Virus record (IMG/VR): IMGVR_UViG_3300020175_000005
Location: 1 to 64,000 of that record
Reading direction: 5' to 3' (one strand)
Source: a virus
Length of the DNA stretch: 64,000 bases
The notes beneath the pieces were generated by a model, which ran no database searches, was not told the DNA's origin, and saw only the letters and a program-made list of their open reading frames with translations. This document shows, piece by piece, positions 1 through 64,000 of this stretch. How positions within the stretch are numbered: position 1 is the stretch's first letter; each line of letters starts with the position of its first letter. A program made the translations under genes and the position numbers.

Positions 1-1
1 C

Positions 2-604
2 AATACCAAAGTTATCATAGTCTATTGTTTCAAAGTCCATTCTTAGCACACCGTTTGGTGTTTGCGCCGTTGCTACAAACTCTTGTGAGTCACTAGGACC
101 TTTAAGATTGAATGGATAAGGATTGTCTAATGCTTCGTTAAATGCCTGTGTTGTTGCAGCTTTGGCACTTGCACCTGTTGGATGCTTAGGATTGATAGTT
201 ACAACATTGCCGTTCATCATATCACTTACACTAGCACTACGCCCAATCTTATCTAGTAACTGATGTAGTTTATCGTTTGCATCATATCCGTTAGTTTCAT
301 AACCCGGCTTGCCCCGTACTTCTGTGCGCTTACCAGTGTCAGTATCAGTAATGTGTAACACCATCATATCGGTGTCACGTTCTAATTGTAGCTTGTAACC
401 TTCTTCTACTTTCATTAGCTTACTAATGCGAGGCTTGAATAATTTTTGATCACCTTTGGTAGTTTTCAGCACAGGATGATTATGTTCGTCCTTGTCAAAA
501 CCTTTTACAACCGCTTTACGGTTCTTGAATTTCCCCACACGAACTTCGTCACCTATATTAATAGATGGTAGTTTTAGTGTGTCAGTGATCTCATTTATTT
601 TCAT
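2..604 (-). CDS. hypothetical virion/internal head protein (runs off the window start)
   Basis: Open frame from ATG at 604 (MKINEITDTLKLP...) to the window edge; carries the M-K-I-x-E-I N-terminal motif shared by several genes here. Confidence 0.7.
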   Translation of the reverse strand, partial: MKINEITDTLKLPSINIGDEVRVGKFKNRKAVVKGFDKDEHNHPVLKTTKGDQKLFKPRISKLMKVEEGYKLQLERDTDMMVLHITDTDTGKRTEVRGKPGYETNGYDANDKLHQLLDKIGRSASVSDMMNGNVVTINPKHPTGASAKAATTQAFNEALDNPYPFNLKGPSDSQEFVATAQTPNGVLRMDFETIDYDNFGI

Positions 605-762
605 TTGCCAAACCTATTCATATCAAAACTAGTTTCTGCTCTAGTGCCTTGTAAGCTCTTCATATAGTTTTTCCAATATGTGCTTCTTTCATTAGTACTA
701 GCTCTGCGAGCTTCATGTTCTTTATATACTTTAACGTAATGTTTAATATCAATTTTAGTCAT
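601..762 (-). CDS. hypothetical protein (53 aa)
   Basis: Manual translation MTKIDIKHYVKVYKEHEARR...; overlaps both neighbours (ATGA overlap with the 604 gene). Confidence 0.55.
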   Translation of the reverse strand: MTKIDIKHYVKVYKEHEARRASTNERSTYWKNYMKSLQGTRAETSFDMNRFGK

Positions 763-943
763 TTGCTAATCCCATATTATACAGTGTGTGTACACTACTT
801 TTAACGCCCAGAGGCTTGGGTTTACCATTTCCGCCAAAAAACTTCTTGGCTTCCTTTTCAGTTTGCCCAGGTTTTTTTTCTACTGTGGTATTAACTCCCT
901 GCACAATTTTGCCAACACCTTCTGTGATTTCTACGATTTTCAT
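755..943 (-). CDS. hypothetical late protein
   Basis: MKIVEI N-terminus, AGGAG RBS, TAAATA late promoter upstream (~963-968). Confidence 0.7.
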   Translation of the reverse strand: MKIVEITEGVGKIVQGVNTTVEKKPGQTEKEAKKFFGGNGKPKPLGVKSSVHTLYNMGLAND

Positions 944-954
944 AATAGATCTCC

Positions 955-2148
955 TTATATGTATTTAGTTAAATCTACAAATACTGTCCGCCAGTCAGTG
1001 TTTCTTATATTGTCAAGTTTATCGCAGAAGGATAAGAATTTCTTGTGGGAACGATCATCATAATCATTAATAGTGTCTTTTAGGTAATTAATTAAGTGAT
1101 CAGGAACATTATGCTGTTCGTACAATGTAATTAAATCTTGCTTTGCGGTTGCTGGTAACCAAGCACAGTCCAAGAACTCCGGTGAGCTTAGTATACGAAT
1201 GCTAACCTCATCATGTTTAAAGAAATTTAACAACTCTATAAATGTAAATGCATTTAATACTTGCCAAGTAAGGCTTACTTCCAAGCGTAAATCAGGTATA
1301 CTGTTTCTCAATGTAGATATATTACGTTCTATTATACTCCATTTACTTGGATAGCGTATATAGTCATTTTGTTCGCCATAATCATCCACACTTAAACGTA
1401 GGAATAACTTCTCAAAGTTTGTCCACAAGTCTAAAGCTCTAGTATGTACATTTGTGAGATTTGTGTCATATTCCAGTGTAATGTTTTTACTAACTCCAGC
1501 ATCTACTAACATTTGCAAAAATTCATAATGCTGTTCAATAATAGTAGGCTCGCCACCAACCAGATAAATGTGTTTTATGCTGTGTAGATTTTCTTGTAGT
1601 GCATCCCAAAATGCAGGGCTTTGCCACCAATTGTAAGTTTGATCTAGTTGTTGCTTGTCATCAAAGTAGATTGTTTTTCCGCTGTCAGTAAAATGATCAG
1701 TATCATATACCTTAGCCCAATCTTTATACCACATGCTACTACTTTGTGGTCCACACATTACACATTTTAAGTTACATAAATTTCCAAAACGTATATCCCA
1801 ATACTCAGGGGTTGCGTCTATTGTTCCGTCTGCATGTGTTTGTTCTTGAGCGTTTGCCAATGTATAATGACTGAATACACGATTGCTAAATTTGCGCCTG
1901 GATCCGCCGCCTGCTCGTTCTTTAACCCAGCAAGTGTTACACTCACCTGGTTGTTCATCAGAAAGTAGTTGCAGTCTTATTTTCTTATGAATATCACTGT
2001 TTAATATTGTTTGTGCATCATCAACTGCCCAGTTATGTCCAGTGAGTCCGCCGCTTTCATGGTTGCTCATTAAGCAACAAACCCTGGCGTCACCGTTTGT
2101 TTTAGTGGCTGCATGTATCCAGGGTATTACACAAAAGCTATCAGGCAT
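955..2148 (-). CDS. radical SAM protein with N-terminal SPASM/twitch-like domain
   Basis: CNLKCVMC motif, GGEP motif, N-terminal C...CC...CxxC; start placed at MPDSFC. Confidence 0.9.
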   Translation of the reverse strand: MPDSFCVIPWIHAATKTNGDARVCCLMSNHESGGLTGHNWAVDDAQTILNSDIHKKIRLQLLSDEQPGECNTCWVKERAGGGSRRKFSNRVFSHYTLANAQEQTHADGTIDATPEYWDIRFGNLCNLKCVMCGPQSSSMWYKDWAKVYDTDHFTDSGKTIYFDDKQQLDQTYNWWQSPAFWDALQENLHSIKHIYLVGGEPTIIEQHYEFLQMLVDAGVSKNITLEYDTNLTNVHTRALDLWTNFEKLFLRLSVDDYGEQNDYIRYPSKWSIIERNISTLRNSIPDLRLEVSLTWQVLNAFTFIELLNFFKHDEVSIRILSSPEFLDCAWLPATAKQDLITLYEQHNVPDHLINYLKDTINDYDDRSHKKFLSFCDKLDNIRNTDWRTVFVDLTKYI

Positions 2149-3316
2149 CTGCTCCGAGCCAATCGGAAAGTTCAGTATCAAAGTCTTGTATTTTGACACT
2201 GCCTACTTTTTCCCAATAGTCAACAAAATGCTTTACTTTTTTCTTCCTATCGGGATCAGCATTATGAGGTTTTCGCATCTCATGTATTACGTGCTCAATG
2301 CCTTCAACACCTGCTTTGTTTTCCTCAAAGAATTTTAAACTATCAGCCTTCATATGTTCTGGCAAGTTTTCCATTAATACTTCTGTCTTGTTTACCACAG
2401 GGCGCATTTGTATTTTTGTGCTAGGGTATCTATTGTGTAAATATTCTACTAATTGTGGGACATGTCTAACAGTAAATGCGTTTGCAGTAATGTCCCATAC
2501 ACCAACACCAAAGTGTTTGTGATACTGATCCATGATTACCAGCTTTTCTTCAAAGTTTGTTTCCTGACGAGTAAATTCATCTGCCAGTCCCCATCCATCT
2601 ACACTAAATCTAATCCTGATGTTAATGTCACTAAGTGCCTGCAAATCTTTATCACGTAATAATCTAGTTCCGTTAGTATTGATAACAATCTTAGCACTCG
2701 GAGCAACTGATCCAAGACGTCTTACAGTGTCAGGAAAGTTTCTCAGATAAAATGGTTCGCCACCGGCCAAATATACATGACGTAATGAACTATCAACACT
2801 GCTGATAATATTATTCCAGGCGCCTTCATCTTCAGTCCATTTATAGTTACGAGCATGATATTTGTGTTGCTCTTTTTCTAATGTACCATCCTTCCAGCCA
2901 AAGTGATCGCTCATACCCGGAAGGTGCTTATATAGCAGGTTACTGTTGCCAGCAAAACACATAATACATGCTAGGTTACAAATATTACCTAAACGCAAAT
3001 CAAGTGCATGAATCTTATGATCCTCAAACGGAACATTGTTATTAATCATACCAAGGGTCTTTTGTCTAAAACTTCTTACACCATTTCTTTCAGGCTCATA
3101 GCATTTAAAACAACCAGAAACTTCATCACCACGAGCCATTTCGTCTCTCACAGCGTTCATTTCTGGAGAGTTCCAAATGTCAATTAGTCGATGTTCGCTA
3201 ATATGATATTGTGTTAGTTTATTTTTTAGATTTTTGCAGCACATTGCTACATAACCATCGTTATCTATGAACGAATAATTGTTCATAAAGATACAATACT
3301 TTGCGGGGTCTATCAT
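2141..3316 (-). CDS. radical SAM protein with N-terminal SPASM/twitch-like domain
   Basis: CNLACIMC, GGEPF, NTNGT; paralog of the adjacent gene. Confidence 0.9.
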   Translation of the reverse strand: MIDPAKYCIFMNNYSFIDNDGYVAMCCKNLKNKLTQYHISEHRLIDIWNSPEMNAVRDEMARGDEVSGCFKCYEPERNGVRSFRQKTLGMINNNVPFEDHKIHALDLRLGNICNLACIMCFAGNSNLLYKHLPGMSDHFGWKDGTLEKEQHKYHARNYKWTEDEGAWNNIISSVDSSLRHVYLAGGEPFYLRNFPDTVRRLGSVAPSAKIVINTNGTRLLRDKDLQALSDINIRIRFSVDGWGLADEFTRQETNFEEKLVIMDQYHKHFGVGVWDITANAFTVRHVPQLVEYLHNRYPSTKIQMRPVVNKTEVLMENLPEHMKADSLKFFEENKAGVEGIEHVIHEMRKPHNADPDRKKKVKHFVDYWEKVGSVKIQDFDTELSDWLGADA

Positions 3317-3326
3317 GATGTCCTCG

Positions 3327-5123
3327 TTATTTTAATTCGTCTGGAATTCCCATGCTTTGGATCTGTCCATTATCCATAAAGGATTTAACGATTTTAGTTT
3401 GTAGTTCTGGGCTATAGTTTTTTTTAATAGATGCTAACAGAGTTTCAAAACTATCTAAACTCTCTGGGCCATCCAAATTAAGTGTTTGTGCAATTTCTTC
3501 TGCACTTTTAAATGGTCCACTAATTATAACATTTTTGTTCTTTTTTGTATAGCCTGTTCCTGCTTTATTTGGTACTGGAGTTCGTTTAACTCGAATTAGC
3601 CCATCTGTTGGGCTCCACATCCAGCGTTCACTCACTTCTGGGCGTCCGTCCGGAATTTGTTCTGGGCTATTGTTTATATCAAAAGAAGCAGCAATTGCAG
3701 CAATCATTATATTACGATATACACCTTTATACTTACTGTCTTTTTCGTGTGGGCTATGATAATATGTTTTTAGCCAATCTGGATCTCCAGGCATAAAGTC
3801 TACTTGTACAAAGCCAGTACGTGGACGTCCATCTGATTTTTCTTCGTCATAATTAGCAATTCTAACTTTGGTCATAATCACAGAGCTTTTTGCAATATCC
3901 ATAATAAGTGGATTAGCTTTTAATTTTTCAACAAACTCTGGTATCTGGTCAGCGTCAATCTTTAATGCTACATCAATGTCTCCACTGAACTCTCTCTTGC
4001 CAACACTGCCCAGTGCATTGTTTACTAAATCAACACCAACTGATTTTTCTAGCTCACGCAATGTAGGTTCAATTTCATCAATATGAATTGCACCAACACC
4101 TGGCATACTGCCGCCTTCCATTAACATTTTTTTAAATGTATTAGTTGACTCATTTACAAACTTTTGATTATAAGCTGCTTCAAGCTCTTTGGAGTTTACA
4201 CCGTTGAACGCACGGGAAATATCAAATGCATATCCGCCAATACTTTGCTTATTGCCTTTTGATGTCACCAATCTATGCAATGCATCTAACGCCGCTTGCA
4301 TAAATTTTTCACGTTGTGAAGGTATATCTTCATTCTGTGGAATTGCATAATCAGCAATACGCTGACCTGTATTGCCAATAGTTGACTTGACTTTCTTGCG
4401 TAGTTGATTTAGTTTTTTTAGTCCTTTGCCAGTCTTTAGCGCAACTTTAAACATACCAACTAGTACATCAACACTTGTCTTTGCTACAACTGCCATAATG
4501 ATTAGTTCTGCTAACGGAGGCAATGATCCAAAATCTTCAGCAATCGTGTTTTCATTGATTTCCTGATTAATTAAATATCTATAATAATCTGCCTGTTGAT
4601 TATTAATATCCACAGGTTTGCCATTTTGATATGCTTCTATGTCTAGATAATCTTTTGCTACATTGGGATGATTTGAGCGTTGCCAATGGATTTCAACATT
4701 ATTTTTTTCATCTTTATAAACACCAGATTGATTATCATTCTCAACTGCAAATTCCTTATTAGACGACTTGAAGTCTTTTTTGCGCATAACTGTTTTAGCA
4801 ACTAGTTCTAGCATACCACTTCCGCTATTCCAGTTCAATACAAACGGAAGATTAATGTCACTTGACATATCTTTCATTACCGCCTGTGCGTCTGGACCCA
4901 TCTGCGCAATAGGCTTTGCATACTTCTGAAATTCTTTTTTAAATAAAACTGCCAGTTCTTGAATTGTGATTTGTCTCACGTTACGTTCATCATTTACTCG
5001 ATCTAGAAAATGTCTTGTAAACTCAACATCAATGCCCACTTGAGCAAATACTCTATCTAGAACAGTTTCTAAACTGTCAATTTGTGCCTGTGTGACTGGC
5101 TGGTCTACTTCATTGATTCTCAT
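3327..5123 (-). CDS. multidomain probable virion protein with C-terminal Pol-beta-like nucleotidyltransferase domain
   Basis: LGSVGKREFSGDIDV (hGS-x-D-h-D) and a third acidic residue in VQVD; MRINEV N-terminus. Confidence 0.65.
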   Translation of the reverse strand: MRINEVDQPVTQAQIDSLETVLDRVFAQVGIDVEFTRHFLDRVNDERNVRQITIQELAVLFKKEFQKYAKPIAQMGPDAQAVMKDMSSDINLPFVLNWNSGSGMLELVAKTVMRKKDFKSSNKEFAVENDNQSGVYKDEKNNVEIHWQRSNHPNVAKDYLDIEAYQNGKPVDINNQQADYYRYLINQEINENTIAEDFGSLPPLAELIIMAVVAKTSVDVLVGMFKVALKTGKGLKKLNQLRKKVKSTIGNTGQRIADYAIPQNEDIPSQREKFMQAALDALHRLVTSKGNKQSIGGYAFDISRAFNGVNSKELEAAYNQKFVNESTNTFKKMLMEGGSMPGVGAIHIDEIEPTLRELEKSVGVDLVNNALGSVGKREFSGDIDVALKIDADQIPEFVEKLKANPLIMDIAKSSVIMTKVRIANYDEEKSDGRPRTGFVQVDFMPGDPDWLKTYYHSPHEKDSKYKGVYRNIMIAAIAASFDINNSPEQIPDGRPEVSERWMWSPTDGLIRVKRTPVPNKAGTGYTKKNKNVIISGPFKSAEEIAQTLNLDGPESLDSFETLLASIKKNYSPELQTKIVKSFMDNGQIQSMGIPDELK

Positions 5124-5344
5124 TTTTTATCCTTTACTGGCTTTTCTCCAGTTAGATAAGGTTTACTAAACCACAATTTAAACCATTCATCGGTGCCTGG
5201 TTTAATATCACGCTCACGTTGAATCCTGCCTTTATCACTACCAACAATACTAATATTGCTGCCGTCAGACTTTTCAACCTTTTCACCGTCCTTGTCTAAG
5301 ATGCCGGCAAGGCGTTGTAATTTATAAATCTCATCTAATTTCAT
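5120..5344 (-). CDS. conserved phage hypothetical protein
   Basis: LQRLAGI and IKPGTDEWFKLWF motifs; TATAAATA immediately upstream. Confidence 0.75.
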   Translation of the reverse strand: MKLDEIYKLQRLAGILDKDGEKVEKSDGSNISIVGSDKGRIQRERDIKPGTDEWFKLWFSKPYLTGEKPVKDKK

Positions 5345-5357
5345 ATATGTATTTATA

Positions 5358-6080
5358 CTAAAAGGCTAGTATCTCATTCCAGGACATGTTTGCAATATCT
5401 TGTAATTCTGGATGACTGCATTGGTTGATGAAATTATAATCATCAATTTCCTTCTCCCAGGTGTCAATTAAATTATGCTTTCCAACAAACAAATCTACTT
5501 CTGGGCGCATAGCTTCAATTAACTGACTAAAATCTTTATTAAGCAATTTGCCAATATCTATAACCGAAAATCTATCATTTAGTTCTGACATAAGTGCAAC
5601 TTCACTGTTGTTCTTTTTAATCAGACGCTTGATTAATCTCGGTGTATCAATAGCTTGTGCATAATCCTGTGAATCTGCTGCTCCGATACTAAACTCCATC
5701 AATAAGTGGTGGTGCCTTGTACTAGACTGTGTCAAATCTATACATGCTGTAAGAAATATATCATCTGGATAATACTCTAATATTTTATTGGGATCAGTGG
5801 TATTAAAGTAAAGTGGAAGTTTTTTACCATTGGTCATTTCTTTAAATTCTGCCAGTCGATCTTCCTTTAATTGGTATCTGATATGCTGATTATAGAAACG
5901 CTCAATGTTGAGGTTATTGTGACCAAATACCCAACCATCGCTGTGTCTTGCGTAAAGTCCATATGGGCCTGGATACAATTGCCACATTGGTTTAATGTAA
6001 TCATACTCATTATAATAGATAGACACTAGTCTATTAATTAATTCATTTAAAGTATGTCCTGGACCAGCAGTGTATATCAT
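5358..6080 (-). CDS. hypothetical protein, possibly sulfotransferase-like fold
   Basis: 240-aa ORF with N-terminal Gly-rich loop (AGPGHT); weak family assignment. Confidence 0.55.
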   Translation of the reverse strand: MIYTAGPGHTLNELINRLVSIYYNEYDYIKPMWQLYPGPYGLYARHSDGWVFGHNNLNIERFYNQHIRYQLKEDRLAEFKEMTNGKKLPLYFNTTDPNKILEYYPDDIFLTACIDLTQSSTRHHHLLMEFSIGAADSQDYAQAIDTPRLIKRLIKKNNSEVALMSELNDRFSVIDIGKLLNKDFSQLIEAMRPEVDLFVGKHNLIDTWEKEIDDYNFINQCSHPELQDIANMSWNEILAF

Positions 6081-6128
6081 AATGTTTACTCCATCAACCT
6101 TCTGTTAGCAAGATTATATATTTTTTTC

Positions 6129-7157
6129 TTAAATGTCATTAGCTTCAAACGGAATACTTGCCAAGTTCTTGGCTTTTGCTTCTACCATAATGTCAAAGTT
6201 TTCACGGAAGCTACTCGCCCACTCGTTAACTGCGCTATTCCACATATAATCACTGTGGGCTCTTAGTTTGCCTTTTTTGAAGCCTTGTTCTTCAAGCGCC
6301 GCAAAGTCTGGTTTTTGTGTCGTTGAGTGACCGGCCAGAAGATCTGCTCTACTAACACTATAATGCATAGCAGGCCTAACACCACGCCAGCTATCAATAA
6401 CACGTTTAATTCTATCATCTGTGGGTTCAATATATTCTCCTCTGCTGTGACACCAGTGGTGATGGATGTCTACAACCAGTGCAACATCCTTCTCTAGCTC
6501 TAGGCTAGAATCCAAACCCCAGGCGTTTTCGTCGTTTTCAATAGTAATACAGTTTCGTGCTTCTGGAGACAATCTTGGTAAGACGGCTTTGATACCGGCT
6601 GGACCTTGACGTCCTGAGATGTGGACGTTACACTTGAAGTCTTGCCAGTCTTTACCATAGCCCATCCACCTGATGATATCCGCATGATATTCAAACTCCT
6701 CTACACTTCTATTTACTATTTCAGGATTGTCACTAGCTAGCACAGTAAATTGTCCTGGGTGCATACTAACACGGACGTCTTGTTTGCGAGCAAGTTCGCC
6801 TACCTGTGCCCAACCTCGAGCAGCCATTTCACGAACGTCATTGCGATGATAAAAATGCCGCCAATCCGTATGTGTGTAAGCTGGCATCATGTTACTGCCT
6901 AGGCGTACCATGCGCTGTCCTTGTGGCAAGTTGCCCACATACTCGATTAGTCGATATGCATTCTGCCAGTTAGCATCTGTGCAATCCCACAGTTTCTGTT
7001 CAGCTACTTCGCGAATTTGTCGATTAAGCCAAGTAATAGTTGTACTCTTTTCGCTGTATGCGCCTTGGATTTCTTTGAGTATCTTGGGCTTTTGTGTTTG
7101 ATCTGGATGCATATACTTGCATGCAAAACCTACACGGCTAATATTAGGATTAAACAT
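6129..7157 (-). CDS. uvsE: UV damage repair endonuclease
   Basis: RVGFACK, RLGS, SMHPGQFTVLAS, IENDE, DIHHH, RAHSD and EAK motifs. Confidence 0.93.
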   Translation of the reverse strand: MFNPNISRVGFACKYMHPDQTQKPKILKEIQGAYSEKSTTITWLNRQIREVAEQKLWDCTDANWQNAYRLIEYVGNLPQGQRMVRLGSNMMPAYTHTDWRHFYHRNDVREMAARGWAQVGELARKQDVRVSMHPGQFTVLASDNPEIVNRSVEEFEYHADIIRWMGYGKDWQDFKCNVHISGRQGPAGIKAVLPRLSPEARNCITIENDENAWGLDSSLELEKDVALVVDIHHHWCHSRGEYIEPTDDRIKRVIDSWRGVRPAMHYSVSRADLLAGHSTTQKPDFAALEEQGFKKGKLRAHSDYMWNSAVNEWASSFRENFDIMVEAKAKNLASIPFEANDI

Positions 7158-7428
7158 TTTGCATTACCTTATTATAGAATTTGCGGTGAGCAGCAATAAA
7201 CTGCGGAGAATTCATTTTAGGTAGTAAGTTGTGGATAAATTCTTTTGACTGTGTAAATTGCGCATACAACGTATTATACAATGATTCTGAAAAAGGTGCA
7301 ACAACAAATGCTTGCTTACCCCAAATTTCTTGGGCAGACACATATTCTTGTTTTGTTAACACTTTGCTGGTGTGCAATCCGGTTAAGCAAGGGTTAGTGA
7401 CAATGTAGGCTGGCATATTGTTTGACAT
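7150..7428 (-). CDS. hypothetical early protein
   Basis: AGGAG RBS; lies downstream of an early promoter. Confidence 0.65.
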   Translation of the reverse strand: MSNNMPAYIVTNPCLTGLHTSKVLTKQEYVSAQEIWGKQAFVVAPFSESLYNTLYAQFTQSKEFIHNLLPKMNSPQFIAAHRKFYNKVMQNV

Positions 7429-7459
7429 AAGATTCTCCTGAATATCTTTCTATGTATTT

Positions 7460-7534
7460 AATATACACTAAGACATCTTGGTTGTCAAGAAAAAAACGCA
7501 AGAAAGAATCCTGCGTTTTCTCAATGGGTTGTAA
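7460..7534 (-). promoter_or_regulatory. early promoter cassette (hairpin + TTGACA-17-TATATT)
   Basis: -35 at 7483-7488, -10 at 7460-7465, spacer CAAGATGTCTT, upstream hairpin and AACCCATTGA motif. Confidence 0.8.
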
Positions 7535-7645
7535 ATTAATTTATAAAAATTTTATATTATCTATTCGCAAGCTATTGAAGGTTCCAATAAAACAGTTCGA
7601 TCTGCCATTGTATGCTCCTGTTTTAGGTATTTATTGTTTTAGGTT

Positions 7646-8500
7646 TTATAACCACTTTGGCTTTTTTATTTTGGGAGGTTTGATTTTTGGTGGATTGGTA
7701 ATAATGGTTTCAATTGGCTTTGTAACATTTTGAATTGGTTTAGTAACAGTATCAACTACGTCTTTTACTGGTGCAACCACTTCTTTTATTGGTTCTACTA
7801 TTGGTGTTACTTTATCTACCGTGTCATCGACTAGGCCCATAACTGGTTCTACAGTCATATCATATACTGGATCAACATCAACTGTTACTGTGCCGCCTGT
7901 TTTAACTCCTGCAATTAAAGCAATGTTTACATCGCCACCAACTGTAATTGGTTTACTGTCTTTGTTCCAGTCCGGCACTTGATAACCGCCACCAATTTTT
8001 GCTCCAACTTGAGTACCAACACTCACTGAGGTATCATTGTTTACTGCAAATGGAATTAGTCCATCATTGGTATAATAGGTTCTAGCACCGGCACCTGCTT
8101 TTGCACCTGCAATTGCGCCACCTTCGAACCAGCACCCGTCTTTGCCAACGTTTGCGCTGGCACCAGCCCAAGCGTACAATTCAGCATAGGCGTATAGTTC
8201 TACTCCTGCTGCATGATTGCCATGTTCCATTTCTGCTTTGATTGCTGCTTCGCAACGAAGTTTGGCTTCTGCTACTGCTTCGAGGTACAAGTTGTCGTTA
8301 CGATAACCAATGCCATATTTTGCAGTTGCATTTGCTTCTGCGTTCATAAGTGCTTTGCCTGTTAGAACAGTACCATCAGGACTGGTCCACTGCCCTTGAG
8401 CATTTACATAGATGCCAGCCCCGGCTCTGTATTCGCCGTTTAGACTTGTATCTGTGTTGTCTGTGCCTCCGCTAGCACCTGCGTCTGCGTTAATTGGCAT
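7646..8500 (-). CDS. Gly/Ala-rich hypothetical protein
   Basis: AEAKL..AYAWAGASA..AGAKAG-type repeats; V/P-rich repetitive C-terminus. Confidence 0.75.
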   Translation of the reverse strand: MPINADAGASGGTDNTDTSLNGEYRAGAGIYVNAQGQWTSPDGTVLTGKALMNAEANATAKYGIGYRNDNLYLEAVAEAKLRCEAAIKAEMEHGNHAAGVELYAYAELYAWAGASANVGKDGCWFEGGAIAGAKAGAGARTYYTNDGLIPFAVNNDTSVSVGTQVGAKIGGGYQVPDWNKDSKPITVGGDVNIALIAGVKTGGTVTVDVDPVYDMTVEPVMGLVDDTVDKVTPIVEPIKEVVAPVKDVVDTVTKPIQNVTKPIETIITNPPKIKPPKIKKPKWL

Positions 8501-8567
8501 TATTTTTCCATCCTTATTTAAAGTTCTTTTACTTTGAGTTCCAACCGTTCGTTTAACTTACTCTTAT

Positions 8568-8640
8568 AATATAGCACTAAGACGTCCTATTGTCAAGCAG
8601 AAAGCCAATAAAAGTATCCTTGGCTTTCAATGGGTTGTAA
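8568..8640 (-). promoter_or_regulatory. early promoter cassette
   Basis: -35 at 8591-8596, -10 at 8568-8573, spacer AGGACGTCTT, upstream hairpin. Confidence 0.8.
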
Positions 8641-8646
8641 AATAAT

Positions 8647-9096
8647 TTAAATATTTTGATTACTGGGTGTCAAGTTATCGCCGTTTTCAATAGTCTTGAT
8701 ATTGTGGCAATTACTGCAAAGTGTTACCAAGTTTTCTGGCTCATTATTTTCATGATTTCCATCAATATGATCTACTGTTAGTGCAGCACGTAACAAACTG
8801 TTATATTTTTTGGGATCACTTTCTTTGTACTTGCTTACTCGCGGCAACAATGCAGGATCCCATCCACAATCATTACATGTTGATTGGCGTAGCTGACTGT
8901 ATACCTTGGCTGGAGTAGCCATACCACCAAATGTCGCAAAGTTGCGCTGATGTGTGTCGCAGTATTCTTTCTCACCAGGCCCCTTCCACAATGTTAAATG
9001 ATCAGTACAACCTGGTGCTTTGCACTTTCCACGTAATGCAGATTTCATTTCCGATGTTGATTTACGAATACGGTCTGTTGCTTCACGAATAGACAT
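8647..9096 (-). CDS. HNH endonuclease family protein
   Basis: CxxC ... VDHIDGNHENN..NLVTLCSNCH. Confidence 0.88.
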   Translation of the reverse strand: MSIREATDRIRKSTSEMKSALRGKCKAPGCTDHLTLWKGPGEKEYCDTHQRNFATFGGMATPAKVYSQLRQSTCNDCGWDPALLPRVSKYKESDPKKYNSLLRAALTVDHIDGNHENNEPENLVTLCSNCHNIKTIENGDNLTPSNQNI

Positions 9097-10262
9097 TATG
9101 CTAAGTCCTCTGCGGTAAAATTAAACTGTTCATCAAACACTGGAAGCTTCTGACTAAATCCAGCATTTGCAAGTGCTTTGGCAATCCATACTGGGCCCAC
9201 TATCGTTTGGTTACAACGATATGTTTTGCCAGGTGTCATACGCTCTGCCGCTTGTTCGATAGCAACATGATTCTGATATGCAGTTTGTACTTTGCGATGC
9301 TTTACGCTACCAACTGCCCATGTGTTGCCTGTGATTATTGCCAACAACTTAGCCATTTCATCCAAGTATTCATCAGTAACTACAATGCCGTCATTCATAC
9401 ATTGCCGCACAAAGTGGCTCATGTTATCAATCTCCAATGCAATAAAAGGATTGGTGCTGTTGCTGACACTGTGAAAATACATCACACGCTCAAATACTTC
9501 GACTGGAAAGTTACGGTTCATAACTTCTGTCATACGTGACCATGCACCTGGGCGCTGTTCGTCGCCAAACTTATCACTAGTAGCAAAGAATCCGTAATTC
9601 TCAAAGTACTCTTGTAGTTTTACACAACGTTGATTCCAGAAGTCAGTAAGTCCATCATGACGGAACCCTGCTACATATTGCTTGTACAAGTCAATTGCTT
9701 CCAATTTTTTACTTGTGCGTCCGCTGTTAAACTCTACAAAGCGGCGGCGGATTGCAGCCCGATCATCACCTGGATATTGGTCAACTGGCACAGTTACTAG
9801 CTCTGGCATGACACCAAAACCATAAACACCAATAATGTATAATGCAATTGCAGTATGTTGTCCGTCCCATGCAACATGTCGAGTTGTTTCGCCGTCTTTA
9901 CGCTTGGTATCCAAATAAGTACGGATACGGTTAACAAAGTCTGGATTAAACTCGCTTACAATATCAATTAAATTTTCGCGATCTGGCCACCGCTGCATTG
10001 TATCGTTAATATCGATATTCGTAACAGGAACATACTGGATCTCTCCCATACCAACAATATCTTTAACCATATCATTATATGTTTCATAACCCATCGCTGA
10101 TACCATGCCTTTTGCCAAGCTGCGGAACAATGTTTCCAAGTCGCTGTCTTTGGCATAAAGTTCTTGCAGGCGCTGGTCAACTGTTACAAACAAATCTTCA
10201 TCGGTGTGATATGTTTGGTTAATTTGCGCTGCATATGATTGTTGTGTTGTAAATGACATCAT
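9096..10262 (-). CDS. ParB/Srx-like (DGQH motif) protein
   Basis: VAWDGQHT motif; start moved to MMSFTT because a promoter lies at 10294-10322. Confidence 0.65.
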   Translation of the reverse strand: MMSFTTQQSYAAQINQTYHTDEDLFVTVDQRLQELYAKDSDLETLFRSLAKGMVSAMGYETYNDMVKDIVGMGEIQYVPVTNIDINDTMQRWPDRENLIDIVSEFNPDFVNRIRTYLDTKRKDGETTRHVAWDGQHTAIALYIIGVYGFGVMPELVTVPVDQYPGDDRAAIRRRFVEFNSGRTSKKLEAIDLYKQYVAGFRHDGLTDFWNQRCVKLQEYFENYGFFATSDKFGDEQRPGAWSRMTEVMNRNFPVEVFERVMYFHSVSNSTNPFIALEIDNMSHFVRQCMNDGIVVTDEYLDEMAKLLAIITGNTWAVGSVKHRKVQTAYQNHVAIEQAAERMTPGKTYRCNQTIVGPVWIAKALANAGFSQKLPVFDEQFNFTAEDLA

Positions 10263-10293
10263 ATTCTTGTCTTTCTTTTTCTCTCTTGTGTTC

Positions 10294-10322
10294 ACTATAG
10301 CAGTAAAGTGTCTTGGTGTCAA
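10294..10322 (-). promoter_or_regulatory. early promoter
   Basis: TTGACA (10317-10322), 17 nt, TATAGT (10294-10299); CAAGACAC in the spacer. Confidence 0.7.
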
Positions 10323-10328
10323 GTAAAA

Positions 10329-10538
10329 TCAGACACTCAATTTACCACCAAATTTACGGATACGTTCAGCGGCACGTTCCTGCTCCCATTCCCATTCTTT
10401 ATCCCACGAACGGGTGGAAGCCCATTTTCCACTGTTAGACATTTTACCGTGTAGCTTACGTGCCTCGCTTCGTGTAAGGCCGGACTGATAAAAGTAGTCT
10501 TTGTTCTCGCCGTAATTTTTTGCTTCAACTGCCCACAT
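10329..10538 (-). CDS. hypothetical early protein
   Basis: RBS AAAGGA; downstream of a promoter cassette. Confidence 0.65.
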   Translation of the reverse strand: MWAVEAKNYGENKDYFYQSGLTRSEARKLHGKMSNSGKWASTRSWDKEWEWEQERAAERIRKFGGKLSV

Positions 10539-10568
10539 GGCATATCCTTTCTTTTAACTTATACATAT

Positions 10569-10640
10569 AATATACAGTAAGACGTCTTGGTAGTCAAGAA
10601 AAAAGCGAAGGGAAAAATCCTTCGCTTTCAATAGGTTATA
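10569..10640 (-). promoter_or_regulatory. early promoter cassette
   Basis: TTGACT-17-TATATT with perfect palindrome AAGACGTCTT (10579-10588) in the spacer; upstream hairpin. Confidence 0.8.
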
Positions 10641-10678
10641 AAATAGTTTGAATTAATTTACATATATTTACATTAGTA

Positions 10679-10891
10679 TTACTTACCTAAAAATTCGTAT
10701 ATTCGGTCGACACCAGAAGAGATTATTACAATTAAAATTGTTGCCCAGCCGAGTGGCCCAGAAATAATTAGAAAAAGAAACATTTGAATTAGAGTAGCTT
10801 CCTTGCCCACTGTTCGCTTGGCTACTGTAAGTACTATCCAAAACCATAAAGTCATTAATAGTACTGAAAGTATAATCTCCAAAAATATCAT
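10679..10891 (-). CDS. small membrane protein
   Basis: Two hydrophobic segments; TAATG coupling to the upstream gene. Confidence 0.6.
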   Translation of the reverse strand: MIFLEIILSVLLMTLWFWIVLTVAKRTVGKEATLIQMFLFLIISGPLGWATILIVIISSGVDRIYEFLGK

Positions 10892-11454
10892 TAGATTATT
10901 TTATTCTTTTGTAGCCATTCAAGTATGTCTTGATTTGTAAACTGTGGCGAACGTCTGTGAGACTCTGGCAGTAAATCCCAATTTTTAAGAGCTGGGTGAG
11001 TTTTTTCTTTACTACTATAATAATTTCCAGCTCTCCAACCTTCTGAAATTTGTGCATCGACCCAACGGTTGTGGCTCCATTTTCCCATGTCATTAATAGC
11101 TTGCGCTTTAATATCTTCGTCGATTTCAATGCTGCTCTCAAAATCACCAAATGCATCAGCGTTATATTGATTTGAAATTTCTATATCAAAATCGCCATTG
11201 TACAAATATTCCCATGCTTGAACAATAAACATTGTTTCATCAGTAGTTAAATCACGTTGTAGTGGAACAGTATAGACGTTGGGCATTTCATCATCGTCTC
11301 TGGTACCATATTCCATAGCTACCTTTAAATCACCGGAATAATACGGTTGGATATTATTTTCTGGACCATATAGGATTACAGTTTCATACCAAGCCATAGC
11401 TGTATTGGTGTCTAACTTCTCTAAGGTTGTTAATTGTATGTGATGCTGATACAT
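10891..11454 (-). CDS. RyR (Repeat12) domain-containing protein
   Basis: HNRW...EGW..G......KTHPAL..WDLLPE signature. Confidence 0.75.
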   Translation of the reverse strand: MYQHHIQLTTLEKLDTNTAMAWYETVILYGPENNIQPYYSGDLKVAMEYGTRDDDEMPNVYTVPLQRDLTTDETMFIVQAWEYLYNGDFDIEISNQYNADAFGDFESSIEIDEDIKAQAINDMGKWSHNRWVDAQISEGWRAGNYYSSKEKTHPALKNWDLLPESHRRSPQFTNQDILEWLQKNKII

Positions 11455-11456
11455 CT

Positions 11457-11702
11457 TTATTCGTCCTTGCTGCTATTTAAATATAAACCAAACCATGCGG
11501 CGCCGGCGCCAACAATAACACTTACAAGCCCTGCCTGTTGTGTGTTGGGATCTTCAAGTGCCATAAACCATTGACATACATCATACAGTAGGTAAATGTA
11601 TACACTGATAAATGCTCTTGGGAATAAGCGTAGTCTATCAAACCAATAAGGAAATGATTCTAACCAACTGATTTTTCCATCTTCATTAAGATCCGTCTTC
11701 AT
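11457..11702 (-). CDS. small two-TM membrane protein
   Basis: RLFPR..., WFMALEDP..QQAGLVSVIVGAGAAWFGLY; TATAAATA upstream. Confidence 0.75.
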   Translation of the reverse strand: MKTDLNEDGKISWLESFPYWFDRLRLFPRAFISVYIYLLYDVCQWFMALEDPNTQQAGLVSVIVGAGAAWFGLYLNSSKDE

Positions 11703-11800
11703 GATGATCTCCTTTATTATATATGTATTTATACTGAAGTCAAGAAAAAACCCAGTGTAAATTAATACACTGGGCTTGTAAGTTACTTATAAGCTAAAAC

Positions 11801-12106
11801 TTATAGGCCACCGTCTGTTACTGTTGCTGCTGCAAATACGCCGCCAGTTGCCTGGATTGCGTCTTCTAGGTCAGCTGCTGTCCATGATGCATTTTCCATG
11901 TATAGGTTAAATGCGCCACCTGCTTCAGCACCTAAGCCTACTACTGTGCCACGAAGTGCTGCTGCTTCTAGAGCTGCTTCTAGGTCTTCACCTGGTGCTA
12001 CTTGTGTGTCTACGCCTACGGCGCCTGCTACTGCGAATACTGAGATCGGTGCGCCAAAGTTTACTTTGCCGAATTCGATTACGTTTGCTGGGTTACGTGT
12101 TGCCAT
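11801..12106 (-). CDS. probable virion structural protein
   Basis: Ala-rich; strong AAGGAG RBS; late promoter upstream and terminator hairpin downstream (~11744-11775). Confidence 0.7.
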   Translation of the reverse strand: MATRNPANVIEFGKVNFGAPISVFAVAGAVGVDTQVAPGEDLEAALEAAALRGTVVGLGAEAGGAFNLYMENASWTAADLEDAIQATGGVFAAATVTDGGL

Positions 12107-12175
12107 TTTAATGACTCCTTATCTTTAAATTATCTGTGCTTTTGCACTACTATTATTTATCTTTTTTTGTCAAAA

Positions 12176-14533
12176 TTAGCGAGTTACTTCAGTTAATTCT
12201 ACAAAAACAACCCAGTCCACTGTGGTGTTTTCTGAACCTTGTACTGTAACTTTAACACGATCATATGCTGGATTTACTGATACTGTACCAGTCCAGTTTA
12301 AATCGCTATCTTGTGTAATCTCATAACTATTGTTTCCAATTGCTACTAGATTTCCTGCCGTCTTGTGTACAATTCCGCTAATTGTGAAACTGCCGTGAGC
12401 TGTGCCACTGGTTGCAACAAAGGTTGCTGAAAACTTAGCTGTTGTATTGTCAGCCAAGGTAATAAAAGTACCATCATTAAATGATACTTCAGTGTCTATT
12501 GCATTGGTTGTTTCCACTGCAAATACTAAATCTCGCTTTTGTGCTGTGGTTGTTGAACTAGCTACAACTTGTTTTACATCCGCTCTAAACTCAACATTGT
12601 GTGTAAAGTTTCTGTCACCAGTGATGTTGGGCGCAGCATGCTTGTTATCAACATAATCTTCTGTTGCTAATCCTGCGATACTTGGAATGTATGGCTTGTT
12701 TGCCAAATCAAGGTAGTTGCCGCTAAACAAGTTAGGGCGGTTTACCAAATCAGTGTAATCGCCACTAAAAATATTAGGTAAGTTTTGAACTTCATGATAA
12801 TTGATATATGATGAGACCGCTTCGCCTAAATCATCCAGTGAAATTGAACTAATAATCGTATCTGGTTCTGGATCAATATTCTGTAGCTGTAAATCACTGC
12901 CGTTTAATACTAAACGCAGATCACTGTTATCAGCAGGTGCATTAGCCAAATCACGATAATCGCCACTGAACAGTACCGGAGTATTAACAAGATCGTGGTA
13001 GTTGCCGCTAAAGTGATAGCCACGTTCTACTAGTTTTTGCTCTACCCAGCTTTCACTTGCATAGCCTTCTAAGTCAATCGTACCATCAGTACTGAATGAA
13101 AGCAATTGCGCCGTTACATAATCTTTACTTGCCCAGTTTTCTGTTAAGTCAACATTTTCCCACATTGTACTAAAGCTATTATACATTAGTGCATGGGTGG
13201 CTGTTTCTGTTCCATCAATAGCAACATCATTCAAATCATTAATGTTGGCAATTGCGCCCAGTGTTGCTGAACTAATTTGTTGCTGTACAAATGTTTCAGT
13301 TGCATAACCAGTTAAGTCTACATTTCCTGATCCACTATTTAATGAAGCTGCTGAAATAGCAGCATTCATCTGTGCTGTTGTGCTGTAAGATGATAAGTCA
13401 ATTGACCCGCCGCTGGCTACGTTGGCAATACTACTATTGAGAGCTGCGACTTGGCTGTCCACATAAGCAATTGTTGATAATCCATTAATACTTGGAATAC
13501 TCGGCGCATTTGCCAAGTCATTATAGTCTCCACTAAAGAACGCAAGGTTTAGCAACTGGGTGTTCAGGGCAGTTTGAGTCACATAGCTGCTTAGGTCTGT
13601 TGGTGGGATATTAGAGATTTCGGTTGCTAGTTGTGCTGTTGATACATAGCCACTTAGGTCAATACTGGGCTGATAGTTACTTAGTGCTGTTGTTAGCTCG
13701 TTTTCAGTAACATATGAACTGAGATCAACTGTGCCGCCTGTTACTGCTGCCGCAAGTTTAGCATCAATTTGAGTTTCAGTTAAGAACTCTGAAATATCAG
13801 GCATTGTTGGCTTGTTGATTAAATCATTATAATTTCCACTAAACAGTGTTTGTGCATTTATTGCATTGGTGATCAGGGCATTAATTTGCTGTGTTGTGCT
13901 ATATGCTGTCAAGTCAACATTTCCGCCGCCATTTTGAATAGCTGAATTTACTATTGCAATTTGACTATCAACGTATGAAACAGAAGACAGTCCATCAACA
14001 CTTGGAATCGTTGGTTTGTTTGCTAAGTCATTATAGTCGCCACTGAACTGCTGTATATTCAGTATAGCACCATTTAGTTGTGATGAAGTGATATATGCAC
14101 TTAGGTCAGGAGCAGCTGGGATCGTCGGCTTGTTAGCTAGGTCATTATAATCACCGCTAAATGCAGCTGGGATCGTCGGCTTGTTAGCTAGGTCATTATA
14201 ATCACCACTAAAATGATTACCTAATGAAGCTTGGGCAAATAGTCCATCCACATATGTTTTTTGTGCATAGTTACCTAGATCAACTGTGCCGCCGTTACTG
14301 TTGCTAAGTACAGCGTTACCAATTGCTGCTTGCAATTGATAGTCAGTAACAAATTCTCTGTCGTTTTGCAGTTCACTTAATTTAGTTGGTAGTATAATTC
14401 CGGGTCCGCCACGGAAAATGTTTTTTTCCTTATCGAAATATAACATGTCTCCATTGTTTAATTCCGTTGTTACATCAACTACTGGAACTGAACTAGTGTC
14501 TTGTGTTCCTGATGAATATCCCCTAATTGCCAT
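12176..14533 (-). CDS. tail fibre-like repeat protein
   Basis: About 10 FSGxYxDLxNxP repeats and several DLSxY repeats; C-terminal beta-rich domain. Confidence 0.8.
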   Translation of the reverse strand: MAIRGYSSGTQDTSSVPVVDVTTELNNGDMLYFDKEKNIFRGGPGIILPTKLSELQNDREFVTDYQLQAAIGNAVLSNSNGGTVDLGNYAQKTYVDGLFAQASLGNHFSGDYNDLANKPTIPAAFSGDYNDLANKPTIPAAPDLSAYITSSQLNGAILNIQQFSGDYNDLANKPTIPSVDGLSSVSYVDSQIAIVNSAIQNGGGNVDLTAYSTTQQINALITNAINAQTLFSGNYNDLINKPTMPDISEFLTETQIDAKLAAAVTGGTVDLSSYVTENELTTALSNYQPSIDLSGYVSTAQLATEISNIPPTDLSSYVTQTALNTQLLNLAFFSGDYNDLANAPSIPSINGLSTIAYVDSQVAALNSSIANVASGGSIDLSSYSTTAQMNAAISAASLNSGSGNVDLTGYATETFVQQQISSATLGAIANINDLNDVAIDGTETATHALMYNSFSTMWENVDLTENWASKDYVTAQLLSFSTDGTIDLEGYASESWVEQKLVERGYHFSGNYHDLVNTPVLFSGDYRDLANAPADNSDLRLVLNGSDLQLQNIDPEPDTIISSISLDDLGEAVSSYINYHEVQNLPNIFSGDYTDLVNRPNLFSGNYLDLANKPYIPSIAGLATEDYVDNKHAAPNITGDRNFTHNVEFRADVKQVVASSTTTAQKRDLVFAVETTNAIDTEVSFNDGTFITLADNTTAKFSATFVATSGTAHGSFTISGIVHKTAGNLVAIGNNSYEITQDSDLNWTGTVSVNPAYDRVKVTVQGSENTTVDWVVFVELTEVTR
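14112..14211. repeat. 51-bp near-perfect in-frame tandem duplication
   Basis: gcagctgggatcgtcggcttgttagctaggtcattataatcacc.. at 14112 and 14163; encodes FSGDYNDLANKPTIPAA twice. Confidence 0.9.
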
Positions 14534-14545
14534 GATTTATTTTTC

Positions 14546-14917
14546 CTATATTACTAGAACTGCTTTGTCAATTGAGCCGTGTACAGAAATGTCATATACT
14601 TGATTGGGTACATAAGTCCTGTCAACGTCTACTCTAATCCAGACAAAATTACCAACAACAGTTATACCACGAGCGCCAGTTTCTTGTATAAATTCAAGAT
14701 AAGGAACAGTAGTTTGTAGTTCAATATCAAACCAATCATCTTCTGTTGGTTCTTCAAGCAGTGTTGCTTGCAAATATATACGGGCAGTGAAGTTATTAAC
14801 ATGGAAACTTACTGTGTGTAATCCATCGCTAAACCCATAATACCCGTCACCCTGAAATGGTTCTCCTTTGAAGGACATTTCATTTTTGTTAGTTAAAATT
14901 ATCTTTGATCTGCTCAT
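14546..14917 (-). CDS. conserved phage structural/hypothetical protein
   Basis: GDGYYGFSDGLHTV...QATL...DWFDI...GNFVWIR. Confidence 0.75.
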   Translation of the reverse strand: MSRSKIILTNKNEMSFKGEPFQGDGYYGFSDGLHTVSFHVNNFTARIYLQATLLEEPTEDDWFDIELQTTVPYLEFIQETGARGITVVGNFVWIRVDVDRTYVPNQVYDISVHGSIDKAVLVI

Positions 14918-15094
14918 CTATTGATTACCGTCAATTCTTTCGATCTCAACTAGTGCATTGCCGCCTGATAATTCTTTAACTACGGCTTCTAACTGTGCAA
15001 TTGATTCCTCACTTATAGGTGAGCCTTCTGCATCAGAATCTTTGACTAGTTCACTGACCTTAATTACGATAATAGATTCGTTAATTTTCGCCAT
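14918..15094 (-). CDS. small hypothetical late protein (58 aa)
   Basis: Manual translation MAKINESIIVIKVSELVKD...LEAVVKELSGGNALVEIE; AGGAG RBS and TAAATA upstream. Confidence 0.7.
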   Translation of the reverse strand: MAKINESIIVIKVSELVKDSDAEGSPISEESIAQLEAVVKELSGGNALVEIERIDGNQ

Positions 15095-15122
15095 CGTGAC
15101 ATCTCCTTTATTATATATGTAT

Positions 15123-15764
15123 TTATGCTTTTATGACATCTTTTAGGCAAACGATGGTTTCAATTTTGATAGTAAATTTCTCGTTGAATCCCATCTTAAA
15201 TAAAAACATACCAGCTTCATTGTTTGTAAATATTGTAGGCATTGTTATCCAACTAGATGCAGTGGTATATGGCGTGACATTATAATATTGCGCACCGAAA
15301 TGTCCATTCATTCTGCTTTCTTTACCAGAAAATGTTTCATCTATAAACTCGAGAGCTCTTTCTGCATCATCAGTGGACGTATCAACATGCTTGTATGTTT
15401 TATATACCGACATTTTGTGCTTATATTGTCCATACCAGAGTTTTTCTCTTACAATGATCTGACGATCCTTGTCACGCAAATAATTGTAATGATCTTGATT
15501 TATCAATCCAACCACTGATTGAACGTGCATGCGCAAGTATACATCAGATAGAATATAATCGATTACTTCATGATTATTGGTGTATACCGTATTTGTTACT
15601 TTGGATCCATAAACATAGTGATTTACTATTCTAAATCCCGATAAATGCTTAGGTATATATGCTGGAGAATGATACGGAAATGGTCCTATTTTAAACGCAG
15701 TATGGTACTTTCCATAGTATAGTTTAGTTGCAGGGCTCCAATTCTTGTGCTCAACCTTTTTCAA
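15123..15764 (-). CDS. hypothetical protein
   Basis: 213-aa ORF with duplicated KL(Y/W)YG.Y motif. Confidence 0.7.
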   Translation of the reverse strand: MKKVEHKNWSPATKLYYGKYHTAFKIGPFPYHSPAYIPKHLSGFRIVNHYVYGSKVTNTVYTNNHEVIDYILSDVYLRMHVQSVVGLINQDHYNYLRDKDRQIIVREKLWYGQYKHKMSVYKTYKHVDTSTDDAERALEFIDETFSGKESRMNGHFGAQYYNVTPYTTASSWITMPTIFTNNEAGMFLFKMGFNEKFTIKIETIVCLKDVIKA

Positions 15765-18039
15765 TTGCTATTTCTCCATCAACCAATTTAATATGGATTG
15801 TGAAGGATTTCGGATTATCTAACATAAATTTCGCTAAGGGAAGTTTGATCTTTTCATTAATCAAACGTGCTAGTGGACGGGCTCCCATTGCGGGATCATA
15901 GCCTTCAGTCTCCAACATAGTAATAACTGCTGGATCCCAATCCAGTAAGATGTGTCTTCCTTGTACGTATCCTTCTAGCTGTGCTAGGAATTTCTTAACG
16001 ATGCGTTTCATATTCTCTGGCTTGAGTGAATTGAATCTCACAATTCCATCAAGTCGGTTACGAAACTCAGGAGCAAAGAAATTATTAATCGCTTCATCTA
16101 CTGCACGATGGTTAAACGTTTCCTCGTTGAAGCCAACCTTTTTAATTGCACCATCTTTTGCACCCAAGTTACTCGTCATAATAATAATAGAGTTTTTAGC
16201 ACTTACCATTTTGCCTGTGCTTGATGTAATTGTGCCTTCATCTAGCAAACTTAGTAGTACACTCATCAAATCAGGATGTGCCTTTTCAACTTCATCAAGC
16301 AATAGTATACAGTTGGGATTATCTTCCAGGTTACTGATAAGTAACCCATCACCTGCTTTGCCATCACCATGCCCTACATATCCAGGAGGTGAGCCGATTA
16401 ATTTTGATACAGTGTGGCGTTCTTGATACTCTGCCATATCATAACGTACAAGTTTCATACCCATACCTTGGCTAAGGCGCTTGGCGAGTTCTGTTTTACC
16501 TACACCGGTCGGTCCTGCAAACAAGTAACTTGCTACTGGACGGTTTGGATCTTTCAACCCAGCAACACTAACTGTGATTGCATCAGTAACCTTGTCAATT
16601 GCTTGGTCCTGTCCAAACACTGTATTTTTCAAATACTCTTGTACTTCAGTGTGCTTTTTAACAATTGGATCTGAAGATTTCGTTCCCAGGTGTTCTTGTG
16701 GAATACCAGTCAAACGTGACACTTCCATACGGACTTCGTCCTCGTCAATAACAGTACTACGTTCCTCTTCAGGTAGTATTTTATTAAATGCACATGCACG
16801 ATCCAAGATATCAAATGCTTTGTCTGGTAGTTTTTTGTTAAAAATATATTCAGCACTTAGATCTACCGCTAGATCAGCAGCTTCTGGAAGAATCTCAACA
16901 TTGTGGTATGATTCATATCCAGCTAAACTGTTGCGTAAAATTTCCCTTGCGTCTTCTTTGCTTGGTTCATCAACTTGAATTTTAGTAAATCTGCGGGCTA
17001 ATGCAGTTTCCTTTTCAAACATTTTGCGATATTCTTCGTCAGTCGTTGCACCAATCACTTTAAGTTTTCCACTAGTCAAGCTAGGCTTCAGCATATTGCC
17101 AGCATCCATGCCGCCTCCGCCTGTGCTACCGGCTCCAATGATCATATGAATCTCATCAATAAAAAGCACAACATCTTCAACTTGTTCTAACGCTTCTGCT
17201 AGTTGTTTAATACGTTCCTCAAAGTCACCACGATACTTTGTGCCTGCAACTAATTTAGCCATGTCAAGACTCATAACAACTTTGTCTTTCATGGTGTCAG
17301 GAACACTACCTTCCTCGATAAGTTTAGCAAGTCCTTCAACGATTGCTGTTTTACCAACACCGCTACCGCCAACAAGAACTGCATTGCTTTTCTTTTTGCG
17401 GGCAAGTGTCTGCACTAGGTCACGCAATTCTTGGCGACGACCAACTACATCTTCATAATCCTGGCTAGCTACATTCATATCAACACAAAATTGCGCTAGA
17501 GTCTGAAATGCTTCAGCGTTCCGTTGTAAATTAGACTTTTTAGAATCATTAGCAATTTTAGCAGGCTGTCGACTTTTTGCATATCCATCACTTAAATTAG
17601 AAGATGCTGTCTGCGACATGGCATCCACAATCCAAGATGAAACTTTTTTCTTATCAAGTCCCATTTCGTAGCTAAATTTTACAGTTACACTATTTTCTTC
17701 ACTTAGAATACTCAACATTAGATCATATAAGTTAATTCCATGTTTACCTTGAAACAATGCTTGTGTTAATGCACGATTGAATACACGTTCTAGCATTTGT
17801 GTTTTACGTGGTTGAGATTCAGCAGTTTCATCATAAACAAGCTCTTTGCAATCTTCATGCAGATACAACATTAATGCTTCCTGAAGACCTTGAGCATCTG
17901 CCGCCACTTCATAGCACATTGATTTAATTGACGGTTCGTCAAGAACCACTAATGCCAAATGTTCAATTGTCACATACTCGTGATTAAACTTCTTGGCTAA
18001 TCCAATAGATTGGACTACTAATCTTTCAATATCTGTCAT
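15751..18039 (-). CDS. clpA: ATP-dependent Clp protease ATPase subunit ClpA
   Basis: Clp N domain (HEYVTIEHL), two AAA+ modules (GGSGVGKT, GPTGVGKT), KYRGDFEER, GSPPGYVG, VGF loop, no ClpB coiled coil. Confidence 0.93.
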   Translation of the reverse strand: MTDIERLVVQSIGLAKKFNHEYVTIEHLALVVLDEPSIKSMCYEVAADAQGLQEALMLYLHEDCKELVYDETAESQPRKTQMLERVFNRALTQALFQGKHGINLYDLMLSILSEENSVTVKFSYEMGLDKKKVSSWIVDAMSQTASSNLSDGYAKSRQPAKIANDSKKSNLQRNAEAFQTLAQFCVDMNVASQDYEDVVGRRQELRDLVQTLARKKKSNAVLVGGSGVGKTAIVEGLAKLIEEGSVPDTMKDKVVMSLDMAKLVAGTKYRGDFEERIKQLAEALEQVEDVVLFIDEIHMIIGAGSTGGGGMDAGNMLKPSLTSGKLKVIGATTDEEYRKMFEKETALARRFTKIQVDEPSKEDAREILRNSLAGYESYHNVEILPEAADLAVDLSAEYIFNKKLPDKAFDILDRACAFNKILPEEERSTVIDEDEVRMEVSRLTGIPQEHLGTKSSDPIVKKHTEVQEYLKNTVFGQDQAIDKVTDAITVSVAGLKDPNRPVASYLFAGPTGVGKTELAKRLSQGMGMKLVRYDMAEYQERHTVSKLIGSPPGYVGHGDGKAGDGLLISNLEDNPNCILLLDEVEKAHPDLMSVLLSLLDEGTITSSTGKMVSAKNSIIIMTSNLGAKDGAIKKVGFNEETFNHRAVDEAINNFFAPEFRNRLDGIVRFNSLKPENMKRIVKKFLAQLEGYVQGRHILLDWDPAVITMLETEGYDPAMGARPLARLINEKIKLPLAKFMLDNPKSFTIHIKLVDGEIAIEKG

Positions 18040-18713
18040 TTTTTAAACCTTGTTATGAATTCCTGTTTTTGTTTTTCAGTAGCAAGAGCTGGAATTTTTA
18101 CTTGTACTACTATATGCAAGTTGCCTCGCTTGTGCTTTTTTCTGTCCAGTAAACCAAATTGCTCAATAACAAACTGGCTTTTGTCAGTTGTGCCTGGTGC
18201 GATTGACAATGGTATAGTATCACCACATGGTGTTGTAACATCAATTTTTCCGCCGCACATTGCATCGATAATATCTAACTCTAAATCCAGTATACAGTTA
18301 AAACCGTGTCTTGTAAAGTGTTTATTTTTAAGTTCATGTATATTTAAGATATATTTTTTACCTTGGGCATTGACTTTAAACTTGTCACCTAGCTTTGCAC
18401 CGGGGGGAATACTTAATTGTATATCACCTACTTCTGGCACACTAATAATTTCGTTATTGACGCCGTGTATTTGCTGATATATGCTTAATTGTATGTTTAT
18501 TAACTTTAGATCTTGTCTGGGAACAATCGGAACATAAGTTTTATTTTTAAGTTGCTCATATGCTGTTTTGACTAACATAAACATTTCAGGATCTCCGCCA
18601 AATTTATCTGGGTGGTACCTTAATGCTTTTACTTTGTATGCAGCCTTGATTTCATCAAGAGTAGCCGATGTTTTAATTCCCAAAAGTTTCCAAGGATTCT
18701 TGTCAATTTTCAT
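18036..18713 (-). CDS. DnaJ/CbpA-like chaperone
   Basis: J-domain HPD motif plus DnaJ C-terminal domain; no zinc finger. Confidence 0.85.
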   Translation of the reverse strand: MKIDKNPWKLLGIKTSATLDEIKAAYKVKALRYHPDKFGGDPEMFMLVKTAYEQLKNKTYVPIVPRQDLKLINIQLSIYQQIHGVNNEIISVPEVGDIQLSIPPGAKLGDKFKVNAQGKKYILNIHELKNKHFTRHGFNCILDLELDIIDAMCGGKIDVTTPCGDTIPLSIAPGTTDKSQFVIEQFGLLDRKKHKRGNLHIVVQVKIPALATEKQKQEFITRFKK

Positions 18714-18768
18714 AGTGCGCCTCTTTCTAAACTTATTTATTGAAGGCACCTATCTAGTTAAATGTGTG

Positions 18769-19119
18769 TTAATCTTGTTGGTAATATTCCTCGTATGCAA
18801 TATTGATAGCCTTTTGTTGCTGTACTAGCTTTAACAAATCTGCCATATTGAGCGTTAAGTTTTCCCAACCGTCCTCAGTTAATGCAAAAATTACTATTGG
18901 GCTGCCCTCAGCTTCTAATTTATCAAATACTTCTTGTACATTATCGGGAGTAACTACTATCCATTTTACATTACGTGAAGAAAATTGATCAGCTTGTGGC
19001 AAAACAAGCGGACTTCTTTCTATTGGTTTTGTGTTTACAACAACCTGATCTGGTCTACTGCTGCACGCCGTTACCAGTAACAGTGTTGATACAATTAATA
19101 TACTTTGGATCATTTTCAT
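18769..19119 (-). CDS. outer-membrane spanin lipoprotein (Rz1-like)
   Basis: Lipobox LVTA-C; overlaps the 3' end of the i-spanin gene. Confidence 0.7.
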   Translation of the reverse strand: MKMIQSILIVSTLLLVTACSSRPDQVVVNTKPIERSPLVLPQADQFSSRNVKWIVVTPDNVQEVFDKLEAEGSPIVIFALTEDGWENLTLNMADLLKLVQQQKAINIAYEEYYQQD

Positions 19120-19534
19120 CTGTGTTATTACCTGATAGTATTTCAAAACATGAAAATACTTCATTGGTTCCTATGTTAATTTCGTTTTCAATGTATTCTG
19201 GGTCTTCAATTGCACGTTCACCTACATTGAGATAGCGGCCGTCAGTTCCACGCTGTAGTAAAGATTCTAAGTCTTGCACTCGCTGTCTACTAGCGGTAAA
19301 GTCATCATTTAATGTATTGAGGGTGGTCCCCATAATAGCAATATCTCTTTTTAGAGACATAGTTGCTGATTGTTGAGAGCGTAACGCTTCTTCAAGTCTT
19401 GCTTGATTTTCAGCATATTGTATAATTGCCGCTTGACTGTCTCGATAATACCAGTATGCAACACCGGAAAATGCTGCGAATGCCGCAAACATAATTAAAT
19501 AAACTTTTAATTTTCCCATGATTTTAAACATCAT
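19055..19534 (-). CDS. inner-membrane spanin (Rz-like)
   Basis: N-terminal TM helix, coiled coil, C-terminal cysteines. Confidence 0.7.
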
Positions 19535-19749
19535 TTATACCTAAAAGTAATACGTCCTTTGGAAAGATCGTAAGGTGTCATTTCAACATCAACGACATCG
19601 CCTTGTAATATTTTAATTCTATTTTTACGGATTTTTCCGCTTATAATACCAAGTATAACATTTCCAGATTCTAGTTCTACTTTAAATGTAGCACCAGGTA
19701 GACACTCTATAACAGTGCCTTTCATTGCAATTGGATCTTCTTTTGCCAT
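19531..19749 (-). CDS. infA: translation initiation factor IF-1
   Basis: [13 protein letters not shown]...[32 protein letters not shown]. Confidence 0.96.
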
Positions 19750-20252
19750 TAATAATCTTTTAAAAACTTTAGTCTATTGCTAATAGCTTTTTTCTCTGTA
19801 ATTTCTTCTGCCTTGGGATTGTGTTTAATCTCATACTCATATGCATCAGTTTCTACTGCCGCATTGAACGCTTCAAGTGACCAAGGTTTTGGATTTTTGT
19901 CATTATACGAAGTAAACAACCAGTTTTCAACCGCATTATCCACACGTTGTACGTCATCTAAAATTCGTTGTATTTTTTTACCTGACTTGCTATCACGACT
20001 AATTTCTATATACAACTTGTAAAAACCATCTTCATCTGGACCTGGGCTAGGCTCTACATCAATTAAATCTAATCCAGTTTCCAAAAACTGACTTAAATCC
20101 ATTGCTGGATTTCGGTCTTTAATTTTAATAGCAACGACAATAACATTTTTGTCGTCACCCAGTTTACTTTTGTACTGGTCAATACTTGCGATATTATCAA
20201 CATGATTGGACAAATCATTTTTTGATATTGATTCATTAAGATTGGATGGCAT
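19749..20252 (-). CDS. conserved phage hypothetical protein
   Basis: [13 protein letters not shown]...PAMDL..F.E.G. Confidence 0.75.
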
Positions 20253-20766
20253 CGTCGTCTCCTAGTCCGGCATCTTGAGCTGAATCAACTGCATCTTGGT
20301 CAATTGACAAATTAACGTCAGTGTTGTCAAGCTCAACAGTATCAGCAGTAATTGAGTCCATAAATTGGCGTGGAATAACAAGTGTCACTAGCCAAATTTT
20401 CTTTTTAATTTTTTTGGCTGCTGACTGACCAATACGCCTTTCATCGCCATTTGGATCACGATCTTCAGGCTCTACTAGTTTAGCTGCTGTAATTAATTCG
20501 TCTTTTGCATAATAAACTTTGCAACCTTTGCGGGTTAGTCTTTCAGCACCATCTGGATCTGGCATAGATTTATACGGATACATCAGTGTTACTGTTACCC
20601 AGTAACGCTCAATATCCGGACCATCAACAACTTCGCCTTCGATCCAATTGTCGTAAGCATATACATTGAGACGGTCAAGAACACCTTCAACCTGCATTAA
20701 TACTTCAAGAGCACTACTACGATTACTGTTATCCAGCAATTTGTCTATAATTTTCATTTGATCCAT
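20236..20766 (-). CDS. conserved phage hypothetical protein
   Basis: LD..NVYAY.NW..GEVV.GP...RYWV....M...MPDP.G; late promoter upstream. Confidence 0.75.
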   Translation of the reverse strand: MDQMKIIDKLLDNSNRSSALEVLMQVEGVLDRLNVYAYDNWIEGEVVDGPDIERYWVTVTLMYPYKSMPDPDGAERLTRKGCKVYYAKDELITAAKLVEPEDRDPNGDERRIGQSAAKKIKKKIWLVTLVIPRQFMDSITADTVELDNTDVNLSIDQDAVDSAQDAGLGDDDAIQS

Positions 20767-20920
20767 AATGTTATTCCTCTTATCGTATTTATGCTTAATA
20801 GCATTATAATGGTTATTTTTATTTTGTCAAGCGTCTTTGTGTGCTAGGTTAATTATCTTGCCAAAGTGTTAAATACATATGCGAGTAGCTCATAAGGGTT
20901 ATTACAAACTAGGAGTTAAA

Positions 20921-21676
20921 ATGGCTAAACGAGCTCGTAAAACTAAAAAACAAGAACATTATCAAAAAGATCATCAAGGCGGAAGATCGCCTGATGTAAT
21001 TCAGATAAACAACTACAAACAACGTCACAGTCAAGTTAATATTATACCACGTAACTTGTCACAAGAAACGTATGTTGACTTATTAGATGACGACAGTAAA
21101 AGTATTATTTTTGCTATGGGACCGGCAGGTACCGGTAAAACACTATTGGCAGTACTTTCAGCAATCCGTGCGCTTAAAAACGGCGAGATTGATAAAATTG
21201 TAGTTACACGACCAGCTGTGAGTGTTGATGAACAACACGGCTTCCTACCAGGATCATTAGTAGAGAAAATGGCACCATGGACTCGTCCAATATTTGATGT
21301 ATTTGAAGAGTACTGGAGCCCGCTGCAAATTGAAAGTATGATCGCAGACAATATTATTGAAATTGCGCCACTTGCTTATATGCGAGGTAGAACTTTCAAG
21401 AATTCATGGATTTTAGCAGACGAAATGCAAAACGCAACACCTTCGCAAATGAAGATGCTGCTTACACGTATTGGCGAAAATTCACGTATTGTAGTGACAG
21501 GTGACCTTGCACAACATGACAGAGGATTTGAACAAAATGGCTTAAAAGATTTTATTAAACATCTGGCAACTAAGAAAAGCACTATGATTGACTATGTAGA
21601 ATTTGCTAGAAAAGACGTCGAAAGACACCCAGCTGTTCAAGAAGTATTGGACATTTATGGAGACGAAGATATTTAA
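20921..21676 (+). CDS. phoH: PhoH family ATPase
   Basis: GPAGTGKT, GFLPG, LAYMRGRTF, DEMQN, TGDLAQ, RHP; AGGAG RBS before 20921. Confidence 0.95.
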   Translation: MAKRARKTKKQEHYQKDHQGGRSPDVIQINNYKQRHSQVNIIPRNLSQETYVDLLDDDSKSIIFAMGPAGTGKTLLAVLSAIRALKNGEIDKIVVTRPAVSVDEQHGFLPGSLVEKMAPWTRPIFDVFEEYWSPLQIESMIADNIIEIAPLAYMRGRTFKNSWILADEMQNATPSQMKMLLTRIGENSRIVVTGDLAQHDRGFEQNGLKDFIKHLATKKSTMIDYVEFARKDVERHPAVQEVLDIYGDEDI

Positions 21677-22251
21677 TCGTTGACGATAACGTCAACAATT
21701 TCAGCCCAATTGGCTACTCGCACAATATCATCGTTAACATAGTTGCTGTTGTGATCATGTTCGATAAGAATGCTTTTAAGTCCTAGCTTGAGACCACACT
21801 CGGCGTTCTCAGCCTTGTCTTCAAGCCAATACATTCCAGTACCCTCGTATGGAGCCAGTGCATCATCTTTATCTGCACCAGTATCCAAACAAACAACATC
21901 CAAAAACACATTTTTACCGAACAGATTCTTTAGGTTGCTTATACGCAACATACGAGCCTTTTCATCCAAGCTCAGGCTAGTAATACACACAAACTGGTAT
22001 CCAGCTTCAACTAGCTTTGCGACACCGCTACGTGCATCACGTAAAGCTGGCAGGAAGCCCATCCAAGCACTTTCGTTAAATTCACGGATTAACTTTTTGC
22101 ATTCTGGCCGACTAATACCGAATGCTACATCCATTTCATAAACGCCTTCTACGACACGAACGTATCCTTTGGAAGACATCCAATCAAAAAAGGTGTCTGC
22201 CCAATCGCAAAGTACACCATCACAGTCGGTTAGGATAATTTTGTCTGTCAT
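21673..22251 (-). CDS. HAD-family 5'(3')-deoxyribonucleotidase-like protein (T4 30.2-like)
   Basis: ILTDCDGVL, CITSL, WLED motifs. Confidence 0.85.
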   Translation of the reverse strand: MTDKIILTDCDGVLCDWADTFFDWMSSKGYVRVVEGVYEMDVAFGISRPECKKLIREFNESAWMGFLPALRDARSGVAKLVEAGYQFVCITSLSLDEKARMLRISNLKNLFGKNVFLDVVCLDTGADKDDALAPYEGTGMYWLEDKAENAECGLKLGLKSILIEHDHNSNYVNDDIVRVANWAEIVDVIVND

Positions 22252-22286
22252 ATTCTCATCTTTCTTCTTTATTAACTTATATTATT

Positions 22287-22315
22287 AGTATACAGTAAGG
22301 CGTCTTGGTTGTCAA
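22287..22315 (-). promoter_or_regulatory. early promoter
   Basis: TTGACA-17-TATACT with CAAGACGCCTT spacer. Confidence 0.75.
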
Positions 22316-22330
22316 GCCTTTTTTTAATTT

Positions 22331-22603
22331 TTATGCCGGTGCTAACATGCTAGCAGTTACTTTCCACTGTGTAGACGAGCTGTTATCCATTACAACTACA
22401 GTCTTTTGATTAACTTTGGTAACACGGCCTGTTACTTTAACATTACGACGTCCAGTAAATGATACAGTGTCACCTATTACAAACGAACGTGATGCTTGAC
22501 GAGCAAGGTATGTTTGGCGCAACTTGATTGCCTCGATTGCTTGGTTAAGCTCTTCGCGGTCCATACGTGCAATTTGATCTACTACTGTTTTTACCATAGC
22601 CAT
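22331..22603 (-). CDS. small SH3/KOW-like hypothetical early protein
   Basis: GDTVSF...GRVTKVNQKTV.V....WKV. Confidence 0.7.
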   Translation of the reverse strand: MAMVKTVVDQIARMDREELNQAIEAIKLRQTYLARQASRSFVIGDTVSFTGRRNVKVTGRVTKVNQKTVVVMDNSSSTQWKVTASMLAPA

Positions 22604-22639
22604 TGTGTTATTCCTTGCTTTTGTTTAACTTACTCATAT

Positions 22640-22712
22640 AATATAGCAGTAAGACGTCTTGATGTCAAGAAAAAACGCAAGAAAGGTTTCCTGCGTTTTC
22701 AATGGGTTATAA
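22640..22712 (-). promoter_or_regulatory. early promoter cassette
   Basis: TTGACA-17-TATATT, AAGACGTCTT at 22651-22660, upstream hairpin GAAAACGCAGG..CTTGCGTTTT. Confidence 0.82.
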
Positions 22713-22715
22713 TTT

Positions 22716-24026
22716 TTATTGGTTAGTTCGATATACTGCATTAAGGTCGATAAAAACTTGACCTGGTATCATCCAGTACTCCCCAGGCTTGGTTATGTGC
22801 TTGGTTGTCCAAGTACCAACCCTACCATCAAAGGCATTCTCATATCCAAACTCTCTGCCCAATCCTGGCTCATATTTTTTCCAATAGCGTAATGAATGCC
22901 TGACTGCCAGTTGCGGACCCGCTGTATTTTTTTCACGTTGCTTCCAAGGCTTGAGCAAATCTGTCCAAGGAATATTATCTGGGCCAGTTCCGATATCCTT
23001 CTTTGCGTATTCCAAAAATATACCAGCGTCGTCATTCCAAACATTGTCAAATGCAATACGCAATGCCTCATGCACTTTTTTACCTTCAGGCATAGTATGG
23101 TTAAGGAAGTCATACCCCAATGTATCAAGAATTTCCACATACATACTCATATAATAAGGCACATCTTTGTAGTAAGACATTGCTCGGTTACCACGTGATG
23201 CCATACCAGCATGTATTCCACGGGAATCAAAGATAGTGGTTACATATTGCAAACTATCAATACCTTCATCCCAAAGCTCTTGGTTACTAAAAAGTAGTCC
23301 GCCCAACATCTTTGCATAGGTGTAACGGAAACGTGTGCTACCACAATCATCAACGAATGTAGTTTTGATAATTTTTACACATCGTGGTCGAGATTGATTG
23401 TCACTGGAAAAGTTGACCAGTGTTAGTTTATTTAATTCTGACTGTATCCATTTGTCTACTTGGACTCGCTGCTTGGGAGTGAAATCAAATCTAGGATATT
23501 CAATAGCATATGCTTCCATCAAATATGCCCAAAATTCATGATACTCATATGATCCATGAAACGAGCGTGGATGACGAATACTTTTGTTGTCGCTCCAGTA
23601 AAGCATAAGATTTTTTAGCATATCACGATCACCGTGATACTGTCTATGTTGCAAGTCAGTCCAACAGTCAATTATTTGCGAATCGCCTTTTCCGGCATAC
23701 TTGTTCCAATTTTGGAATTTGCTTTCGCACACTCCACGTGCTGGATTGTTTGCCTTGCCGCGTAGTCTAACAAACTTGTTCTGACGAGTGATACTATCGT
23801 ACTTCTGATAATCTGAGATAAACTGCCATTGATCTGGAAGTTCAATATCCATCAGCGGTGTTCTCAAATTTGTCCACCTTTTCGGCACACTATAACTACT
23901 AGTAGTTCTGCCGTATTTGTCACCAGTGAATGATGATATTGGTGCCGATTTCGGCGAGCTGTCGCCTGTCGTTGTCTGGCAAGCAGATATAGTTAGTGAT
24001 AAAATTATTAAGAGTACGTATTTCAT
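22716..24026 (-). CDS. lipoprotein, alginate-lyase-like alpha-helical domain
   Basis: Lipobox ISA-C; SRGNRAMSY segment reminiscent of alginate lyase family proteins. Confidence 0.55.
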   Translation of the reverse strand: MKYVLLIILSLTISACQTTTGDSSPKSAPISSFTGDKYGRTTSSYSVPKRWTNLRTPLMDIELPDQWQFISDYQKYDSITRQNKFVRLRGKANNPARGVCESKFQNWNKYAGKGDSQIIDCWTDLQHRQYHGDRDMLKNLMLYWSDNKSIRHPRSFHGSYEYHEFWAYLMEAYAIEYPRFDFTPKQRVQVDKWIQSELNKLTLVNFSSDNQSRPRCVKIIKTTFVDDCGSTRFRYTYAKMLGGLLFSNQELWDEGIDSLQYVTTIFDSRGIHAGMASRGNRAMSYYKDVPYYMSMYVEILDTLGYDFLNHTMPEGKKVHEALRIAFDNVWNDDAGIFLEYAKKDIGTGPDNIPWTDLLKPWKQREKNTAGPQLAVRHSLRYWKKYEPGLGREFGYENAFDGRVGTWTTKHITKPGEYWMIPGQVFIDLNAVYRTNQ

Positions 24027-24080
24027 GACTCATCCTTTTGTTAATTACTAATAAGAGTATATAACAAAGTATTTTGGTTG

Positions 24081-24380
24081 TCAATGATTTTTGTTGAATT
24101 TTTTGTAAAGACCAGTTAAGTCCACTGGTTGACTGTTTTCTTTGGGGATAAGTTTATTTTTATTTAACAGAACCTTGTATGCGCCAGTGTTTGGATCCAT
24201 ACGTGAGCATGATTTGGTATATTGATTATTGTGTACCCAAGCGACTAGTTCAGATCCAATCTGTCCATGCCCAGTGATAATTACAGTACTTTTGCTGCCA
24301 TTATGATAGCAGTTAGCGACATGTTGATTAAACTTTCTCCAAGCACTATGTACAGTATAACCATGCAAATCTAAAGTCAT
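24081..24380 (-). CDS. standalone Smr domain protein
   Basis: LDLHGYT, VIITGHG, NTGAY motifs; start at MTLDLHG (ATGA overlap). Confidence 0.85.
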   Translation of the reverse strand: MTLDLHGYTVHSAWRKFNQHVANCYHNGSKSTVIITGHGQIGSELVAWVHNNQYTKSCSRMDPNTGAYKVLLNKNKLIPKENSQPVDLTGLYKKFNKNH

Positions 24381-24574
24381 CCGCCGCCTTGGAATCTTCC
24401 ATCCCTTGGCACATACCAATTCTTTTGATTATGTATTTTTCCCATAAGGGAAGTGATTTCACGTACAGTATCGAAGTCTCCACGGTTACTTGCCATAGAG
24501 ATCATATTTAGAAGTGCCTTTTCAATAAGAGCTAGTTCAGCTACTGATATGTTAAATTGTTCGTTGGGCTTCAT
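24377..24574 (-). CDS. hypothetical protein
   Basis: Part of an ATGA-coupled chain; LMGKIHNQKNWY. Confidence 0.7.
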   Translation of the reverse strand: MKPNEQFNISVAELALIEKALLNMISMASNRGDFDTVREITSLMGKIHNQKNWYVPRDGRFQGGG

Positions 24575-24774
24575 AATTTCATCACAAACTCCATGCCACT
24601 AAAATTAGCAACATAAACACCAGGCTTGATGCGATGGAAATTTAATGGAATAGTTTCAAAAGCACATCGTATTGTACCGTTTTGTTGACTAATAAAATCA
24701 ACTTCTACTTCCTGGTCACGATCAGTGCACCATACTTTGATACGATCAGGTATAGTAATTTTTCCATTTTTCAT
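24571..24774 (-). CDS. hypothetical protein
   Basis: Part of an ATGA-coupled chain. Confidence 0.7.
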   Translation of the reverse strand: MKNGKITIPDRIKVWCTDRDQEVEVDFISQQNGTIRCAFETIPLNFHRIKPGVYVANFSGMEFVMKL

Positions 24775-24965
24775 TTTTTTTCCTCATCAAAAGGAACGAC
24801 TACTGCGTTCTTCCAAATTTTTGAAGCTTCTAAGGCTTCATCTACAGTGTCATATGTTTGTACTTGTAAATCCCAACATCTGCCACCATTATCCTTTGTT
24901 ACATATATAACATCATCAGGAGAAAGTTCCAATAGTATTGCCCACTTGTGGTCCGAGGTTGTCAT
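24771..24965 (-). CDS. hypothetical protein
   Basis: Part of an ATGA-coupled chain. Confidence 0.7.
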   Translation of the reverse strand: MTTSDHKWAILLELSPDDVIYVTKDNGGRCWDLQVQTYDTVDEALEASKIWKNAVVVPFDEEKK

Positions 24966-25360
24966 CGTCTCATACTCGCAATGTCTTTTGCGTCTTCTTT
25001 TTTATCAGCAAAGATTGGAACCATGTTTGATTTGTGCATGGTTGCGATGCCAAGCAACTGTCTTTCACCGCTATAAGTGTTACCTTCACGGGCTGGACCA
25101 TGTCCTGCAATCTGATCGCTAGTTGGCACGGTATTGCGACTATCTGACTTATAATCTGGGATACCATGAATACCTAGGCGCTTTCCTTGTGCATTACGTT
25201 TGGCTTTTAATTCTAATTGTTCGGGATGTACTCCCATTTTACGCAGATATTTATCGTGATCCGCTTCTGCTTTTAATTGCTTGGCAGTTTTTTTACGATT
25301 GGATTTTTTACTGTTGTATTTTGTTGTGGTCATATAAGGACCAACTAAGTGCATAGACAT
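24962..25360 (-). CDS. conserved basic phage protein
   Basis: GIATMHKSNMVPIF...DIASMRR; GGAGG RBS. Confidence 0.8.
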   Translation of the reverse strand: MSMHLVGPYMTTTKYNSKKSNRKKTAKQLKAEADHDKYLRKMGVHPEQLELKAKRNAQGKRLGIHGIPDYKSDSRNTVPTSDQIAGHGPAREGNTYSGERQLLGIATMHKSNMVPIFADKKEDAKDIASMRR

Positions 25361-25428
25361 TACGATACCTCCAAAGTAAATATTATAGTACTATATTAGA
25401 GCAATTAGTATACTATGTCAAGTATTAA

Positions 25429-25998
25429 TTAACCATCCCATAGTTGGTCGGCGTCTCTCCAGTCGCCCTGTACATAATTAATGATCACACTATATCTCAA
25501 GTCAGTAACAACTTCAGGCTTAACACCATGAATAATTTCGCCGCCTGCGTGAGTCATCCATCCAGTGTTGTTTACAAATGGAACAGTATAGAATTGTGTA
25601 TCCCAATCCTTGTATATTGTTGTACCCCAATTTGGTTCACCGTCACCCATATAAATTTGCAAAGTGATTAGTTTTTCAGGTATGTCGATGTGCTTGTCTA
25701 GATGACTTCCCAGATTATCCGCAACCAGTTCAACACGTAACTTCCCATGAGTACAGTCGACACCAGTAATATCAGTAAACAAGTCTTTTTTATTCAAATA
25801 TGGTTCAAAAACTGAACGGATGTCAGCTGAGCTATTCTTAGTAACAAATGTTCTAATCGAACTTGCATCTCCACGATTGCCATTGATATCAATCGGCGTT
25901 TGTGGAACATGATTCATAATAATTTGTTGTTCTTCTTGGTTGAAGACTTTTTTTACATGGAACCACTTGCCTGGCTCTGTGTGTAGATCAATCTGCAT
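25429..25998 (-). CDS. 2OG-Fe(II) oxygenase
   Basis: HxD (KHID), distal H (IHGV), R-x-S (RYS). Confidence 0.8.
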   Translation of the reverse strand: MQIDLHTEPGKWFHVKKVFNQEEQQIIMNHVPQTPIDINGNRGDASSIRTFVTKNSSADIRSVFEPYLNKKDLFTDITGVDCTHGKLRVELVADNLGSHLDKHIDIPEKLITLQIYMGDGEPNWGTTIYKDWDTQFYTVPFVNNTGWMTHAGGEIIHGVKPEVVTDLRYSVIINYVQGDWRDADQLWDG

Positions 25999-27202
25999 CG
26001 TTTTTTAAGCCTTCTGCTAGCAACGGCAAGTAATCATCAACATATCTTTCTCGATATTGATCTTGGGCTTTAGTGTATCTCTGTAACCTGTCATACATAA
26101 CGTCAACCGGCTCACGCTCAAGCATTGTCAAGCAATCGTTAATAACACGATGTTCATTGGGATCTGCAATTTTTTCATTTTCCAACAAGCGTTGAATATT
26201 TTCCTTGGCCACTTCTTTGAAGTTCGCTGGACAATTACGTGCCTGAAAATGTTGAGGTCCTACTAATACACGCATATTTACATGTCCGCGCCCGAAGTAT
26301 TTACTGACGTATTCATAAAACTCATATAGGTTATTTGCGTTGTATACCTGGAAGCTGCTGTTCACACTAACATAAAACCAAGTATGGTTTCTTTCTGCAT
26401 TTGCATATGATGCCAATTCTTCTACAAAGTTATCAAAGTCGTTCCATGAAAAAGCACCATCACTGCGCATGTACTCAAACAAGTCGCCGACTGCATCCAT
26501 ACTAAGATCAAAATTTAGCTTCTTGAATATTTTAAATCTATCAAGTTGTTTGATACTAACTTTACTGCCGTTAGTGGTAATACTAATACGAATCTTTGAC
26601 GGATCAGCATATTCTTCCAATAAGTCAATTGCACGCCAAATACTGTCACCCATAAATGGTTCGCCGCCTGTGATCCAAATACTTACAACATCTTTTAGTT
26701 TGTGTTTGTTTGCAAGTAAAAATTCTTCAACATTGTTGATATTTTTATGATTTTCTGGCTCATGCTTGTGCCATGGAAAATCGTTTTCTTGCAACCAGCG
26801 ATGCTCAGGTATTAAGCTATTACTGTATCTAGGACTGCACATACGACACTTAAAGTTGCAAACGTTGTTGAAGTTTAAGAATAGGTGCTTAATAGTATTG
26901 TCAGTGATTTGGGGATTATCCCATGCATCATCAGAAAAGTTTTTTCTTGCATCACCATAAAGCCAATTCTGGCGTTGACTTCTAACACCAGATTCTTCTT
27001 TCATCTTACAGTTAATACAGCCTTCGTCATCCCATTCTCCGCGAAGCATGTCTTTTCTTAATTTTTGGAAACTTGGATTATCCCAATCCAAATCTTCACG
27101 ATTAGACATATATTCTTCACTCATCATACAACGAGTCAAAGCACCAGTTGGGTGTAAACTCACTGCATTGAAAGGAATAGGACACCATGAGTCACTGTGC
27201 AT
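25988..27202 (-). CDS. radical SAM protein with N-terminal SPASM/twitch-like domain
   Basis: CNFKCRMC, TGGEPF, ITTNGS; start at MHSDSWCPIPF. Confidence 0.9.
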   Translation of the reverse strand: MHSDSWCPIPFNAVSLHPTGALTRCMMSEEYMSNREDLDWDNPSFQKLRKDMLRGEWDDEGCINCKMKEESGVRSQRQNWLYGDARKNFSDDAWDNPQITDNTIKHLFLNFNNVCNFKCRMCSPRYSNSLIPEHRWLQENDFPWHKHEPENHKNINNVEEFLLANKHKLKDVVSIWITGGEPFMGDSIWRAIDLLEEYADPSKIRISITTNGSKVSIKQLDRFKIFKKLNFDLSMDAVGDLFEYMRSDGAFSWNDFDNFVEELASYANAERNHTWFYVSVNSSFQVYNANNLYEFYEYVSKYFGRGHVNMRVLVGPQHFQARNCPANFKEVAKENIQRLLENEKIADPNEHRVINDCLTMLEREPVDVMYDRLQRYTKAQDQYRERYVDDYLPLLAEGLKNDAD

Positions 27203-27221
27203 GTTGCCTTTTTTTAAGTGA

Positions 27222-28076
27222 TCAGTCATTAGCGATTGATGCCTTGAACAAGTATCCACTGTGTACCCACATCTCTTGTCCTGTTTCGTTCTCCACAAAC
27301 CACCAAGTACCCTGGCGTTGAATGACTTCAACTTTACTATCTAGAGCGAGTTTATCTACGACATCAAATTTAGTACCTGGTCCGCTTCTTCCGTTAAGAT
27401 AGTTGGATACCTTGTGTACTTTCCAAACCCAATCAATATCAACATCATTACGACTGTTGTTAATCAAATCATAAACTCGTCCATCCATGCATGGTCCTGG
27501 ATCTGTTTTGCGTCCTGGTGCAATCATATCATGGCCCACTGCTTCCATAAGAGTGTACTCTGCCATCATCTCCTGCCCTACTGCAATAAGTGCATTAACC
27601 TGCTCAGGCGTAAAGGGAACCCACCCAAAAACTTGCCCGTTTGGATTGTTGGGGTGTGGTGCTTCAATAATGTTGGAGTCGTTAATTGTTTCTCCCCACC
27701 ATGCCTTGAAGTTTCCGTTTGCTGTTTTAGTAAGCGGACCTGGATTGCATACTTCAATACCAATTGAATGTTTATTGAGGTTTGTCATGCCTGCCCAACT
27801 ACTTTTGCCTGCATGCCATGCTTTGCGATCTAGTTCAACATTCTGTGCCCATGTGCCATCAGTATCCAAGCATAAATGCGCTGATGTTTTAGCTGACGGT
27901 TTTTGAAAATATTGAGCTGTGCCTTTTGCACTACTTTTACCTGCTGTATAGTGAATTACCAAAAACTTTGGTTCAATTTTGTCACCTTGGTTTGGTGTTG
28001 GATAAAAGTCTACCTGTTGCCAATCACCACCATCTTGGATAGTGTAGAGCAATCCGTTTTTAATTTTATATTCCAT
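27222..28076 (-). CDS. N-acetylmuramoyl-L-alanine amidase (endolysin) with C-terminal SH3b domain
   Basis: VIHYTA, SAH, AWHAG, SIGIE, GH..IAPGRKTDPG; C-terminal LNGRSGPGT..W..V.....WVH. Confidence 0.9.
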   Translation of the reverse strand: MEYKIKNGLLYTIQDGGDWQQVDFYPTPNQGDKIEPKFLVIHYTAGKSSAKGTAQYFQKPSAKTSAHLCLDTDGTWAQNVELDRKAWHAGKSSWAGMTNLNKHSIGIEVCNPGPLTKTANGNFKAWWGETINDSNIIEAPHPNNPNGQVFGWVPFTPEQVNALIAVGQEMMAEYTLMEAVGHDMIAPGRKTDPGPCMDGRVYDLINNSRNDVDIDWVWKVHKVSNYLNGRSGPGTKFDVVDKLALDSKVEVIQRQGTWWFVENETGQEMWVHSGYLFKASIAND

Positions 28077-28240
28077 TATTCAGCCTTCCAGAATGTCCAT
28101 GCGCCATATGCGATTGCTGCATATGCAAATAGGTCGAGAGGCATGATAAGCATTAATACACCGACAGCAACGAGCATTGCTCCGTCCCATGATGTACGTT
28201 CATCTAGTCTTGTTTTTAGCCAATTGATTGGATTAAACAC
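28076..28240 (-). CDS. small membrane protein, possible holin (54 aa)
   Basis: Manual translation (GTG start) ...RLDERTSWDGAMLVAVGVLMLIMP..AYAAIAYGAWTFWKAE; AGGAG RBS; TAATG coupling to the endolysin. Confidence 0.7.
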   Translation of the reverse strand: MFNPINWLKTRLDERTSWDGAMLVAVGVLMLIMPLDLFAYAAIAYGAWTFWKAE

Positions 28241-28280
28241 AATAATATCTCCTTTATTAACTGCTAATATTATTTATCCT

Positions 28281-28377
28281 TGGAGATGGGGAGGGAATCG
28301 AACCCTGCTTGAACACTCTGCTTCATCCGCCTGCCCTGGATTTAACGAAACAGCATAGCACACCTTGCCAGCCCATC
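28281..28377 (-). ncRNA. tRNA-like RNA with aberrant, extended anticodon arm
   Basis: GATGGG/CCCATC-T-CCA acceptor; T-arm AGGG-TTCGATT-CCCT; D-like hairpin TGGCA/TGCTA; 9-bp CTGTTTCGT/ATGAAGCAG arm. Confidence 0.7.
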
Positions 28378-28388
28378 AGTTGTATTTA

Positions 28389-28465
28389 TGGTACTCCCCG
28401 AGGGACTCGAACCCCCAACCAAAGCGTTATGAGCGCTCTGCTCTAACCAATTGAGCTAGAGGAGT
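28389..28465 (-). tRNA. tRNA-Ile2/Met (CAT)
   Basis: Cloverleaf, loop CTCATAA, CCA end; C4-G69 and C5-G68 suggest a TilS substrate (Ile2). Confidence 0.9.
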
Positions 28466-28472
28466 ATTATTT

Positions 28473-28560
28473 TGGCAGACAGGGTGGGATTCGAACCCAC
28501 GGAACCTTTCGGTTCGCCGGATTAGTAATCCGGTGCCTTAAGCCTCTCGGCCACCTGTCC
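28473..28560 (-). tRNA. tRNA-Ser (ACT)
   Basis: CCGGA-TTACTAA-TCCGG anticodon arm, long variable arm, G73, CCA. Confidence 0.9.
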
Positions 28561-28566
28561 TAAAAA

Positions 28567-28764
28567 TTAATCTTCTAGTTTCTTCTCGTGATTTTCCTCA
28601 ATGCGCTTTTGTACAGCTGCTTTGGGTCTTCCACGTTGCCATTTCAAGATAATATCCTCATCTTCTGTCTTTGCGCCAGGTGGACATTTAGTAATTTTAT
28701 TTCCCCTTGCCAACCATTGTTTAACGGCCTTACTTTCAGCTTCTGATGTTTTAAGTCTTGCCAT
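28567..28764 (-). CDS. small protein, possible SutA-like RNAP-binding motif
   Basis: AVKQWLARGNKITKCPPG. Confidence 0.6.
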   Translation of the reverse strand: MARLKTSEAESKAVKQWLARGNKITKCPPGAKTEDEDIILKWQRGRPKAAVQKRIEENHEKKLED

Positions 28765-28787
28765 ATATGTTTTTTACTTCCTTGTTT

Positions 28788-28872
28788 TGGTACCCGCGGC
28801 CGGACTCGAACCGGCACGCCATGAAGGCCACAGATTTTAAGTCTGTTATGTCTACCATTCCATCACGCGGGC
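28788..28872 (-). tRNA. tRNA-Leu (TAA)
   Basis: Loop CTTAAAA, variable arm, CCA. Confidence 0.95.
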
Positions 28873-28875
28873 AAT

Positions 28876-29178
28876 TTATTCTTGAGTATGGCTAGGTGTT
28901 GTTTCCAACATTGTCGCCATTTTGTTAATATAATTTTCTATCTGATGAGGTTTTAAAAACCCTCTTACTTGATCATCAGAATGTGTTACTGGAGGAAACG
29001 ATACCATTGTATCTCCTTTAAAGATGCCTAGCTCATATCGTTCTAATTCAAAACCATAGCTACCAGCATGTCTTACAATGCTCATACGATAGTCAGAATC
29101 TTGAAATTTAACAATTGCTTGAATAGCATTGTTTCCTAAATGAGGAACATCATTAAATTTTAGATCATCAAACTTCAT
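28876..29178 (-). CDS. conserved phage hypothetical protein
   Basis: F...Y.MSIVRH.GSYG....YELGI...DDQVRGFL. Confidence 0.75.
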   Translation of the reverse strand: MKFDDLKFNDVPHLGNNAIQAIVKFQDSDYRMSIVRHAGSYGFELERYELGIFKGDTMVSFPPVTHSDDQVRGFLKPHQIENYINKMATMLETTPSHTQE

Positions 29179-29193
29179 CGTTTCTTCCTTTAT

Positions 29194-29270
29194 TGGCGAC
29201 CCCTGGAGGATTCGAACCCCCGGCCTAGTGCTTAGAAGGCACTTGCTCTATCCAGCTGAGCTAAGGAGTC
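29194..29270 (-). tRNA. tRNA-Arg (TCT)
   Basis: Loop CTTCTAA, A20, CCA. Confidence 0.95.
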
Positions 29271-29280
29271 ATGTTTGTAG

Positions 29281-29502
29281 TTATTTGAAAACTTTTTCAA
29301 TTTCCTTAAGATGTTCACTTTTGGATTTATATTCTGAACGTCGTTCAGTAACCAAAGAAGTTTTGTTCATATTTACGTATTCAATTTCTTCCAAAATTTC
29401 AATACGCTCACGAAGCTTTTTCAATGCCAATCTTGCATCTTCGCTTTTGGATTTAGAAATTTCACTGCGTATAATATCAATAATTTGGCGGCTAGTAATC
29501 AT
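29281..29502 (-). CDS. hypothetical protein
   Basis: GAGGAG RBS; sigma70-like promoter at ~29529-29557. Confidence 0.7.
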   Translation of the reverse strand: MITSRQIIDIIRSEISKSKSEDARLALKKLRERIEILEEIEYVNMNKTSLVTERRSEYKSKSEHLKEIEKVFK

Positions 29503-29548
29503 TGCTGTTCTCCTCAGTTGTTATATACAATATACTATATAAGATAAC

Positions 29549-30628
29549 CTAAGTCAACAAGTATTTTAGCTTTTCTTGTATATCTGGGCAAATTTCTTCT
29601 ATCATGCTGATGTTTGTTTTGTGATAATCTTCAGCCAGCTTCACCAATTCGGATACTGTATAATCACTATTTGTAAACTCAGCAAACTTCTCCCAGGATC
29701 GAGTATCTTGTTTTACAATCAAATCAATATAGTCAAGAGCCAATACATCAATGCCATGCTTGGAAGCATAATGCTGCATAATGTTCATGTGCTTATTTGT
29801 TCTTGATCTCAACTGCCGGTGTGCAATATTAGCTAGTATCCGTTGTACTGTATTTGAATCTGGTACACGAAGATTTTTTGATTGATAAAAATCTCGATTG
29901 GCATCATGCTTGAAGTTCATTAACAACTCTCCCCAGATTCCCCATTTACCATCATTTATTACTAGAACTTTGTGCTTACTATATCTCAACAATTGTGTTT
30001 GATAGTTTTTCTTGCTAACTTTGTCAAAGAATTTAGTTAGAATATTATGCGGATGTTCACTGACCACACGTTGATAATTTTTCCAATATTTGTTTTCATA
30101 AAAATATTCGCCATTCTTTATAAAACTATCATACGGATCTTTGTTAATCATGAATGCAAAGAAATTTTTTCCCATCCCACTATTGGACAATACCAAAGTA
30201 GTAGGAAGAGTGTACTCATAGTTAACGGTATCTGCGTTCACTTGTAACTCAATAGCACCATTTTTTAGATGAAATCTACGTGCCATATCAGTGGGAGGAC
30301 TAAGAGTAACAAATCTTTTAATACTGGGCTGTGCTAATTTGATTTCTTCTACTGCCGCAAAAATAATATCTCTGCCAGCGCCACGGTCGTAACTCCACAC
30401 AGTGTAAAACATGGCAACTTTATTTCCAGCATTGTGCAACTCCTGTTCAGTAGTTGCTACATCAGAGGTATATGCGACACACACCACTGCTCTGGGTTTT
30501 TCATTGTCATCCAACAAGACAAAATTATCCTTATTAGGTTGCATCCTAACCTCAAGGGGAATATGATTACGCACAGGGTCATCTGCTAATAACTCATTAT
30601 AGTGATTTTGGTGTATAGTTTTTAACAT
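29549..30628 (-). CDS. GNAT-like domain fused to a sulfotransferase-like domain
   Basis: DDPVR..., FYTVWSY..GAGR, RFVTLSP; second half begins with the SGMGKNFF loop. Confidence 0.6.
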   Translation of the reverse strand: MLKTIHQNHYNELLADDPVRNHIPLEVRMQPNKDNFVLLDDNEKPRAVVCVAYTSDVATTEQELHNAGNKVAMFYTVWSYDRGAGRDIIFAAVEEIKLAQPSIKRFVTLSPPTDMARRFHLKNGAIELQVNADTVNYEYTLPTTLVLSNSGMGKNFFAFMINKDPYDSFIKNGEYFYENKYWKNYQRVVSEHPHNILTKFFDKVSKKNYQTQLLRYSKHKVLVINDGKWGIWGELLMNFKHDANRDFYQSKNLRVPDSNTVQRILANIAHRQLRSRTNKHMNIMQHYASKHGIDVLALDYIDLIVKQDTRSWEKFAEFTNSDYTVSELVKLAEDYHKTNISMIEEICPDIQEKLKYLLT

Positions 30629-30650
30629 TTTTACAAACTCATTAAGTAGT

Positions 30651-30680
30651 AGTGGAGCCCTTGAGGGCTCCACTATTTTT
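30651..30680. terminator. hairpin terminator
   Basis: AGTGGAGCCC-TTGA-GGGCTCCACT followed by a T-tract. Confidence 0.7.
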
Positions 30681-31212
30681 TAAATTGCTGCTAGTACAGT
30701 CTCTGGTGCTGATTCACCATTGGATCCGGATCACTGTCTTGACAACGACCTGGCTCCTCGAACCAACCTGTGATAGTACCATCTTCTACTACCATTGCAA
30801 ACCGCCACGACCGTAGACCAAAGCCACGATTGTTAAAGGTAACACTCATATCAAGTGCTTCAGTTAGTTCTGCATTGCCGTCGGGAATTACTTTCACATT
30901 CTGCAATCCGCCTTCGACTACTGTTGCTGCCCATTTGTTCATAACAAAGGAATCGTTTACTGACACACAATAAATGTCATCAACACCTTTGTCTTTAAAC
31001 GCTTGGGCATTTGCTTCATAGCCCGGTACTTGCATAGTTGAGCAAGTGGGCGTAAAGGCACCGGGTAGTGAAAACACTACCACTTTTTTACCGCTGAACA
31101 TGTCGTCGGTAGTGACGTCCTGCCAACGGAAAGGGTTATCACCGCCTACAGACTCGTCACGTACTCGAGTCTTAAATGTAATAGCAGGGATCTTAGTTCC
31201 AATTTTAGTCAT
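30680..31212 (-). CDS. peroxiredoxin (Prx5/PGdx type) with apparent 1-nt frameshift near the C-terminus
   Basis: FSLPGAFTPTCS, SVNDSFVM, DGN, RSWR; the expected tail DPYGESAPETVL continues in another frame. Confidence 0.9.
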
Positions 31213-31256
31213 TAATATCTCCTTGATTTTATATATACCTAATAATACTACTGCGC

Positions 31257-31871
31257 CTATTCAATGTCAAGCATTAAATCAATATTATTTTGGTGGTAGC
31301 TTTCTAAAGACTGGGGGAATAGTGTGGATATTCCAACTGCATGGGCTATCAAGTCCCATTCTGATTGTTCTTTTTTGACAAATAGCTCACTATAGTCTAT
31401 GTTTATCACCTCACCAGTTAACAGATTACTAAAATGTTTATAATGTTGGTTTTGTTTAAGATGACATTTGTGATTAGGATATCCTCGATCACGTTGGGCT
31501 CTCAAATATATGTCAGTGTCGCCGCCATCACGGTGCCACTTCTTAACCAGTGCCAAGCAGTCGACGAACCCAGCGTATTCATCTGGATGTATGATAATAG
31601 TTAACCGGTCTTGCAAATAATTTAATATTTCTTGATAGCGTGTTGCAGTATATACTTTAACTGTTTGATCTTTTAATTTAAAAAACTCATGTAAATGACA
31701 TAGTCCTACTTGGCTATTTGGGCGCAATGACCATTCGTTATTTCTTATTGGAAAATAACTATCACTTTCCATTCCCAGATAATCATTTATTATTTGACAT
31801 AATAGATTTCCACCAGTGCCTGGAGGGAAAACAATATTCACTTCGCTATTATTAAATAATCTATAAACCAT
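31257..31871 (-). CDS. sulfotransferase-like hypothetical protein
   Basis: FPPGTGGNLL loop, IDYSELF; TATAAATA 5 nt upstream. Confidence 0.6.
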   Translation of the reverse strand: MVYRLFNNSEVNIVFPPGTGGNLLCQIINDYLGMESDSYFPIRNNEWSLRPNSQVGLCHLHEFFKLKDQTVKVYTATRYQEILNYLQDRLTIIIHPDEYAGFVDCLALVKKWHRDGGDTDIYLRAQRDRGYPNHKCHLKQNQHYKHFSNLLTGEVINIDYSELFVKKEQSEWDLIAHAVGISTLFPQSLESYHQNNIDLMLDIE

Positions 31872-31876
31872 AGTGT

Positions 31877-31899
31877 TATTTATAATCGTAGGATAAATA
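31877..31899. promoter_or_regulatory. back-to-back divergent late promoters
   Basis: TATAAATA on minus (31877-31884) and ATAAATA on plus (31893-31899), each a few nt before an ATG. Confidence 0.7.
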
Positions 31900-31904
31900 G
31901 TATT

Positions 31905-32228
31905 ATGGAAAAAGAAGCTGAAACAATTGTACAATTTTTAACTCCATACTTAGTATTACTGTTAGCTGGTATACTAGGACTTTGGATGAAAGATCTTATT
32001 GGTGATTTAGTCGCAGGCATACGATGGAAAATGAAACCAGGATTCGAGCCTGGTGATCAAGTTTTTCTAGATGGTGAAAAGGCTATTATCGTAAGCATAG
32101 GGATCACCCAAACTATATTTCAAATTGACAATGGCAGAGGGACAGTGTGGAGATATGTACCAAACACAAGAGTACATTATCTAAGACTGGAACGAATAGT
32201 TAAACTACCGGTGACGAAAAATGATTGA
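31905..32228 (+). CDS. small MscS-like (mechanosensitive channel beta-domain) membrane protein
   Basis: TM helix, then GDQVFLDG..IVSIGI..T...YVPN. Confidence 0.65.
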   Translation: MEKEAETIVQFLTPYLVLLLAGILGLWMKDLIGDLVAGIRWKMKPGFEPGDQVFLDGEKAIIVSIGITQTIFQIDNGRGTVWRYVPNTRVHYLRLERIVKLPVTKND

Positions 32229-32958
32229 TTGGAATTTAGCAAGACTTTGCGCTGAACTAAGTGAAGAAAGCTATTATGGCTTGGAAAAATTTAAAAAGTT
32301 TTTATTTAAACGTGTCATCATACATACCAAACTAAAGTTTTTTGATCAAGACGGCGCACAGGCCTATGGGATTGAAACTCCCGATTATATATTTGTAGTT
32401 TTTAGAGGAACGCAGCCTACTGAATTTAGTGATATAATTGCTGACATAAAGGCATGGCCAAGAGACAGTGACACTGTGGGGCATGTACACAGTGGGTTCA
32501 AAGGAGAACTTGACAAGATACATGACCCTATAGTAAAATGGTTGGGTGGGACAAACAAACAACTTGTTATCTGCGGACACAGTTTAGGAGCAGCAATGGC
32601 AACATTATTTGCTAGTAGAATGCATTTAATGGGAATAGACTTACAATTATACACATATGGTTCGCCAAGAGTTGGCTGTCGTGTATGGGCTAAACAGTTT
32701 AAAACTATCAAAGCATATCGTTTCCAAAATACAAATGACATTATATGCGCTGTTCCTCCATTCGGTTATTATAAACACATTGGACAATTATATTATCTGA
32801 CTTACTCAGGAAAAATAATAACTGGATTTAAATGGTACCAGCGTACATATGATAAATTACGTGGTAGAATACGTGCATTAGCCAAACGTGAAGTCTTTAG
32901 TGGTTTATACGATCACATTGGATTTCGTTATATTGATAAAATATCAAACAAAAAGTAA
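32221..32958 (+). CDS. lipase class 3 family protein
   Basis: VVFRGT, VHSGF, GHSLGAA, YTYGSPRVG, NDII..VPP. Confidence 0.9.
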   Translation: MIDWNLARLCAELSEESYYGLEKFKKFLFKRVIIHTKLKFFDQDGAQAYGIETPDYIFVVFRGTQPTEFSDIIADIKAWPRDSDTVGHVHSGFKGELDKIHDPIVKWLGGTNKQLVICGHSLGAAMATLFASRMHLMGIDLQLYTYGSPRVGCRVWAKQFKTIKAYRFQNTNDIICAVPPFGYYKHIGQLYYLTYSGKIITGFKWYQRTYDKLRGRIRALAKREVFSGLYDHIGFRYIDKISNKK

Positions 32959-32960
32959 AA

Positions 32961-33827
32961 ATGACATCTTTTAATCCGCAACAACACATTGTGTCAAGAC
33001 AAAAACGACACGATGCTGCAAATATACACAGTGTTAACCTTCCAGGACTAGCAACAATAGAACTCAATATTACTGAGTTATGCAATCGCACGTGTAGCTT
33101 TTGCCCGAGAGCTGACCCAGAAATTTACCCCAACGAAAAAAAGTTTATGTCTTTGGATACTGTTCGATTATTAGTAGAACAATTAAACAACACCGACTGG
33201 TATGGTGACATTCACATTACTGGATTTGGTGAGCCTCACACCCATCCACAATTGCGTGAGATTATTAGTATACTAAATCAAGCAAATGTTTATATCGAAG
33301 TTACCACTAACGGTGATAGACTTATTGATACGCACATAGATTACGCTGTATCCATGTTTAAGGCTGGTTTGGATAAATTAACAGTTGATTGTTATGATGG
33401 GGATCAGCAATACAACGACCGACAAGAAAAGATGCTGTCAGAATTTCAGGACATTTATGAGTGGCGTTTAAGAAATCATTATGACGATGGCAATGCACAA
33501 AACTTAATAACTGAATACGGCTTCAATAACCGTGGAGGTTTAATGGGAGGATCTGGTATACAGAATAAATGTTACTTGCCATTCTACAAAACGTTAATTG
33601 ATTGGAACGGAAATATTGTCATGTGCTGTAATGATTGGCATCGTCAAGCAGGCAGCATGGGAAATATACTAACTGAAGGTTTTGTCAATTGCTGGAATAG
33701 TGATAAGTTAACAAGTATCCGCCATGGACTAGCATCAGGAACACGCAAGGGAGTATGCGCTAGTTGTAGCATCAATGGTACTAAATTCGGTCAGTCTAGT
33801 TTTGATTTACTGATGGCTACTTCATAA
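32961..33827 (+). CDS. radical SAM/SPASM domain protein
   Basis: CNRTCSFC, GFGEP, TTNGD, NNRGG; C-terminal C..P...CC...CxxC. Confidence 0.9.
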   Translation: MTSFNPQQHIVSRQKRHDAANIHSVNLPGLATIELNITELCNRTCSFCPRADPEIYPNEKKFMSLDTVRLLVEQLNNTDWYGDIHITGFGEPHTHPQLREIISILNQANVYIEVTTNGDRLIDTHIDYAVSMFKAGLDKLTVDCYDGDQQYNDRQEKMLSEFQDIYEWRLRNHYDDGNAQNLITEYGFNNRGGLMGGSGIQNKCYLPFYKTLIDWNGNIVMCCNDWHRQAGSMGNILTEGFVNCWNSDKLTSIRHGLASGTRKGVCASCSINGTKFGQSSFDLLMATS

Positions 33828-34789
33828 CTAGTTACACCAGTACGCCAAGTGCCACTAAAGTCTTTTAACACAACATCACCGAGCTCGTCAGATATATCAA
33901 TTGCTTGTTGTAGATTTTCAACAATACGTTGCTGAGGTAGTCCATAAATTGGATCAGAAACCTGATCAACAGACAAAAACATCATATGTTCTAGTCCATT
34001 AAATCTCCAGTTATATCCAATTCTACTATCTTCGCCTTCAACAAATCCGTCAAACCTAATGCTATCCCAGAGTATAAATCTGATATAATCAATATCATAT
34101 GATAGTATTTCTTCATCTTCTAGATCTGCAATTGGATTGTTTTTTTCATCAATTGCAACGGCATGTCCGTCAAAAACTATATTTCCATTTTGTGCGAGTG
34201 CTGAAAACTGTGAAGCGAATTTATCAAATTCATGAAATATCTCTCCTTGCTTATTTCTAAACTGCACAATATCTCCTTTAACAACAATATTTACTCTCAT
34301 ACCGGAAGACATTTTCTGTACAACGCAGGGATATGTGAATTTTTTCACTGAGTCTTTATTAAACATCGCCACCTGCTGTAGTGGATATCCTGGAATCATA
34401 CCGCCATATGCTTTGTTAATAGTATCATTTTCCAAACCCAAGTCTAATGTTTTAGTTAAAATTCCCTTGAAAATATCTGCCTCTGTGCTATTGATATGTC
34501 CCATTGCAATTTGACATGCAAAGTTCGCCTCTTGGATTGTTAAATTATTGTTGATAATGTCATCAAAAATATGCATAAATTTACTAATACCGAGTCCATG
34601 AGGTGTTCCGGTTTTGGTAGTATGAAAATTATTCATATCAAATTGTATCATTGGATTATATGCAAAAAATACAATCCTCCTAAAGAGTGACTCTTTATTA
34701 TACTTCTGCAACACTGCAAGTTTTTCGTCTTGAGACTCTGCAGATATAATTTGGTCGTATATGCTTCTAGTTAATCCAGACTTGCTCAT
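33791..34789 (-). CDS. degenerate ATP-dependent DNA ligase-like protein
   Basis: T4-ligase-like N-terminus; motif I reads QKMSSGMR and motif III reads VFDGH; no OB domain. Confidence 0.65.
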   Translation of the reverse strand: MSKSGLTRSIYDQIISAESQDEKLAVLQKYNKESLFRRIVFFAYNPMIQFDMNNFHTTKTGTPHGLGISKFMHIFDDIINNNLTIQEANFACQIAMGHINSTEADIFKGILTKTLDLGLENDTINKAYGGMIPGYPLQQVAMFNKDSVKKFTYPCVVQKMSSGMRVNIVVKGDIVQFRNKQGEIFHEFDKFASQFSALAQNGNIVFDGHAVAIDEKNNPIADLEDEEILSYDIDYIRFILWDSIRFDGFVEGEDSRIGYNWRFNGLEHMMFLSVDQVSDPIYGLPQQRIVENLQQAIDISDELGDVVLKDFSGTWRTGVTSYEVAISKSKLD

Positions 34790-34842
34790 TTGCTTCACCT
34801 TATGTTACTAGTATTTATCTATATAGTTAACTGCAATCATAG

Positions 34843-34870
34843 AAAAAGGGAGCAGTATGCTCCCTTTTTT
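34843..34870. terminator. bidirectional intrinsic terminator
   Basis: AAAAAGGGAGCA-GTA-TGCTCCCTTTTTT. Confidence 0.85.
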
Positions 34871-34889
34871 CACTTATGTGTTTGTTATA

Positions 34890-35000
34890 CTAGTCTAGCA
34901 TAAGAGCTCTGGCTGCTTCAATGTCGCCTGCTTCGGCAAGAATAGATGCACGTTTATATACAGCGAGCTTATCAAAAAATTCAATTATTAATTTAAGCAT
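34890..35000 (-). CDS. small protein (36 aa)
   Basis: Manual translation MLKLIIEFFDKLAVYKRASILAEAGDIEAARALMLD; overlaps the upstream gene. Confidence 0.55.
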   Translation of the reverse strand: MLKLIIEFFDKLAVYKRASILAEAGDIEAARALMLD

Positions 35001-35190
35001 TTGCTGTTTTACCAAAACGTTGTTCTTTAGCTTGTGCTTTTAGTTCACGTAACTTTGCTTCTGATACAGCACGGGCTTCATATAGGCTTTTAACATGTGC
35101 AGCAGTAATTCCTGGTTGTCCTACCATTGCGCCAATTGCACGTGAGTATCCAATAATTTCTAAGCGAAGATTTAATTTTTCCATAAACAT
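34993..35190 (-). CDS. small hypothetical protein
   Basis: EIIGYSRA motif; TAATG coupling. Confidence 0.65.
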   Translation of the reverse strand: MFMEKLNLRLEIIGYSRAIGAMVGQPGITAAHVKSLYEARAVSEAKLRELKAQAKEQRFGKTANA

Positions 35191-35426
35191 TATACAAATC
35201 CTCTCAAGTTTTCATTTACTTTTACTTGTTCTGCTTTAACCGTCACTTTAGCTGGCTTCTTGAATGATTTATGTGCAATGTCATAAATCTCACCACGTGA
35301 GATACCAATATCATTTAGTTCGTGATTGTTTAGTGCTGAAAGTTGGTTGTAAGTGTCGCGTACTTGCTTGTTGTATTCCATTGTGTTACGAATGTTTGTT
35401 AGTAGTGCTTGAAGTTGTTTAATCAT
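35190..35426 (-). CDS. DUF1127 (YjiS-like) small protein
   Basis: T..QLSALNNHELNDIGISRGEI; start MIKQLQ coupled by TAATG. Confidence 0.85.
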   Translation of the reverse strand: MIKQLQALLTNIRNTMEYNKQVRDTYNQLSALNNHELNDIGISRGEIYDIAHKSFKKPAKVTVKAEQVKVNENLRGFV

Positions 35427-35614
35427 TAGTTTATCCCTTGTGTGTATCTGTATGATGGACCATTTCCATTGTGTGTTAACATATAATTGTATGCAAATTG
35501 CCAATCATTGCGATATTCTGTTTTTGCATATGTCATTAAGTCTGTGCGATAAGTGGCAGAATCTTTGCGTCCGCCAAGAAAATTAGTTATCGCACTAAAA
35601 AAGTTTAGTGTCAT
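35426..35614 (-). CDS. small hypothetical protein
   Basis: YAKTEYRNDWQFAY; GGAG RBS. Confidence 0.7.
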   Translation of the reverse strand: MTLNFFSAITNFLGGRKDSATYRTDLMTYAKTEYRNDWQFAYNYMLTHNGNGPSYRYTQGIN

Positions 35615-35883
35615 TTTAGTTCTCCATTCTGTTTTCGGATGCTTGAGGGAAGCAATACCCCTAGTCTTTTCTAGGCGTCAATCTCTTTTAAGGCATGGAT
35701 CATGCCACGGTCTTTCCCAGTTGCCACTCATTTTTTCTAAGCTGAGGTCGCTTGTAAAAGTAAACGTTGTTTCCTTCTACACCTTTATTTATATCAATAT
35801 AACACGAAAAATCCGTGTTTACTACTGCTATCCATGCAAACACGATATGCATCTTATGCAACTGTGCAGATCTGCGCAGGTAG

Positions 35884-35912
35884 AAAAAGGGAGCATTAGA
35901 TGCCCCCTTTTT
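35884..35912. terminator. bidirectional intrinsic terminator
   Basis: AAAAAGGGAGCAT-TAG-ATGCCCCCTTTTT. Confidence 0.75.
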
Positions 35913-35952
35913 ATTTTTATTTCTGTACTGTTGTAGTATTATGCGTAAAATC

Positions 35953-37590
35953 TCAGCCAGCTGTAAAGATATATGCTTTACCTGAACTAGTACCACCAGC
36001 ATCATCTTCATCATATGCACTAACAATAGCACGGCCGTCTGATATTGCTACTGATCGACCAAACCTATCATTTACTTCGGTGTCATATGCATTTGGATTA
36101 TCTAATGTTTCAACTAAGGCACCTGAAGTGACATTGTAAATATATACTTTTCCTGAATTGTAATTAGTCGGCGTTTTCGGCGACTCATCTTCTCCTGTCG
36201 CAGAGACAATTGCATAGTCGCCTGATATTGCTACAAATCGTCCAAATTCATCACCAAGACTTGAGCCATCAGGATTTGGATTGTCTAGTGTATGAACTAG
36301 CGCACCAGTTGTTACATCAAAGATGTATGCTTTGCCTGAATAGTCACCGCCATTATCGCTTTCTGCATAAGCACCTACAATAGCATAGTCGCCTGATATT
36401 GCTACTGAATTACCAAAGTAATCATCGTCACTGTTACTATGAGCATTCGGGTTGTCTAGTGTATGAACTAGGGCACCAGTTGTTACATCAAAGATGTATG
36501 CTTTACCACTACCAAAGCCGACAATAAATTCTTCATCACCATCATCATTTTCAAAAGCAACAGCATCATCTTCCATTTCAGCACCTACAATAGCGTAGTT
36601 ACCTGATATTGCTACCGCACCGCCAAACCTATCACCAGCACTTGTACCATAAGCAGTAGGGTTATCTAGTGTATAAAGTAAAGCACCAGTAGTAACATCA
36701 AAGATATACGCCTTACCAGAAGCACTACCGTCTGCATCGTCTTCAGCATAAGCACCTACAATAGCATAGTCACCTGATATTGCTACTGAAATGCCAAAGT
36801 AATCACTAGTACTCGTTCCATAAACATTCGGGTTGTCTAGTGTATGAACTAGGGCACCAGTTGTTACATCAAATATGTATGCTTTACCTGAAGTAGAACC
36901 ACTTACATCGTCTTCTCTACTAGCACCTACAATAGCATAGTTACCAGATATTGCAACTGAGTTACCAAATTGATCTTCGGAACTTGAACTAAAATCATTA
37001 GGGTTATCTAATGTATGAACTAACGAACTAGTTGATACATTGTAGATATATGCTTTACCTGAATTACCGCCACCTGCATCATCTTCATAAATAGCAGAAA
37101 CAATAGCATAGTCTCCATCGACTGCAACTGAATAGCCAAAGCGATCATTAAGACTTGTACCATAAGGATTTGGATTGTCTAATGTATATGCTAGTGTAGA
37201 TGCTGACCAATCACTCCACTCAAATGTATTGCCTGATCCTGTATCGCCTGATGTTTCTGTACCAACGCTAACTATAGCAGTTGTGCTTAACAGCATATTG
37301 CCGTCTGTGTCTTGTGTAAATGTCCAGTCGCTGATCTGAAAACCTGCATCAGCAATGAAAGGTCTCTGTGAACCAGCCATTGCTCTGTTTTCTGTAACAG
37401 ATAGCTCATCACCGTCTGCATACATTTCCCAGTTGCCAATTTTAATGCCGTGGTCAGCTCTAAATGCTCGTTGCGCATTGTTTGCATCAACTGCTACGTG
37501 ACCTGCTGTTAAATCGCCATCTGAGTTTTGAGTAAGTAACCAGTCGCCTAGTCTAATACCCATGTCTGAAATAAATGGTTTTTGTGCCAT
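35953..37590 (-). CDS. FG-GAP (integrin-like beta-propeller) repeat protein, probable fibre/adhesin
   Basis: Seven FG.SVAISG.YAIVGA..ED..SGKAYIF repeats; three N-terminal QRPF.AD.G..IGDW repeats. Confidence 0.9.
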   Translation of the reverse strand: MAQKPFISDMGIRLGDWLLTQNSDGDLTAGHVAVDANNAQRAFRADHGIKIGNWEMYADGDELSVTENRAMAGSQRPFIADAGFQISDWTFTQDTDGNMLLSTTAIVSVGTETSGDTGSGNTFEWSDWSASTLAYTLDNPNPYGTSLNDRFGYSVAVDGDYAIVSAIYEDDAGGGNSGKAYIYNVSTSSLVHTLDNPNDFSSSSEDQFGNSVAISGNYAIVGASREDDVSGSTSGKAYIFDVTTGALVHTLDNPNVYGTSTSDYFGISVAISGDYAIVGAYAEDDADGSASGKAYIFDVTTGALLYTLDNPTAYGTSAGDRFGGAVAISGNYAIVGAEMEDDAVAFENDDGDEEFIVGFGSGKAYIFDVTTGALVHTLDNPNAHSNSDDDYFGNSVAISGDYAIVGAYAESDNGGDYSGKAYIFDVTTGALVHTLDNPNPDGSSLGDEFGRFVAISGDYAIVSATGEDESPKTPTNYNSGKVYIYNVTSGALVETLDNPNAYDTEVNDRFGRSVAISDGRAIVSAYDEDDAGGTSSGKAYIFTAG

Positions 37591-37681
37591 GTTATATCTC
37601 CTAAAAAATAAAAAGAAATAGATTCTTACTATTATTTAACCGATATTCACCATGAATAAACTATCTATATTATGGATGCAT

Positions 37682-38818
37682 CTATAGTTTAGTGGTTGTA
37701 CTCTCATATGTACGATTGAACTGATTATTTACACGGACAAATGTTGTACATTTGGTTAGTTGTTTTAATTCTTTTGCACCAACATATGTACAAGTTGAAC
37801 GAATGCCACCCAAGATATTTTGCACTGTTCCAGCAATTGCGCCTCGATAAGGTACAAGGACTTCACGTCCTTCGCTACTGCGATAATCTTTTAAACCACC
37901 AAAGTGTTTTGTGTTTGCCGCATCTGAACTCATACCGTAAAACTGCACAAACTGTTTTTTATCAAACTTTCGAGTATTCCCGTCAATAAATTCATTTGTA
38001 ATATAACTTTTAGTAATAACTTCGCCGCCGCCTTCGTCGTGACCGGCAAGCATACCACCTAGCATCACAAAGTCAGCGCCAGCAGCAAATGCTTTTGCTA
38101 CATCCCCAGGACAAGTGCAACCACCATCGGCAATAATATGACCGCCGAGACCATGCGCAGCATCTGCACATTCGATGACAGCGGAGAGTTGAGGATAACC
38201 AACACCAGTCTGTATGCGAGTAGTGCATACACTACCAGGACCAATGCCAACTTTAACGATATCAGCTCCATTTAAGATTAACTCCTGTGTTTGGTCTGCG
38301 GTAACAACATTACCCCCGATAATTACTAGATGTGGATAAGTTTCACGGAAATGTTTCACATAATCAACAAATCGTTCACTATATCCGTTAGCAACATCGA
38401 TACACACATACTTTAGATTTTCACCAATTTGTGCGTAAACATCACTAAACTTTTTTTCGTCTCGTTCAGTAATACCAACACTCACTGCAACATGTGAGGT
38501 ACGCTTAAAGCGGTCACTACCAGTATTAAAATACGCAACCAGTTCTTCTACACTGTATGTCTTTACTAGACAAGTAAACATATTCATGTCTGCTAATGCA
38601 TCTGCTTGTTCAAATGTACCAACACCATCCATGTTACTTGCCATAATAGGAGTACCATAGTAGTGTACTGGTTCTACATTATCTGGGAAGTCTGGTACAT
38701 AATTTACAAATTTAAACTTGCGGTTCAAATCTACATCTTTGCGAGACCCTAGTGTACTACGCTTAGGACGAATAAGAACGTCACTGTAGTCTAGTAGAAC
38801 TTCATTTTCAATTCTCAT
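37682..38818 (-). CDS. guaC: GMP reductase
   Basis: [50 protein letters not shown]. Confidence 0.95.
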
Positions 38819-39354
38819 CGTACTGTTAACTCCAATTGTTGTAATACTTGTTGTACACACAATGCCTGCACTTTGCAGTCTTCTAGTGCGTTGTGTGCTT
38901 CAAAATTCATCGCCTTGCGTGGATCGCTGGGCATGATTTGCATAAGTGTTCGTGCATCACGGATCTTCCAGAAAGGCCAAGGAACGTGTTTCTCATATTG
39001 TTTAAATAAGTTCTCCATAATGGGTATATCAAAGGTACTTCCTTGAGCCCAGATCGCATCAACACCTACGCACCATCTAGTTAGGTCAGTTAATACTTGG
39101 TCCACAGAAGTACGATTTCCTTCGCCCATCGCTTCTTCCATTACCTTGGGATCCTGGCGCCCCCACCATTCCAACGTGCTTTCATCAGTTGTTCGTCCTC
39201 GAGCAATTTGCTCATCTACTTCTAAACGATGATAAAAATGCTGATATGTTTCACTAATGCTATTAGGGTCAAACTTGACTCCACCAAAAGTTAGCACCAC
39301 AGTATTGTTTTGGGCACCTAATGTTTCTAGGTCAATCATGGCATGTGTTGTCAT
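38815..39354 (-). CDS. DEDDh 3'-5' exonuclease (DexA/exoribonuclease-like)
   Basis: [25 protein letters not shown]. Confidence 0.88.
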
Positions 39355-39529
39355 TGCGGATTCTCCTTAATCCAAATACACTCTGAAATATCTTCAGGTT
39401 TTAGCATTTTCTTCTTCCGTAACCACAAAGTGAACTTTTACAATACCGCCTTTTTGTTTTTTAACATAGTATTCGAGACCTGCATCTCTAAATATTTTTC
39501 TAAGCTCGTTGATGGTAGGATCAGACTTT

Positions 39530-39949
39530 TTAATCATTCTTTTCTCTTTCTGCTACTCGTCGCCTCAAGTCGCTTGAGCTAAAACGATGATCTCTTTTGT
39601 TGAAGTACAAGGATATTCCTCTGCTTCGACATATGTCTTTTCCAGTAAAATCCTTATTTCTATACTCTTCACCTAGTATTCTAACATCAATACTAAACAT
39701 TGTCAAGATGTCTTCTAGATCCTTTTCGCTAGAATAAGGGATAATTTCATCAACAAAGTGTATTGCATTAAGTTGGGTGTATCTTTCCACAATACTTTGT
39801 ACTGGAGGATTCTTTTCCGGACGATCTGGACTAGGATCCATCTGTAAACCGCAAATTAAATAGTCACAATGCTCTCTTGCTTCACGTAGCATTTGTACGT
39901 GGCCTGCATGTAGTAAATCAAATGTGCTACAGGTAAATCCAACTTTCAT
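39530..39949 (-). CDS. cytidylyltransferase (glycerol-3-phosphate cytidylyltransferase-like)
   Basis: STFDLLHAGH (HxGH) and RDHRFSSS motifs. Confidence 0.88.
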   Translation of the reverse strand: MKVGFTCSTFDLLHAGHVQMLREAREHCDYLICGLQMDPSPDRPEKNPPVQSIVERYTQLNAIHFVDEIIPYSSEKDLEDILTMFSIDVRILGEEYRNKDFTGKDICRSRGISLYFNKRDHRFSSSDLRRRVAEREKND

Positions 39950-40001
39950 TCAGCTCTCCTCTTTGGCTGCATGACTAATATAACATAAAAAATTTAGGCT
40001 G

Positions 40002-40568
40002 TCAAGATAATAAAAACAATGCCTCGTCTGGCATCCAATGATCTATCATCCGTTCAGGGTGCCATAACATAGTTACTATATTATCTAATTTCCAACTTTC
40101 GCAATTACCCTGTGGATCTCGGGCAAGTACTGTTGCTCCTGGGGGAATAGTTCCCAATATTTCACCATGTCTACTGCATACATTTTTAGTAATGTCTTTA
40201 TAGTATACAATGTGATCTCGGGCATGCCGATCATTTTTATCTATTGATCCACCAAGACTAGTCGTTAAGAATTGACAACCTCTGCTAATACCCAGTATGG
40301 GTTTATTGTACAGTCTTGCCAAATCTAAAGTGTGTTTCTCTACCTGTAGGCGTTCTTGATTATATTGCCAATCTCCAGTAATCATACTATTGCCGCCAGT
40401 AAACACTACGATATCGCTATCATGTATCCAATCTGTGCGATAATGATCTAATTTGTTTGGAATCGGCCTCAAAGTATGATCCTTGAACATGGAATAAAAT
40501 CCATGATCAAGTGCATCATATGGCCCGTTGCGATAGTCAATCACACGTTGCGTGATTGCTATTTTCAT
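40002..40568 (-). CDS. class I glutamine amidotransferase-like protein (peptidase C26/PuuD-like)
   Basis: FTGG, PILGISRGCQ, WHPE. Confidence 0.8.
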   Translation of the reverse strand: MKIAITQRVIDYRNGPYDALDHGFYSMFKDHTLRPIPNKLDHYRTDWIHDSDIVVFTGGNSMITGDWQYNQERLQVEKHTLDLARLYNKPILGISRGCQFLTTSLGGSIDKNDRHARDHIVYYKDITKNVCSRHGEILGTIPPGATVLARDPQGNCESWKLDNIVTMLWHPERMIDHWMPDEALFLLS

Positions 40569-40880
40569 TTACTCATTTTCTTCGATAATAACGTCCAACG
40601 GATATCCAGCTGAACGGGACTCGGTAATAGTTTCGGTACTCTTCTGTTCTGCGATTTCAAAGCTATATGTACCCACAATGCACCGTCCTTTTTCGTGAAC
40701 TTCCAGCATAATTTCTTTAGCTCTTTCCAGATCATGTCTGTAAATAACCATTAGAATCTGTACTACAAAATCCATGGGCGTAGATTCATCATTTAGCATA
40801 ATGATATTATACTTGTTGGGTGCTTTTAATTTAATTGCAGTGTTTTCTTGGTTAGCCGCTTGAGTCATTATATTTTCCAT
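40569..40880 (-). CDS. clpS: Clp protease adaptor ClpS
   Basis: Y.IIMLNDESTPMDFVVQIL, IMLEVHEKG, EIAEQK, GYPL. Confidence 0.92.
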   Translation of the reverse strand: MENIMTQAANQENTAIKLKAPNKYNIIMLNDESTPMDFVVQILMVIYRHDLERAKEIMLEVHEKGRCIVGTYSFEIAEQKSTETITESRSAGYPLDVIIEENE

Positions 40881-40886
40881 TTAGTT

Positions 40887-40912
40887 ACAGTGGGGAATAA
40901 TTTCCCCACTGT
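40887..40912. terminator. hairpin terminator/stabiliser after the Hsp20 gene
   Basis: ACAGTGGGGAA-TAAT-TTCCCCACTGT. Confidence 0.75.
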
Positions 40913-40923
40913 GTTAGTTATAC

Positions 40924-41352
40924 TTATTTAATTTTGATAGTCTTTGCTTTTTTCTCTTCTGGAACAATGCGTTCTAGTTCAATATAAAGCATGCCATTTT
41001 CCATTGTGGCTCCGTTTACAACTACGTCATCTGACAGTGTCCATGTACGTTTAAACTTGCGCTGTGCAATGCCACGATGTAGCCATTCACCTGCCTGTTC
41101 AACTTCTTGTGGATTATGTGTAATTGTTAGTTTGCCACCTTCAGCAGTGATATCCAAATCATCTTTGGTAACGCCAGCTAATGCAATTTCAATTTGAAAT
41201 TTGTTTTCATTCTGGCGAATGTTGTATGGTGGATAACCAGTGCTTGCCACATTATTTTCGGCATACTGAAACATATCAGTAATGATTTTATCAAAACCCA
41301 CCGCATACGGTGTAATTTTATTTAAATCAAGTGTGGTTAATCTTGTATTCAT
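40924..41352 (-). CDS. ibpA: small heat shock protein (Hsp20/IbpA family)
   Basis: VGFD, GYPPYNI, IEIALAG, LHRGIAQRKF, ENGML.IELERIVPEEKK..I.I. Confidence 0.9.
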   Translation of the reverse strand: MNTRLTTLDLNKITPYAVGFDKIITDMFQYAENNVASTGYPPYNIRQNENKFQIEIALAGVTKDDLDITAEGGKLTITHNPQEVEQAGEWLHRGIAQRKFKRTWTLSDDVVVNGATMENGMLYIELERIVPEEKKAKTIKIK

Positions 41353-41573
41353 TTCGTTACCCCTGTTGCTTTGATTGCATCTGCAACTGTTGCACCAACT
41401 GCATCACCCATATCAGTTGCTGTCTTTGCAAGCTCTTTGGTGTATGTTGTTTGTGCATCAACAAAGTTATTCATAGGCTTTGCTAGTGATTCGGTTTTAA
41501 CGAAAGTTTTAATCCATTCACGCTTGGCATTCTGCACAGCATCAATGAACATGTTTGTCATGTATGTATTCAT
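41349..41573 (-). CDS. small alpha-helical (phasin-like) protein
   Basis: FIDAVQNAK...FV......MNNFVDAQT.YTK; AGGAG RBS; ATGA overlap with the Hsp20 gene. Confidence 0.7.
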   Translation of the reverse strand: MNTYMTNMFIDAVQNAKREWIKTFVKTESLAKPMNNFVDAQTTYTKELAKTATDMGDAVGATVADAIKATGVTK

Positions 41574-41630
41574 CTTTTATCTCCTTTTAAGCAAGATGTA
41601 TTTTTAGGACCCAGCTTAACTGGCATCCTG
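41574..41630 (-). promoter_or_regulatory. ROSE-like RNA thermometer
   Basis: Two hairpins; the 3' hairpin ATCTTGCTT..AAGGAGAT pairs UUGCU with the SD and leaves a bulged G. Confidence 0.7.
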
Positions 41631-41637
41631 TTTTATT

Positions 41638-41682
41638 TATACGCTAGAGCGTATAAAACTATAATATACGCTAGAGCGTATA
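41638..41682. repeat. two copies of the 18-bp palindrome TATACGCT-AG-AGCGTATA (candidate operators)
   Basis: At 41638-41655 and 41665-41682; they overlap the late promoter and the early promoter spacer. Confidence 0.8.
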
Positions 41683-41690
41683 TAGTCAAG

Positions 41691-41912
41691 TTAAGAATTA
41701 TTAATCTTAGCTTGTTTTTTACGCCAACGTGCTTTTCCAGCCGCCGCGGCTCTCAGACGTTTCTCAGTGTTAGTCGTAAACTGTGTACGATCCCTTAACT
41801 CTTGGAAAATGCCCTCGTTGGTTAAAACTTTTTTCAATCGGCGCATTGCCTGATCTACATTATTATTGCGAACGTCTACTGCCGCTCTTTCTGATTTAGG
41901 ATGTTTTGACAT
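41691..41912 (-). CDS. rpsU: ribosomal protein bS21
   Basis: VDVRNNNVDQAMRRLKK....EGIFQELRDR..F....EKR.R.......R.RKK. Confidence 0.9.
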   Translation of the reverse strand: MSKHPKSERAAVDVRNNNVDQAMRRLKKVLTNEGIFQELRDRTQFTTNTEKRLRAAAAGKARWRKKQAKINNS

Positions 41913-42435
41913 TATTTTTTATCTTGGCACTTACTCGATTGCCAGCCCTGCTAATATTTTCTAATTCAACATCAATTAAGTTAGCAAATCTATGTAATAC
42001 TTCTATTGCTAAATGATGCTTTGCTCTCTCCCTGCCACGTAAGATAACAGTTAATGTAACTGTGGCTTGTTTTTCTAAAAACTTCTGAGCATGTTTCGCT
42101 TTGGTATTCAAGTCATTTAGATCAGTGTTGATACCTAATCGTATCTCTTTCTGTTCTGTCGCTGACTCCCGCTGACGTTTCTTTGATTCTTTAGCCTTTT
42201 GTTTTTGTTCATAAAGATACTTATTTAGGTCCACTATTTTACAAACTGGCGGATCTGCTTTTTCCACAATCAAAACCAAGTCAAGCTCTAATTGTTTAGC
42301 AAGAGCAAGTGCTTCTGTGGTCTTCATAATTTCGCTATTATCATCCCAATTGACACGTATCGTTGATTGCGTGATGTTTCTATTTGCTATAACCCTTGGG
42401 CCTTTATCCTTGGAATTATTATACTTATTACTCAA
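41896..42435 (-). CDS. infC: translation initiation factor IF-3
   Basis: N.NI....IRV, ALALA....LDLV....ADPPVCKIVDLNKYLYE, KEIRL, RGRE; TTG start. Confidence 0.9.
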   Translation of the reverse strand: MSNKYNNSKDKGPRVIANRNITQSTIRVNWDDNSEIMKTTEALALAKQLELDLVLIVEKADPPVCKIVDLNKYLYEQKQKAKESKKRQRESATEQKEIRLGINTDLNDLNTKAKHAQKFLEKQATVTLTVILRGRERAKHHLAIEVLHRFANLIDVELENISRAGNRVSAKIKNNVKTS

Positions 42436-43666
42436 TATTACTGCCTTTTTGCATGTGTGGTTTCTTACCTTTATTTATCACTTCGTCAGTAATTAACACA
42501 CTAGTAAACCCCCTGGCATGATTGTCGGGAAGATTATACTGTGTGTCCATTAGTGCATCGTCTAAAATTTTTCGTAATCCCCTAGCACCAAGACCTTGAT
42601 TAATCGCAATGTTAGCCACTGCCTTAACACTTTCTATTGTAAACTCTAAATTAAATTTGTCAAGTGCAAATAGAGCTTTATATTGTTCTACTAAGCTATT
42701 CTTGGGTTCTGTTAGTACTTTGACCAAGTCATCTTCAGTTAATTCACGCAATACACTTACACATGGAATTCTACCAACAAATTCTGGTATTAATCCGTAC
42801 TGTACTAAGTCTCGTGTTTCCAGGTGTTCTTCCCATTGGTGTTCACTTAGTGATTTGTCAGTAAATCCAATCTTACTTTTACCTAACCGTTGCATTACCT
42901 GATTGTCTAAACCAACAAATGCTCCACTTACAATAAACAAGATATCCTTGGTATTTATTTCTATAGTTTCTGGATTAGCTTGTGGCTTATTTGGTACCTT
43001 TACCACAGTGCCTTCCATTAACTTGAGTAAACTTTGCTGTACGCCTTCGCCACTCACATCTCTGCTCAGTGATACCATGTCGTTACGCTTTGCTTTTTTA
43101 TCAATCTCGTCTACATAGATAATACCAATTTGTGCTTTTTCAATATTATAATCAGCAGCTTGAACTAGGCGCTGGATTAGTACCTCAGCATCGTCCCCGG
43201 CATATCCACTCTCAGTAATAGTAGTTGCATCAGTAATAACAAACGGCACTTCCAGTACTTTACTTAGAGTTTGGGCAATCAAAGTTTTACCTACGCCTGT
43301 GGGTCCTAATAATAACAAGTTACTTTTTTGTATGTCAACATCACCATCATTTAATAATACCCGCTTGTAATGGTTATATACTGCTACGCTTACACCTTTT
43401 TTAACATGATCCTGACCAATTATATATTTGTTTAAATGCTCGTGTATTTTTGGAGGAGATATTCCACCAATATTTCGTTTAATATTATTAATAATTTTAG
43501 TTCGACTATGGCGGCGCCGCTTCTTTTCTAGAATGTCATGACTCAACCCAACACATTTATCACAAATATGTATCTGCGGCGATTCGCCTTGCAGTAACTG
43601 GCTTACTTCATCATTTGCTTTTCCACAAAAGTTGCAGTAGGGGTTATTGGATATCAGCTGGACCAT
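42428..43666 (-). CDS. clpX: ATP-dependent Clp protease ATPase subunit ClpX
   Basis: C4 zinc-binding domain (CNFC...CDKC), AVYNHYKR, GPTGVGKT, DEIDK, RDVSGEGVQQ, IGF loop, GARGLR. Confidence 0.95.
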   Translation of the reverse strand: MVQLISNNPYCNFCGKANDEVSQLLQGESPQIHICDKCVGLSHDILEKKRRRHSRTKIINNIKRNIGGISPPKIHEHLNKYIIGQDHVKKGVSVAVYNHYKRVLLNDGDVDIQKSNLLLLGPTGVGKTLIAQTLSKVLEVPFVITDATTITESGYAGDDAEVLIQRLVQAADYNIEKAQIGIIYVDEIDKKAKRNDMVSLSRDVSGEGVQQSLLKLMEGTVVKVPNKPQANPETIEINTKDILFIVSGAFVGLDNQVMQRLGKSKIGFTDKSLSEHQWEEHLETRDLVQYGLIPEFVGRIPCVSVLRELTEDDLVKVLTEPKNSLVEQYKALFALDKFNLEFTIESVKAVANIAINQGLGARGLRKILDDALMDTQYNLPDNHARGFTSVLITDEVINKGKKPHMQKGSNIE

Positions 43667-44081
43667 AAAATTCTTTTTTTATCATTTGTTCGACTTCTTC
43701 CCAGTTTTGTAGTATCGGATATTTAGCTTGAACATTCAACAAGCGAATTGCATCTAATTTTTTATTTTTGGGAGAGTAAAATGCAACAAAACCGTTCTCT
43801 TTTGCAGTTGCAGCTAAAATATCAGTCCACTGGCACGTGTCTAGATCAACAATCATAATATCAACTGAACGGCTAACATACCAGAGCCAAGGGAGAGATT
43901 GCTCATTGGTTGGTGTTTGTTGTACATAAAATATAATACTACTGGTAATACACTTTTCAATTAGTAGTTTTACATCATCAACAAACTTTTTTTGATTACT
44001 AATTATCATTATACTAATGCCATTGTCTGTCAGCATTAAGTCGGGGCTAGTTACAGTGTAACTGCTGTTGTCTCGTTTCAT
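43644..44081 (-). CDS. hypothetical protein
   Basis: VTSPD N-terminal motif; coupled to its neighbours. Confidence 0.7.
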   Translation of the reverse strand: MKRDNSSYTVTSPDLMLTDNGISIMIISNQKKFVDDVKLLIEKCITSSIIFYVQQTPTNEQSLPWLWYVSRSVDIMIVDLDTCQWTDILAATAKENGFVAFYSPKNKKLDAIRLLNVQAKYPILQNWEEVEQMIKKEFYGPADIQ

Positions 44082-45955
44082 TTTTTACCTATATTAATTT
44101 CTTTGGTTAATGCTTGATACACTTGTTGTATAGTTTCTTCATCTGCGACTTCGAGCATTTTCTCAATTTCACCGGTTCCATCTGCATTAATAATATCTTT
44201 TACTGCAATGCGTTCAGTAGGTACATTGGATGACGGCCATAAGCCTTCTTGTTTCATATTAGCTACTGTTTTTCCAACTTGATTCAGGGTTGCTTCTCTA
44301 TGCGCTTGCTTTCTTGATTTGTTGTTTAATTCATACTGTTGTTGATCAATAAGGTAGTTTTTCTTGCCTGTTTCTTCGTCAATAGTGTATTGCTGTCCTT
44401 GGTCGTCAACAAACACTACTGACTCAGCTACAGTCTGTGGTTCTGGTTTTTCTGTGACTGCTGGTTCTACAATTGGCTCTGGTTCTATCTTTTTATCTTT
44501 TATTACTTTCTTTCGCTTGCTTGGATTGTTTTCTACAAGTGTGATACCAGCAATAACAAGAACAATTGCTAATGGATCAAATACAAATACCAATAGTAAT
44601 ATAACCCAACGTACTGCCTCCTCCAACATGTTTTCTGCACCGGATCCATATACCAACTCAGCAATATATTTAACTGGACCAACCTCTGCTTCAAGTTGTC
44701 TTGCAGTTGCCTCTAAAGTATACTTTTGTTCAATGAGAATGTCAATAGCAGAATTAGCAGATTTAATTTTATCAGTCTCTGCTTGAATAGTGTCTTCAAC
44801 TTGATTGTCGGCACCGATTTGTATATTATTACGCAGGCGCTGTATTAGTTCTTGGCTTGCCAATACCTGTGCATCTGCACTATTTCTAATTCTAGCAATT
44901 TCATCTCTTGCTGTTGCGATTGCAGGAGACTCTGTAGAACGCACTTCTTCAATCTTACCCAGCATTGTTACTTCACGTTGTTTAAGTGTAGGTATTTGTG
45001 TTGTGCGAATGTTGTCAACCACGTTAGCTAATCGCTTACGTTCAGCTTCAACTTGTCCAGTTGCATCTACCCGTATTTTAGATACATCTGTTTGTATTTG
45101 TGTGATGCGCTCACGTTGTGCATCAACCCAAGCTACCAATGCTCTGCGTGTGTTGTTACCAAATGCTCCGTCACTTGTTACTCCGATAATCGCCTGTCCA
45201 GCACGTACTTGTTCACGCTCTTTGCTTTGTAGTTGATTGGTTACACGGATAATTTCTTGCTCAATGCTTGTGATGTTGTTTAGTAACGGCTCAACTGTTG
45301 AAGTATCTGCATTTAGTGTTGTAATTTTTTGTTCATATTCATTGGCAGTTGCCTCGAGCCTTAATACTTCTGCTTTTATGCTAGTAAGTTGTTCTTCATA
45401 CGGGGCAGTACGAGTTGCATCATCAGATCTTGCATTTTGTATAATAAGGTTTTGTTCTTCAATTGCAGGTTGAATGCGGATGTATGTGTTGTCAATACGC
45501 TGTTGTTCAGTATTGATTTGTTCTTGCAGACTGTCATTTTCATTACCAGTACTGGTTTCTGCTTTTATAATTTTTTGTTCCGCTCTAGCAATGATTGATT
45601 CATTACGTGCGATATCAGTATTAATACGTTCAATCTGAGCCACGCCCTCAGTCGCTAAACTTGTTTGTTCAATATGTGCTTTGGATAGGAAACCAAAGAT
45701 TCCCATGCTCGTGATGAACATTAATGTTAATACTGCTACAGTCAAATATGTTTTAATGAGAAATGCTGCTTGCTTCCAATACAAATGTAACCACACTGCT
45801 GAAGTTAGCTTTCCTATTTCCAACACAACACCCATAATAATAATAGGCACCATGGCACTAGCAAAGATTGCCACTAACCCAATAATACTATAATATGCTG
45901 CAACTATACTAATTGACAGGGCGGCAAATATTGTCCAAAAGCCGTATAATCTCAT
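44078..45955 (-). CDS. membrane-anchored coiled-coil protein with peptidoglycan-binding motif
   Basis: N-terminal TMs (AAYYSIIGL..IF, ITSMGIFGFLSKAH); Q..IGV.SDG.FG.NTR motif; EVGPVKYIA..VFDPLA. Confidence 0.75.
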   Translation of the reverse strand: MRLYGFWTIFAALSISIVAAYYSIIGLVAIFASAMVPIIIMGVVLEIGKLTSAVWLHLYWKQAAFLIKTYLTVAVLTLMFITSMGIFGFLSKAHIEQTSLATEGVAQIERINTDIARNESIIARAEQKIIKAETSTGNENDSLQEQINTEQQRIDNTYIRIQPAIEEQNLIIQNARSDDATRTAPYEEQLTSIKAEVLRLEATANEYEQKITTLNADTSTVEPLLNNITSIEQEIIRVTNQLQSKEREQVRAGQAIIGVTSDGAFGNNTRRALVAWVDAQRERITQIQTDVSKIRVDATGQVEAERKRLANVVDNIRTTQIPTLKQREVTMLGKIEEVRSTESPAIATARDEIARIRNSADAQVLASQELIQRLRNNIQIGADNQVEDTIQAETDKIKSANSAIDILIEQKYTLEATARQLEAEVGPVKYIAELVYGSGAENMLEEAVRWVILLLVFVFDPLAIVLVIAGITLVENNPSKRKKVIKDKKIEPEPIVEPAVTEKPEPQTVAESVVFVDDQGQQYTIDEETGKKNYLIDQQQYELNNKSRKQAHREATLNQVGKTVANMKQEGLWPSSNVPTERIAVKDIINADGTGEIEKMLEVADEETIQQVYQALTKEINIGKK

Positions 45956-46305
45956 TTTAAATAATATGGATTAGCAAATCCACGCTCCACCAATGTATCA
46001 TTTATATTAGTCGTTTCCTGTGTTTCAGGATCAATAGAATATATAATTCCCAAGATCCTTCCAAACTTTCCTCGTTTATTTAATATAGTTTCAACAATAA
46101 ATTCAGAGGTCAATAATTCAGTTAAGCATTGTTTTGATCCCAAGCCTAATATTTTTTCTTCTTCATTTTTAGATCTACTAGTGGGAGTATCAATACCATA
46201 TAATCGGATCCGCTGTTTGACAAAAACACTAAATCCAAGATCAATCTCAGCATCGATTGTGTCACCATCAATGACTCTAATTAATTTTGCTTTATATGTA
46301 TACAT
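45952..46305 (-). CDS. thermonuclease (SNase) family protein
   Basis: VIDGDTID, RIRLYGIDTP, GKFGRILG. Confidence 0.9.
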   Translation of the reverse strand: MYTYKAKLIRVIDGDTIDAEIDLGFSVFVKQRIRLYGIDTPTSRSKNEEEKILGLGSKQCLTELLTSEFIVETILNKRGKFGRILGIIYSIDPETQETTNINDTLVERGFANPYYLK

Positions 46306-46390
46306 GCGCTTTACCTTTGTTTAAAAAAAGATACACATGTATCTTCCATATATTATTTATTACTTTATCAGCAATCCAAATATTACTACT

Positions 46391-47074
46391 TTATTTTTTA
46401 TTATCCTGTATCCAACGTTTGGCGGCTGGCATCTTGGGAGGTGTACCCAAAAATTTACGTAGATTTTTGTCTACTTCTTGGAAGTTTTCTGCGCGATCTG
46501 GATCTTCCAATCCACCCGAATTATCAACAACTAGGAAATTTGCCGCGCCAAACAGTTGTTGAAATTTCATAAGGTTCTGTTGTACAGATTGCCACATTTT
46601 AGTGACCATCTCAGCGGGTATACTTCTTGCTCGAGCTTGGTTACGTTGTTGTGCTACTGCTTCGCTGGTGTTGACAAAAATCATCAGTGTGTCATAGCCA
46701 AGTTCTTTGAGTGCTTTGTTTGCTTTGGATACTTTGGCAACATCTTTACCAGTGCCGTCGATAATAAGACCCAAGCGTCCATCCAGGTAGATATTTTCAC
46801 GCTTTTTAGTAAGTGACTTGGCACGGTCTCGTGTCTCTTGTCCTTGTGGACTAGCAATAACTTCTGGATCACTCATATCCATGTCATGCTTTTGCATCAA
46901 ATATTCGTAGATTTCATCACTATTGACACTTTTAAGACCAGAACCAGCAAGCATCCGGTTGGCGACAAAACTTTTGCCACTGCCAGGACCACCTGCTAGG
47001 AATACTGCTTTAAAAATGTGAGGATCGTTGGGACCTTCTTCAATCTGCTGTTCTAGTATATCATGTATTTTCAT
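46391..47074 (-). CDS. P-loop kinase (AAA_33/zeta-toxin-like)
   Basis: AVFLAGGPGSGKS, VNSD, LIIDGTG, RNQARAR; MKIHDI N-terminus. Confidence 0.85.
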   Translation of the reverse strand: MKIHDILEQQIEEGPNDPHIFKAVFLAGGPGSGKSFVANRMLAGSGLKSVNSDEIYEYLMQKHDMDMSDPEVIASPQGQETRDRAKSLTKKRENIYLDGRLGLIIDGTGKDVAKVSKANKALKELGYDTLMIFVNTSEAVAQQRNQARARSIPAEMVTKMWQSVQQNLMKFQQLFGAANFLVVDNSGGLEDPDRAENFQEVDKNLRKFLGTPPKMPAAKRWIQDNKK

Positions 47075-47082
47075 GCCGATAT

Positions 47083-47931
47083 TTATGCAGGGTTGTCAAT
47101 TAGGATTACACAAAATGAACTACTTACTAGTGAATTATTTGTAGTACTGTAAGCACGAACTTCAATATCATCACATTCATTTACTACAATTGGGATATTA
47201 TAGTTTTTAGCATATGTTGTTGCGCTTACTGTGATAATATCACGAGCATTCCAACTACCGTCGCCTGGTGCATCTGGATCACGTGTCATAAGCATTGCAA
47301 TTGCATCTGTATTTTGTTTACCAGCACCAACAGTCCATTGTGTAATATAACCTGTCTTACCTGCCGGAATTGTATATTGTGCCATAAACGTTTGTCCACG
47401 TCCTGCTGCATTTGAACCTGTTCCATCAATGCCGATAATTGCTAATACTGTTGATGTATCATCACTAGTAATACTGATAGTTCCTTCGTTAACACCACTA
47501 GAACCTGCTGTTAATATTTTAACACGAAACACACGTTTAAATGCTCCAATGGTGGTTGTGCCAACATCAACTGTTTCCACAACAACTTCACCTGCTTGAT
47601 TCATGCCTTGTATCTCTACAATTCTAGCACCAGAACCAGCTGGCGCATCTTCTATGCTATCACTTGTTACAGTAAGTGTTTCGGCTGTTTCAATGTATGT
47701 GTAAATTCCGCCGCCGTCCCAGATGGTTTCTTTATCACTGTCTACGTCTAGGTTCATACCAAACTTTTCAATATGGCTTACGCCGTCAATATCGCCGTCT
47801 GCTAGTTGTATACCCCAACCAAAGTTATTTCCAATAACTCGTAGTGCAGGAAGTCCTGCAGCGTTGTATTCCATTGCGCGGTTTGGTCCGCTTAAATTTG
47901 GATCTTTATGTGGATGTTGATAATCACTCAT
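47083..47931 (-). CDS. probable virion structural protein
   Basis: Beta-rich; KFG.N.DVD...ETIW.GG...Y, GAR.VEIQG, GQTFMAQYTIPAG. Confidence 0.7.
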   Translation of the reverse strand: MSDYQHPHKDPNLSGPNRAMEYNAAGLPALRVIGNNFGWGIQLADGDIDGVSHIEKFGMNLDVDSDKETIWDGGGIYTYIETAETLTVTSDSIEDAPAGSGARIVEIQGMNQAGEVVVETVDVGTTTIGAFKRVFRVKILTAGSSGVNEGTISITSDDTSTVLAIIGIDGTGSNAAGRGQTFMAQYTIPAGKTGYITQWTVGAGKQNTDAIAMLMTRDPDAPGDGSWNARDIITVSATTYAKNYNIPIVVNECDDIEVRAYSTTNNSLVSSSFCVILIDNPA

Positions 47932-47942
47932 TGTTTAATTCC

Positions 47943-48419
47943 TTACCATTTTCTACAAGACCAATAACGTGCTTTTGTCTTTGGTCCTGGATTGTCACAA
48001 TTATGTCTTGCTCTAAAACTCTTACGTGCTTTGGGATTATTTTTTCGAATCTTCATAGCTTTGCCTTTGACACTGCTTCCGCCGTGACCAAAGTTAACTT
48101 TCTTAACGTTTCCTGTTTTTGGGTCCTTAACATATACTTTAAACTTCTTTACATCGCCTTGCATTGGCTTGTTTAGTTTAACAGTACGTCCTTGATATTC
48201 CGCTTCAAAAAGTTCACTTTCGCACAGGCTATAACCCAAGTAACCATAATCTTCAAAAAATTCTTCGTCACATTCATAAGTGTATTCTGTTTCACTTACT
48301 TTAACACAATTATTAACACGCTTGCCACCTTTCATTTTGGTGCCATCCTTACGGTAGCCCTTCCAACATGATGGATCTAAACGTTGTTCTGCTTCTGTTA
48401 CGAATTCATCAATTTTCAT
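47943..48419 (-). CDS. conserved T4-like phage protein
   Basis: CWKGY...G.K......NCVK; EAEYQGR.VKLNKP...KSFRARH.C...ARYWSC; start MKIDEF. Confidence 0.8.
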   Translation of the reverse strand: MKIDEFVTEAEQRLDPSCWKGYRKDGTKMKGGKRVNNCVKVSETEYTYECDEEFFEDYGYLGYSLCESELFEAEYQGRTVKLNKPMQGDVKKFKVYVKDPKTGNVKKVNFGHGGSSVKGKAMKIRKNNPKARKSFRARHNCDNPGPKTKARYWSCRKW

Positions 48420-48488
48420 TTTATGCTTCCTTAGATGATAAAGGGGAGCAGAAGCTCCCCTACTATACATCTATTTATGCATATTTAA

Positions 48489-49103
48489 TTATTTTTTAAC
48501 GATAACCTTGTCTGCCAAGCCCCATTCAACTGCTTCTGATGCTGATAGGAATGTATCAAACTTCATTGTCTCAAACATATCTTCATATGTCTTGCCCGCT
48601 GTATTGTGCTTGACATATGTTTCAGTAAGCTGACGATTTAGTTTTTTGCTTTCTTCAAAGCTGCGGATTGCGTCTTCCATCTCAAGTTCTTGTACATGTA
48701 CACTGCCGCTTGTACCACGTGTACCTGAGCTAACACGGTGAATCATTGTACGACTGTTGGGCAATACAAGACGCTTGCCGGGTTCACCTGCCATTGCCAA
48801 GAAGCTGCCCATACTGCATGCTTGTCCCATTACAATTGTTGATACTGGTGCATTGATAAACTGCATTGTATCGTAAATCGCAAGGCCGCTTGTTACACTA
48901 CCGCCTGGGCTGTTAATATAGAAGTTGATATCTTCTTCACTGTTTTGTGATTCTAGGAAAAGCATTTGTGCTACTACTAAGTTTGCACTGTTATCGTTTA
49001 CTTCGCCGTTGAGCATTACAATACGGTCTTTGAGTAGACGGCTGTAAATGTCGTATGAACGTTCACCACGTCCTGTTTGTTCTACCACCATAGGTACTAG
49101 CAT
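48489..49103 (-). CDS. clpP: ATP-dependent Clp protease proteolytic subunit ClpP
   Basis: [34 protein letters not shown], catalytic Ser in ACSMGS, His in MIH. Confidence 0.96.
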
Positions 49104-49160
49104 GTTTGTTTTCCTTTTTAGATTGTATACTATATAATTTATAGTATGACTGTGTTTATG

Positions 49161-50033
49161 TCAATATATTTTTTTTGTATTGTACCTAGCTTGTAAATCA
49201 AAGATAATACTGTAACGGGTATCTAAATTTGGATCTGGGTTGTGTGTCATGCCATGTGTAGTAACTTTCCAGCCGCTTCGTTCTGCATGCTCGCCGAACA
49301 TCCACAGCATCTGGTTGTTTTCCAAACCATCCATTGTTTCCCATTTCTCAGTTTTTGTATTTTTTGCATGAAACTCCACATAATTTTCTCCTAGATGTAA
49401 ACCAGCCAATGTCTCGTCACAATGCTCGTCACCAAAACGTTCAGTATTGTGAGCTCTGTGTTCTGATCTATTTGCATCATTGGCTGTAGGAGTACTGTAC
49501 TCAATAATCATTAGTTTATGCAATACACGTCCCCAATCGGGCTTTTGTTCACTATAGCATTCGTCGGTATAATATTCAAGAATTGGTTTAAAATCCGTAT
49601 GCATGTTTACAAAATACTGCAATTCTTCAGGTGCCGTTTCATTTAACTTGTCCGCAGTCCAATCAAAGATATACACTTTGCGGCGCTGGACATAGTCATC
49701 AGCATCGCCAATATCACCATGCCAGTCAGTTGGTCCCACCATCGTGTCTATATCATAACCGTACACAGGTCCCTGATGCCAGTGAGAAAAACTTTTATCA
49801 GGAATGTTTTCATCCTTCCAATTCTCAACTACTGGAGATTCATCATTCTCAATATTATTGATTTCAAAAAATACATCTGTATTCATCTTCTTCATTAGAC
49901 GTTCAGCCATCGCAAACCGATCTTTATACTTGGTTGCCAATAGTTGACTATCCACAATAGGCCACTCTCCAGTTTCCTGCATTGACCTCAATTCTTCATT
50001 TTGAAATACTTTTTCATTCATATTGTTTTGCAT
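49161..50033 (-). CDS. 2OG-Fe(II) oxygenase-like protein
   Basis: HCD, distal HG, RYSIIF. Confidence 0.7.
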   Translation of the reverse strand: MQNNMNEKVFQNEELRSMQETGEWPIVDSQLLATKYKDRFAMAERLMKKMNTDVFFEINNIENDESPVVENWKDENIPDKSFSHWHQGPVYGYDIDTMVGPTDWHGDIGDADDYVQRRKVYIFDWTADKLNETAPEELQYFVNMHTDFKPILEYYTDECYSEQKPDWGRVLHKLMIIEYSTPTANDANRSEHRAHNTERFGDEHCDETLAGLHLGENYVEFHAKNTKTEKWETMDGLENNQMLWMFGEHAERSGWKVTTHGMTHNPDPNLDTRYSIIFDLQARYNTKKIY

Positions 50034-50343
50034 ACTTTGCTTTTACCTTTCCAGCTTTCGTAAAGAATTCTTTTCTTACACTTTGTAAACTGCCTCCAAC
50101 CCGTCCGGGATATTCACCGAGATATGTTCCTGCGCTTAAATCATCTTTACTGATATAATGCTTATGAAAATGTTCAATATCATCCCATACAGCTAGCATC
50201 GTTTTTCCCATCTCATCAAAGAATCCATCACTTAATATAGCATCATCTTCTTTATAATAGGCATATGACGCCATGAGGTACCATGGGACCATCATATTTA
50301 TATTTTTTCTAAAAAGAGATGCAGCATGGTTATCAAGATTCAT
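50014..50343 (-). CDS. small protein resembling the NAD-ligase (LigA) N-terminal Ia helix-hairpin
   Basis: SYAYY..DDAILSD..FD motif; start MNLDNH. Confidence 0.6.
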   Translation of the reverse strand: MNLDNHAASLFRKNINMMVPWYLMASYAYYKEDDAILSDGFFDEMGKTMLAVWDDIEHFHKHYISKDDLSAGTYLGEYPGRVGGSLQSVRKEFFTKAGKVKAKYAKQYE

Positions 50344-50497
50344 CAGTAAATCCTTTTTTAACATGCTTGGGCCTACGCTTGTATTCATTTGCAGACTTAA
50401 TAGATTTTTCTCGAAACGGACCGCCGGGATCTCTTACCTGCTGTGCCAACCAATTACGTTGCTTGGGCGCTTGGGGACGTTTCACTTTCTTGGACAT
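50333..50497 (-). CDS. basic 54-aa protein, ArfA-like
   Basis: Manual translation ...RNWLAQQVRDPGGPFREKSIKSANEYKRRPKH...; AAGGA RBS. Confidence 0.6.
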   Translation of the reverse strand: MSKKVKRPQAPKQRNWLAQQVRDPGGPFREKSIKSANEYKRRPKHVKKGFTDES

Positions 50498-50509
50498 TGT
50501 AAATATCCT

Positions 50510-50743
50510 TCACCTTACTTCCATACCAGTGAAGCCGGTTTGAGTCCACCCACGTGCCTTGGCATGTGCATCAACAATATCTTTATATTCAGCTGATTCC
50601 CACATTCCAACTTTAATTGCCCATGCTTTCATGTCAAGTTGAATCATAATAGATTGCTCACCTTGTGTTGGTTGAGCATAGATGCGTTCAGCTTCACACT
50701 CTACCATGTTCCACTTTGCATTTTCATTTTCAAATTTAGACAT
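50510..50743 (-). CDS. hypothetical early protein
   Basis: AGGAG RBS. Confidence 0.7.
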   Translation of the reverse strand: MSKFENENAKWNMVECEAERIYAQPTQGEQSIMIQLDMKAWAIKVGMWESAEYKDIVDAHAKARGWTQTGFTGMEVR

Positions 50744-50756
50744 TGTAGTCTCCTGA

Positions 50757-50990
50757 TTATACTTCTATTGTCGAATGAAAGTAGTTAGATTCAGCAATAC
50801 CGTAACGGTACACAGGATCATTTACAGTTTCAAGCAAGTCTGCTCTATATCGCTTGCTCATTTTAGTTAGTGCAGTTTTAGCTGCTGGCATTGTCTTGTA
50901 AGACTTAGTAGCATCTGGACGTACTAAGCCTGTACGCTGATTCATTTTACCCATGATAAAAGTGCTTGAACGTTCATAGATATAATACAT
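50757..50990 (-). CDS. hypothetical early protein
   Basis: YKT..AAK.ALTK motif; TAATG coupling. Confidence 0.65.
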   Translation of the reverse strand: MYYIYERSSTFIMGKMNQRTGLVRPDATKSYKTMPAAKTALTKMSKRYRADLLETVNDPVYRYGIAESNYFHSTIEV

Positions 50991-51364
50991 TACGCTGCTT
51001 CCAGTTCGTTTGCTGCACAAACATAAGCTCGGTTGTACTGTCCAATTTCAATGTCCGTGTAGTGCGAACGATGAAAGTAATCAGACATTGCGTCATCATT
51101 GTTGAAGTACTTGGGACCTTTCATAGCGTCCAGCAGTTCGTTAAGGAAGTCACGTGCTACACCATTGTAGTGTGTGTCGATCCAGTATACGTTTACATCT
51201 TCGTAACCGTCACGGATATCAAAGTCAATAACACCGCTCTTAACTTTAACAACCAAGGTGCTGTGGTTGCGAATAGCAATAGTAGCTTTCATGTTGTACT
51301 TTTTAAGCACGGCTTTGATAGCTGGAGCAAGTTCTTTTTTATCTGCTTGGGATACGTATGCCAT
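50990..51364 (-). CDS. conserved phage early protein
   Basis: MAYVSQ..KK.LAP.IKAVLKKY...DAMSDYF...Y..I.IG. Confidence 0.8.
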   Translation of the reverse strand: MAYVSQADKKELAPAIKAVLKKYNMKATIAIRNHSTLVVKVKSGVIDFDIRDGYEDVNVYWIDTHYNGVARDFLNELLDAMKGPKYFNNDDAMSDYFHRSHYTDIEIGQYNRAYVCAANELEAA

Positions 51365-51400
51365 TTTGTGCGTCCTTTGTTTTGCTTAACTTATACATAT

Positions 51401-51473
51401 AATATAACACCAAGACGTCTTGATGTCAAGAGAAAAGTGAACAAAGGTTATTAATGATTACAATAGGTTATAA
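51401..51473 (-). promoter_or_regulatory. early promoter cassette
   Basis: TTGACA-17-TATATT, palindrome CAAGACGTCTTG (51411-51422), upstream ATAACCTATTG. Confidence 0.8.
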
Positions 51474-51479
51474 AATAAT

Positions 51480-51977
51480 TTAAATTTTATTTCTGCTGTC
51501 AATTACTTCAAATGTGGGAGTAATTATATCCTGTGATTTGATGTCTGTAAAGATGCCGTGCTTGCACACATACTTTCCACTGAATGTGGGAGACCATAAT
51601 CCAACAGTGAGAGTTTCTGGAATTCTTAGTGAAAAGTTTACTGGTATATTTTTGCCAGGATACATGCTGGCAGAGGGCGCCTTTACCAAATGCCGTGGAG
51701 TTAATACGATCATATCGCCATTTTCTGTATTGGTAAGATACACTTTGAAATCTATCAAGTTACACATTACTGGTCTATCAAGTGTTCCTGAAGTTTCTAA
51801 CACAGTGTCGGTGGCGAGATCTACTGGAGTCACAACATAACCGGTAAAGTTTTCCAATGGACTTGCATATTGTAGTTTCATAAAGGTGTGAAACATAATC
51901 GTGATAAATGTAATCATGGCAACTGTGATTAGTGCCAAAAGTATATTCACTCCATGTATGCTAAAGATTGCTTTCAT
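51480..51977 (-). CDS. membrane-anchored hypothetical protein
   Basis: N-terminal TM; TAAATA just upstream. Confidence 0.7.
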   Translation of the reverse strand: MKAIFSIHGVNILLALITVAMITFITIMFHTFMKLQYASPLENFTGYVVTPVDLATDTVLETSGTLDRPVMCNLIDFKVYLTNTENGDMIVLTPRHLVKAPSASMYPGKNIPVNFSLRIPETLTVGLWSPTFSGKYVCKHGIFTDIKSQDIITPTFEVIDSRNKI

Positions 51978-51989
51978 ATATGTATTTAG

Positions 51990-52379
51990 TTAATCCCAAT
52001 GATTTTTTTCCGTTAACTGACGTTGGAATTCTGCCATAATACTACGCCAATAATCTGTAGAGTATCGCAAACTCCAACCTCCAATGTTTACTACTACAAA
52101 GTCAGCTGAAACACGTTCTGGGCGAGGACCGCTTCTGCTACGATAAATCCAATACTTGCCATCACGTGTGTGTAAACCTTGTACGCCTTCGCCATCAGGA
52201 CCATGTTCCCAATTGTCAGCAATATGTTGAAATTGTTCAATTGACATTTGACGACTAAAGTTTACATAGTCAGTAACACGGAAACTGATTTTTACCGTGC
52301 TTTCGTCTTTAAAAACATAAATCTTCAGCGGCTCGCTCATTCGCCATACATTATTTTCGTCTAAATTTGGATGTGTCAT
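51990..52379 (-). CDS. hypothetical protein
   Basis: ATGA coupling. Confidence 0.7.
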   Translation of the reverse strand: MTHPNLDENNVWRMSEPLKIYVFKDESTVKISFRVTDYVNFSRQMSIEQFQHIADNWEHGPDGEGVQGLHTRDGKYWIYRSRSGPRPERVSADFVVVNIGGWSLRYSTDYWRSIMAEFQRQLTEKNHWD

Positions 52380-52639
52380 TCGATTGATTTTCTTTTCTCT
52401 TTTATGGCTTCTTCAATATCCATTATTTGTTCATTTTCAATTAATCTAATAATTGTTTCTGTTACGCCAATTTCGTGTTGTAACATTCCCATCTTATCCA
52501 TTAGCTTTTGTAATTCAGTTGTATAAAACTCAAGTTCTTTTCTTTTCCGGGATCTCTGATCATATATGTCGGTAATGTCAATTATTAGCCTGGGAGACTT
52601 TAATTCATCGCCACCACTATTGTGTCCTATTAAACTCAT
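52376..52639 (-). CDS. hypothetical coiled-coil protein
   Basis: GGAG RBS before MSLIGHNS; R.RKRKELEFY. Confidence 0.7.
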   Translation of the reverse strand: MSLIGHNSGGDELKSPRLIIDITDIYDQRSRKRKELEFYTTELQKLMDKMGMLQHEIGVTETIIRLIENEQIMDIEEAIKEKRKSIE

Positions 52640-52660
52640 TTTAAACTCCATTTTTAAAAG

Positions 52661-52735
52661 AAGCAGGTTGTGCTGTCCGCTGACGCTATTCCTCTCGGGG
52701 GTTCAAGACCCGGGCCAATTAATGCCAACCCGCTT
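52661..52735 (-). ncRNA. candidate small structured RNA or 5' leader
   Basis: 10-bp closing stem AAGCGGGTTG/CAACCTGCTT, internal hairpins, begins 5 nt after TAAATA. Confidence 0.5.
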
Positions 52736-52749
52736 GTGGTTATTTATTA

Positions 52750-53514
52750 TCAGATAGTTTCCACAAAAGCTCGCTCTTGAACAAAATGACCGGGTGATCT
52801 CATTGTACCATGTTCCCAACCAGCAGCTTCTAGCATGTCACGAATTTCATTGTTAAAGGCAGGCCCGCCACAAATCATTATTCTGTCTCTGCTTTTGTCG
52901 AAGAATTCTTGGTCAATTCCCAGGTCACGGAACACGCTACCGTCGGCGATGTTGTCCGTAATTCTTCCAGTGAATCTACCCTCTCCAGGTTCTTCTCTAG
53001 TGACGGTTTGATACACTCGAGCTCCGTGTGCTTCAATTTCTTCCCGGAACACGAGCTCATCGTTAGTACGACAAGTGTGAGTAACGATAACTTCTTCATA
53101 ATATTCATATACCTCTGGATGTCTTGCTAGACTTAAGAAAGGTGCTAGTCCTGTACCTGTGCTAACCATCCAAAGTCTACCATTTTCATTAATACATGGC
53201 TCTGGATCAAGATTACGAAGCAACAATGTACCGATAGCACGATGACTCACTTCTACAATATCTCCAACTTTAATGTGTTGTAGTTTACTTGTTAGTGGAC
53301 CGTCTTGTACTTTGATACTAAAGAACTCTAAGAATTCGTCATCTGGAGAATTAGCAATTGAGTATGCACGTGTTACATCCGCATCCGGTATACCAATCAT
53401 AGTAAACTCGCCAGGCTGGAAGTTTTTCTTTTCCCACTCTGGGCCTTTTGTGGTTTTAAACCAAAACAAATCATCTGTGAAATGTTTAATCTCTAATACT
53501 GTTTCTTCGTTCAT
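52750..53514 (-). CDS. fpr: ferredoxin/flavodoxin-NADP+ reductase
   Basis: GEFTMIG, RAYSIA, GPLTS.LQ, GTGLAPFLS, MICG, ERAFV. Confidence 0.92.
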   Translation of the reverse strand: MNEETVLEIKHFTDDLFWFKTTKGPEWEKKNFQPGEFTMIGIPDADVTRAYSIANSPDDEFLEFFSIKVQDGPLTSKLQHIKVGDIVEVSHRAIGTLLLRNLDPEPCINENGRLWMVSTGTGLAPFLSLARHPEVYEYYEEVIVTHTCRTNDELVFREEIEAHGARVYQTVTREEPGEGRFTGRITDNIADGSVFRDLGIDQEFFDKSRDRIMICGGPAFNNEIRDMLEAAGWEHGTMRSPGHFVQERAFVETI

Positions 53515-54281
53515 TATACTTCCTTATAGAATTGTATGTTTATCCCACTCTTTAGCCAACGATAATTTGGCTTGCTTCTGCGTGTGCAACTGGCATGTAT
53601 CTGACAAGCATCAAAAAGCATCACATCACCAGGCGTGTATGTAAAAACTTTTTCTATGCTCAAGCCTCTTAAATTACCAGAAGGTATTTGTGGAAATAAA
53701 AACTCAGTTTCTCTTTTATATTCTTTCTGCATGTCTGCTATTTTACCATCAATAGTAGTACATTCAGGATATTCTCTTGCAACAGTATAGTCGCTGTTGC
53801 CTTGCTCACTTTTATGCAATCTGTCCAAAGTAACACTGTAACCAATGTGTCTCTGATCAAAAAAGGCAGTTTGTGCGTCACTCCAATTGGTAATCATAAG
53901 TGGTATCACACAGCTCTTGTATGGTATGATATTGTTAGTCCACTCCTCGTTGCATTCACGCTCACTCAATAAGTCAACATGAGCATCATGTAACTGTGTG
54001 GTTATGTAAAAGTTTCCGCTGTGATTGTCGCTAAATTCACCTATTTCTTTCTGAAACTTTTCTTTTAGGACTGGCATGTGTTCAAAAAGTTTGTTGACAT
54101 CACATACTGGTTGCATATTGTTGCTGCTAGGTGCCCACTTTAGACGATCAGCTAACTGAAATTGTAACAAACTTAATTGTTCAATTTCGTCAGGGGTAAA
54201 CATATTGTTGACCAGCCTAGCAGGCTCATAATTGTCAACAATGGTCCGTTGATGTTTTTTGCAATTTTCTATATATGTCAT
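53514..54281 (-). CDS. 2OG-Fe(II) oxygenase-like protein
   Basis: HVD, VIPL, GD..LFD..QIH.S, distal K. Confidence 0.7.
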   Translation of the reverse strand: MTYIENCKKHQRTIVDNYEPARLVNNMFTPDEIEQLSLLQFQLADRLKWAPSSNNMQPVCDVNKLFEHMPVLKEKFQKEIGEFSDNHSGNFYITTQLHDAHVDLLSERECNEEWTNNIIPYKSCVIPLMITNWSDAQTAFFDQRHIGYSVTLDRLHKSEQGNSDYTVAREYPECTTIDGKIADMQKEYKRETEFLFPQIPSGNLRGLSIEKVFTYTPGDVMLFDACQIHASCTRRSKPNYRWLKSGINIQFYKEV

Positions 54282-54979
54282 TTTAAATATGTAAAAACAC
54301 TAAGTCCTAATTTTTTACTAATACCGTTTTTATTAAAATTGGCGCCGCAGTGTATTCTTGCTGTATCAAATACAATAATATCGCCTGGCTTCCAGGTAAC
54401 AATATTTTCCACACTCAATCCATGAAATGCATCATAATGCTGGTGTGAAAAATATTCAGTGTGCGTCTCTCGACAAAATTCCTTACCAGTATTATACTTT
54501 AACAAACTGTTATCTGTCAAGTCTTGATTGTAATATACACTGGGAGATTGGTGACCAGGTCTGCGTATTTTTACAGGACCATTAAGGTAACACTGATCAA
54601 AAACTCCAAATTGTGTGGGCTCTATAATATCTAGAGGTATTACAACTGTTTTGTGTAATCTAGGCCATAGTCGCTTATTATCATCATTGTGCAATATATG
54701 TGGCTTTCTGACTTCATAAAAATTACCAGCAAATGTCCCATGTGGCCCTATAAGGTCAGTAATAAGACGATCAACATCAAACCACCAACCAGGTAATACG
54801 TCAGTTCTCTCTGGCCAAAAATCCACTGTTACTGGTCCAGTATTCTTGTAATTCTTTTCACTATTCTGGAAGGCGTGAATTAGCCTTTCCAGCAAGCGTT
54901 CACTTACTACATTTTCATGAACCACAGTCGGTTCAAGTCTGGATAATATTTCTCTTTTTTCTGATACTGTTCTTGTCAT
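54278..54979 (-). CDS. 2OG-Fe(II) oxygenase-like protein (paralog of the adjacent gene)
   Basis: HND, VIPL, WKPGDIIVFD..RIHC, K.GLS. Confidence 0.7.
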   Translation of the reverse strand: MTRTVSEKREILSRLEPTVVHENVVSERLLERLIHAFQNSEKNYKNTGPVTVDFWPERTDVLPGWWFDVDRLITDLIGPHGTFAGNFYEVRKPHILHNDDNKRLWPRLHKTVVIPLDIIEPTQFGVFDQCYLNGPVKIRRPGHQSPSVYYNQDLTDNSLLKYNTGKEFCRETHTEYFSHQHYDAFHGLSVENIVTWKPGDIIVFDTARIHCGANFNKNGISKKLGLSVFTYLK

Positions 54980-55029
54980 AATGATAAATAGCTTTATATA
55001 CATACTTATTTATACTAGGAGAAAAATTC

Positions 55030-56382
55030 ATGGAAAAATTTATAGGTACTGAAACCCCATCTGAATTCATTAAACATAACTTGGTAGTAGGAATTCTTGC
55101 CAACAATCGTATCAAAGACCAAATAGCTGACGGATACTTGAAAAACCTAACTGAATTTTATACTCAGGAATTTTTCCTAGGAGGACTAACAGTAATATAC
55201 GGAGAAAATCCAGAAGACTTGATGGCTCAAACAAGCGAATTAGGAAAATCACATCTAGTTGCATTAAAGGTCGGTAATATCACTACATCTTTCCTAGACA
55301 CTCTCATTAACTTTTTTGAAAGGTTTTATGATGATGAAGTTTTAATTGGTCACATCTTAGACAGGGGAGATAGCTATTATGAGATACACCCGCAATTCTT
55401 CCTAATAGATATTAAATGGTGGGAAAGTGTTGGAAAACCAATGTTTGGTATTCGTAGACACAACACTGAGTGGGAAGCTACTATTCCCGAAAGAAGCAAT
55501 GACAATTGGCATGACGATTACACTCCTAAATGGATTAAAAATGGATCAACAAAAAGAACATATACCTCCAAAGAGTATGGCTGGAACATTATATCTCTTG
55601 CATTAGATAGTGGCAAAAAAGTAGGGGTATGGCAAAAGTATATGCGCGACAGTAAAAAATATCTTTATCCCGAAGTCGAAGAAGCATATGCAGGAAACAT
55701 TAATGAAGTTCTTAGATTGTTAGATACATCAAAGTTTTTTTGCTCAAATACCGAAGACATTCATGTTAGTGGAAACATTGTTGCAGATACAGTAATATGT
55801 ACCGCAGGTGGACCATCGCCAATTCTACATGCGTTTGCTTATAACATGAAATCTGGAGGAAACTTAGTAGTAGTAGATGTTAGTGAGCTTGCATTAAATA
55901 TTATGCAAGATATGTTTGCTACATGGGATGGCAGAGATTACCATAGTTGGCTAGAAGAATATAGAAAAAACTCTTCAGCAATTCGTGGTCGTATGATAGC
56001 ATTTGAAAGAGTGGAAAAGCAAAGTAAATGGATGGACGAAATTCCAGGTTTTGAAGAGTGGTATAATGAAGTTTGGCCGCATATCAATAAACAGTTCATT
56101 AAACAAAGTATTTTAGATGTTGACCAATTCACAAAACGCATTGATAGTTTTTTCCAACCTGATAATATAGTAGTAGTGCATACCAGTAATATTTTCCATT
56201 ATTTGCCAACTTCATTGTTTTACAACTATAATATAAGATGGCATTTGTTTTGGAAACTAAAAAATTATGTAACGAGAAAACAAGCTACTGTTGAAGGTCT
56301 AAAAGTTATTCAGAGAATACTGTTTAATGATCATCATAGAAAGATAATGGAGATTTTACCATGGTACAAGAAGATAGACTAG
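55030..56382 (+). CDS. hypothetical modification-cluster protein
   Basis: GHILDR..YYEIHPQF, HDDYTP.W; 450-aa ORF with AGGAG RBS. Confidence 0.75.
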   Translation: MEKFIGTETPSEFIKHNLVVGILANNRIKDQIADGYLKNLTEFYTQEFFLGGLTVIYGENPEDLMAQTSELGKSHLVALKVGNITTSFLDTLINFFERFYDDEVLIGHILDRGDSYYEIHPQFFLIDIKWWESVGKPMFGIRRHNTEWEATIPERSNDNWHDDYTPKWIKNGSTKRTYTSKEYGWNIISLALDSGKKVGVWQKYMRDSKKYLYPEVEEAYAGNINEVLRLLDTSKFFCSNTEDIHVSGNIVADTVICTAGGPSPILHAFAYNMKSGGNLVVVDVSELALNIMQDMFATWDGRDYHSWLEEYRKNSSAIRGRMIAFERVEKQSKWMDEIPGFEEWYNEVWPHINKQFIKQSILDVDQFTKRIDSFFQPDNIVVVHTSNIFHYLPTSLFYNYNIRWHLFWKLKNYVTRKQATVEGLKVIQRILFNDHHRKIMEILPWYKKID

Positions 56383-57110
56383 CAAAAGTTTTAGATTTCA
56401 TACAAGAATGCAAGCAACATAAACACTACGCATATATTGAGTCGCCGCCAGAAGCGTATAGTTATTGGAAAGAAATAAGACAAACACGACAGTTATATTT
56501 TAAATGGATCATGAAACACAGTAATTGTCCCAGTTTACGTTTGAGCATTGATATACCACACCGAGAAATACTAGCAGAAGCAGAAAATGCAAACGAATAC
56601 TTCGTAAAGCATCGTGGAAATAATCATCCTGGCTGGGAGAGTATGACATTGCATGGCCAAGGAATACATTATACCGACAACATAAAACAATATCCAGATG
56701 CGCCACAAGAATATAATTGGACTGAATTAACAAAATATTGTCCTATAACAACTGAGTGGTTCAAAGATGTGTGGCCTAATTCAGGCAATATGCAACGTGT
56801 TAGATTTATGATGCTGCGTCCTGGAGGTTGGATTACACCACATCAAGATTTAGATCGTCGAGAAATTAGTGCATTTAATATCGCTCTCAGCAATCCAGAA
56901 GGATGTGAATTTGCAATGGAAGATGCAAATATTATTCCTTGGAAACCAGGAGATGTTAGAGGGATTGATGTTGGGAGAAAGCACTGCGTATACAACGGAA
57001 GCAATCAGGATCGCATACATATGATTGTTCATGACAACTGGAGTCCAAACAAATATGACCTCGTTTGTCAAGCATATGATGACTTGTTAATAGAGAATAA
57101 CACTTTGTAA
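56361..57110 (+). CDS. aspartyl/asparaginyl beta-hydroxylase-like 2OG-Fe(II) oxygenase
   Basis: RVRFMML.PGG.I.PHQD, H.VYN.SN.DRIHMI. Confidence 0.85.
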   Translation: MVQEDRLAKVLDFIQECKQHKHYAYIESPPEAYSYWKEIRQTRQLYFKWIMKHSNCPSLRLSIDIPHREILAEAENANEYFVKHRGNNHPGWESMTLHGQGIHYTDNIKQYPDAPQEYNWTELTKYCPITTEWFKDVWPNSGNMQRVRFMMLRPGGWITPHQDLDRREISAFNIALSNPEGCEFAMEDANIIPWKPGDVRGIDVGRKHCVYNGSNQDRIHMIVHDNWSPNKYDLVCQAYDDLLIENNTL

Positions 57111-57111
57111 T

Positions 57112-57612
57112 GTGCGACTATTCTGTTGCTAGGTCAGTCGCCAACCCCCACGTGCTTAAATTAAGCCGCTAATGCCATTTCTGGCGCTTTATTTGCGTTT
57201 GCAATTAAAAAGTTTGTTCGCGGTAACGGCGCTTACATCCCGGTAACTCCACTCTTCTATCCTGCCTGTCGATCCTATTTCGACCCCATCATAAACACAC
57301 TATTCAAACCAAAGTAGGAAATCCATACTTCCTGTAATATTATATAATACGATTAGTATCATACAAAACCACAGTAGCCAAAATAACCAAAAGCCTAAAA
57401 ATCTGTACACCTTTTCCATAGGCAAATACTTTTCTAGAAGTGTAGTGATATCCCACACATATCTAAATTGTAGGAACCAACAAAACCATCTTACGTATTT
57501 GTTAGGTGTATTTTCTTTTGTTATCTTAGTCATTATTCCCTAATGTGTTTATGGTGGAGTCGCTGGGTACCGCCCCCAGGTCCAGTTCAGTCGTCAAATT
57601 GCTTCAACGTTA
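57112..57612 (-). ncRNA. ssrA: two-piece (circularly permuted) tmRNA
   Basis: Acceptor piece ...GGACCTGGGGGCGGTACCCAGCGACTCCACCA (CCA 57552-57554) precedes the coding piece GGGGTCGAAATAGGATCGAC (5' end 57287); G3-U70 pair; tag ANANKAPEMALAA* (57161-57202). Confidence 0.95.
57300..57533 (-). CDS. Trp-rich membrane protein inside the tmRNA intervening segment
   Basis: 77-aa ORF, AGGGA RBS, hydrophobic C-terminal half; stop codon lies in the closing stem. Confidence 0.65.
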   Translation of the reverse strand: MTKITKENTPNKYVRWFCWFLQFRYVWDITTLLEKYLPMEKVYRFLGFWLFWLLWFCMILIVLYNITGSMDFLLWFE

Positions 57613-57618
57613 CAATAC

Positions 57619-57626
57619 TATTTATA
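57619..57626 (-). promoter_or_regulatory. T4-like late promoter for the tmRNA
   Basis: TATAAATA just upstream of the acceptor piece; a TTGACA also lies at ~57644-57649. Confidence 0.7.
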
Positions 57627-57660
57627 ACATATGTATTCAGAGTTGTCAAGTATTAAATAA

Positions 57661-57686
57661 AAAAAGGGAGCATTAAGCTCCCCTTT
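57661..57686 (-). terminator. intrinsic terminator
   Basis: AAAGGGGAGC-TTAAT-GCTCCCTTTTT. Confidence 0.8.
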
Positions 57687-57710
57687 AATAATAACAATGT
57701 TATTGTTAGA

Positions 57711-58103
57711 TTAGAATGCGAATGATGCTGTAAGTGTAATCTCACCACGTTCTTCTGCTTCTAAGTCATATGATGTCACTGCTTCGATTGTAAGATCGTC
57801 ACGTAGTGCATATGAACCACCAAACTCTAGTACTGGAAGATGATCGAATTCGTCATCCATTGTAAAATCATTTGTGTTATCCCATACTGACAATTTAGTG
57901 CCTGTTGTTAGCTCTAGGCCGTCAACCTGTGGTACCACAAATGTTAGCTCTGGGTTGATTGTGATAATTGATGTATCAGCATCTACTTTACGTTCTGCTT
58001 TTACTTCTGTTTCTAGTGAGAAACCATTACCCAATTGTGTTTCAGCTTGTGCTGTGCCAGCCAAAAGTGTCGCTACAACTGTAGCTGCGAAAATATTTTT
58101 CAT
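57711..58103 (-). CDS. outer-membrane beta-barrel/porin-like protein
   Basis: Sec signal peptide (AQA cleavage), alternating beta-strands, C-terminal Phe (LTASFAF). Confidence 0.75.
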   Translation of the reverse strand: MKNIFAATVVATLLAGTAQAETQLGNGFSLETEVKAERKVDADTSIITINPELTFVVPQVDGLELTTGTKLSVWDNTNDFTMDDEFDHLPVLEFGGSYALRDDLTIEAVTSYDLEAEERGEITLTASFAF

Positions 58104-58266
58104 TTTTGTAAATCCTTATTAATAATGAAAACCGGCGCAAATCAACGCCGGTGCGGTATTATTTAATACTATAATACTTATCACTAATATAAGCTATAAT
58201 TAAAATTTTGCAAGTTATTCAGGAATTAATTATATATGTGTGTTAATTATGTTACAAAATATATTT

Positions 58267-58343
58267 TGGTCTCGGTGGTAGGATTCGAACCTACGGTCTC
58301 CTGGTCCCAAACCAGGCGCTTTACCATACTAAGCTACACCGAG
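58267..58343 (-). tRNA. tRNA-Pro (TGG)
   Basis: Loop TTTGGGA, C1-G72, CCA. Confidence 0.95.
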
Positions 58344-58349
58344 TAAACT

Positions 58350-58423
58350 TGGCAAAGGTGAGGAGAATCGAACTCCTGCTTCTGGTTTTGGAGACCAGCG
58401 TGATACCATTTCACTACACCCTC
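58350..58423 (-). tRNA. tRNA-Trp (CCA)
   Basis: Loop CTCCAAA, G73, CCA. Confidence 0.93.
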
Positions 58424-58432
58424 ATTTTTTAA

Positions 58433-58506
58433 AAACACACTAACCTCAATCCTTTCGGGATCTATGTTCTGCAAAACTTCCCATTGCAGTGGGACATAGT
58501 GTGCTT
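58433..58506 (-). ncRNA. stem-enclosed pseudoknotted RNA element
   Basis: AAGCACACTA/TAGTGTGTTT closing stem; internal CCCA/TGGG + CTGCAA/TTGCAG pseudoknot. Confidence 0.55.
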
Positions 58507-58508
58507 AT

Positions 58509-58542
58509 AAAAAAGCCCCTAATGAATTAACACTAGGGGCTT
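58509..58542 (-). terminator. attenuator terminator hairpin
   Basis: AAGCCCCTAGTG-TTAATT-CATTAGGGGCTTTTTT. Confidence 0.85.
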
Positions 58543-58572
58543 GCTTAAAATAACTTTTGTTAAAAAGTCACG

Positions 58573-58632
58573 TCAAAACATTCCCCAATCTCTTGGCGGC
58601 CAACAAGTAATATATGTTGTAGTATTTGACAT
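58573..58632 (-). CDS. leader peptide MSNTTTYITCWPPRDWGMF
   Basis: 19-aa ORF between promoter and terminator; GAGAG RBS; TGG-CCG-CCA..TGG codons. Confidence 0.7.
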   Translation of the reverse strand: MSNTTTYITCWPPRDWGMF

Positions 58633-58659
58633 GTTATTATCTCTCTTTGTTATACACTT

Positions 58660-58688
58660 AATATAGTACATGTTGTACCGAATGTCAA
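58660..58688 (-). promoter_or_regulatory. sigma70-like promoter of the leader/tRNA-Trp/tRNA-Pro unit
   Basis: TTGACA (58683-58688), 17 nt, TATATT (58660-58665). Confidence 0.85.
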
Positions 58689-58718
58689 GTGTTTTCTTAA
58701 AAATATTTATCTTTTATA

Positions 58719-58795
58719 TGGTAGAGACAAGTGGACTCGAACCACCGACCTTTCGCTTATCAGGCGAATGCTCTAACCAACTGAGCTATGTCTCT
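58719..58795 (-). tRNA. tRNA-Ile (GAT)
   Basis: Loop CTGATAA, CCA. Confidence 0.95.
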
Positions 58796-58799
58796 ATAA

Positions 58800-58874
58800 T
58801 GGCTGGAACGATAGGACTCGAACCTATACTCTGCGCTACCAAAAAGCGATGCATTACCATTATGCTACGTTCCA
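58800..58874 (-). tRNA. tRNA-Gln (TTG)
   Basis: Loop TTTTGGT, U1-A72, CCA. Confidence 0.93.
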
Positions 58875-58890
58875 TTACCATTATGATTTA

Positions 58891-58965
58891 TGGTACTCCC
58901 TAGGGGAATCGAACCCCTCTTTCCAGGTTGAAAACCTGGCGTCCTAACCGATAGACGAAGGGAGC
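58891..58965 (-). tRNA. tRNA-Glu (TTC)
   Basis: Loop TTTTCAA, CCA. Confidence 0.95.
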
Positions 58966-58977
58966 GTACTATAAAAA

Positions 58978-59054
58978 TGGCGCGGTTGACGGGACTCGAA
59001 CCCGCGACCCCCGGCGTGACAGGCCGGTACTCTAACCAACTGAGCTACAACCGC
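58978..59054 (-). tRNA. tRNA-Asp (GTC)
   Basis: Loop CTGTCAC, CCA. Confidence 0.95.
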
Positions 59055-59108
59055 TTTTAAACAATTTATAAACTAACGTAACACATTGTCTTTATTGTGT
59101 CAACAAAA

Positions 59109-59504
59109 TTATTTATCTTTTTTAATTAATGCACTTATATCATTTGTTGAACGTGCATGTTCTTGTCCAGTTAATTGATCAATTTCCACACTGCACTCTT
59201 TAACACATATAGCTGATGGATTGTCACTTTCCCAACCAGGATACCATATATAATCGTTATAAAACTCGTGGTTAACAATTTCGTCTAGTGTATAGTTATC
59301 CAAATTATTCCAATTCGGATCTTGATCGTGTGCTGCGATATATTTTTCATCATTTAGTAAGCGAGGTGGTTCATTTGCCTCATTAGCGAATCTCTTATCC
59401 CAAGCATTGGCAAAATAACAACAAGGCCAAAGTCTACCATCACTGGTAACTTCCCAATCTCTGGTAGAGCCGTTAATAGCCATACAATCAATCTTGCACT
59501 TCAT
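59109..59504 (-). CDS. standalone SPASM/twitch-domain protein
   Basis: C...VTSDGRLWPCCY...C...C; own RBS (CAGGA). Confidence 0.75.
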   Translation of the reverse strand: MKCKIDCMAINGSTRDWEVTSDGRLWPCCYFANAWDKRFANEANEPPRLLNDEKYIAAHDQDPNWNNLDNYTLDEIVNHEFYNDYIWYPGWESDNPSAICVKECSVEIDQLTGQEHARSTNDISALIKKDK

Positions 59505-60141
59505 AACCAGTATCCTGTAATAACTCGTAAACGTATTTTAAATTATTCTCTGATATCAATCCATATGATCGATTATTCAATTTAAGCCAGAGCCTTGCGT
59601 TTATTTGTTGTGCCATTTTAATAGCATCAGAGACTTGATGCCAATTCCATTCAAATATAATAAATTGCCAAGATCCGTGTCCTTGATTTGCAAACCATGC
59701 CGTCATGTTATCCATTGCACGTTGCCAATCAACGCCTTCACGATACATCCAGTTAGTGTCGTGATCAGTGCCGTCAACAGCAAAATGTATATAGAGCTTC
59801 CTAGGATATTTTTGTGATAGTTTATTATACCATTCAGGATTTCTTAATCCACCATTAGTATTGATACAAACGTTATCGGAATATTGCATAGCAACATCAA
59901 TAAAGTCTTCAATTTGTGGATGCATCATTGGATCCCCAAGCTCTCCACAAAAAACAATTTCATTAATTTTTAATGACGTGTTTTCAAGTCTCTTTTTGAA
60001 TACGTCCAGGTCCATATGCTGTAACTGAACCCAAGATTCTTTCTGGCCCGTGTCTTCGTTTGTCCTAGCACAGGATCGACATCTGGCTTGACAATGAGTA
60101 GTTATTGCAAAATCAAAGCTATGTTTAGTTATTTCAGTCAC
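59488..60141 (-). CDS. radical SAM domain protein (core only)
   Basis: CQARCRSC, GELGDP, NTNGGLR, FAVDG, YR; probable GTG start overlapping the upstream gene end. Confidence 0.85.
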   Translation of the reverse strand: MTEITKHSFDFAITTHCQARCRSCARTNEDTGQKESWVQLQHMDLDVFKKRLENTSLKINEIVFCGELGDPMMHPQIEDFIDVAMQYSDNVCINTNGGLRNPEWYNKLSQKYPRKLYIHFAVDGTDHDTNWMYREGVDWQRAMDNMTAWFANQGHGSWQFIIFEWNWHQVSDAIKMAQQINARLWLKLNNRSYGLISENNLKYVYELLQDTGYEVQD

Positions 60142-60583
60142 ACCAAGATTCTTTTTTATCACCATAATATTCACGGGCAAAGTTATTTTCAATTAGTAAA
60201 AGGCGTAAACTCACGCCATCAATAATAATATCACCTAATACTCTGCCGCCATATTTGTCCCAATTGTAAATTGCAACTTTGATAGTGGTAGCACTATCAA
60301 TTGCATCTTGTGTAAACTGACTTGCTGCTGCACCTAATATTTTTTCAGCATCACATTTGCCGCGCCAGGACTTTTCTGGAGTATCTACCCCGTATACTCG
60401 AATACTTAATTCCTGCTTTAGTGGCTCAGGCAAAAAATCAGCTTTGAATGCCACAGTGTCTCCGTCAATCACACGGGTGACTTCAAAATCATATTCTACC
60501 ATATCTGGCATATTTTCTTCGGCATAAACACTAGCTGTGCTGATTAATACAAGCATTATACTTGTTATTAGATTCTTAAACAT
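60134..60583 (-). CDS. secreted thermonuclease (SNase) family protein
   Basis: Signal peptide, RVIDGDTV, IRVYGVDTPE, DKYGGRVLG. Confidence 0.88.
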   Translation of the reverse strand: MFKNLITSIMLVLISTASVYAEENMPDMVEYDFEVTRVIDGDTVAFKADFLPEPLKQELSIRVYGVDTPEKSWRGKCDAEKILGAAASQFTQDAIDSATTIKVAIYNWDKYGGRVLGDIIIDGVSLRLLLIENNFAREYYGDKKESWCD

Positions 60584-60593
60584 TGGGGCTTCC

Positions 60594-61502
60594 TTAGATA
60601 TATTGCTTGAATATTCGATCAAACTGTTCTTTTTTACTATTGTATTTATCAATGTATATTTTTAAATTTTCTTCTAATACATTGCTATTACTTATTTCTA
60701 AATAATCCAGAATATACTCTGGACGATCGAACCAATCATCACCAACAACAATATGACTTTTATTTAATTTTTGATAAGTTTTTATAGTATAATTGATATC
60801 ATCTGCATCATTATCTTCTTGAAACTTTTTAAACAGCCTATCTGAATCGTCAGCCAATGTAATATCATTTGATCCATTTAATTGAGCATGATACAAATCC
60901 CAATGTGCAAAATTAAGTTGCCACATATACTTCAAAAGACCAGAATCAATTTGCTTGTGCATGTAGTCGTGATACTGATCATACCATACCTTTTTCCATT
61001 CACCAATGTTTGATCCATCCATAAGCATATGATCTTGCCACCACAAATTTGTGTGACTATCTACATGCTGGTGTGATATAGGGTTAAAGGCGTACTGGCT
61101 AATATAAAAAAACTGAAACTCTTGTGCTGAAGTATTGTTAATAATAGTTTTTTCAACATTTATTGCGGTGGAGGTATCTTTAAGGCATCCAAAATAATTA
61201 CTCCACACGCATATATTATAATCGTTTTCAATTTCATTAAATGGTGAAACGCAATCACTTATTTGATCTTCGGCATCCAAATTTTCCATGCGGCGAAGAG
61301 ATTCTTGATGCAAGTCGTAAACTCTTTTGGATACAATACTGTTACCCCTGTCTTCAATTATAATTCCACCAATGTTTTTATCATTATCTGATTGTCTCGA
61401 TTCGAATTCATATAACTGGGGACCAAATCTACTATCTGATGCTAGCCACCAGGCTATAGCAGGTGCGCTTCCATTTACTGAATTGTACACTGCTACTTTC
61501 AT
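60594..61502 (-). CDS. hypothetical protein
   Basis: 302-aa ORF, AGGA RBS. Confidence 0.7.
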   Translation of the reverse strand: MKVAVYNSVNGSAPAIAWWLASDSRFGPQLYEFESRQSDNDKNIGGIIIEDRGNSIVSKRVYDLHQESLRRMENLDAEDQISDCVSPFNEIENDYNICVWSNYFGCLKDTSTAINVEKTIINNTSAQEFQFFYISQYAFNPISHQHVDSHTNLWWQDHMLMDGSNIGEWKKVWYDQYHDYMHKQIDSGLLKYMWQLNFAHWDLYHAQLNGSNDITLADDSDRLFKKFQEDNDADDINYTIKTYQKLNKSHIVVGDDWFDRPEYILDYLEISNSNVLEENLKIYIDKYNSKKEQFDRIFKQYI

Positions 61503-61519
61503 TTTTTAGTCCTTTTGTA

Positions 61520-61594
61520 TGGAGCGGGTGAAGAGATTCGAACTCTCGACATTCTCGTTGGCAACGAGATGCTCTACCACTGAGCTACACCCGC
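61520..61594 (-). tRNA. tRNA-Gly (GCC)
   Basis: Loop TTGCCAA, U73, CCA. Confidence 0.95.
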
Positions 61595-61598
61595 ATCG

Positions 61599-61674
61599 TG
61601 GTGGGTAATAAGAGACTTGAACTCCTGACATCCTGCGTGTAAAGCAGGCGCTCTACCAACTGAGCTAATCACCC
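61599..61674 (-). tRNA. tRNA-Val (TAC)
   Basis: Loop TTTACAC, CCA. Confidence 0.95.
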
Positions 61675-61679
61675 TATTA

Positions 61680-61767
61680 TGGCGGAGAGACAGGGATTCG
61701 AACCCTGGGAACCTCGCAGTTCAACGGTTTTCAAGACCGCCGCATTCGACCACTCTGCCACCTCTCC
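61680..61767 (-). tRNA. tRNA-Ser (TGA)
   Basis: Loop CTTGAAA, variable arm, CCA. Confidence 0.95.
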
Positions 61768-61772
61768 TGTAT

Positions 61773-61848
61773 TGGCTCCTTGTGTTGGGCTCGAACCAAC
61801 GACCTACTGATTAACAGTCAGTTGCTCTACCAACTGAGCTAACAAGGA
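61773..61848 (-). tRNA. tRNA-Asn (GTT)
   Basis: Loop CTGTTAA, CCA. Confidence 0.95.
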
Positions 61849-61853
61849 ATATT

Positions 61854-62057
61854 TTACCTAGTAAAGTATTTAGTTAATACTTCTATTTGATCATCATACT
61901 CTGCGATGACTTTTAATTCTACTTCAATTGCTTCCAGGATATCGGAATGTTCTCCAATACCCACAGGGTTAGCTAAGTACACCTCAACATTTGCTTTGTG
62001 TTTAGCAATATGTCCTTGGGCATGCGCAATTGCAGCTTGGATTAGAGTCTCTCTCAT
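61854..62057 (-). CDS. conserved small phage protein
   Basis: HAQGHIAKHKANVEVYL.NPVGIGEHSDI.EAIE.EL. Confidence 0.8.
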   Translation of the reverse strand: MRETLIQAAIAHAQGHIAKHKANVEVYLANPVGIGEHSDILEAIEVELKVIAEYDDQIEVLTKYFTR

Positions 62058-62079
62058 ATCATATCTTTCTGTGATTAAA

Positions 62080-62220
62080 ATGAGAGCGTTTAACGTCTGC
62101 TCTCATAAGACGGCACGGGTTTGCCGGCATCATTCATTCAATTATTTCAAAAGAGGAATGAAACTCTTTACAGTCCTGATACCTAACCGTAGGTATTGGC
62201 GTGCTTATTAAGTAGCAACC
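62080..62220 (-). ncRNA. tandem H-type pseudoknot RNA
   Basis: Two textbook pseudoknots (62080-62112, 62133-62169) plus further hairpins. Confidence 0.6.
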
Positions 62221-62231
62221 CTTATTATAAT

Positions 62232-62307
62232 TGGTGGAGCGTATCGGGATCGAACCGATGACCCCCTGCTTGCAAAGCAGGTGCTCTCCCATCTGAGCTA
62301 ACGCCCC
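62232..62307 (-). tRNA. tRNA-Ala (TGC)
   Basis: G3-U70, loop TTTGCAA, CCA. Confidence 0.95.
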
Positions 62308-62439
62308 AATTAAAATTTACTCTTCTATGTCTTTCCTAACGTGTGTGGCTCGACACTGTCCATTTTAAATATTACCATATTGGTACGAGCTTCCTAATTA
62401 CTATATATCTATTTATGATATTAGTGTGTATATGCTAAC

Positions 62440-62640
62440 AGTTCAACGCTTTCGCTCCACGCTTCGCACTAACGACAAACACCTGCCGGCATACTTGCAT
62501 CGACCCTTTTGTTGTGACTGCGAACTCACTTCATCATATGGGACTTGGTAACCCATACTAGTTAGTGGCAAACTAACGTGTCCTTTAAACACCGAGCAGT
62601 TTTGGGACCTACTCAGGTCATCCTGGGCACCATTTGCTCA
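62440..62640 (-). ncRNA. candidate ~200-nt multi-pseudoknot ncRNA
   Basis: GC-rich non-coding spacer with about 6 hairpins and three complementary loop/downstream pairs. Confidence 0.6.
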
Positions 62641-62673
62641 ATTGTTTAACAAGGGGAACAAAACCCTTTAACT

Positions 62674-62758
62674 TGGTACGAGTAAGAGGACTTGAACCTC
62701 CACGCATTGCTGCACTAGAACCTAAATCTAGCGTGTCTACCAATTCCACCATACTCGC
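62674..62758 (-). tRNA. tRNA-Leu (TAG)
   Basis: Loop TTTAGGT, variable arm, CCA. Confidence 0.95.
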
Positions 62759-62761
62759 ACG

Positions 62762-62837
62762 TGGTGCCCCCACACGGACTCGAACCGCGGACCTACTGAT
62801 TACAAATCAGTTGCTCTACCAGCTGAGCTATAGGGGC
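62762..62837 (-). tRNA. tRNA-Thr (TGT)
   Basis: Loop TTTGTAA, CCA. Confidence 0.95.
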
Positions 62838-62840
62838 ATT

Positions 62841-63008
62841 AAACTACTTACTAGATGCGCCCTCAGTATCTCCAATCTCTCCGCACGGCCTTATTGACAT
62901 TGCCGCTCTAGTTCGACTGAAACTAGTAAAACTTGACATCTAAGCCTAACAGTTTTAGAGTTTTTAGCTGATCAACGCCTCTACACGGACGTATCTAGTA
63001 AGTAGTTT
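62841..63008 (-). ncRNA. 168-nt RNA enclosed by a long terminal stem
   Basis: AAACTACTTACTAGAT-A-CGTCC ... GGGCG-C-ATCTAGTAAGTAGTTT. Confidence 0.6.
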
Positions 63009-63020
63009 ATTCTTATTCAA

Positions 63021-63093
63021 TTGTCAAATAACGTGTTAATGTCTTTGCATCAACTTATGTATTCAATATAACGTATAATGATGTCGTTGTCAA
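63021..63093 (-). promoter_or_regulatory. tRNA-operon promoter with boxA-like element
   Basis: TTGACA-17-TATATT (63065-63093), then CGTTATTTGACAA (63021-63033). Confidence 0.6.
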
Positions 63094-63149
63094 CACCTTT
63101 TTTATTTTTCCTACGTTTTATTTATCCTTTTTATCTACGTAGATAATTA

Positions 63150-63674
63150 TTATTCTTGTATAGATGCAGATAGATTAATAATTACCGTTTGACCCTCATA
63201 AAATCTACGAGTAGTTTTTTGTGTAATTGTGGCACCACCATATTCTACAGTTGTGGTCCAGCCGCTTGCTACACTTCGTGTCTCGTTTACGTGGACTGTG
63301 CGACAACTTTCTTCCTGGCGGTAGCCAACAATTTCACGTCCGGGTTTTGCGCCTGATTTATCTGCACCAATAACACCACCTAATATTGCGCCGGCTGCTG
63401 CGCCGCCGTCGTTTCCACCAATTGCTTTACCGAGGATGCCGCCAATAATCATACCAGCTAGGGCGCCTTCACCAGCACTCCCTTTATTTTTAGAGTAGAT
63501 AGGTATATCTTTAATAGTACATTTTGTAGATGGTACTTTAACCGTTTTGTTATGATAATGAGGCACGCTGCTCAATACTGTTCCACGAACAGTAGTAGTG
63601 TTGTCATAACTTTCAGCATTGACGATAGATGTGGTCATCGCCACTGCTGTCATCGCTATCAAAAACTTTTTCAT
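63150..63674 (-). CDS. glycine-zipper 2TM (YcfJ-like) protein
   Basis: Signal peptide; GMIIGGILGKAIGG..G.AAAGAILGGVIG; paired Cys. Confidence 0.85.
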   Translation of the reverse strand: MKKFLIAMTAVAMTTSIVNAESYDNTTTVRGTVLSSVPHYHNKTVKVPSTKCTIKDIPIYSKNKGSAGEGALAGMIIGGILGKAIGGNDGGAAAGAILGGVIGADKSGAKPGREIVGYRQEESCRTVHVNETRSVASGWTTTVEYGGATITQKTTRRFYEGQTVIINLSASIQE

Positions 63675-63773
63675 CTTCTAACTTCCTTACTATATCTATT
63701 CCGAGTTCCCTATCTATATCAGACATGACTAGTTGCACACTGTGCATAAACCATTCATCTGATATATCATTTA

Positions 63774-64000
63774 TCATAGCAACTCTGGAAACATTCTCTT
63801 TACATAATTATTGACAATTACCTGGGTATCTCGATCCACTTGAGATATATTGCCTCTGGGGGCATCAACGCCTTGTGTTCGAATTTCACCCTTGGCTACA
63901 CGCAAAAGTTCACGCTTGTTTAGTTCTTGTACTTGATCTAAGGTGACTTGTCGTTGAGCGATTGCACTTATAATATATTCGGATACATCGCCGTGAGTCA
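63774..64000 (-). CDS. hypothetical protein (start at or beyond the window end)
   Basis: Open frame ..THGDVSEYIISAIAQ...YVKRMFPELL*. Confidence 0.5.
   Translation of the reverse strand, partial: THGDVSEYIISAIAQRQVTLDQVQELNKRELLRVAKGEIRTQGVDAPRGNISQVDRDTQVIVNNYVKRMFPELL

Follow-up and report, generated by a model that had tools for sequence, protein, structure and literature searches.

Leader-peptide attenuation is a textbook mechanism of transcriptional control. In the trpL leader of enterobacteria a short ORF carries two Trp codons about 7–8 codons before its stop, and the RNA can form the alternative pairings 1:2, 2:3 and 3:4. The stop codon is sited where a ribosome that terminates on it prevents the antiterminator from forming, and the fold is chosen kinetically, the intrinsic terminator being more stable than the antiterminator. 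The pheM-pheST attenuator of Escherichia coli uses a Phe-codon-rich leader peptide to control phenylalanyl-tRNA synthetase, and the thrL and ilvL leaders of enterobacteria are multivalent, with several different codons reporting on several products. T-box riboswitches, too, respond to the state of one particular tRNA by forming either a terminator or an antiterminator; they bind the tRNA directly, contain no ORF and control synthetase or biosynthesis genes. Two papers on the trn operon of Anabaena describe an extra tRNA set that is silent and is switched on under translational stress (PMC8421152; PMC10272220). In the literature that we searched, leader-peptide attenuation was described for amino-acid biosynthesis and synthetase genes; we found no report of it for tRNA genes, which are also absent from the cargoes named in a genome-wide survey of premature terminators (PMC2965389).

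The locus described here lies on the minus strand of an uncultured giant phage (IMGVR_UViG_3300020175_000005; whole genome 98.5 kb), whose first 64,000 nucleotides constitute the window analyzed. A structural protein of this phage has only distant jumbo-phage relatives of the PA5oct type (27% identity), and in a blastn comparison of the locus with known phages the tRNAs alone matched. A preliminary description had proposed that a leader-peptide attenuator sensing both Trp and Pro precedes the tRNA-Trp and tRNA-Pro genes of the phage. Judging from the sequence and from folding models, we consider it probable (about 0.74) that the locus is a trpL-type ribosome-mediated transcription attenuator, the cargo of which is the phage's own tRNA-Trp with tRNA-Pro behind it, and which feeds back on the supply of the tRNA that it senses. 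The parts of the locus are listed in Table 1.

Table 1. Elements of the leader module and its cargo (window coordinates)
Feature	Position	Strand	Remarks
Sigma-70-type promoter TTGACA-17-TATATT	58660..58688	-	11/12 consensus positions; predicted start near 58653
Shine-Dalgarno-like AGAGAG	58641..58646	-	8 nt 5' of ATG; read off the sequence
Leader ORF MSNTTTYITCWPPRDWGMF	58573..58632	-	19 codons + UGA; ATG 58632, TGA 58575-58573
Putative regulatory Trp codon UGG (codon 11)	58600..58602	-	3' end of helix P2
Pro codons CCG CCA	58594..58599	-	double as 5' strand of helix P3, pairing with GGGG
Predicted anti-antiterminator domain, three-way junction P1/P2/P3	58569..58633	-	-17.0 kcal/mol
Helix P1	58633-58622 with 58579-58569	-	start-codon region paired to stop-codon region
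Helix P2	58619-58615 with 58605-58601	-	MFE fold
Helix P3	58599-58593 with 58588-58583	-	MFE fold
Hairpin C (GUGACUUUU / AAAAGUUAU)	58550..58571	-	tip of predicted antiterminator; invariant UUUUA directly 3'
Predicted antiterminator GGGG-AA-UGUUU-U-GA + hairpin C + UU-UUAAGCA-AG-CCCC	58536..58586	-	reaches 58593/58530 with UGG in A site
Intrinsic terminator, 12-bp stem, UUAAUU loop, six U	58509..58542	-	hairpin -19.5 kcal/mol; stem 58542-58513 with 6 G-C pairs, U-run ends at 58509
Structured spacer, terminator to tRNA-Trp	58424..58508	-	closing helix ACACU...AGUGU; fold
tRNA-Trp, anticodon CCA	58350..58423	-	ARAGORN + Rfam
tRNA-Pro, anticodon TGG	58267..58343	-	ARAGORN + Rfam; 6 nt 3' of tRNA-Trp

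The consensus promoter, the intrinsic terminator and the two tRNA genes were all recovered where they had been placed. The 19-aa ORF, said to be missing from the list of open reading frames, is present, as part of a 32-aa frame with an extra ATG in the promoter spacer. All components of a leader-peptide attenuator can be identified in silico: an ORF with a ribosome-binding site, a cognate codon, a terminator, an antiterminator exclusive with it and an anti-antiterminator. The general plan, that is the short ORF with its Trp codon at a similar distance from the stop, the three alternative pairings, the siting of the stop codon, the intrinsic terminator and the predicted kinetic choice of fold, is that of trpL. 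Other features differ. The phage module is followed by a tRNA gene and not by biosynthetic enzymes, and it is phage-encoded. It has one conserved UGG where trpL has two, its 1:2 element is a three-way junction burying both the start and the stop codon, its antiterminator arm is partly sequestered by the Pro-codon strand (P3), and a conserved hairpin C tips the antiterminator. Nor is there any similarity in sequence or Rfam assignment: cmscan of positions 56000-64000 (E <= 1) gave no match to Trp_leader (RF00513), other leader families or the T-box in the region 58509-58655. Like pheM-pheST, the module would read the supply of one charged tRNA and control a translation component for the same amino acid; pheM-pheST, however, is cellular, has several regulatory codons and regulates the synthetase, whereas the phage module would regulate the tRNA. 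The Anabaena operon resembles it in its on-demand tRNA set, but is cellular, lies on a megaplasmid and is controlled by the transcriptional repressor TrcR (PMC10272220) instead of a leader peptide and terminator.

The mutually exclusive folds that had been drawn by hand for this locus were both returned by RNAfold. The minimum free energy (MFE) structure contains the ATGTCAAA/TTTGACGT helix, the CCAA-GAGA-TTGG hairpin, the inner hairpin and the terminator; its energy is -41 kcal/mol (z = -4.2), and none of 200 shuffled sequences folds as well. In this terminated fold P1 and P3 occupy the 5' arm of the antiterminator. When folding was constrained by a ribosome footprint on UGG, the MFE structure of the nascent transcript became the antiterminator, in which GGGG-AA-UGUUU pairs with AAGCA-AG-CCCC around GUGACUUUU/AAAAGUUAU; with the ribosome placed at the stop codon the antiterminator was unable to form. 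Antiterminator and terminator overlap by only 4-7 nt in the window copy, and by only 4-8 nt in the model as a whole. Since equilibrium favours the terminator in the window copy (-27.5 versus -18.3 kcal/mol), the switch would have to be kinetic, and strand displacement could blunt it. P1 of the completed leader encloses the AUG, so that translation would have to begin co-transcriptionally.

From these folds we infer a course of events that includes translation, stalling, a kinetic choice of fold and a physiological trigger. Transcription would start at the promoter of the module or read in from the upstream tRNA block, and a ribosome would load as the Shine-Dalgarno sequence and AUG emerge. With plentiful Trp-tRNA(Trp), the ribosome would proceed to the UGA, located just before hairpin C within the 3' strand of P1, and would cover the 5' arm of the antiterminator; the terminator would then form and a leader RNA of about 145 nt would be released. 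If the leader is not translated, the same arm would be held by P1 and P3, and the terminator would again form. A ribosome waiting at UGG with an empty A site would melt P2 and P3. It would also release the G-run, whose start, 16 nt 3' from the U of UGG, lies just beyond the ribosome; together with the bases behind it, this run could then pair with UUAAGCA-AG-CCCC(UAG), with hairpin C, possibly a pause hairpin, at the tip of the helix. Formed in this way, the antiterminator would take 4-8 nt of the terminator 5' arm, including the G-C pairs adjoining the U-run, and the polymerase would read through to tRNA-Trp and tRNA-Pro. The tRNA-Trp produced would relieve the signal, which would amount to negative-feedback control of supply.

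The distribution of the module was studied in IMG/VR with a search pattern built on hairpin C and anchored on neither the tRNA nor the ORF, which returned 46 and then 61 viral contigs. In total 64 copies of the module were found in phage contigs. In all 63 copies with enough downstream DNA, tRNA-Trp(CCA), represented by 27 distinct sequences, is the first gene past the terminator; the family members are related phages, so that neither the 64 copies nor the 63 of 63 are independent events. Chance is excluded as the source of the arrangement, because it is conserved in 64 family members, always 5' of tRNA-Trp. The second gene is tRNA-Pro in 21 of the 63 modules; in the others it is a tRNA for Gly, Cys, Met, His, Tyr, Gln or Lys, or there is none.

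The upstream part of the module is maintained as well. Among 41 distinct upstream regions, 38 match at least 10 of the 12 promoter positions and end 24-37 nt 5' of the ATG. There are 31 distinct leader peptides, of 18-22 aa; all of them keep the Shine-Dalgarno sequence, the ATG and the open frame, and each carries UGG at codon 11 or 12. The leader is therefore retained at the homologous loci, where its loss would have spoken against the proposed attenuator. In most relatives the Shine-Dalgarno sequence is AAGGA or GGAA, located at the same distance from the ATG as AGAGAG in the window, and the stop codon is UGA or UAG. The leader frame is open in all 36 distinct family sequences, versus 22/36 and 13/36 for the other two frames, and ORF lengths differ by whole codons with the exception of one frameshifted tail (L039). 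Two lineages, L008 and L054, have essentially just the UGG residue in common with the peptide of the window. The second Trp codon of the window's leader (W16) is not conserved in the family, which leaves one conserved regulatory codon per leader. By the model of Elf and Ehrenberg, a single regulatory codon is expected to give low sensitivity (PMC1183508), and this counts against the proposed attenuator.

Covariation in the related phages supports the terminated fold: 88.5% of cells are paired and 19 pairs show double changes, a result reached by none of 500 shuffles, with slid controls at 38-52%. P1 is 90% and P2 88% paired (39 sequences), and four of the five P2 pairs covary; P3 pairs are kept in 86-95%, P1 and P3 show covariation too, and 9 of the 12 pairs of the terminator stem covary in the family. 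In each of the 33 unique sequences, placing UGG in the P site makes the antiterminator the MFE structure of the nascent RNA (-14 to -25 kcal/mol). Its specific pairs are kept in 82%, versus 34-61% in slid controls, and one of them switches between U-A (12) and C-G (10). Covariation of the antiterminator is modest, with three clean double-change pairs and register shifts between lineages, and shuffling of its arms gave energy z-scores of -1 to -3.5. The number of terminator-arm bases captured was no higher than expected from arm shuffles, the CCCC being found by any G-rich arm.

A separate promoter 3' of the terminator would have uncoupled the tRNAs from the leader; none was found. In the 85-nt spacer of the window no match reaches 9/12 consensus positions. 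About half of the family has no spacer: in many members the tRNA begins 3-20 nt past the U-run, leaving no room for a promoter, and in some a different insert is present. One candidate, TTGACG-18-TATTTT at 58576-58547, was rejected as an internal tRNA promoter, as it coincides with hairpin C, which differs in length by as much as 8 nt between family members, so that the promoter spacing is not kept. Hairpin C itself is not a promoter because its stem length varies while AAGUUAUUUUA is invariant in all members.

The arrangement appears to be specific to this tRNA-Trp. Across all loci and the 98.5-kb genome, about 248 tRNA genes were scanned, and the order promoter, ORF, terminator, tRNA was not found before any non-Trp tRNA; the usual order there is gene terminator, promoter, tRNA. 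The window's two further tRNA blocks have no minus-strand terminator ahead of them. A second lineage of tRNA-Trp, in other phages, has no leader, and the covariance model found none there. In bacteria, a narrow pattern gave no matches in 185,579 genomes and a loose one gave 28 matches, none with the module; both patterns reach close sequence relatives only, and would miss a cellular analogue of different sequence. The Flavobacteriaceae cluster among the loose matches corresponds to one conserved protein-coding stretch, an aminotransferase as judged by eye from the translation.

The same choice between terminator and antiterminator could be made by an arrest peptide. In that case nascent NTTYITC-W-PP would stall the ribosome at the slow W-P-P bonds in response not to Trp-tRNA supply but, for example, to EF-P activity, to free tryptophan as for TnaC or to general translation stress. 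We regard this as unlikely, while acknowledging several observations in its favour. A motif T-x-Y/N-I-T-C/N/Y-W-P-P is kept in most lineages, although its conserved columns also lie within RNA helices, and conservation of the P2 loop, which encodes Y-I-T, exceeds what pairing needs. FxxYxIWPPP and RxPP are reported as elongation stallers in E. coli (PMC7897499, citing Tanner et al. and Woolstenhulme et al.), and in the constrained folds of the window copy the antiterminator arm is left free by a ribosome with Pro codons in its P and A sites. However, NTTYITCWPP is absent from L008 (…NYGWCSKEGMF), L054 (…CYPWGPSG…), L089 (…LLCWCPTT…) and L098, where the switch is retained; in L008, L054 and L089, as in the WPS and WPL variants, PP or the motif preceding it is missing, while UGG, the folds and tRNA-Trp remain. 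Moreover, the residues flanking the P2 loop (T..C, V..Y, I..N) follow RNA pairing and not peptide similarity, and helix P3 accounts for CCNCC. When the ribosome is placed on PP in short-spacer members, the G-run is covered and the antiterminator that remains has just -9 to -11 kcal/mol. The constant tRNA-Trp cargo would also be left unexplained.

That cargo weighs as well against reading the unit as a separate small gene or small RNA that has a promoter and terminator of its own and acts in trans, with tRNA-Trp expressed by constitutive leak-through. The unit from promoter to terminator is indeed self-contained, about 145 nt long and highly structured, and trans-acting attenuator products, rnTrpL and peTrpL of Sinorhizobium, are known (PMC6614838; PMC7298713). 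Nevertheless, we hold this reading to be improbable: a link to tRNA-Trp in 63 of 63 modules, through 27 tRNA sequences and many neighbourhoods, is unexpected for an unrelated neighbour, the invariant UGG matches the anticodon of the cargo, and no role would be left for the ability of the end of the ORF to pair with the terminator arm, which has been kept despite register shifts. A role in trans could also add to attenuation instead of replacing it. The strongly conserved three-way junction, and a UGG followed by C, which as judged from the letters could in principle pair through UGGC with the GCCA 3' end of the tRNA, might instead suggest a T-box-like untranslated sensor, which would bind tRNA-Trp by UGG-anticodon pairing and switch the terminator without a ribosome. 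This is very improbable, since neither the T-box nor any other Rfam family matched at E <= 1, the first two bases of UGG are paired within P2 in the MFE fold and not exposed in a loop, and the element, at about 65 nt, falls far short of the size of a T-box Stem I with its antiterminator; besides, the Shine-Dalgarno sequence, ATG, in-frame stop and open frame are all conserved. The core of the original proposal, that the Trp codon of a translated leader sets the choice between terminator and antiterminator before tRNA-Trp, is supported by the constant tRNA-Trp link, the invariant UGG in a conserved frame, the conserved folds and, where the tRNA starts 3-20 nt past the U-run, the lack of space for a second promoter.

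The Pro half of that proposal found no comparative support. WPP is kept in many leaders that have no downstream tRNA-Pro, and codons +1/+2 do not track tRNA-Pro (28 matches versus 26 expected, p = 0.24). CCNCC can be explained by an RNA constraint alone, because it forms the 5' strand of P3 and pairs with the GGGG of the antiterminator. In the window copy Pro sensing is possible, as the model leaves the arm free with the ribosome on the Pro codons and tRNA-Pro would be co-transcribed. In 15 of 36 leader/array types the codon immediately preceding UGG is cognate to one of the tRNAs in the array that follows, which recalls the multivalent thrL and ilvL leaders; the association is statistical only and is not corrected for phylogeny, and in the window copy this codon is Cys and no tRNA-Cys follows. 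It might be speculated that the module is a programmable codon-matched supply sensor, in which the few codons around UGG where a stalled ribosome leaves the antiterminator free are rewritten in evolution to suit the downstream tRNAs (Cys, Tyr, Gly, perhaps Pro here), and that giant phages make accessory tRNAs on demand, but we view this idea as doubtful. Demand for certain codons by the phage in excess of what the host tRNA pool supplies might be the trigger, as might cleavage or depletion of those tRNAs by a host defence, for instance an anticodon nuclease.

The proposed circuit senses a codon and produces the tRNA that decodes it, both partners of a single decoding event, so that it would measure and directly correct the speed of UGG decoding. 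If confirmed, the module would be a compact part of about 145 nt reporting the in vivo availability of a single charged tRNA, and its 64 natural variants represent a ready-made mutational series for testing the model. It would also mean that some phage tRNA genes are demand-regulated and not constitutive, which bears on a long-standing debate over the purpose of tRNA genes in phages, namely whether they serve codon usage or act as a buffer against host shut-off and tRNA-targeting defences.

Every element of the preliminary description of this locus (promoter, leader ORF, terminator, tRNA-Trp and tRNA-Pro) was found in the order given there, and the arrangement is summarized in the table together with some other genes of the phage. 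The module lies directly downstream of a tRNA-Asp/Glu/Gln/Ile block ending at 58719.

Features of the tRNA-Trp leader locus and other genes in the window
Feature	Position	Strand	Remarks
Promoter TTGACA-17-TATATT	58688-58660	-	11/12 positions matched
Shine-Dalgarno-like run AGAGAG	between promoter and leader ORF	-	
Leader ORF	58632-58573	-	19 codons, MSNTTTYITCWPPRDWGMF
Hairpin C	between leader ORF and terminator	-	
Terminator	58542-58509	-	12-bp stem + six U
Structured spacer	58424-58508	-	85 nt, terminator to tRNA-Trp
tRNA-Trp(CCA)	58423-58350	-	
tRNA-Pro(TGG)	58343-58267	-	
ClpA/ClpB-like double AAA+ ATPase	15751-18039	-	
ClpX-like protein	42428-43666	-	zinc finger
Radical SAM protein	25988-27331	-	

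The decisive search for relatives used hairpin C alone, which lies outside both the ORF and the tRNA; it revealed 46 contigs, and a looser pattern 61. A 20-mer from the leader ORF matched five IMG/VR contigs and a 22-mer from the tRNA matched 26, the latter comprising two tRNA-Trp lineages, one always accompanied by the leader and a second, from other phages, never. In total, the pooled searches gave 64 modules. tRNA-Trp(CCA) was the first gene past the terminator in all 63 modules with enough downstream sequence, and these contain 27 distinct tRNA-Trp sequences. tRNA-Pro comes second in 21 modules, tRNA-Gly in 11 and tRNA-Cys in 5; elsewhere this place is taken by tRNA-Met, His, Tyr, Gln or Lys, or by no gene. 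What lies upstream likewise varies and may be a tRNA, a protein gene or a terminator. Of the 41 distinct upstream regions, 38 have a near-consensus promoter whose end lies 24-37 nt ahead of the ATG. Many members have only 3-20 nt between the U-run and the tRNA, which can then be made solely by read-through of the terminator. The order promoter-ORF-terminator-tRNA was found before no other tRNA among about 248 tRNA genes in the retrieved loci and the complete 98.5-kb genome, and the patterns used detected no copy of the module in bacterial genomes.

It should be mentioned that the loose hairpin-C pattern also matched Flavobacteriaceae (L064, L067, L069, L073, L078, L080, L084, L086, L087). We consider these matches chance ones that give no clue to the host, because no tRNA or terminator lies nearby; all fall in one conserved protein-coding stretch, GGTGACGAAGTTATTTTACC.TGCCC, which by eye reads like an aminotransferase motif.

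The structured spacer is an optional insert closed by the helix ACACU...AGUGU. About half of the family lacks it, and in some members a different insert lies inside the same closing helix; the loci concerned, besides the window copy, are L029/L030/L045 and L010, L008 and L028. At two loci, L043 and L059, the spacer carries a further small ORF, preceded by a Shine-Dalgarno sequence of its own (GGAGAAAGGA); its product MTDSEYWRWMKSQVE is encoded with two Trp codons, and no terminator follows the ORF. A promoter of the same type, TTGACA-17-TATATT, also precedes the tRNA-Thr block of the phage (63065-63093, minus strand), followed by a leader of about 170 nt without a terminator.

The 31 distinct leader peptides have 18-22 residues. 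Their ATG is invariant, with a Shine-Dalgarno sequence (mostly AAGGA) at constant spacing; the stop codon, UGA or UAG, occupies the same structural place throughout the family. No stop interrupts the frame in any of the 36 distinct sequences, whereas the other two frames are open in 22 and 13 of them; length varies by whole codons within the ORF and by single bases just past the stop and around hairpin C. At L039 (9487-9620, minus strand) the frame is shifted after WPP (…WPPCLGNVLM) but still reaches a stop, within hairpin C and 5 nt later than usual; the peptide tail past the Pro codons is therefore unconstrained.

Every leader contains UGG at codon 11 or 12, and the commonest pattern across most lineages is ..T-x-Y/N-I-T-C-W-P-P..; the second Trp of the window copy, W16, is not conserved. 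The nascent chain itself might stall the ribosome, a reading for which the FxxYxIWPPP-type stallers mentioned in PMC7897499 offer a lead. However, the L008 group (MLHTFGTDNYGWCSKEGMF), L054 (MTLLTGTCYPWGPSGDTEGFVM), L089 and L098 have essentially Trp alone in common with the other leaders, which speaks for a codon sensor rather than for a specific arrest peptide.

The computed fold of the 156-nt leader (-41 kcal/mol, z = -4.2) recovered all the helices drawn earlier and consists of a three-way junction, hairpin C and the terminator. In the junction, P1 joins the regions around the start and stop codons, P2 has the UGG codon at the end of its 3' strand, and P3 pairs the Pro codons CCGCCA with UUGGGG. 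When 33 unique sequences were aligned with MAFFT, 89% of the cells in this terminated form were paired and 14 pairs had changed on both sides (0/500 shuffles as good; slid controls 31-55%). An alignment of 39 sequences that was fitted to the terminated structure, and hence biased towards it, gave 88.5% and 19 pairs.

With the ribosome set on UGG and the transcript ended ahead of the 3' arm of the terminator, the minimum free energy fold of all 33 unique sequences was one long helix with hairpin C at its tip, pairing the ORF 3' end GGGG(A/U)AUGUYUUGA with UUUUARNNAAGCCCC(UAG). A ribosome on the stop codon left the antiterminator unable to form. Antiterminators range from -14 to -25 kcal/mol, and terminators from -14 to -18. 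Divergent lineages keep the complementarity with different sequences (GAGGGCAUGUUCUAG / UAGACAUGGCCCUC in L008), and one pair alternates between U-A (12) and C-G (10). In an alignment not fitted to the antiterminator, 82% of its specific pairs were kept vs 34-61% in slid controls. Shuffling of the 5' arm gave energy z-scores of -1 to -3.5, and the captured terminator bases showed no excess over these shuffles. Since the 5' arm consists of the 3' strands of P1 and P3, and the 3' arm takes in 4-8 nt of the terminator 5' arm, the folds share strands and the 1:2/2:3/3:4 logic is real.

In the window copy, the antiterminator is longest when UGG is in the A site, where it takes in 7 of 10 arm bases; with UGG in the P site only the four G-C pairs adjoining the U-run are strictly contested. 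Equilibrium favours the terminator state (-27.5 vs -18.3 kcal/mol), as it does in the trp leader of E. coli, so the choice between the folds has to be kinetic. AAGUUAUUUUA (58547-58558; hairpin C 3' strand and U-run) is invariant in every lineage, far beyond the needs of pairing, and might make RNA polymerase pause and so synchronise it with the ribosome.

The leader had been proposed to sense both Trp and Pro. The Trp part is supported by the invariable tRNA-Trp link and UGG codon, but the Pro residues do not track the tRNAs of the arrays: among 36 leader/array types, the residues at +1/+2 matched a downstream tRNA 28 times vs 26 in shuffled pairings (p = 0.24), and many WPP leaders precede arrays without tRNA-Pro. 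CCNCC forms the 5' strand of P3 and mimics the CCCC of the terminator; it would keep the G-run held until the ribosome melts P3. This RNA role alone can explain why WPP is retained where no tRNA-Pro follows. The expected change of leader codons with the downstream tRNA was instead seen 5' of UGG, where the residue (C, Y or G) matched an array tRNA in 15 of 36 types vs 6.2 expected (p < 1e-4, by a statistic that ignores kinship). In the window this residue is Cys and no tRNA-Cys lies downstream. A ribosome held at this copy's Pro codons would leave the G-run free, so the copy might also sense Pro.

About 600 nt downstream of tRNA-Pro we found a permuted (two-piece) tmRNA of alphaproteobacterial type (57111-57653, minus strand; 108 bits vs alpha_tmRNA, 95 bits vs tmRNA_permuted), which hints at an alphaproteobacterial host. 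Among cultured phages, its nearest relatives are jumbo phages of the PA5oct type, and even these are distant.

The locus had no match in Rfam at E <= 1, which places the element outside the Trp_leader and T-box models. It would work as trpL does and, like pheM-pheST, would act on a component of translation. The literature searched contained no report of leader-peptide attenuation of tRNA genes; the nearest published regulated accessory tRNA genes, those of the Anabaena trn operon, are described in PMC8421152 and PMC10272220 as repressor-controlled. Sequence comparison strongly supports reading the element as a novel form of an established mechanism, probably one that senses Trp.

Follow-up and report, generated by a model that had tools for sequence, protein, structure and literature searches.

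Two neighbouring pseudoknots and a conserved two-hairpin RNA motif in a tRNA operon spacer of an uncultured marine jumbo phage

The 174-nt spacer between a tRNA-Ala gene and a 67-aa ORF (p67) of an uncultured marine jumbo phage consists of two layers: its first 50 nt are a two-hairpin RNA motif, and what follows forms the p67 mRNA's 5' leader. This leader contains two H-type pseudoknots, PK-a and PK-b, which are real and non-random in sequence. They may be lineage-specific, cis-acting structures of the p67 leader with a role in translation or stability, a reading to which we assign a probability of about 0.4. We favour it because the stems are perfect, such structures are rare, their geometry is classical, a promoter is found upstream at position 63093 and PK-b ends 22 nt before the AUG. 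Against it stand the lack of covariation, the existence of relatives with neither the pseudoknots nor an anti-start element, the absence of G.U pairs and the marginal energy of PK-a. The two-hairpin motif is the more general result. It marks a group of marine jumbo phages about which little is known and which encode a permuted tmRNA and tRNA sets of their own, and points to undescribed RNA biology of phage translation takeover.

The window analysed here comprises bases 1-64000 of a 98.5-kb IMG/VR virus contig (CheckV completeness 27%). It has a G+C content of 38% and encodes 18 tRNAs, all on the minus strand (ARAGORN), and a permuted alpha-type tmRNA (57111-57653). The nearest cultured relatives of its ClpA-like protein are jumbo phages of alphaproteobacteria (~41% identity), and the source is an uncultured marine jumbo phage with its own tmRNA. 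All features described below for the window are on the minus strand. The genes around the spacer are ordered tRNA-Thr, tRNA-Leu, a 366-nt spacer, tRNA-Ala(UGC) with an encoded CCA (62232..62307, ARAGORN; Rfam tRNA, 66 bits), the 174-nt spacer, the 67-aa ORF and four tRNAs. A sigma-70-like consensus promoter (63065..63093) most likely drives this operon, and a terminator scan listed no minus-strand terminator between it and position 60217; the genes from tRNA-Thr to the four tRNAs are thus most likely one transcript. Identical hexamers with identical spacing are found in two sigma-70-like promoters of the window (63093-63065 and 58688-58660, 11 of 12 consensus matches), both of which precede a tRNA cluster.

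The p67 gene (61854..62057) belongs to phrog_1811 (E 5e-34), a family common in marine cyanophages and pelagiphages (148 phage records; 2577 homologues). Pfam, a PDB sequence search and the ESM Atlas gave no lead on its function. In the transcript, tRNA-Ala and tRNA-Asn border the p67 mRNA, whose release requires tRNA processing. Its translation initiation region (62047..62070) comprises a purine-rich, Shine-Dalgarno-like stretch (62070-62065) and the AUG (62057-62055).

PK-a (62133..62169, inverted repeat I3) is formed by a 6-bp stem S1 (62169-62164 with 62155-62150) and a 7-bp stem S2 (62162-62156 with 62139-62133), with a 1-nt L1 (62163), no L2 and an A/U-rich L3 of 10 nt. PK-b (62080..62112; repeats D1, I1 and I2) has the same topology, with a 5-bp S1 (62112-62108 with 62098-62094), an 8-bp S2 (62106-62099 with 62087-62080), a 1-nt L1 (62107), no L2 and an L3 of 6 nt. 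The two structures are 20 nt apart, have no evident sequence similarity and contain 13 bp each, all 26 of them Watson-Crick pairs with no G.U. In both, the helices interleave and the loops are able to span the grooves, as in classical H-type pseudoknots; in PK-b, the 1-nt L1 over an 8-bp S2 may require one pair to fray. An A/U-rich stretch of 22 nt separates the end of PK-b from the p67 AUG. Every stem that the preliminary description had assigned to PK-a and PK-b is present where it was placed. Between the two lies hairpin hp3 (62111..62126, 5 bp, 6-nt loop), seen in MFE folds, which competes with S1 of PK-b since its 3' arm overlaps the first two S1 bases. Separately, seven bases in L3 of PK-a (62139-62145) are complementary to the 3' end and trailer of tRNA-Ala (62227-62233). 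The resulting A/U-rich long-range helix would bracket the two-hairpin motif and may be due to chance.

The rarity of such structures was assessed with a scanner for perfect H-type pseudoknots (stems of at least 5 bp, L1 0-3, L2 0-1, L3 2-12, total of at least 12 bp). On the minus strand of the whole window it matches PK-a and PK-b only, and no other match on this strand of the entire 98.5-kb contig reaches 13 bp. Dinucleotide-shuffled strands give 0.375 matches of at least 13 bp per 64 kb. Other marine-phage loci (1.1 Mb, or 2.2 Mb when both strands are counted) give 0.81 matches per 64-kb strand, with no case of two matches within 150 nt on either strand. Shuffling the 174-nt spacer itself, a control that the preliminary description had proposed, yielded one pseudoknot in 3 of 5000 dinucleotide shuffles and two in none. 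An energy-based scan that allows G.U pairs, in which the pseudoknot energies come from a crude model of our own, found PK-b to be more stable than 200 of 200 shuffles, while PK-a is marginal (P ~0.045).

From the empirical rate in phage DNA, a chance tandem pair is estimated in roughly 0.2-1% of windows, so a scan of ~250,000 windows would meet many such pairs by chance. This bears on the main rival explanation, namely that PK-a and PK-b are a functionless by-product that arose recently and by chance, through local duplication or template switching between repeated purine/pyrimidine blocks of the leader, and that selection has yet to remove. We regard this as somewhat unlikely, although besides the scale of the search, the exclusive use of Watson-Crick pairs fits a recent origin at the DNA level, and the region holds an 8-nt direct repeat and several inverted repeats of one word family. 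The shuffling and comparison results argue against an accident, as does the occurrence of two structures of the same topology so close together in non-coding, transcribed RNA beside a start codon.

Conservation was examined at two distances. Two close relatives were identified. One is an IMG/VR contig (L083/L231), ~98% identical over the shared DNA and with 99% identity in the neighbouring 174-aa protein, which ends inside the spacer. The other, the one relative among the metagenome matches listed, is contig L111, which has 97.8% identity over 1 kb. PK-a is unchanged in both and PK-b is unchanged in L111, the sole relative that reaches it. The homologues of the pseudoknot stretch that were identified are all ~98% identical to it and carry no changes, so the stems offer no covariation. 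Within the 174-nt spacer, a single difference is credible, at position 62223 and outside all helices, compared with an overall divergence of 2.2%; a further difference at 62119 in L231, at the end of the contig, is probably an assembly artefact. The 90-nt pseudoknot stretch thus has no differences where ~2 would be expected at 2.2% divergence, which speaks weakly against a functionless by-product and, with just ~2 changes expected, is a hint only. Two homologues of the p67 protein are 90% (P0002) and 82% (P0003) identical, and a scan of genome contigs for closer relatives found nothing above 78%.

At a larger distance, a profile of the 302-aa protein encoded nearby identifies 31 loci in a related phage group with the order tRNA-Thr, (tRNA-Leu), p67 and tRNA-Ala. 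The p67 leaders of this group are homologous to that of the window at both ends. However, none of 13 homologous leaders (12 from the group with the 302-aa neighbour, plus L254) contains the pseudoknots, and these leaders are A-rich and weakly structured. Nor are pseudoknots enriched behind the two-hairpin motif at 54 further loci, three of which reach P <= 0.05, as expected by chance. No consistent upstream pseudoknot was found in 160 loci with phrog_1811 homologues, and the exact PK-b sequence occurs nowhere else in IMG/VR. The preliminary description had made covariation or conservation in related phages a check on its proposal. This check gave the proposal no support: the stems are unchanged in the ~98% relatives, and the distant ones lack the pseudoknots. 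The absence from the 13 distant homologous leaders and the 54 related loci indicates that the pseudoknots are lineage-specific, as the by-product explanation would have it.

Two further features of these relatives were seen. In L111 (1007-2020, compared with window position 61770), an insertion of ~1 kb follows a first, diverged tRNA-Asn copy that ARAGORN does not call. It contains an ORF of ~290 aa together with an incomplete, diverged second copy of the p67 3' end, followed by a second tRNA-Asn, which shows that the region was recently rearranged. In addition, the 5-nt word AGGAC occurs at least three times in the A-rich p67 leaders of relatives (L197:2619-2808, L209:3422-3665 and L254), well above a composition-based estimate of ~0.16 per 244 nt, and often stands directly after hairpin 2 of the motif (62176-62172 in the window).

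The position of PK-b next to the p67 gene is accompanied by a sequence relationship between the two. The PK-b strand 62107-62094, which comprises L1, the 5' arm of S2 and the 3' arm of S1, nearly duplicates the p67 start region (62058-62047): an 8-nt direct repeat, whose second copy is at 62058-62051, leads into four more nucleotides that match the S1 3' arm with an offset of one base. Since this strand is close to a copy of the start, the 3' arm of S2 and the 5' arm of S1 have two possible partners, the decoy strand, which yields PK-b, and the real start. The S2 3' arm is joined to the AUG region by a 7-nt inverted repeat. An upstream ORF of 15 codons (62059..62106), read from the sequence and repeat D1, has its AUG within S2 of PK-b and a UGA that ends 1 nt ahead of the p67 AUG; it is possibly incidental.

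These alternative pairings, which can be read directly from the letters, are close in computed energy. The nested fold of the spacer (-39.8 kcal/mol, z = -1.9) includes S2 of both pseudoknots, on which each S1 would stack a further 5-6 Watson-Crick pairs. When the decoy arm is left out, a 7-bp hairpin that sequesters the AUG becomes the MFE structure (-10.4 kcal/mol). The S2 hairpin alone has -10.5 kcal/mol and the sequestering helix alone -7.1 kcal/mol, the best nested fold with the sequestering helix enforced reaches -17.7 kcal/mol against a free MFE of -19.3 kcal/mol, and the PK-b pseudoknot is put at -13.6 kcal/mol by our own crude model. The alternative states are therefore within a few kcal/mol of each other. 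Of dinucleotide-shuffled leaders, 6% attain the 7-nt anti-start match by itself, owing to the abundance of alternating purine and pyrimidine blocks in this region, and none of the 13 homologous p67 leaders of related phages contains an anti-start element.

From these pairings we infer how the leader might fold in the cell and control translation or stability. PK-b would hold a decoy copy of the p67 start region (the AUG and ~9 nt). PK-b should be the first to form during transcription, and the real p67 start would then stay open; if S1 or S2 were lost, the same outer arms could pair with the start codon region and close the p67 start. Once the tRNAs are cut out, PK-a and PK-b together might also form a compact, structured 5' part of the mRNA that would slow 5'-end-dependent decay. 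The decoy and the start pairing suggest a translational switch, with modest statistical support, and duplication alone would yield the same arrangement without any selection. If PK-b is indeed a pseudoknot-locked start decoy, it would represent a compact new design of translational control inside a phage tRNA operon.

Similar principles are known from two leaders. The gene 32 mRNA leader of phages T4 and T2 carries an H-type pseudoknot that serves as a translational operator upstream of an A/U-rich stretch. PK-b resembles it in its 1-nt L1, its lack of an L2, an L3 of 6-7 nt and the A/U-rich stretch to the start. However, gene 32 encodes a ssDNA-binding protein while the gene here encodes a 67-aa protein behind two pseudoknots, PK-b carries a copy of the start region, and the pseudoknots are not conserved across related phages. 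In the Escherichia coli rpsO leader, a pseudoknot and a hairpin are in equilibrium at the initiation site and the S15 protein traps the ribosome. Here too, alternative folds of similar energy, one of them a pseudoknot, would set the accessibility of the start, but the rpsO start lies inside the pseudoknot, whereas in the p67 leader a decoy takes this place and the real start is outside. We take the gene 32 and rpsO leaders as the closest working analogies and claim no membership of either family.

By the same analogy, the pseudoknot could be a protein operator of the gene 32 or rpsO kind, at which p67 or another phage or host factor would repress translation. The position in the leader matches, and the loop and stem plan of PK-b, followed by the A/U-rich stretch to the AUG, is that of the gene 32 pseudoknot. 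Yet p67 has no recognisable binding domain and belongs to no recognisable RNA- or DNA-binding family, and homologous genes in relatives lack the pseudoknot, which makes such an operator very unlikely. Strings of small H-type pseudoknots also stand beside a tRNA or tRNA-like module in tmRNA and in the upstream pseudoknot domain of the tRNA-like 3' ends of plant viruses. The present case differs in that tRNA-Ala is complete and ordinary, the tmRNA is 4.5 kb away and the spacer matches no Rfam model of these families.

Pseudoknot-capable structure is not limited to the p67 leader. Two smaller pseudoknots that had been noted near 62623-62592 and 58494-58469 do exist, but they are individually weak: each beats ~99% of shuffles of its own spacer in the energy scan (P ~0.01), a value reached in 2 of 56 control tiles, and the candidate at 58494-58469 has neither L1 nor L2 (both 0 nt) and is sterically strained. 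As a set, the tRNA operon spacers have more pseudoknot-capable structure than shuffles or control tiles, in line with the preliminary proposal that several of them carry pseudoknots. No credible ORF is present in the 366-nt spacer between tRNA-Leu and tRNA-Ala (62308-62673), which holds the candidate at 62623-62592. Compared with the 98% relatives, this spacer has 9 differences over its 366 nt, in keeping with background divergence.

Compact pseudoknots are known to block exonucleases, and 5' structures stabilise both bacterial and T4 mRNAs. PK-a and PK-b could therefore be a nuclease barrier, to 5'-to-3' or 5'-end-dependent decay by RNase J or RNase E, or a cleavage punctuation that saves the p67 mRNA, with no translational switch. 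The release of this mRNA from between two tRNAs, the dense structure of its leader (motif, PK-a, hp3 and PK-b) and the enrichment of structure in the other tRNA spacers are consistent with such a barrier. We nevertheless consider it quite unlikely, as relatives with the same processing problem have A-rich, weakly structured leaders.

tRNA spacers can act as sponges, as in the case of 3'ETS-leuZ, and a phage pseudo-ToxI exists. The pseudoknots might accordingly be small RNAs released from the tRNA precursor that act in trans, either as mimics of a type III antitoxin (ToxI-like) or as a sponge for a host protein. The points in favour are the fold class, shared with ToxI and pseudo-ToxI, which are likewise small hairpin-type pseudoknots of ~35 nt, and the location in a processed tRNA operon. 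Type III antitoxins of the ToxI type consist of tandem direct repeats with units of ~31-46 nt, placed before a terminator and a toxin gene (PMC3401426). In the region 61800-63200, Tandem Repeats Finder (minimum score 30) found no tandem repeats, and the two pseudoknots are unrelated in sequence. Within the spacer, the terminator scan shows no site on the minus strand. Downstream, instead of a toxin gene of the ToxN, CptN or TenpN type, we found the phrog_1811 67-aa protein without a Pfam match, and no toxin-like gene was seen in the flanking ORFs scanned, although a pure phage decoy would not need a toxin gene. The link to type III antitoxins raised in the preliminary description fails its defining test for lack of tandem repeats and should be dropped. 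Action in trans in any form appears highly improbable, given also that the structures are not conserved in related phages and stand directly against a start codon. The cis-acting leader structure described at the outset remains our preferred reading of PK-a and PK-b.

The first ~55 nt of the spacer are conserved in an alignment of the leaders, and this part corresponds to the two-hairpin motif (62172..62221, covariance model R1, 56.3 bits, E 1.8e-17), which starts after the tRNA-Ala 3' end, 10 nt upstream. In the window, P1 (62217-62214 with 62205-62202) closes an 8-nt loop and P2 (62196-62192 with 62183-62179) closes a conserved 8-nt loop. The preliminary description had listed P2 as a further hairpin (62196-62179) with a loop region complementary to downstream sequence. 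The 7-bp hairpin and the complement to its loop both exist, but the downstream pairing is not conserved (50% of cells paired). The family alignment thus identifies the third element as P2 of the two-hairpin motif and not as a pseudoknot.

A degenerate pattern of the motif is found in at least 118 IMG/VR stretches, 58 of which also have the conserved second loop. The alignment of 47 distinct copies (loci L197-L345, alignments A5 and A6) is nearly gap-free and shows a G-rich 5' start, P1, an invariant 4-nt linker and P2. P1 has 4 bp, of which two variable pairs covary perfectly, and a conserved 8-nt loop. P2 has 5-7 pairs that vary freely and covary, and its 8-nt loop is nearly invariant. Across the family, 94.4% of cells are paired, with changes on both sides in 147 cells. 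The covariation score is 0.715, compared with 0.249 for shuffled alignments and at most 0.19 for slid partners, and RNAalifold recovers both hairpins. The excess of G.U pairs (25) over A.C (10) points to a sense-strand RNA.

Copies of the motif begin 4-25 nt past the end of the upstream gene, which is a tRNA in 14 of 52 distinct copies and an ORF in most others, and P2 is followed by a U-run in 22 of the 52. With model R1, the 98.5-kb contig has a single match, and so has each of five further contigs of 80-222 kb. Of 14 loci examined, eight (L312, L279, L314, L252, L270, L345, L245 and L267) encode a permuted alpha-type tmRNA no more than ~0.8 kb from the motif, and in a ninth (L235) it is 8.8 kb away. 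The tmRNA is typically 0.4-0.8 kb upstream of the motif; in L267 it is 11 nt downstream, and in the window 4.5 kb separate it from the motif.

No family of Rfam 15 overlaps 62058-62231 even at E <= 10, and the same is true of a canonical copy in L252. At gathering thresholds, the 14 motif-bearing loci contain matches to tRNA, tmRNA and manA only. In the pistol ribozyme, three stems (P1-P3) are combined with a pseudoknot that pairs the P1 loop with the P2/P3 junction (PMC4604425). We considered it as a candidate for the motif and rejected it, as the 6 nt between the two tandem hairpins are too few to accommodate a pistol P2 and the junction; the pistol model has no match at E <= 10 in either the window copy or the L252 copy. 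The second loop of the motif has no full 7-nt complement in 10 phage tmRNAs, with one partial complement of 6 nt in L235. Among cellular genomes, the 151 examined from one bacterial class gave one weak match, and the 4 MAGs gave none. A blastn search of 50,697 cultured-phage records, a test that is insensitive for a 50-nt query, gave no match, and a literature search on the loop sequence found nothing relevant.

Judging by where the motif is placed and how often a U-run follows it, it may act at a 3' end or in processing, or be a stable small RNA that is processed with the tRNAs. It could signal processing, regulate as a small RNA or be catalytic, in each case in connection with the tRNA/tmRNA region. 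The best analogy, by description only, may be the T4 species 1 and 2 RNAs, encoded inside the phage tRNA cluster, and the 3'ETS-leuZ spacer RNA of E. coli, which are likewise structured non-tRNA RNAs co-transcribed and processed with tRNAs; the motif differs in being only ~50 nt long and in also following protein genes. We know of no similarity in sequence or model between the motif and these RNAs. It is unlikely, in our estimate, that the motif is a new class of functional RNA of tmRNA-carrying marine jumbo phages and that a pseudoknot start-codon decoy switch of this lineage stands behind it.

Other structured RNAs were seen near the motif in some loci. In L237, L282, L235, L286 and L305, a conserved hairpin is found 60-70 nt downstream of the motif and upstream of genes for an Hsp20-like protein and a 65-aa protein. 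In this hairpin, a UCUUGCU-type stretch pairs with the AGGAG ribosome-binding site, an arrangement that resembles RNA thermometers of the ROSE type. In L267, a manA RNA (5624-5830, Rfam RF01745, 69 bits) is found directly after the tmRNA, which itself directly follows the motif.

What the first reader, a model, noticed from the sequence alone, without database searches (positions are those of the whole stretch)
62440..62640. Ornate ~200-nt ncRNA between tRNA-Leu(TAG) and tRNA-Ala
Seen: a GC-rich spacer with no credible minus-strand ORF. It contains a pseudoknot GACC/GGTC + GAGTA/TGCTC, and hairpins GTGTT/GACAC, GTTAGT-TTGCC-ACTAAC, TATGGG/CCCATA, GTGA-GTTCGCAG-TCAC and GC-GAAA-GC. Two loops have downstream complements: TTGCC/GGCAG and a perfect TTCGCA/TGCGAA. 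Established: large structured ncRNAs of unknown function (manA, GOLLD, ROOL motifs) occur near tRNA genes in phages and prophages. Whether this is a known or new class cannot be judged by eye.
Basis: partly seen in the sequence, partly recalled or inferred. Interest (0 to 1): 0.7.

Follow-up and report, generated by a model that had tools for sequence, protein, structure and literature searches.

The report
New structured RNA in phage tRNA arrays
The flagged spacer holds two separate conserved RNA modules, and the larger one (about 160 nt) belongs to an undescribed family of folded non-coding RNAs that occupy a tRNA slot in the tRNA gene arrays of uncultured marine jumbo phages; its job is unknown.

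Summary
The 366-nt spacer between tRNA-Leu(TAG) and tRNA-Ala holds two independent cassettes on the tRNA strand.

- **M2 (62424-62583):** a roughly 160-176-nt RNA made of seven helices in series.
- **M1 (62584-62672):** a smaller hairpin motif that occurs elsewhere without M2, or in a different order relative to it.

About 30 M2 copies were recovered from uncultured phage contigs.
- On an alignment not fitted to any structure, 97.8% of pair cells are paired, against 30-43% when partners are slid. Ten pairs show compensatory changes.
- A covariance model recovered held-out divergent copies and copies lacking the search seed.
- M2 always lies on the tRNA strand. It usually starts a few nt after one tRNA and ends 5-18 nt before the next. 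It is single-copy in each of the five records searched whole.
- It matches no Rfam 15 family, no cultured phage and not T4 RNAC/RNAD. Frame-breaking indels rule out a conserved ORF.

Its loop-to-downstream pairings are not conserved, and its GAGTA/TGCTC pseudoknot arm stays unresolved.

Best reading: a stable RNA cut out by tRNA-processing enzymes that acts in trans; function unknown.

First readers of this scan noted what looks like the same motif in two other genomes.

The parts
62424..62583 (-). M2 RNA. It is a member of a new structured-RNA family found in phage tRNA arrays. It has a short leader, seven helices (H1, H2, H3, H4, H5, P6, P7), an apical hairpin and an AUACAC tail.
   Evidence: Model R1 matches here at 174.4 bits, E 2.8e-44. 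Family covariation is shown.
62561..62577 (-). H1 hairpin: GUUAGU, loop UUGCC, ACUAAC.
   Evidence: Relatives carry GUUGAGG/CCUCGAC, GUUGGG/CCCAAC, GUUAGG/CCUAAC or GCAAG/CUUGC instead. Three of its 6 pairs show double changes on A7 and 5 of 6 on A8.
62537..62557 (-). H2 hairpin: UAUGGG, 9-nt loop UUACCAAGU, CCCAUA.
   Evidence: Relatives carry UACGGA/UCCGUA, UAUGCC/GGCAUA or UAUAGG/CCUAUA. The helix is 100% paired on A7, and 3 pairs show double changes.
62514..62529 (-). H3 hairpin: GUGA, loop GUUCGCAG, UCAC.
   Evidence: Held-out divergent copies carry CUGU/ACAG, ACUGU/ACGGU or GUGAG/CUCAU. All 4 pairs show double changes on A8.
62473..62498 (-). H4 (GCA, loop AGUA, UGC) directly followed by H5 (CGGCA, loop containing GUGU, UGUCG).
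   Evidence: Both are almost invariant, partly because the 18-mer used for the search lies here. Copies found without the seed do vary: L082 has GAA/UUC in H4, a compensatory change. H5 shows G-U to G-C exchanges, and double changes in L043 and L045.
62432..62469 (-). 3' domain. It comprises P6 (GUGC/GCAU), P7 (GCG/UGU), an internal loop GGAG...GUUGA and the apical hairpin GC-GAAA-GC.
   Evidence: Three of P6's 4 pairs show double changes, including AU:8 CG:5 UA:4. P7's middle pair is CG:11 GC:5 AU:2. In relatives the apical hairpin is replaced by CAGG..CCUG, CCUCUA..UAGAGG and others of different length.
62426..62431 (-). Conserved 3' tail AUACAC (UACAC invariant). Its ACAC can pair with the invariant GUGU in the H5 loop, giving a possible pseudoknot.
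   Evidence: Paired in 24-25 of 25 sequences, but neither side varies, so the pairing cannot be tested.
62584..62672 (-). M1, a separate conserved hairpin cassette. It has hairpin AAGGG-UUUUGUUC-CCCUU and a long stem UUGAGCA/UGCUCGG. That stem encloses the conserved stretch AAUGGUGCCCAGGAUG and the inner hairpin GACC-UGAGUA-GGUC.
   Evidence: A 21-mer from it occurs in 10 IMG/VR contigs. L046 and a window paralog have AAGAG/CUCUU. L048, L044, L047 and L049 have GUCC/GGAC. On A9, 92.5% of cells are paired against 35-53% when slid.
62308..62423 (-). AT-rich trailer between M2 and tRNA-Ala. It is specific to this phage lineage and may contain a decayed tRNA-Leu 5' end (GCTCGTA..TATGGT).
   Evidence: It is present only in the window and the L002 type. 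The resemblance to the trailer plus tRNA-Leu(TAA) of L038 is weak: z 3.1, reached by 5 of 500 shuffles.
62674..62758 (-). tRNA-Leu(TAG), upstream neighbour on the same strand.
   Evidence: ARAGORN and the Rfam tRNA model.
62232..62307 (-). tRNA-Ala(TGC), downstream neighbour on the same strand. RNase P cleavage at its 5' end would set the 3' end of the M2 transcript.
   Evidence: ARAGORN and Rfam identify the tRNA. The cleavage is inferred.
63065..63093 (-). Promoter-like site TTGACA-17-TATATT at the head of the operon that runs tRNA-Thr, tRNA-Leu, M1, M2, tRNA-Ala.
   Evidence: It matches 11 of 12 consensus positions. This is a consensus match only.

Best explanation
**Shown**
- The spacer carries two independent conserved RNA cassettes on the tRNA strand.
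- The main one, M2 (62424-62583), belongs to a previously undescribed family of ~160-176-nt RNAs; one copy is 222 nt.
- M2 folds into a series of helices: three 5' hairpins (H1-H3), two short hairpins (H4, H5), and an extended 3' stem-loop (P6, P7, apical hairpin of variable length). The linkers are conserved: UAG, UGAUGA(GA)A, AACAAAAGG, CGAU, GGAG...GUUGA and a 3' AUACAC.
- It is a single-copy resident of the tRNA arrays of uncultured marine jumbo phages, where it takes the place of a tRNA.

**Inferred**
- M2 is transcribed from the array promoter as part of the poly-tRNA precursor.
- It is released by the enzymes that mature the neighbouring tRNAs. 3' trimming of the upstream tRNA sets its 5' end, and RNase P at the next tRNA sets its 3' end.
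- It persists as a stable RNA that acts in trans. Most likely it serves as a protein-binding scaffold or decoy through its conserved loops and linkers, as is suspected for T4 RNAC and RNAD.
- The molecular target is unknown.

M1 (62584-62672) is a second, smaller conserved motif. It recurs next to tRNA genes and is not part of M2.
For: **Family membership**
- An 18-mer scan gave 29 stretches, 26 of which are true copies. A pseudo-ORF trick gave 6 metagenome loci.
- Model R1 scores held-out copies at 91-142 bits. It finds copies lacking the seed at 75-160 bits.

**Structure**
- On MAFFT alignment A7, which was not fitted to any structure, 97.8% of pair cells are paired against 30-43% with slid partners. 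Ten pairs show double changes against 1-3 with slid partners. No shuffle out of 500 reaches the observed values.
- On the model alignment, 23 of 31 pairs show double changes, spread over all seven helices.
- An unbiased scan for stacked pairs returns H2, H1, H3, H5 and P6 as the top five.
- Many G-U pairs make the fold specific to the tRNA strand.

**Context**
- All 31 copies lie on the tRNA strand. Twenty of 31 model matches (which include a ~6-nt leader) begin within 2 nt of the upstream tRNA's end, and 18 end 5-18 nt before the next tRNA.
- There is one copy per record, including a 300-kb record rated 86% complete.

**Not coding**
- Linker indels of 1 or 2 nt shift every frame, while the nucleotides stay conserved.

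**Not a known family**
- No Rfam match.
- No match in 50,697 phage records or in E. coli genomes.
- No meaningful match of R1 to T4 rnaC or rnaD.

**Transcription (weak)**
- Marine metatranscriptome contigs cover the spacer at 100% identity (X2).
- A 250-nt RNA-library contig from another study spans 62334-62583 and ends exactly at the 5' edge of M2.
Against: - No strand-specific raw reads, ends or abundance could be examined. Contigs from RNA libraries can come from contaminating DNA, and in X2 the depth over M2 (50-160) is similar to that over flanking DNA.
- No binding partner or target was identified. No Ro60/TROVE gene was found in five records.
- Folding energy is no better than for shuffled sequence.
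- In this window M2 does not abut a tRNA on either side: 90 nt upstream and 116 nt downstream. Excision by tRNA processing is therefore less direct here than in most relatives.
- The search seed lies in H4/H5, so the conservation seen there is partly an effect of how copies were found.
Confidence: 0.6

Rival explanations
1. M2 is a cis-acting processing or folding element of the poly-tRNA precursor. On this reading it serves as a spacer that guides RNase E or RNase P, or keeps neighbouring tRNAs from misfolding, and has no life of its own after cleavage.
For: It is always inside tRNA arrays, on the tRNA strand, and flush with tRNA ends. Trailers just before the next tRNA often end in AAUU.
Against: - Each of the five records searched whole has only one copy, although arrays have dozens of tRNA junctions that do without it.
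- Its tRNA neighbours differ from phage to phage: Ser, Ala, Trp, Arg, Met or Asn upstream, and Gly, Leu, Glu, Gln or Pro downstream.
- Seven helices with conserved loops are far more than a cleavage guide would need.
Confidence: 0.15
2. M2 is a selfish or decaying cassette: tRNA-derived debris or a small mobile DNA element that spreads between tRNA arrays without benefit to the phage.
For: - The 94-nt 5' domain is identical in four different array contexts whose shared tRNAs are only 72-96% identical. This suggests lateral exchange.
- tRNA remnants lie beside it in L037 and L039.
- H2 resembles a T arm with two extra loop bases.
- GCAAGUAUG, UAGUGC and GCGUGGAG recall tRNA-Leu.
Against: - Compensatory changes in all helices show selection on the RNA fold, not decay.
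- By eye there are no terminal inverted repeats or target duplications (no repeat search was run), and there is one copy per record.
- The similarity to tRNA-Leu is not significant (z 1.9-2.3).
- The Rfam tRNA model does not match it.
Confidence: 0.08
3. One reading: 62440-62640 is one ornate ~200-nt RNA, held together by a pseudoknot and by loop-to-downstream tertiary pairings.
For: All the listed complementarities exist in this window. In M1 the loop GAGUA / UGCUC pairing changes to AAGCA / UGCUU in most relatives.
Against: - The two halves occur apart, or in reverse order, in other phages.
- TTGCC/GGCAG and TTCGCA/TGCGAA are not kept in the family.
- GTGTT/GACAC straddles the module border.
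- L042 breaks the M1 pseudoknot pair while keeping the competing long stem.
Confidence: 0.03
4. The region encodes a small protein: the 49-aa GTG ORF at 62443-62592, or a micro-ORF starting at the conserved AUG in CGAUGCAAG.
For: ORFs exist. A gene caller predicted an 81-aa product over a relative (P0001). AAGG lies shortly before the AUG in many copies.
Against: - Indels of 1 or 2 nt in linkers and in the H5 loop change the frame between copies, while the nucleotide sequence stays conserved.
- The predicted start of P0001 lies inside a tRNA gene.
- The AAGG is missing in L056, L073 and L053.
Confidence: 0.02

Closest known systems
Bacteriophage T4 RNAC and RNAD (species 1 and 2 stable RNAs; rnaC 139 nt, rnaD 119 nt, in the T4 tRNA region)
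   Same: - They are small non-coding RNAs encoded inside a phage tRNA gene cluster, on the tRNA strand and directly next to a tRNA.
[quoted passage not shown] That they are cut from the tRNA precursor is from my own knowledge.
- Their biological role is still unknown (PMC3014915).
   Different: No detectable homology. With filters off, model R1 gives nothing meaningful on rnaC or rnaD; the best score in the T4 region is 9 bits, and it lies elsewhere. blastn of M2 finds no cultured phage. M2 is also longer and has a different helix layout.
Large ornate phage-associated RNAs near tRNAs (GOLLD, ROOL; Rfam)
   Same: They are structured RNAs of unknown function found in phages and prophages, often beside tRNA genes.
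   Different: Those RNAs are 400-800 nt with multi-way junctions and pseudoknots. M2 is about 160 nt and a linear series of hairpins. No Rfam family matches, even at E up to 10.
Bacterial and phage Y RNAs (YrlA, RF02553), partners of Ro60/Rsr
   Same: Small structured RNAs found in phage tRNA islands, some of them tRNA-like.
   Different: M2 gives no YrlA match; the sub-threshold YrlA hits fall on real tRNAs. M2 has no closing stem formed by its 5' and 3' ends. No TROVE/Ro60 gene was found in five M2-bearing records.
tRNA
   Same: M2 occupies a tRNA slot in the array. H2 resembles a T arm whose loop has two extra bases. Short blocks recall tRNA-Leu.
   Different: ARAGORN and the Rfam tRNA model do not detect it. 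No acceptor stem or CCA end is apparent (by eye), and it is twice the length of a tRNA. The similarity to tRNA-Leu is not significant.

Membership tests
Any Rfam 15 family | A covariance-model match at or above the family's gathering score. | tested here: not met
   There is no match on M2 or M1 at gathering score. At E up to 10, the only hits in this window are chance-level ones to TMV_UPD-PK1 and a Tetrahymena snoRNA, at E 4.5-4.9. Four loci carrying other M2 copies (one also with M1) give none, searched up to E 5.
T4 RNAC/RNAD-type stable RNAs (by homology) | Sequence and structure similarity to T4 rnaC or rnaD. | tested here: not met
   R1 searched against T4 69800-72600 with filters off. 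Nothing above 9 bits, and nothing meaningful on rnaC or rnaD.
T4 RNAC/RNAD-type stable RNAs (by kind) | Non-coding, inside a phage tRNA cluster, on the tRNA strand and abutting tRNA genes. | tested here: met
   All 31 copies are on the tRNA strand, and most are flush with tRNA ends. Frame-breaking indels show it is non-coding.
T4 RNAC/RNAD-type stable RNAs (by kind) | Accumulates as a discrete stable RNA after processing of the tRNA precursor. | not testable with these tools
   Only assembled contigs from RNA libraries were available. One 250-nt contig ends at the 5' edge of M2, which is a hint and not proof.
tRNA | A cloverleaf with acceptor stem, T loop and anticodon loop. | tested here: not met
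   ARAGORN and RF00005 find all flanking tRNAs but not M2.
Y RNA (YrlA) with Ro60 | A Ro-binding stem formed by the two RNA ends, and a Ro60/TROVE gene in the genome. | tested here: not met
   No covarying helix closes the two ends. TROVE is absent from five records, while the control genomes were detected. The records are fragments, so absence is not proof.
Conserved structured RNA (general criterion) | Helices maintained by compensatory substitutions across homologs. | tested here: met
   H4 is also supported by a copy found without the seed.

The most novel reading that the evidence does not exclude
M2 is a dedicated trans-acting effector RNA that jumbo phages deliver together with their tRNAs. 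It could be a decoy or sponge for a host factor that targets tRNA or RNA, or for a translation factor. It could also be a new small ribozyme whose conserved linkers (UGAUGAGAA, AACAAAAGG, GGAG...GUUGA) form an active or binding core. The identical 94-nt 5' domain in four array contexts would then reflect strong selection or recent spread of a useful weapon.
Probability: 0.15. Interest if true: 0.8.

Novelty: new member of a known kind. Interest (0 to 1): 0.6.

Why it matters
Phage tRNA arrays are usually read as codon-usage or anti-defence tool kits made of tRNAs alone. The roles of the non-tRNA RNAs inside them (T4 RNAC and RNAD) are still unknown (PMC3014915).

This family gives a second, well-defined example, with about 30 natural variants and a secondary structure fixed by covariation. 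It is embedded in the arrays of large marine phages that also carry tmRNA, Clp proteins and (per earlier scan notes, not checked here) translation factors.

It is a concrete target for processing assays, pull-downs and structure work. It can also be submitted as a new RNA family, so that these spacers stop being annotated as empty.

Tried and rejected
- **Folding energy.** Not informative as evidence: z -0.2 to -1.8 for most constructs.
- **Neighbour-gene route.** Relatives at 41-45% protein identity (L008, L012, L029, L030) carry small ORFs, not this RNA, in the equivalent spacers.
- **Exact patterns from the window-type 5' domain.** Four patterns found only near-identical copies.
- **Host origin.** A 19-mer scan of 185,579 prokaryote genomes gave two chance hits. 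That 19-mer is specific to the window subtype, so prophage or host copies of other subtypes are not excluded.
- **Long-range helix.** The helix proposed by RNAalifold on five near-identical copies (5' end with the second GUUAGU) is broken in L038 and was dropped.
- **Closing helix GUGUWUG/CAUACAC.** Seven and three unpaired cells at two positions, and no covariation. Only GUGU/ACAC remains as an untestable possible pseudoknot.
- **Kissing of the H1 loop with the H2 or H3 loops.** Checked by eye and not conserved. The unbiased scan found no covarying tertiary helix.
- **Homology of the 3' half to tRNA-Leu.** Not significant.
- **SD plus AUG micro-ORF.** Neither the frame nor the SD is conserved.
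- **RNA-library contigs.** They cannot show strand, ends or level. Parts without cover are not evidence.
- **More distant relatives.** Five related phage records (L013, L009, L028, L027, L015) gave no R1 match. All are fragments.
- **rRNA or other mimicry.** blastn against E. coli genomes found nothing. This test is insensitive.

Full report
**Setting.** The window is the first 64 kb of a 98.5-kb IMG/VR virus record that CheckV rates 27% complete. It is therefore a fragment of a jumbo phage.
- It carries 18 tRNA genes on the minus strand and a permuted tmRNA.
- The finding lies in the 366-nt spacer 62308-62673, between tRNA-Leu(TAG) and tRNA-Ala(TGC).
- A promoter-like site, TTGACA-17-TATATT, sits upstream at 63093-63065.

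**Checking the observation.**
- The stretch is richer in G+C (0.44-0.50) than the nearby AT-rich intergenic stretches (0.25-0.37).
- Folding energy gives no support. The z-score is -1.56 for the spacer, -1.78 for 62430-62650, and -0.6 for the 163-nt stretch spanning the core (62420-62582).
- Rfam 15 gives nothing at gathering score, and only chance-level hits up to E = 10.

**Finding relatives.**
- Neighbouring proteins led to a 97.6%-identical contig (L002). They also led to distant relatives whose equivalent spacers hold small ORFs instead.
- A 20-mer from the region then hit L032. There only window 62424-62580 is present, at 96.8% identity. It sits directly after a tRNA-Trp that is only about 80% identical to the window's, and the flanks are unrelated. 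This defined a discrete module.
- A pseudo-ORF translation of the module was used as bait. It gave a predicted 'protein' (P0001) and six metagenome loci. In these the module follows tRNA-Arg, tRNA-Ala or tRNA-Trp.
- The finding is therefore two cassettes: M2 (62424-62583) and M1 (62584-62672).

**The M2 family.**
- L049, brought in by an M1 pattern, carried a diverged M2 copy.
- An 18-mer shared with that copy found 29 stretches, 26 of them true copies.
- The three 5' hairpins keep their shape with different sequences:
  - H1: GUUAGU/ACUAAC, GUUGAGG/CCUCGAC, GUUGGG/CCCAAC, GUUAGG/CCUAAC, GCAAG/CUUGC.
  - H2: UAUGGG/CCCAUA, UACGGA/UCCGUA, UAUGCC/GGCAUA, UAUAGG/CCUAUA.
  - H3: GUGA/UCAC, CUGU/ACAG, GUGAG/CUCAU.

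**Testing the M2 structure.**
- I tested seven helices on a MAFFT alignment of 19 copies that was not fitted to any structure:
  - 97.8% of cells are paired, against 30-43% when partners are slid.
  - Ten pairs show changes on both sides, against 1-3 when slid.
  - The covariation score is 0.306, against 0.02-0.12.
  - None of 500 shuffles reaches the observed values.
- A covariance model built from these 19 copies scored the held-out divergent copies at 91-142 bits.
- It also found copies that lack the seed: L043 and L045 at 75 bits, and later L082 at 160 bits and L083 at 76 bits.
- On the model-fitted alignment, 23 of 31 pairs show double changes, in all seven helices.
- L082 carries GAA/UUC where the others have GCA/UGC in H4. 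This is a compensatory change in a copy found without the seed.
- An unbiased scan of all column pairs for stacked, mostly paired runs returns H2, H1, H3, H5 and P6 as the five best. It finds no further covarying helix.
- Frequent G-U pairs place the RNA on the tRNA strand.

**Architecture of M2 in the window.**

| Element | Sequence | Coordinates |
|---|---|---|
| Leader | GGACAC | 62583-62578 |
| H1 | GUUAGU / ACUAAC | 62577-62561 |
| Linker | UAG | |
| H2 | UAUGGG / CCCAUA | 62557-62537 |
| Linker | UGAUGAA | |
| H3 | GUGA / UCAC | 62529-62514 |
| Linker | AACAAAAGGGUCGAU | |
| H4 | GCA-AGUA-UGC | |
| H5 | CGGCA...UGUCG | H4 with H5: 62498-62473 |
| Linker | UUA | |
| P6 | GUGC / GCAU | |
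| P7 | GCG / UGU | |
| Internal loop | GGAG...GUUGA | |
| Apical hairpin | GC-GAAA-GC | P6 to apical: 62469-62432 |
| Tail | AUACAC | 62431-62426 |

- In relatives the apical hairpin is replaced by other hairpins of other lengths. One copy (L071) has a much larger insertion there.
- GUGU in the H5 loop and ACAC in the tail are both invariant and complementary. A pseudoknot between them is possible but cannot be tested.

- TTGCC/GGCAG is paired in only 40-88% of sequences per position. TTCGCA/TGCGAA is paired in 40-100%. Neither shows double changes.
- A G-to-A change in L002 and L032 already breaks the 'perfect' pairing. Four of the bases involved form P6 instead.
- GTGTT/GACAC spans the border between M1 and M2.
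- In M1 the GACC/GGUC hairpin is supported: L048, L044, L047 and L049 have GUCC/GGAC.
- The GAGUA/UGCUC pairing competes with the longer stem UUGAGCA/UGCUCGG. L042 breaks the former and keeps the latter. This point stays unresolved.

**M1.**
- A 21-mer from M1 occurs in 10 IMG/VR contigs.
- Its first hairpin, AAGGG-UUUUGUUC-CCCUU, becomes AAGAG...CUCUU in L046 and in a paralogous half-copy at window 62120-62175.
- On the M1 alignment A9, 92.5% of cells are paired against 35-53% when slid. Only two pairs show double changes.
- M1 is thus a real conserved motif, with thinner support than M2.
- An earlier follow-up on 62080-62220 had noted this hairpin as widely conserved.

**Context and distribution of M2.**
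- All 31 copies examined lie on the same strand as the tRNAs.
- Twenty of 31 model matches (which include a ~6-nt leader) begin within 2 nt of the upstream tRNA's end. Eighteen end 5-18 nt before the next tRNA.
- The neighbouring tRNAs differ between phages.
- Each record has one copy, including a 300-kb record rated 86% complete.
- Five more distant relatives with tRNA arrays gave no match, but all are fragments.
- No cultured phage among 50,697 records carries it at blastn sensitivity. E. coli genomes do not either.
- Runs holding the window's stretch are nearly all labelled marine or seawater metagenomes, from 13 studies.

**Coding potential.** Indels of 1 or 2 nt in the H2-H3 linker and in the H5 loop shift every frame, while the nucleotides around them stay conserved. 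The upstream end of the predicted P0001 product lies inside a tRNA gene. M2 is therefore non-coding.

**Expression.**
- Only assembled contigs from RNA libraries could be laid on the region.
- One marine metatranscriptome covers the whole spacer at 100% identity. Its depth is similar to that of the flanks.
- A second study has a single 250-nt contig, 62334-62583, that ends at the 5' edge of M2. A third has 62360-62539.
- This is compatible with a transcript running from the start of M2 towards tRNA-Ala. It does not prove one.

**What it most likely is.**
- Shown: M2 is a conserved, strand-specific, non-coding folded RNA that occupies a tRNA slot.
- Inferred: it is co-transcribed with the array and released by tRNA-maturation nucleases, then acts in trans as a stable RNA.
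- The conserved unpaired segments and loops point to a protein or RNA partner rather than to a mere spacer.
- The nearest known analogues are T4 RNAC and RNAD. They sit in the T4 tRNA region next to tRNA-Arg, and their roles are unknown (PMC3014915).
- M2 is not homologous to them.

**Unexplained.** The 94-nt 5' domain is identical in the window, L038, L037 and L039. In L032 and L040 it differs by one inserted base. Yet the tRNAs these phages share are only 72-96% identical, and M2's own 3' domain is only about 64% identical between the window and these loci. This means either recent lateral exchange of the cassette or very strong constraint.

**Link to the rest of the scan.** First readers of this scan flagged what looks like the same motif in two other genomes (e1-5835280, e1-5825991).

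Noticed in passing
window 28282-28378 (-): ARAGORN calls a 97-nt tRNA-Phe with anticodon AAA here. The Rfam tRNA model does not report it. It is either a doubtful call or an unusual tRNA.
   Followed up: no
window 28473-28560 (-); also L070, L052, L068, L049, L071, L043: A tRNA-Ser with anticodon ACT is present here and in many relatives. This anticodon is unusual: bacteria normally use GCT. It is the commonest upstream neighbour of the M2 RNA.
   Followed up: no
window 62120-62175 (-): This stretch is a paralog of the 5' half of M1 (AAAGAG-UUUCAUUC-CUCUUU, then UGAAAUAAUUGAAUGAAUGAUGCC). It lies downstream of tRNA-Ala, inside the region that an earlier follow-up read as an mRNA leader with pseudoknots.
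   Followed up: partly
L039:3245-3281 and L037:3245-3280: Between M2 and M1 lies a 33-nt remnant of the 3' end of tRNA-Leu(TAG): T arm, acceptor strand and CCA. In L039 it is 32 of 33 identical to the window's tRNA-Leu. The arrays seem to be reshuffled at tRNA ends.
   Followed up: partly
window 62380-62400 (-): GCTCGTA..TATGGT..AATA after AATTAG resembles the trailer plus 5' end of the tRNA-Leu(TAA) that follows M2 in L038. It may be a decayed tRNA. Support is weak: z 3.1, reached by 5 of 500 shuffles.
   Followed up: partly
window 62486-62577 (-) compared with L038, L037, L039, L032/L040: The 94-nt 5' domain of M2 is identical across four array contexts whose shared tRNAs are 72-96% identical. 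The cause is either lateral exchange or extreme constraint, and it remains unexplained.
   Followed up: partly
window 57111-57653 (-): A permuted two-piece tmRNA scores 108 bits against the Rfam alpha_tmRNA model. A related tmRNA is found in L004.
   Followed up: no
window 31316-31399 (+): A weak H2-like stretch (CATGGGCTATCAAGTCCCATCTGAT) lies antisense to ORF 31257-31934. Model R1 gives E 0.49, so it is probably chance.
   Followed up: no
window 28873-29193 (-) and 28561-28787 (-): Other spacers in the tRNA arrays hold small ORFs preceded by Shine-Dalgarno sequences. These tRNA arrays mix tRNAs, small ORFs and RNA cassettes.
   Followed up: no
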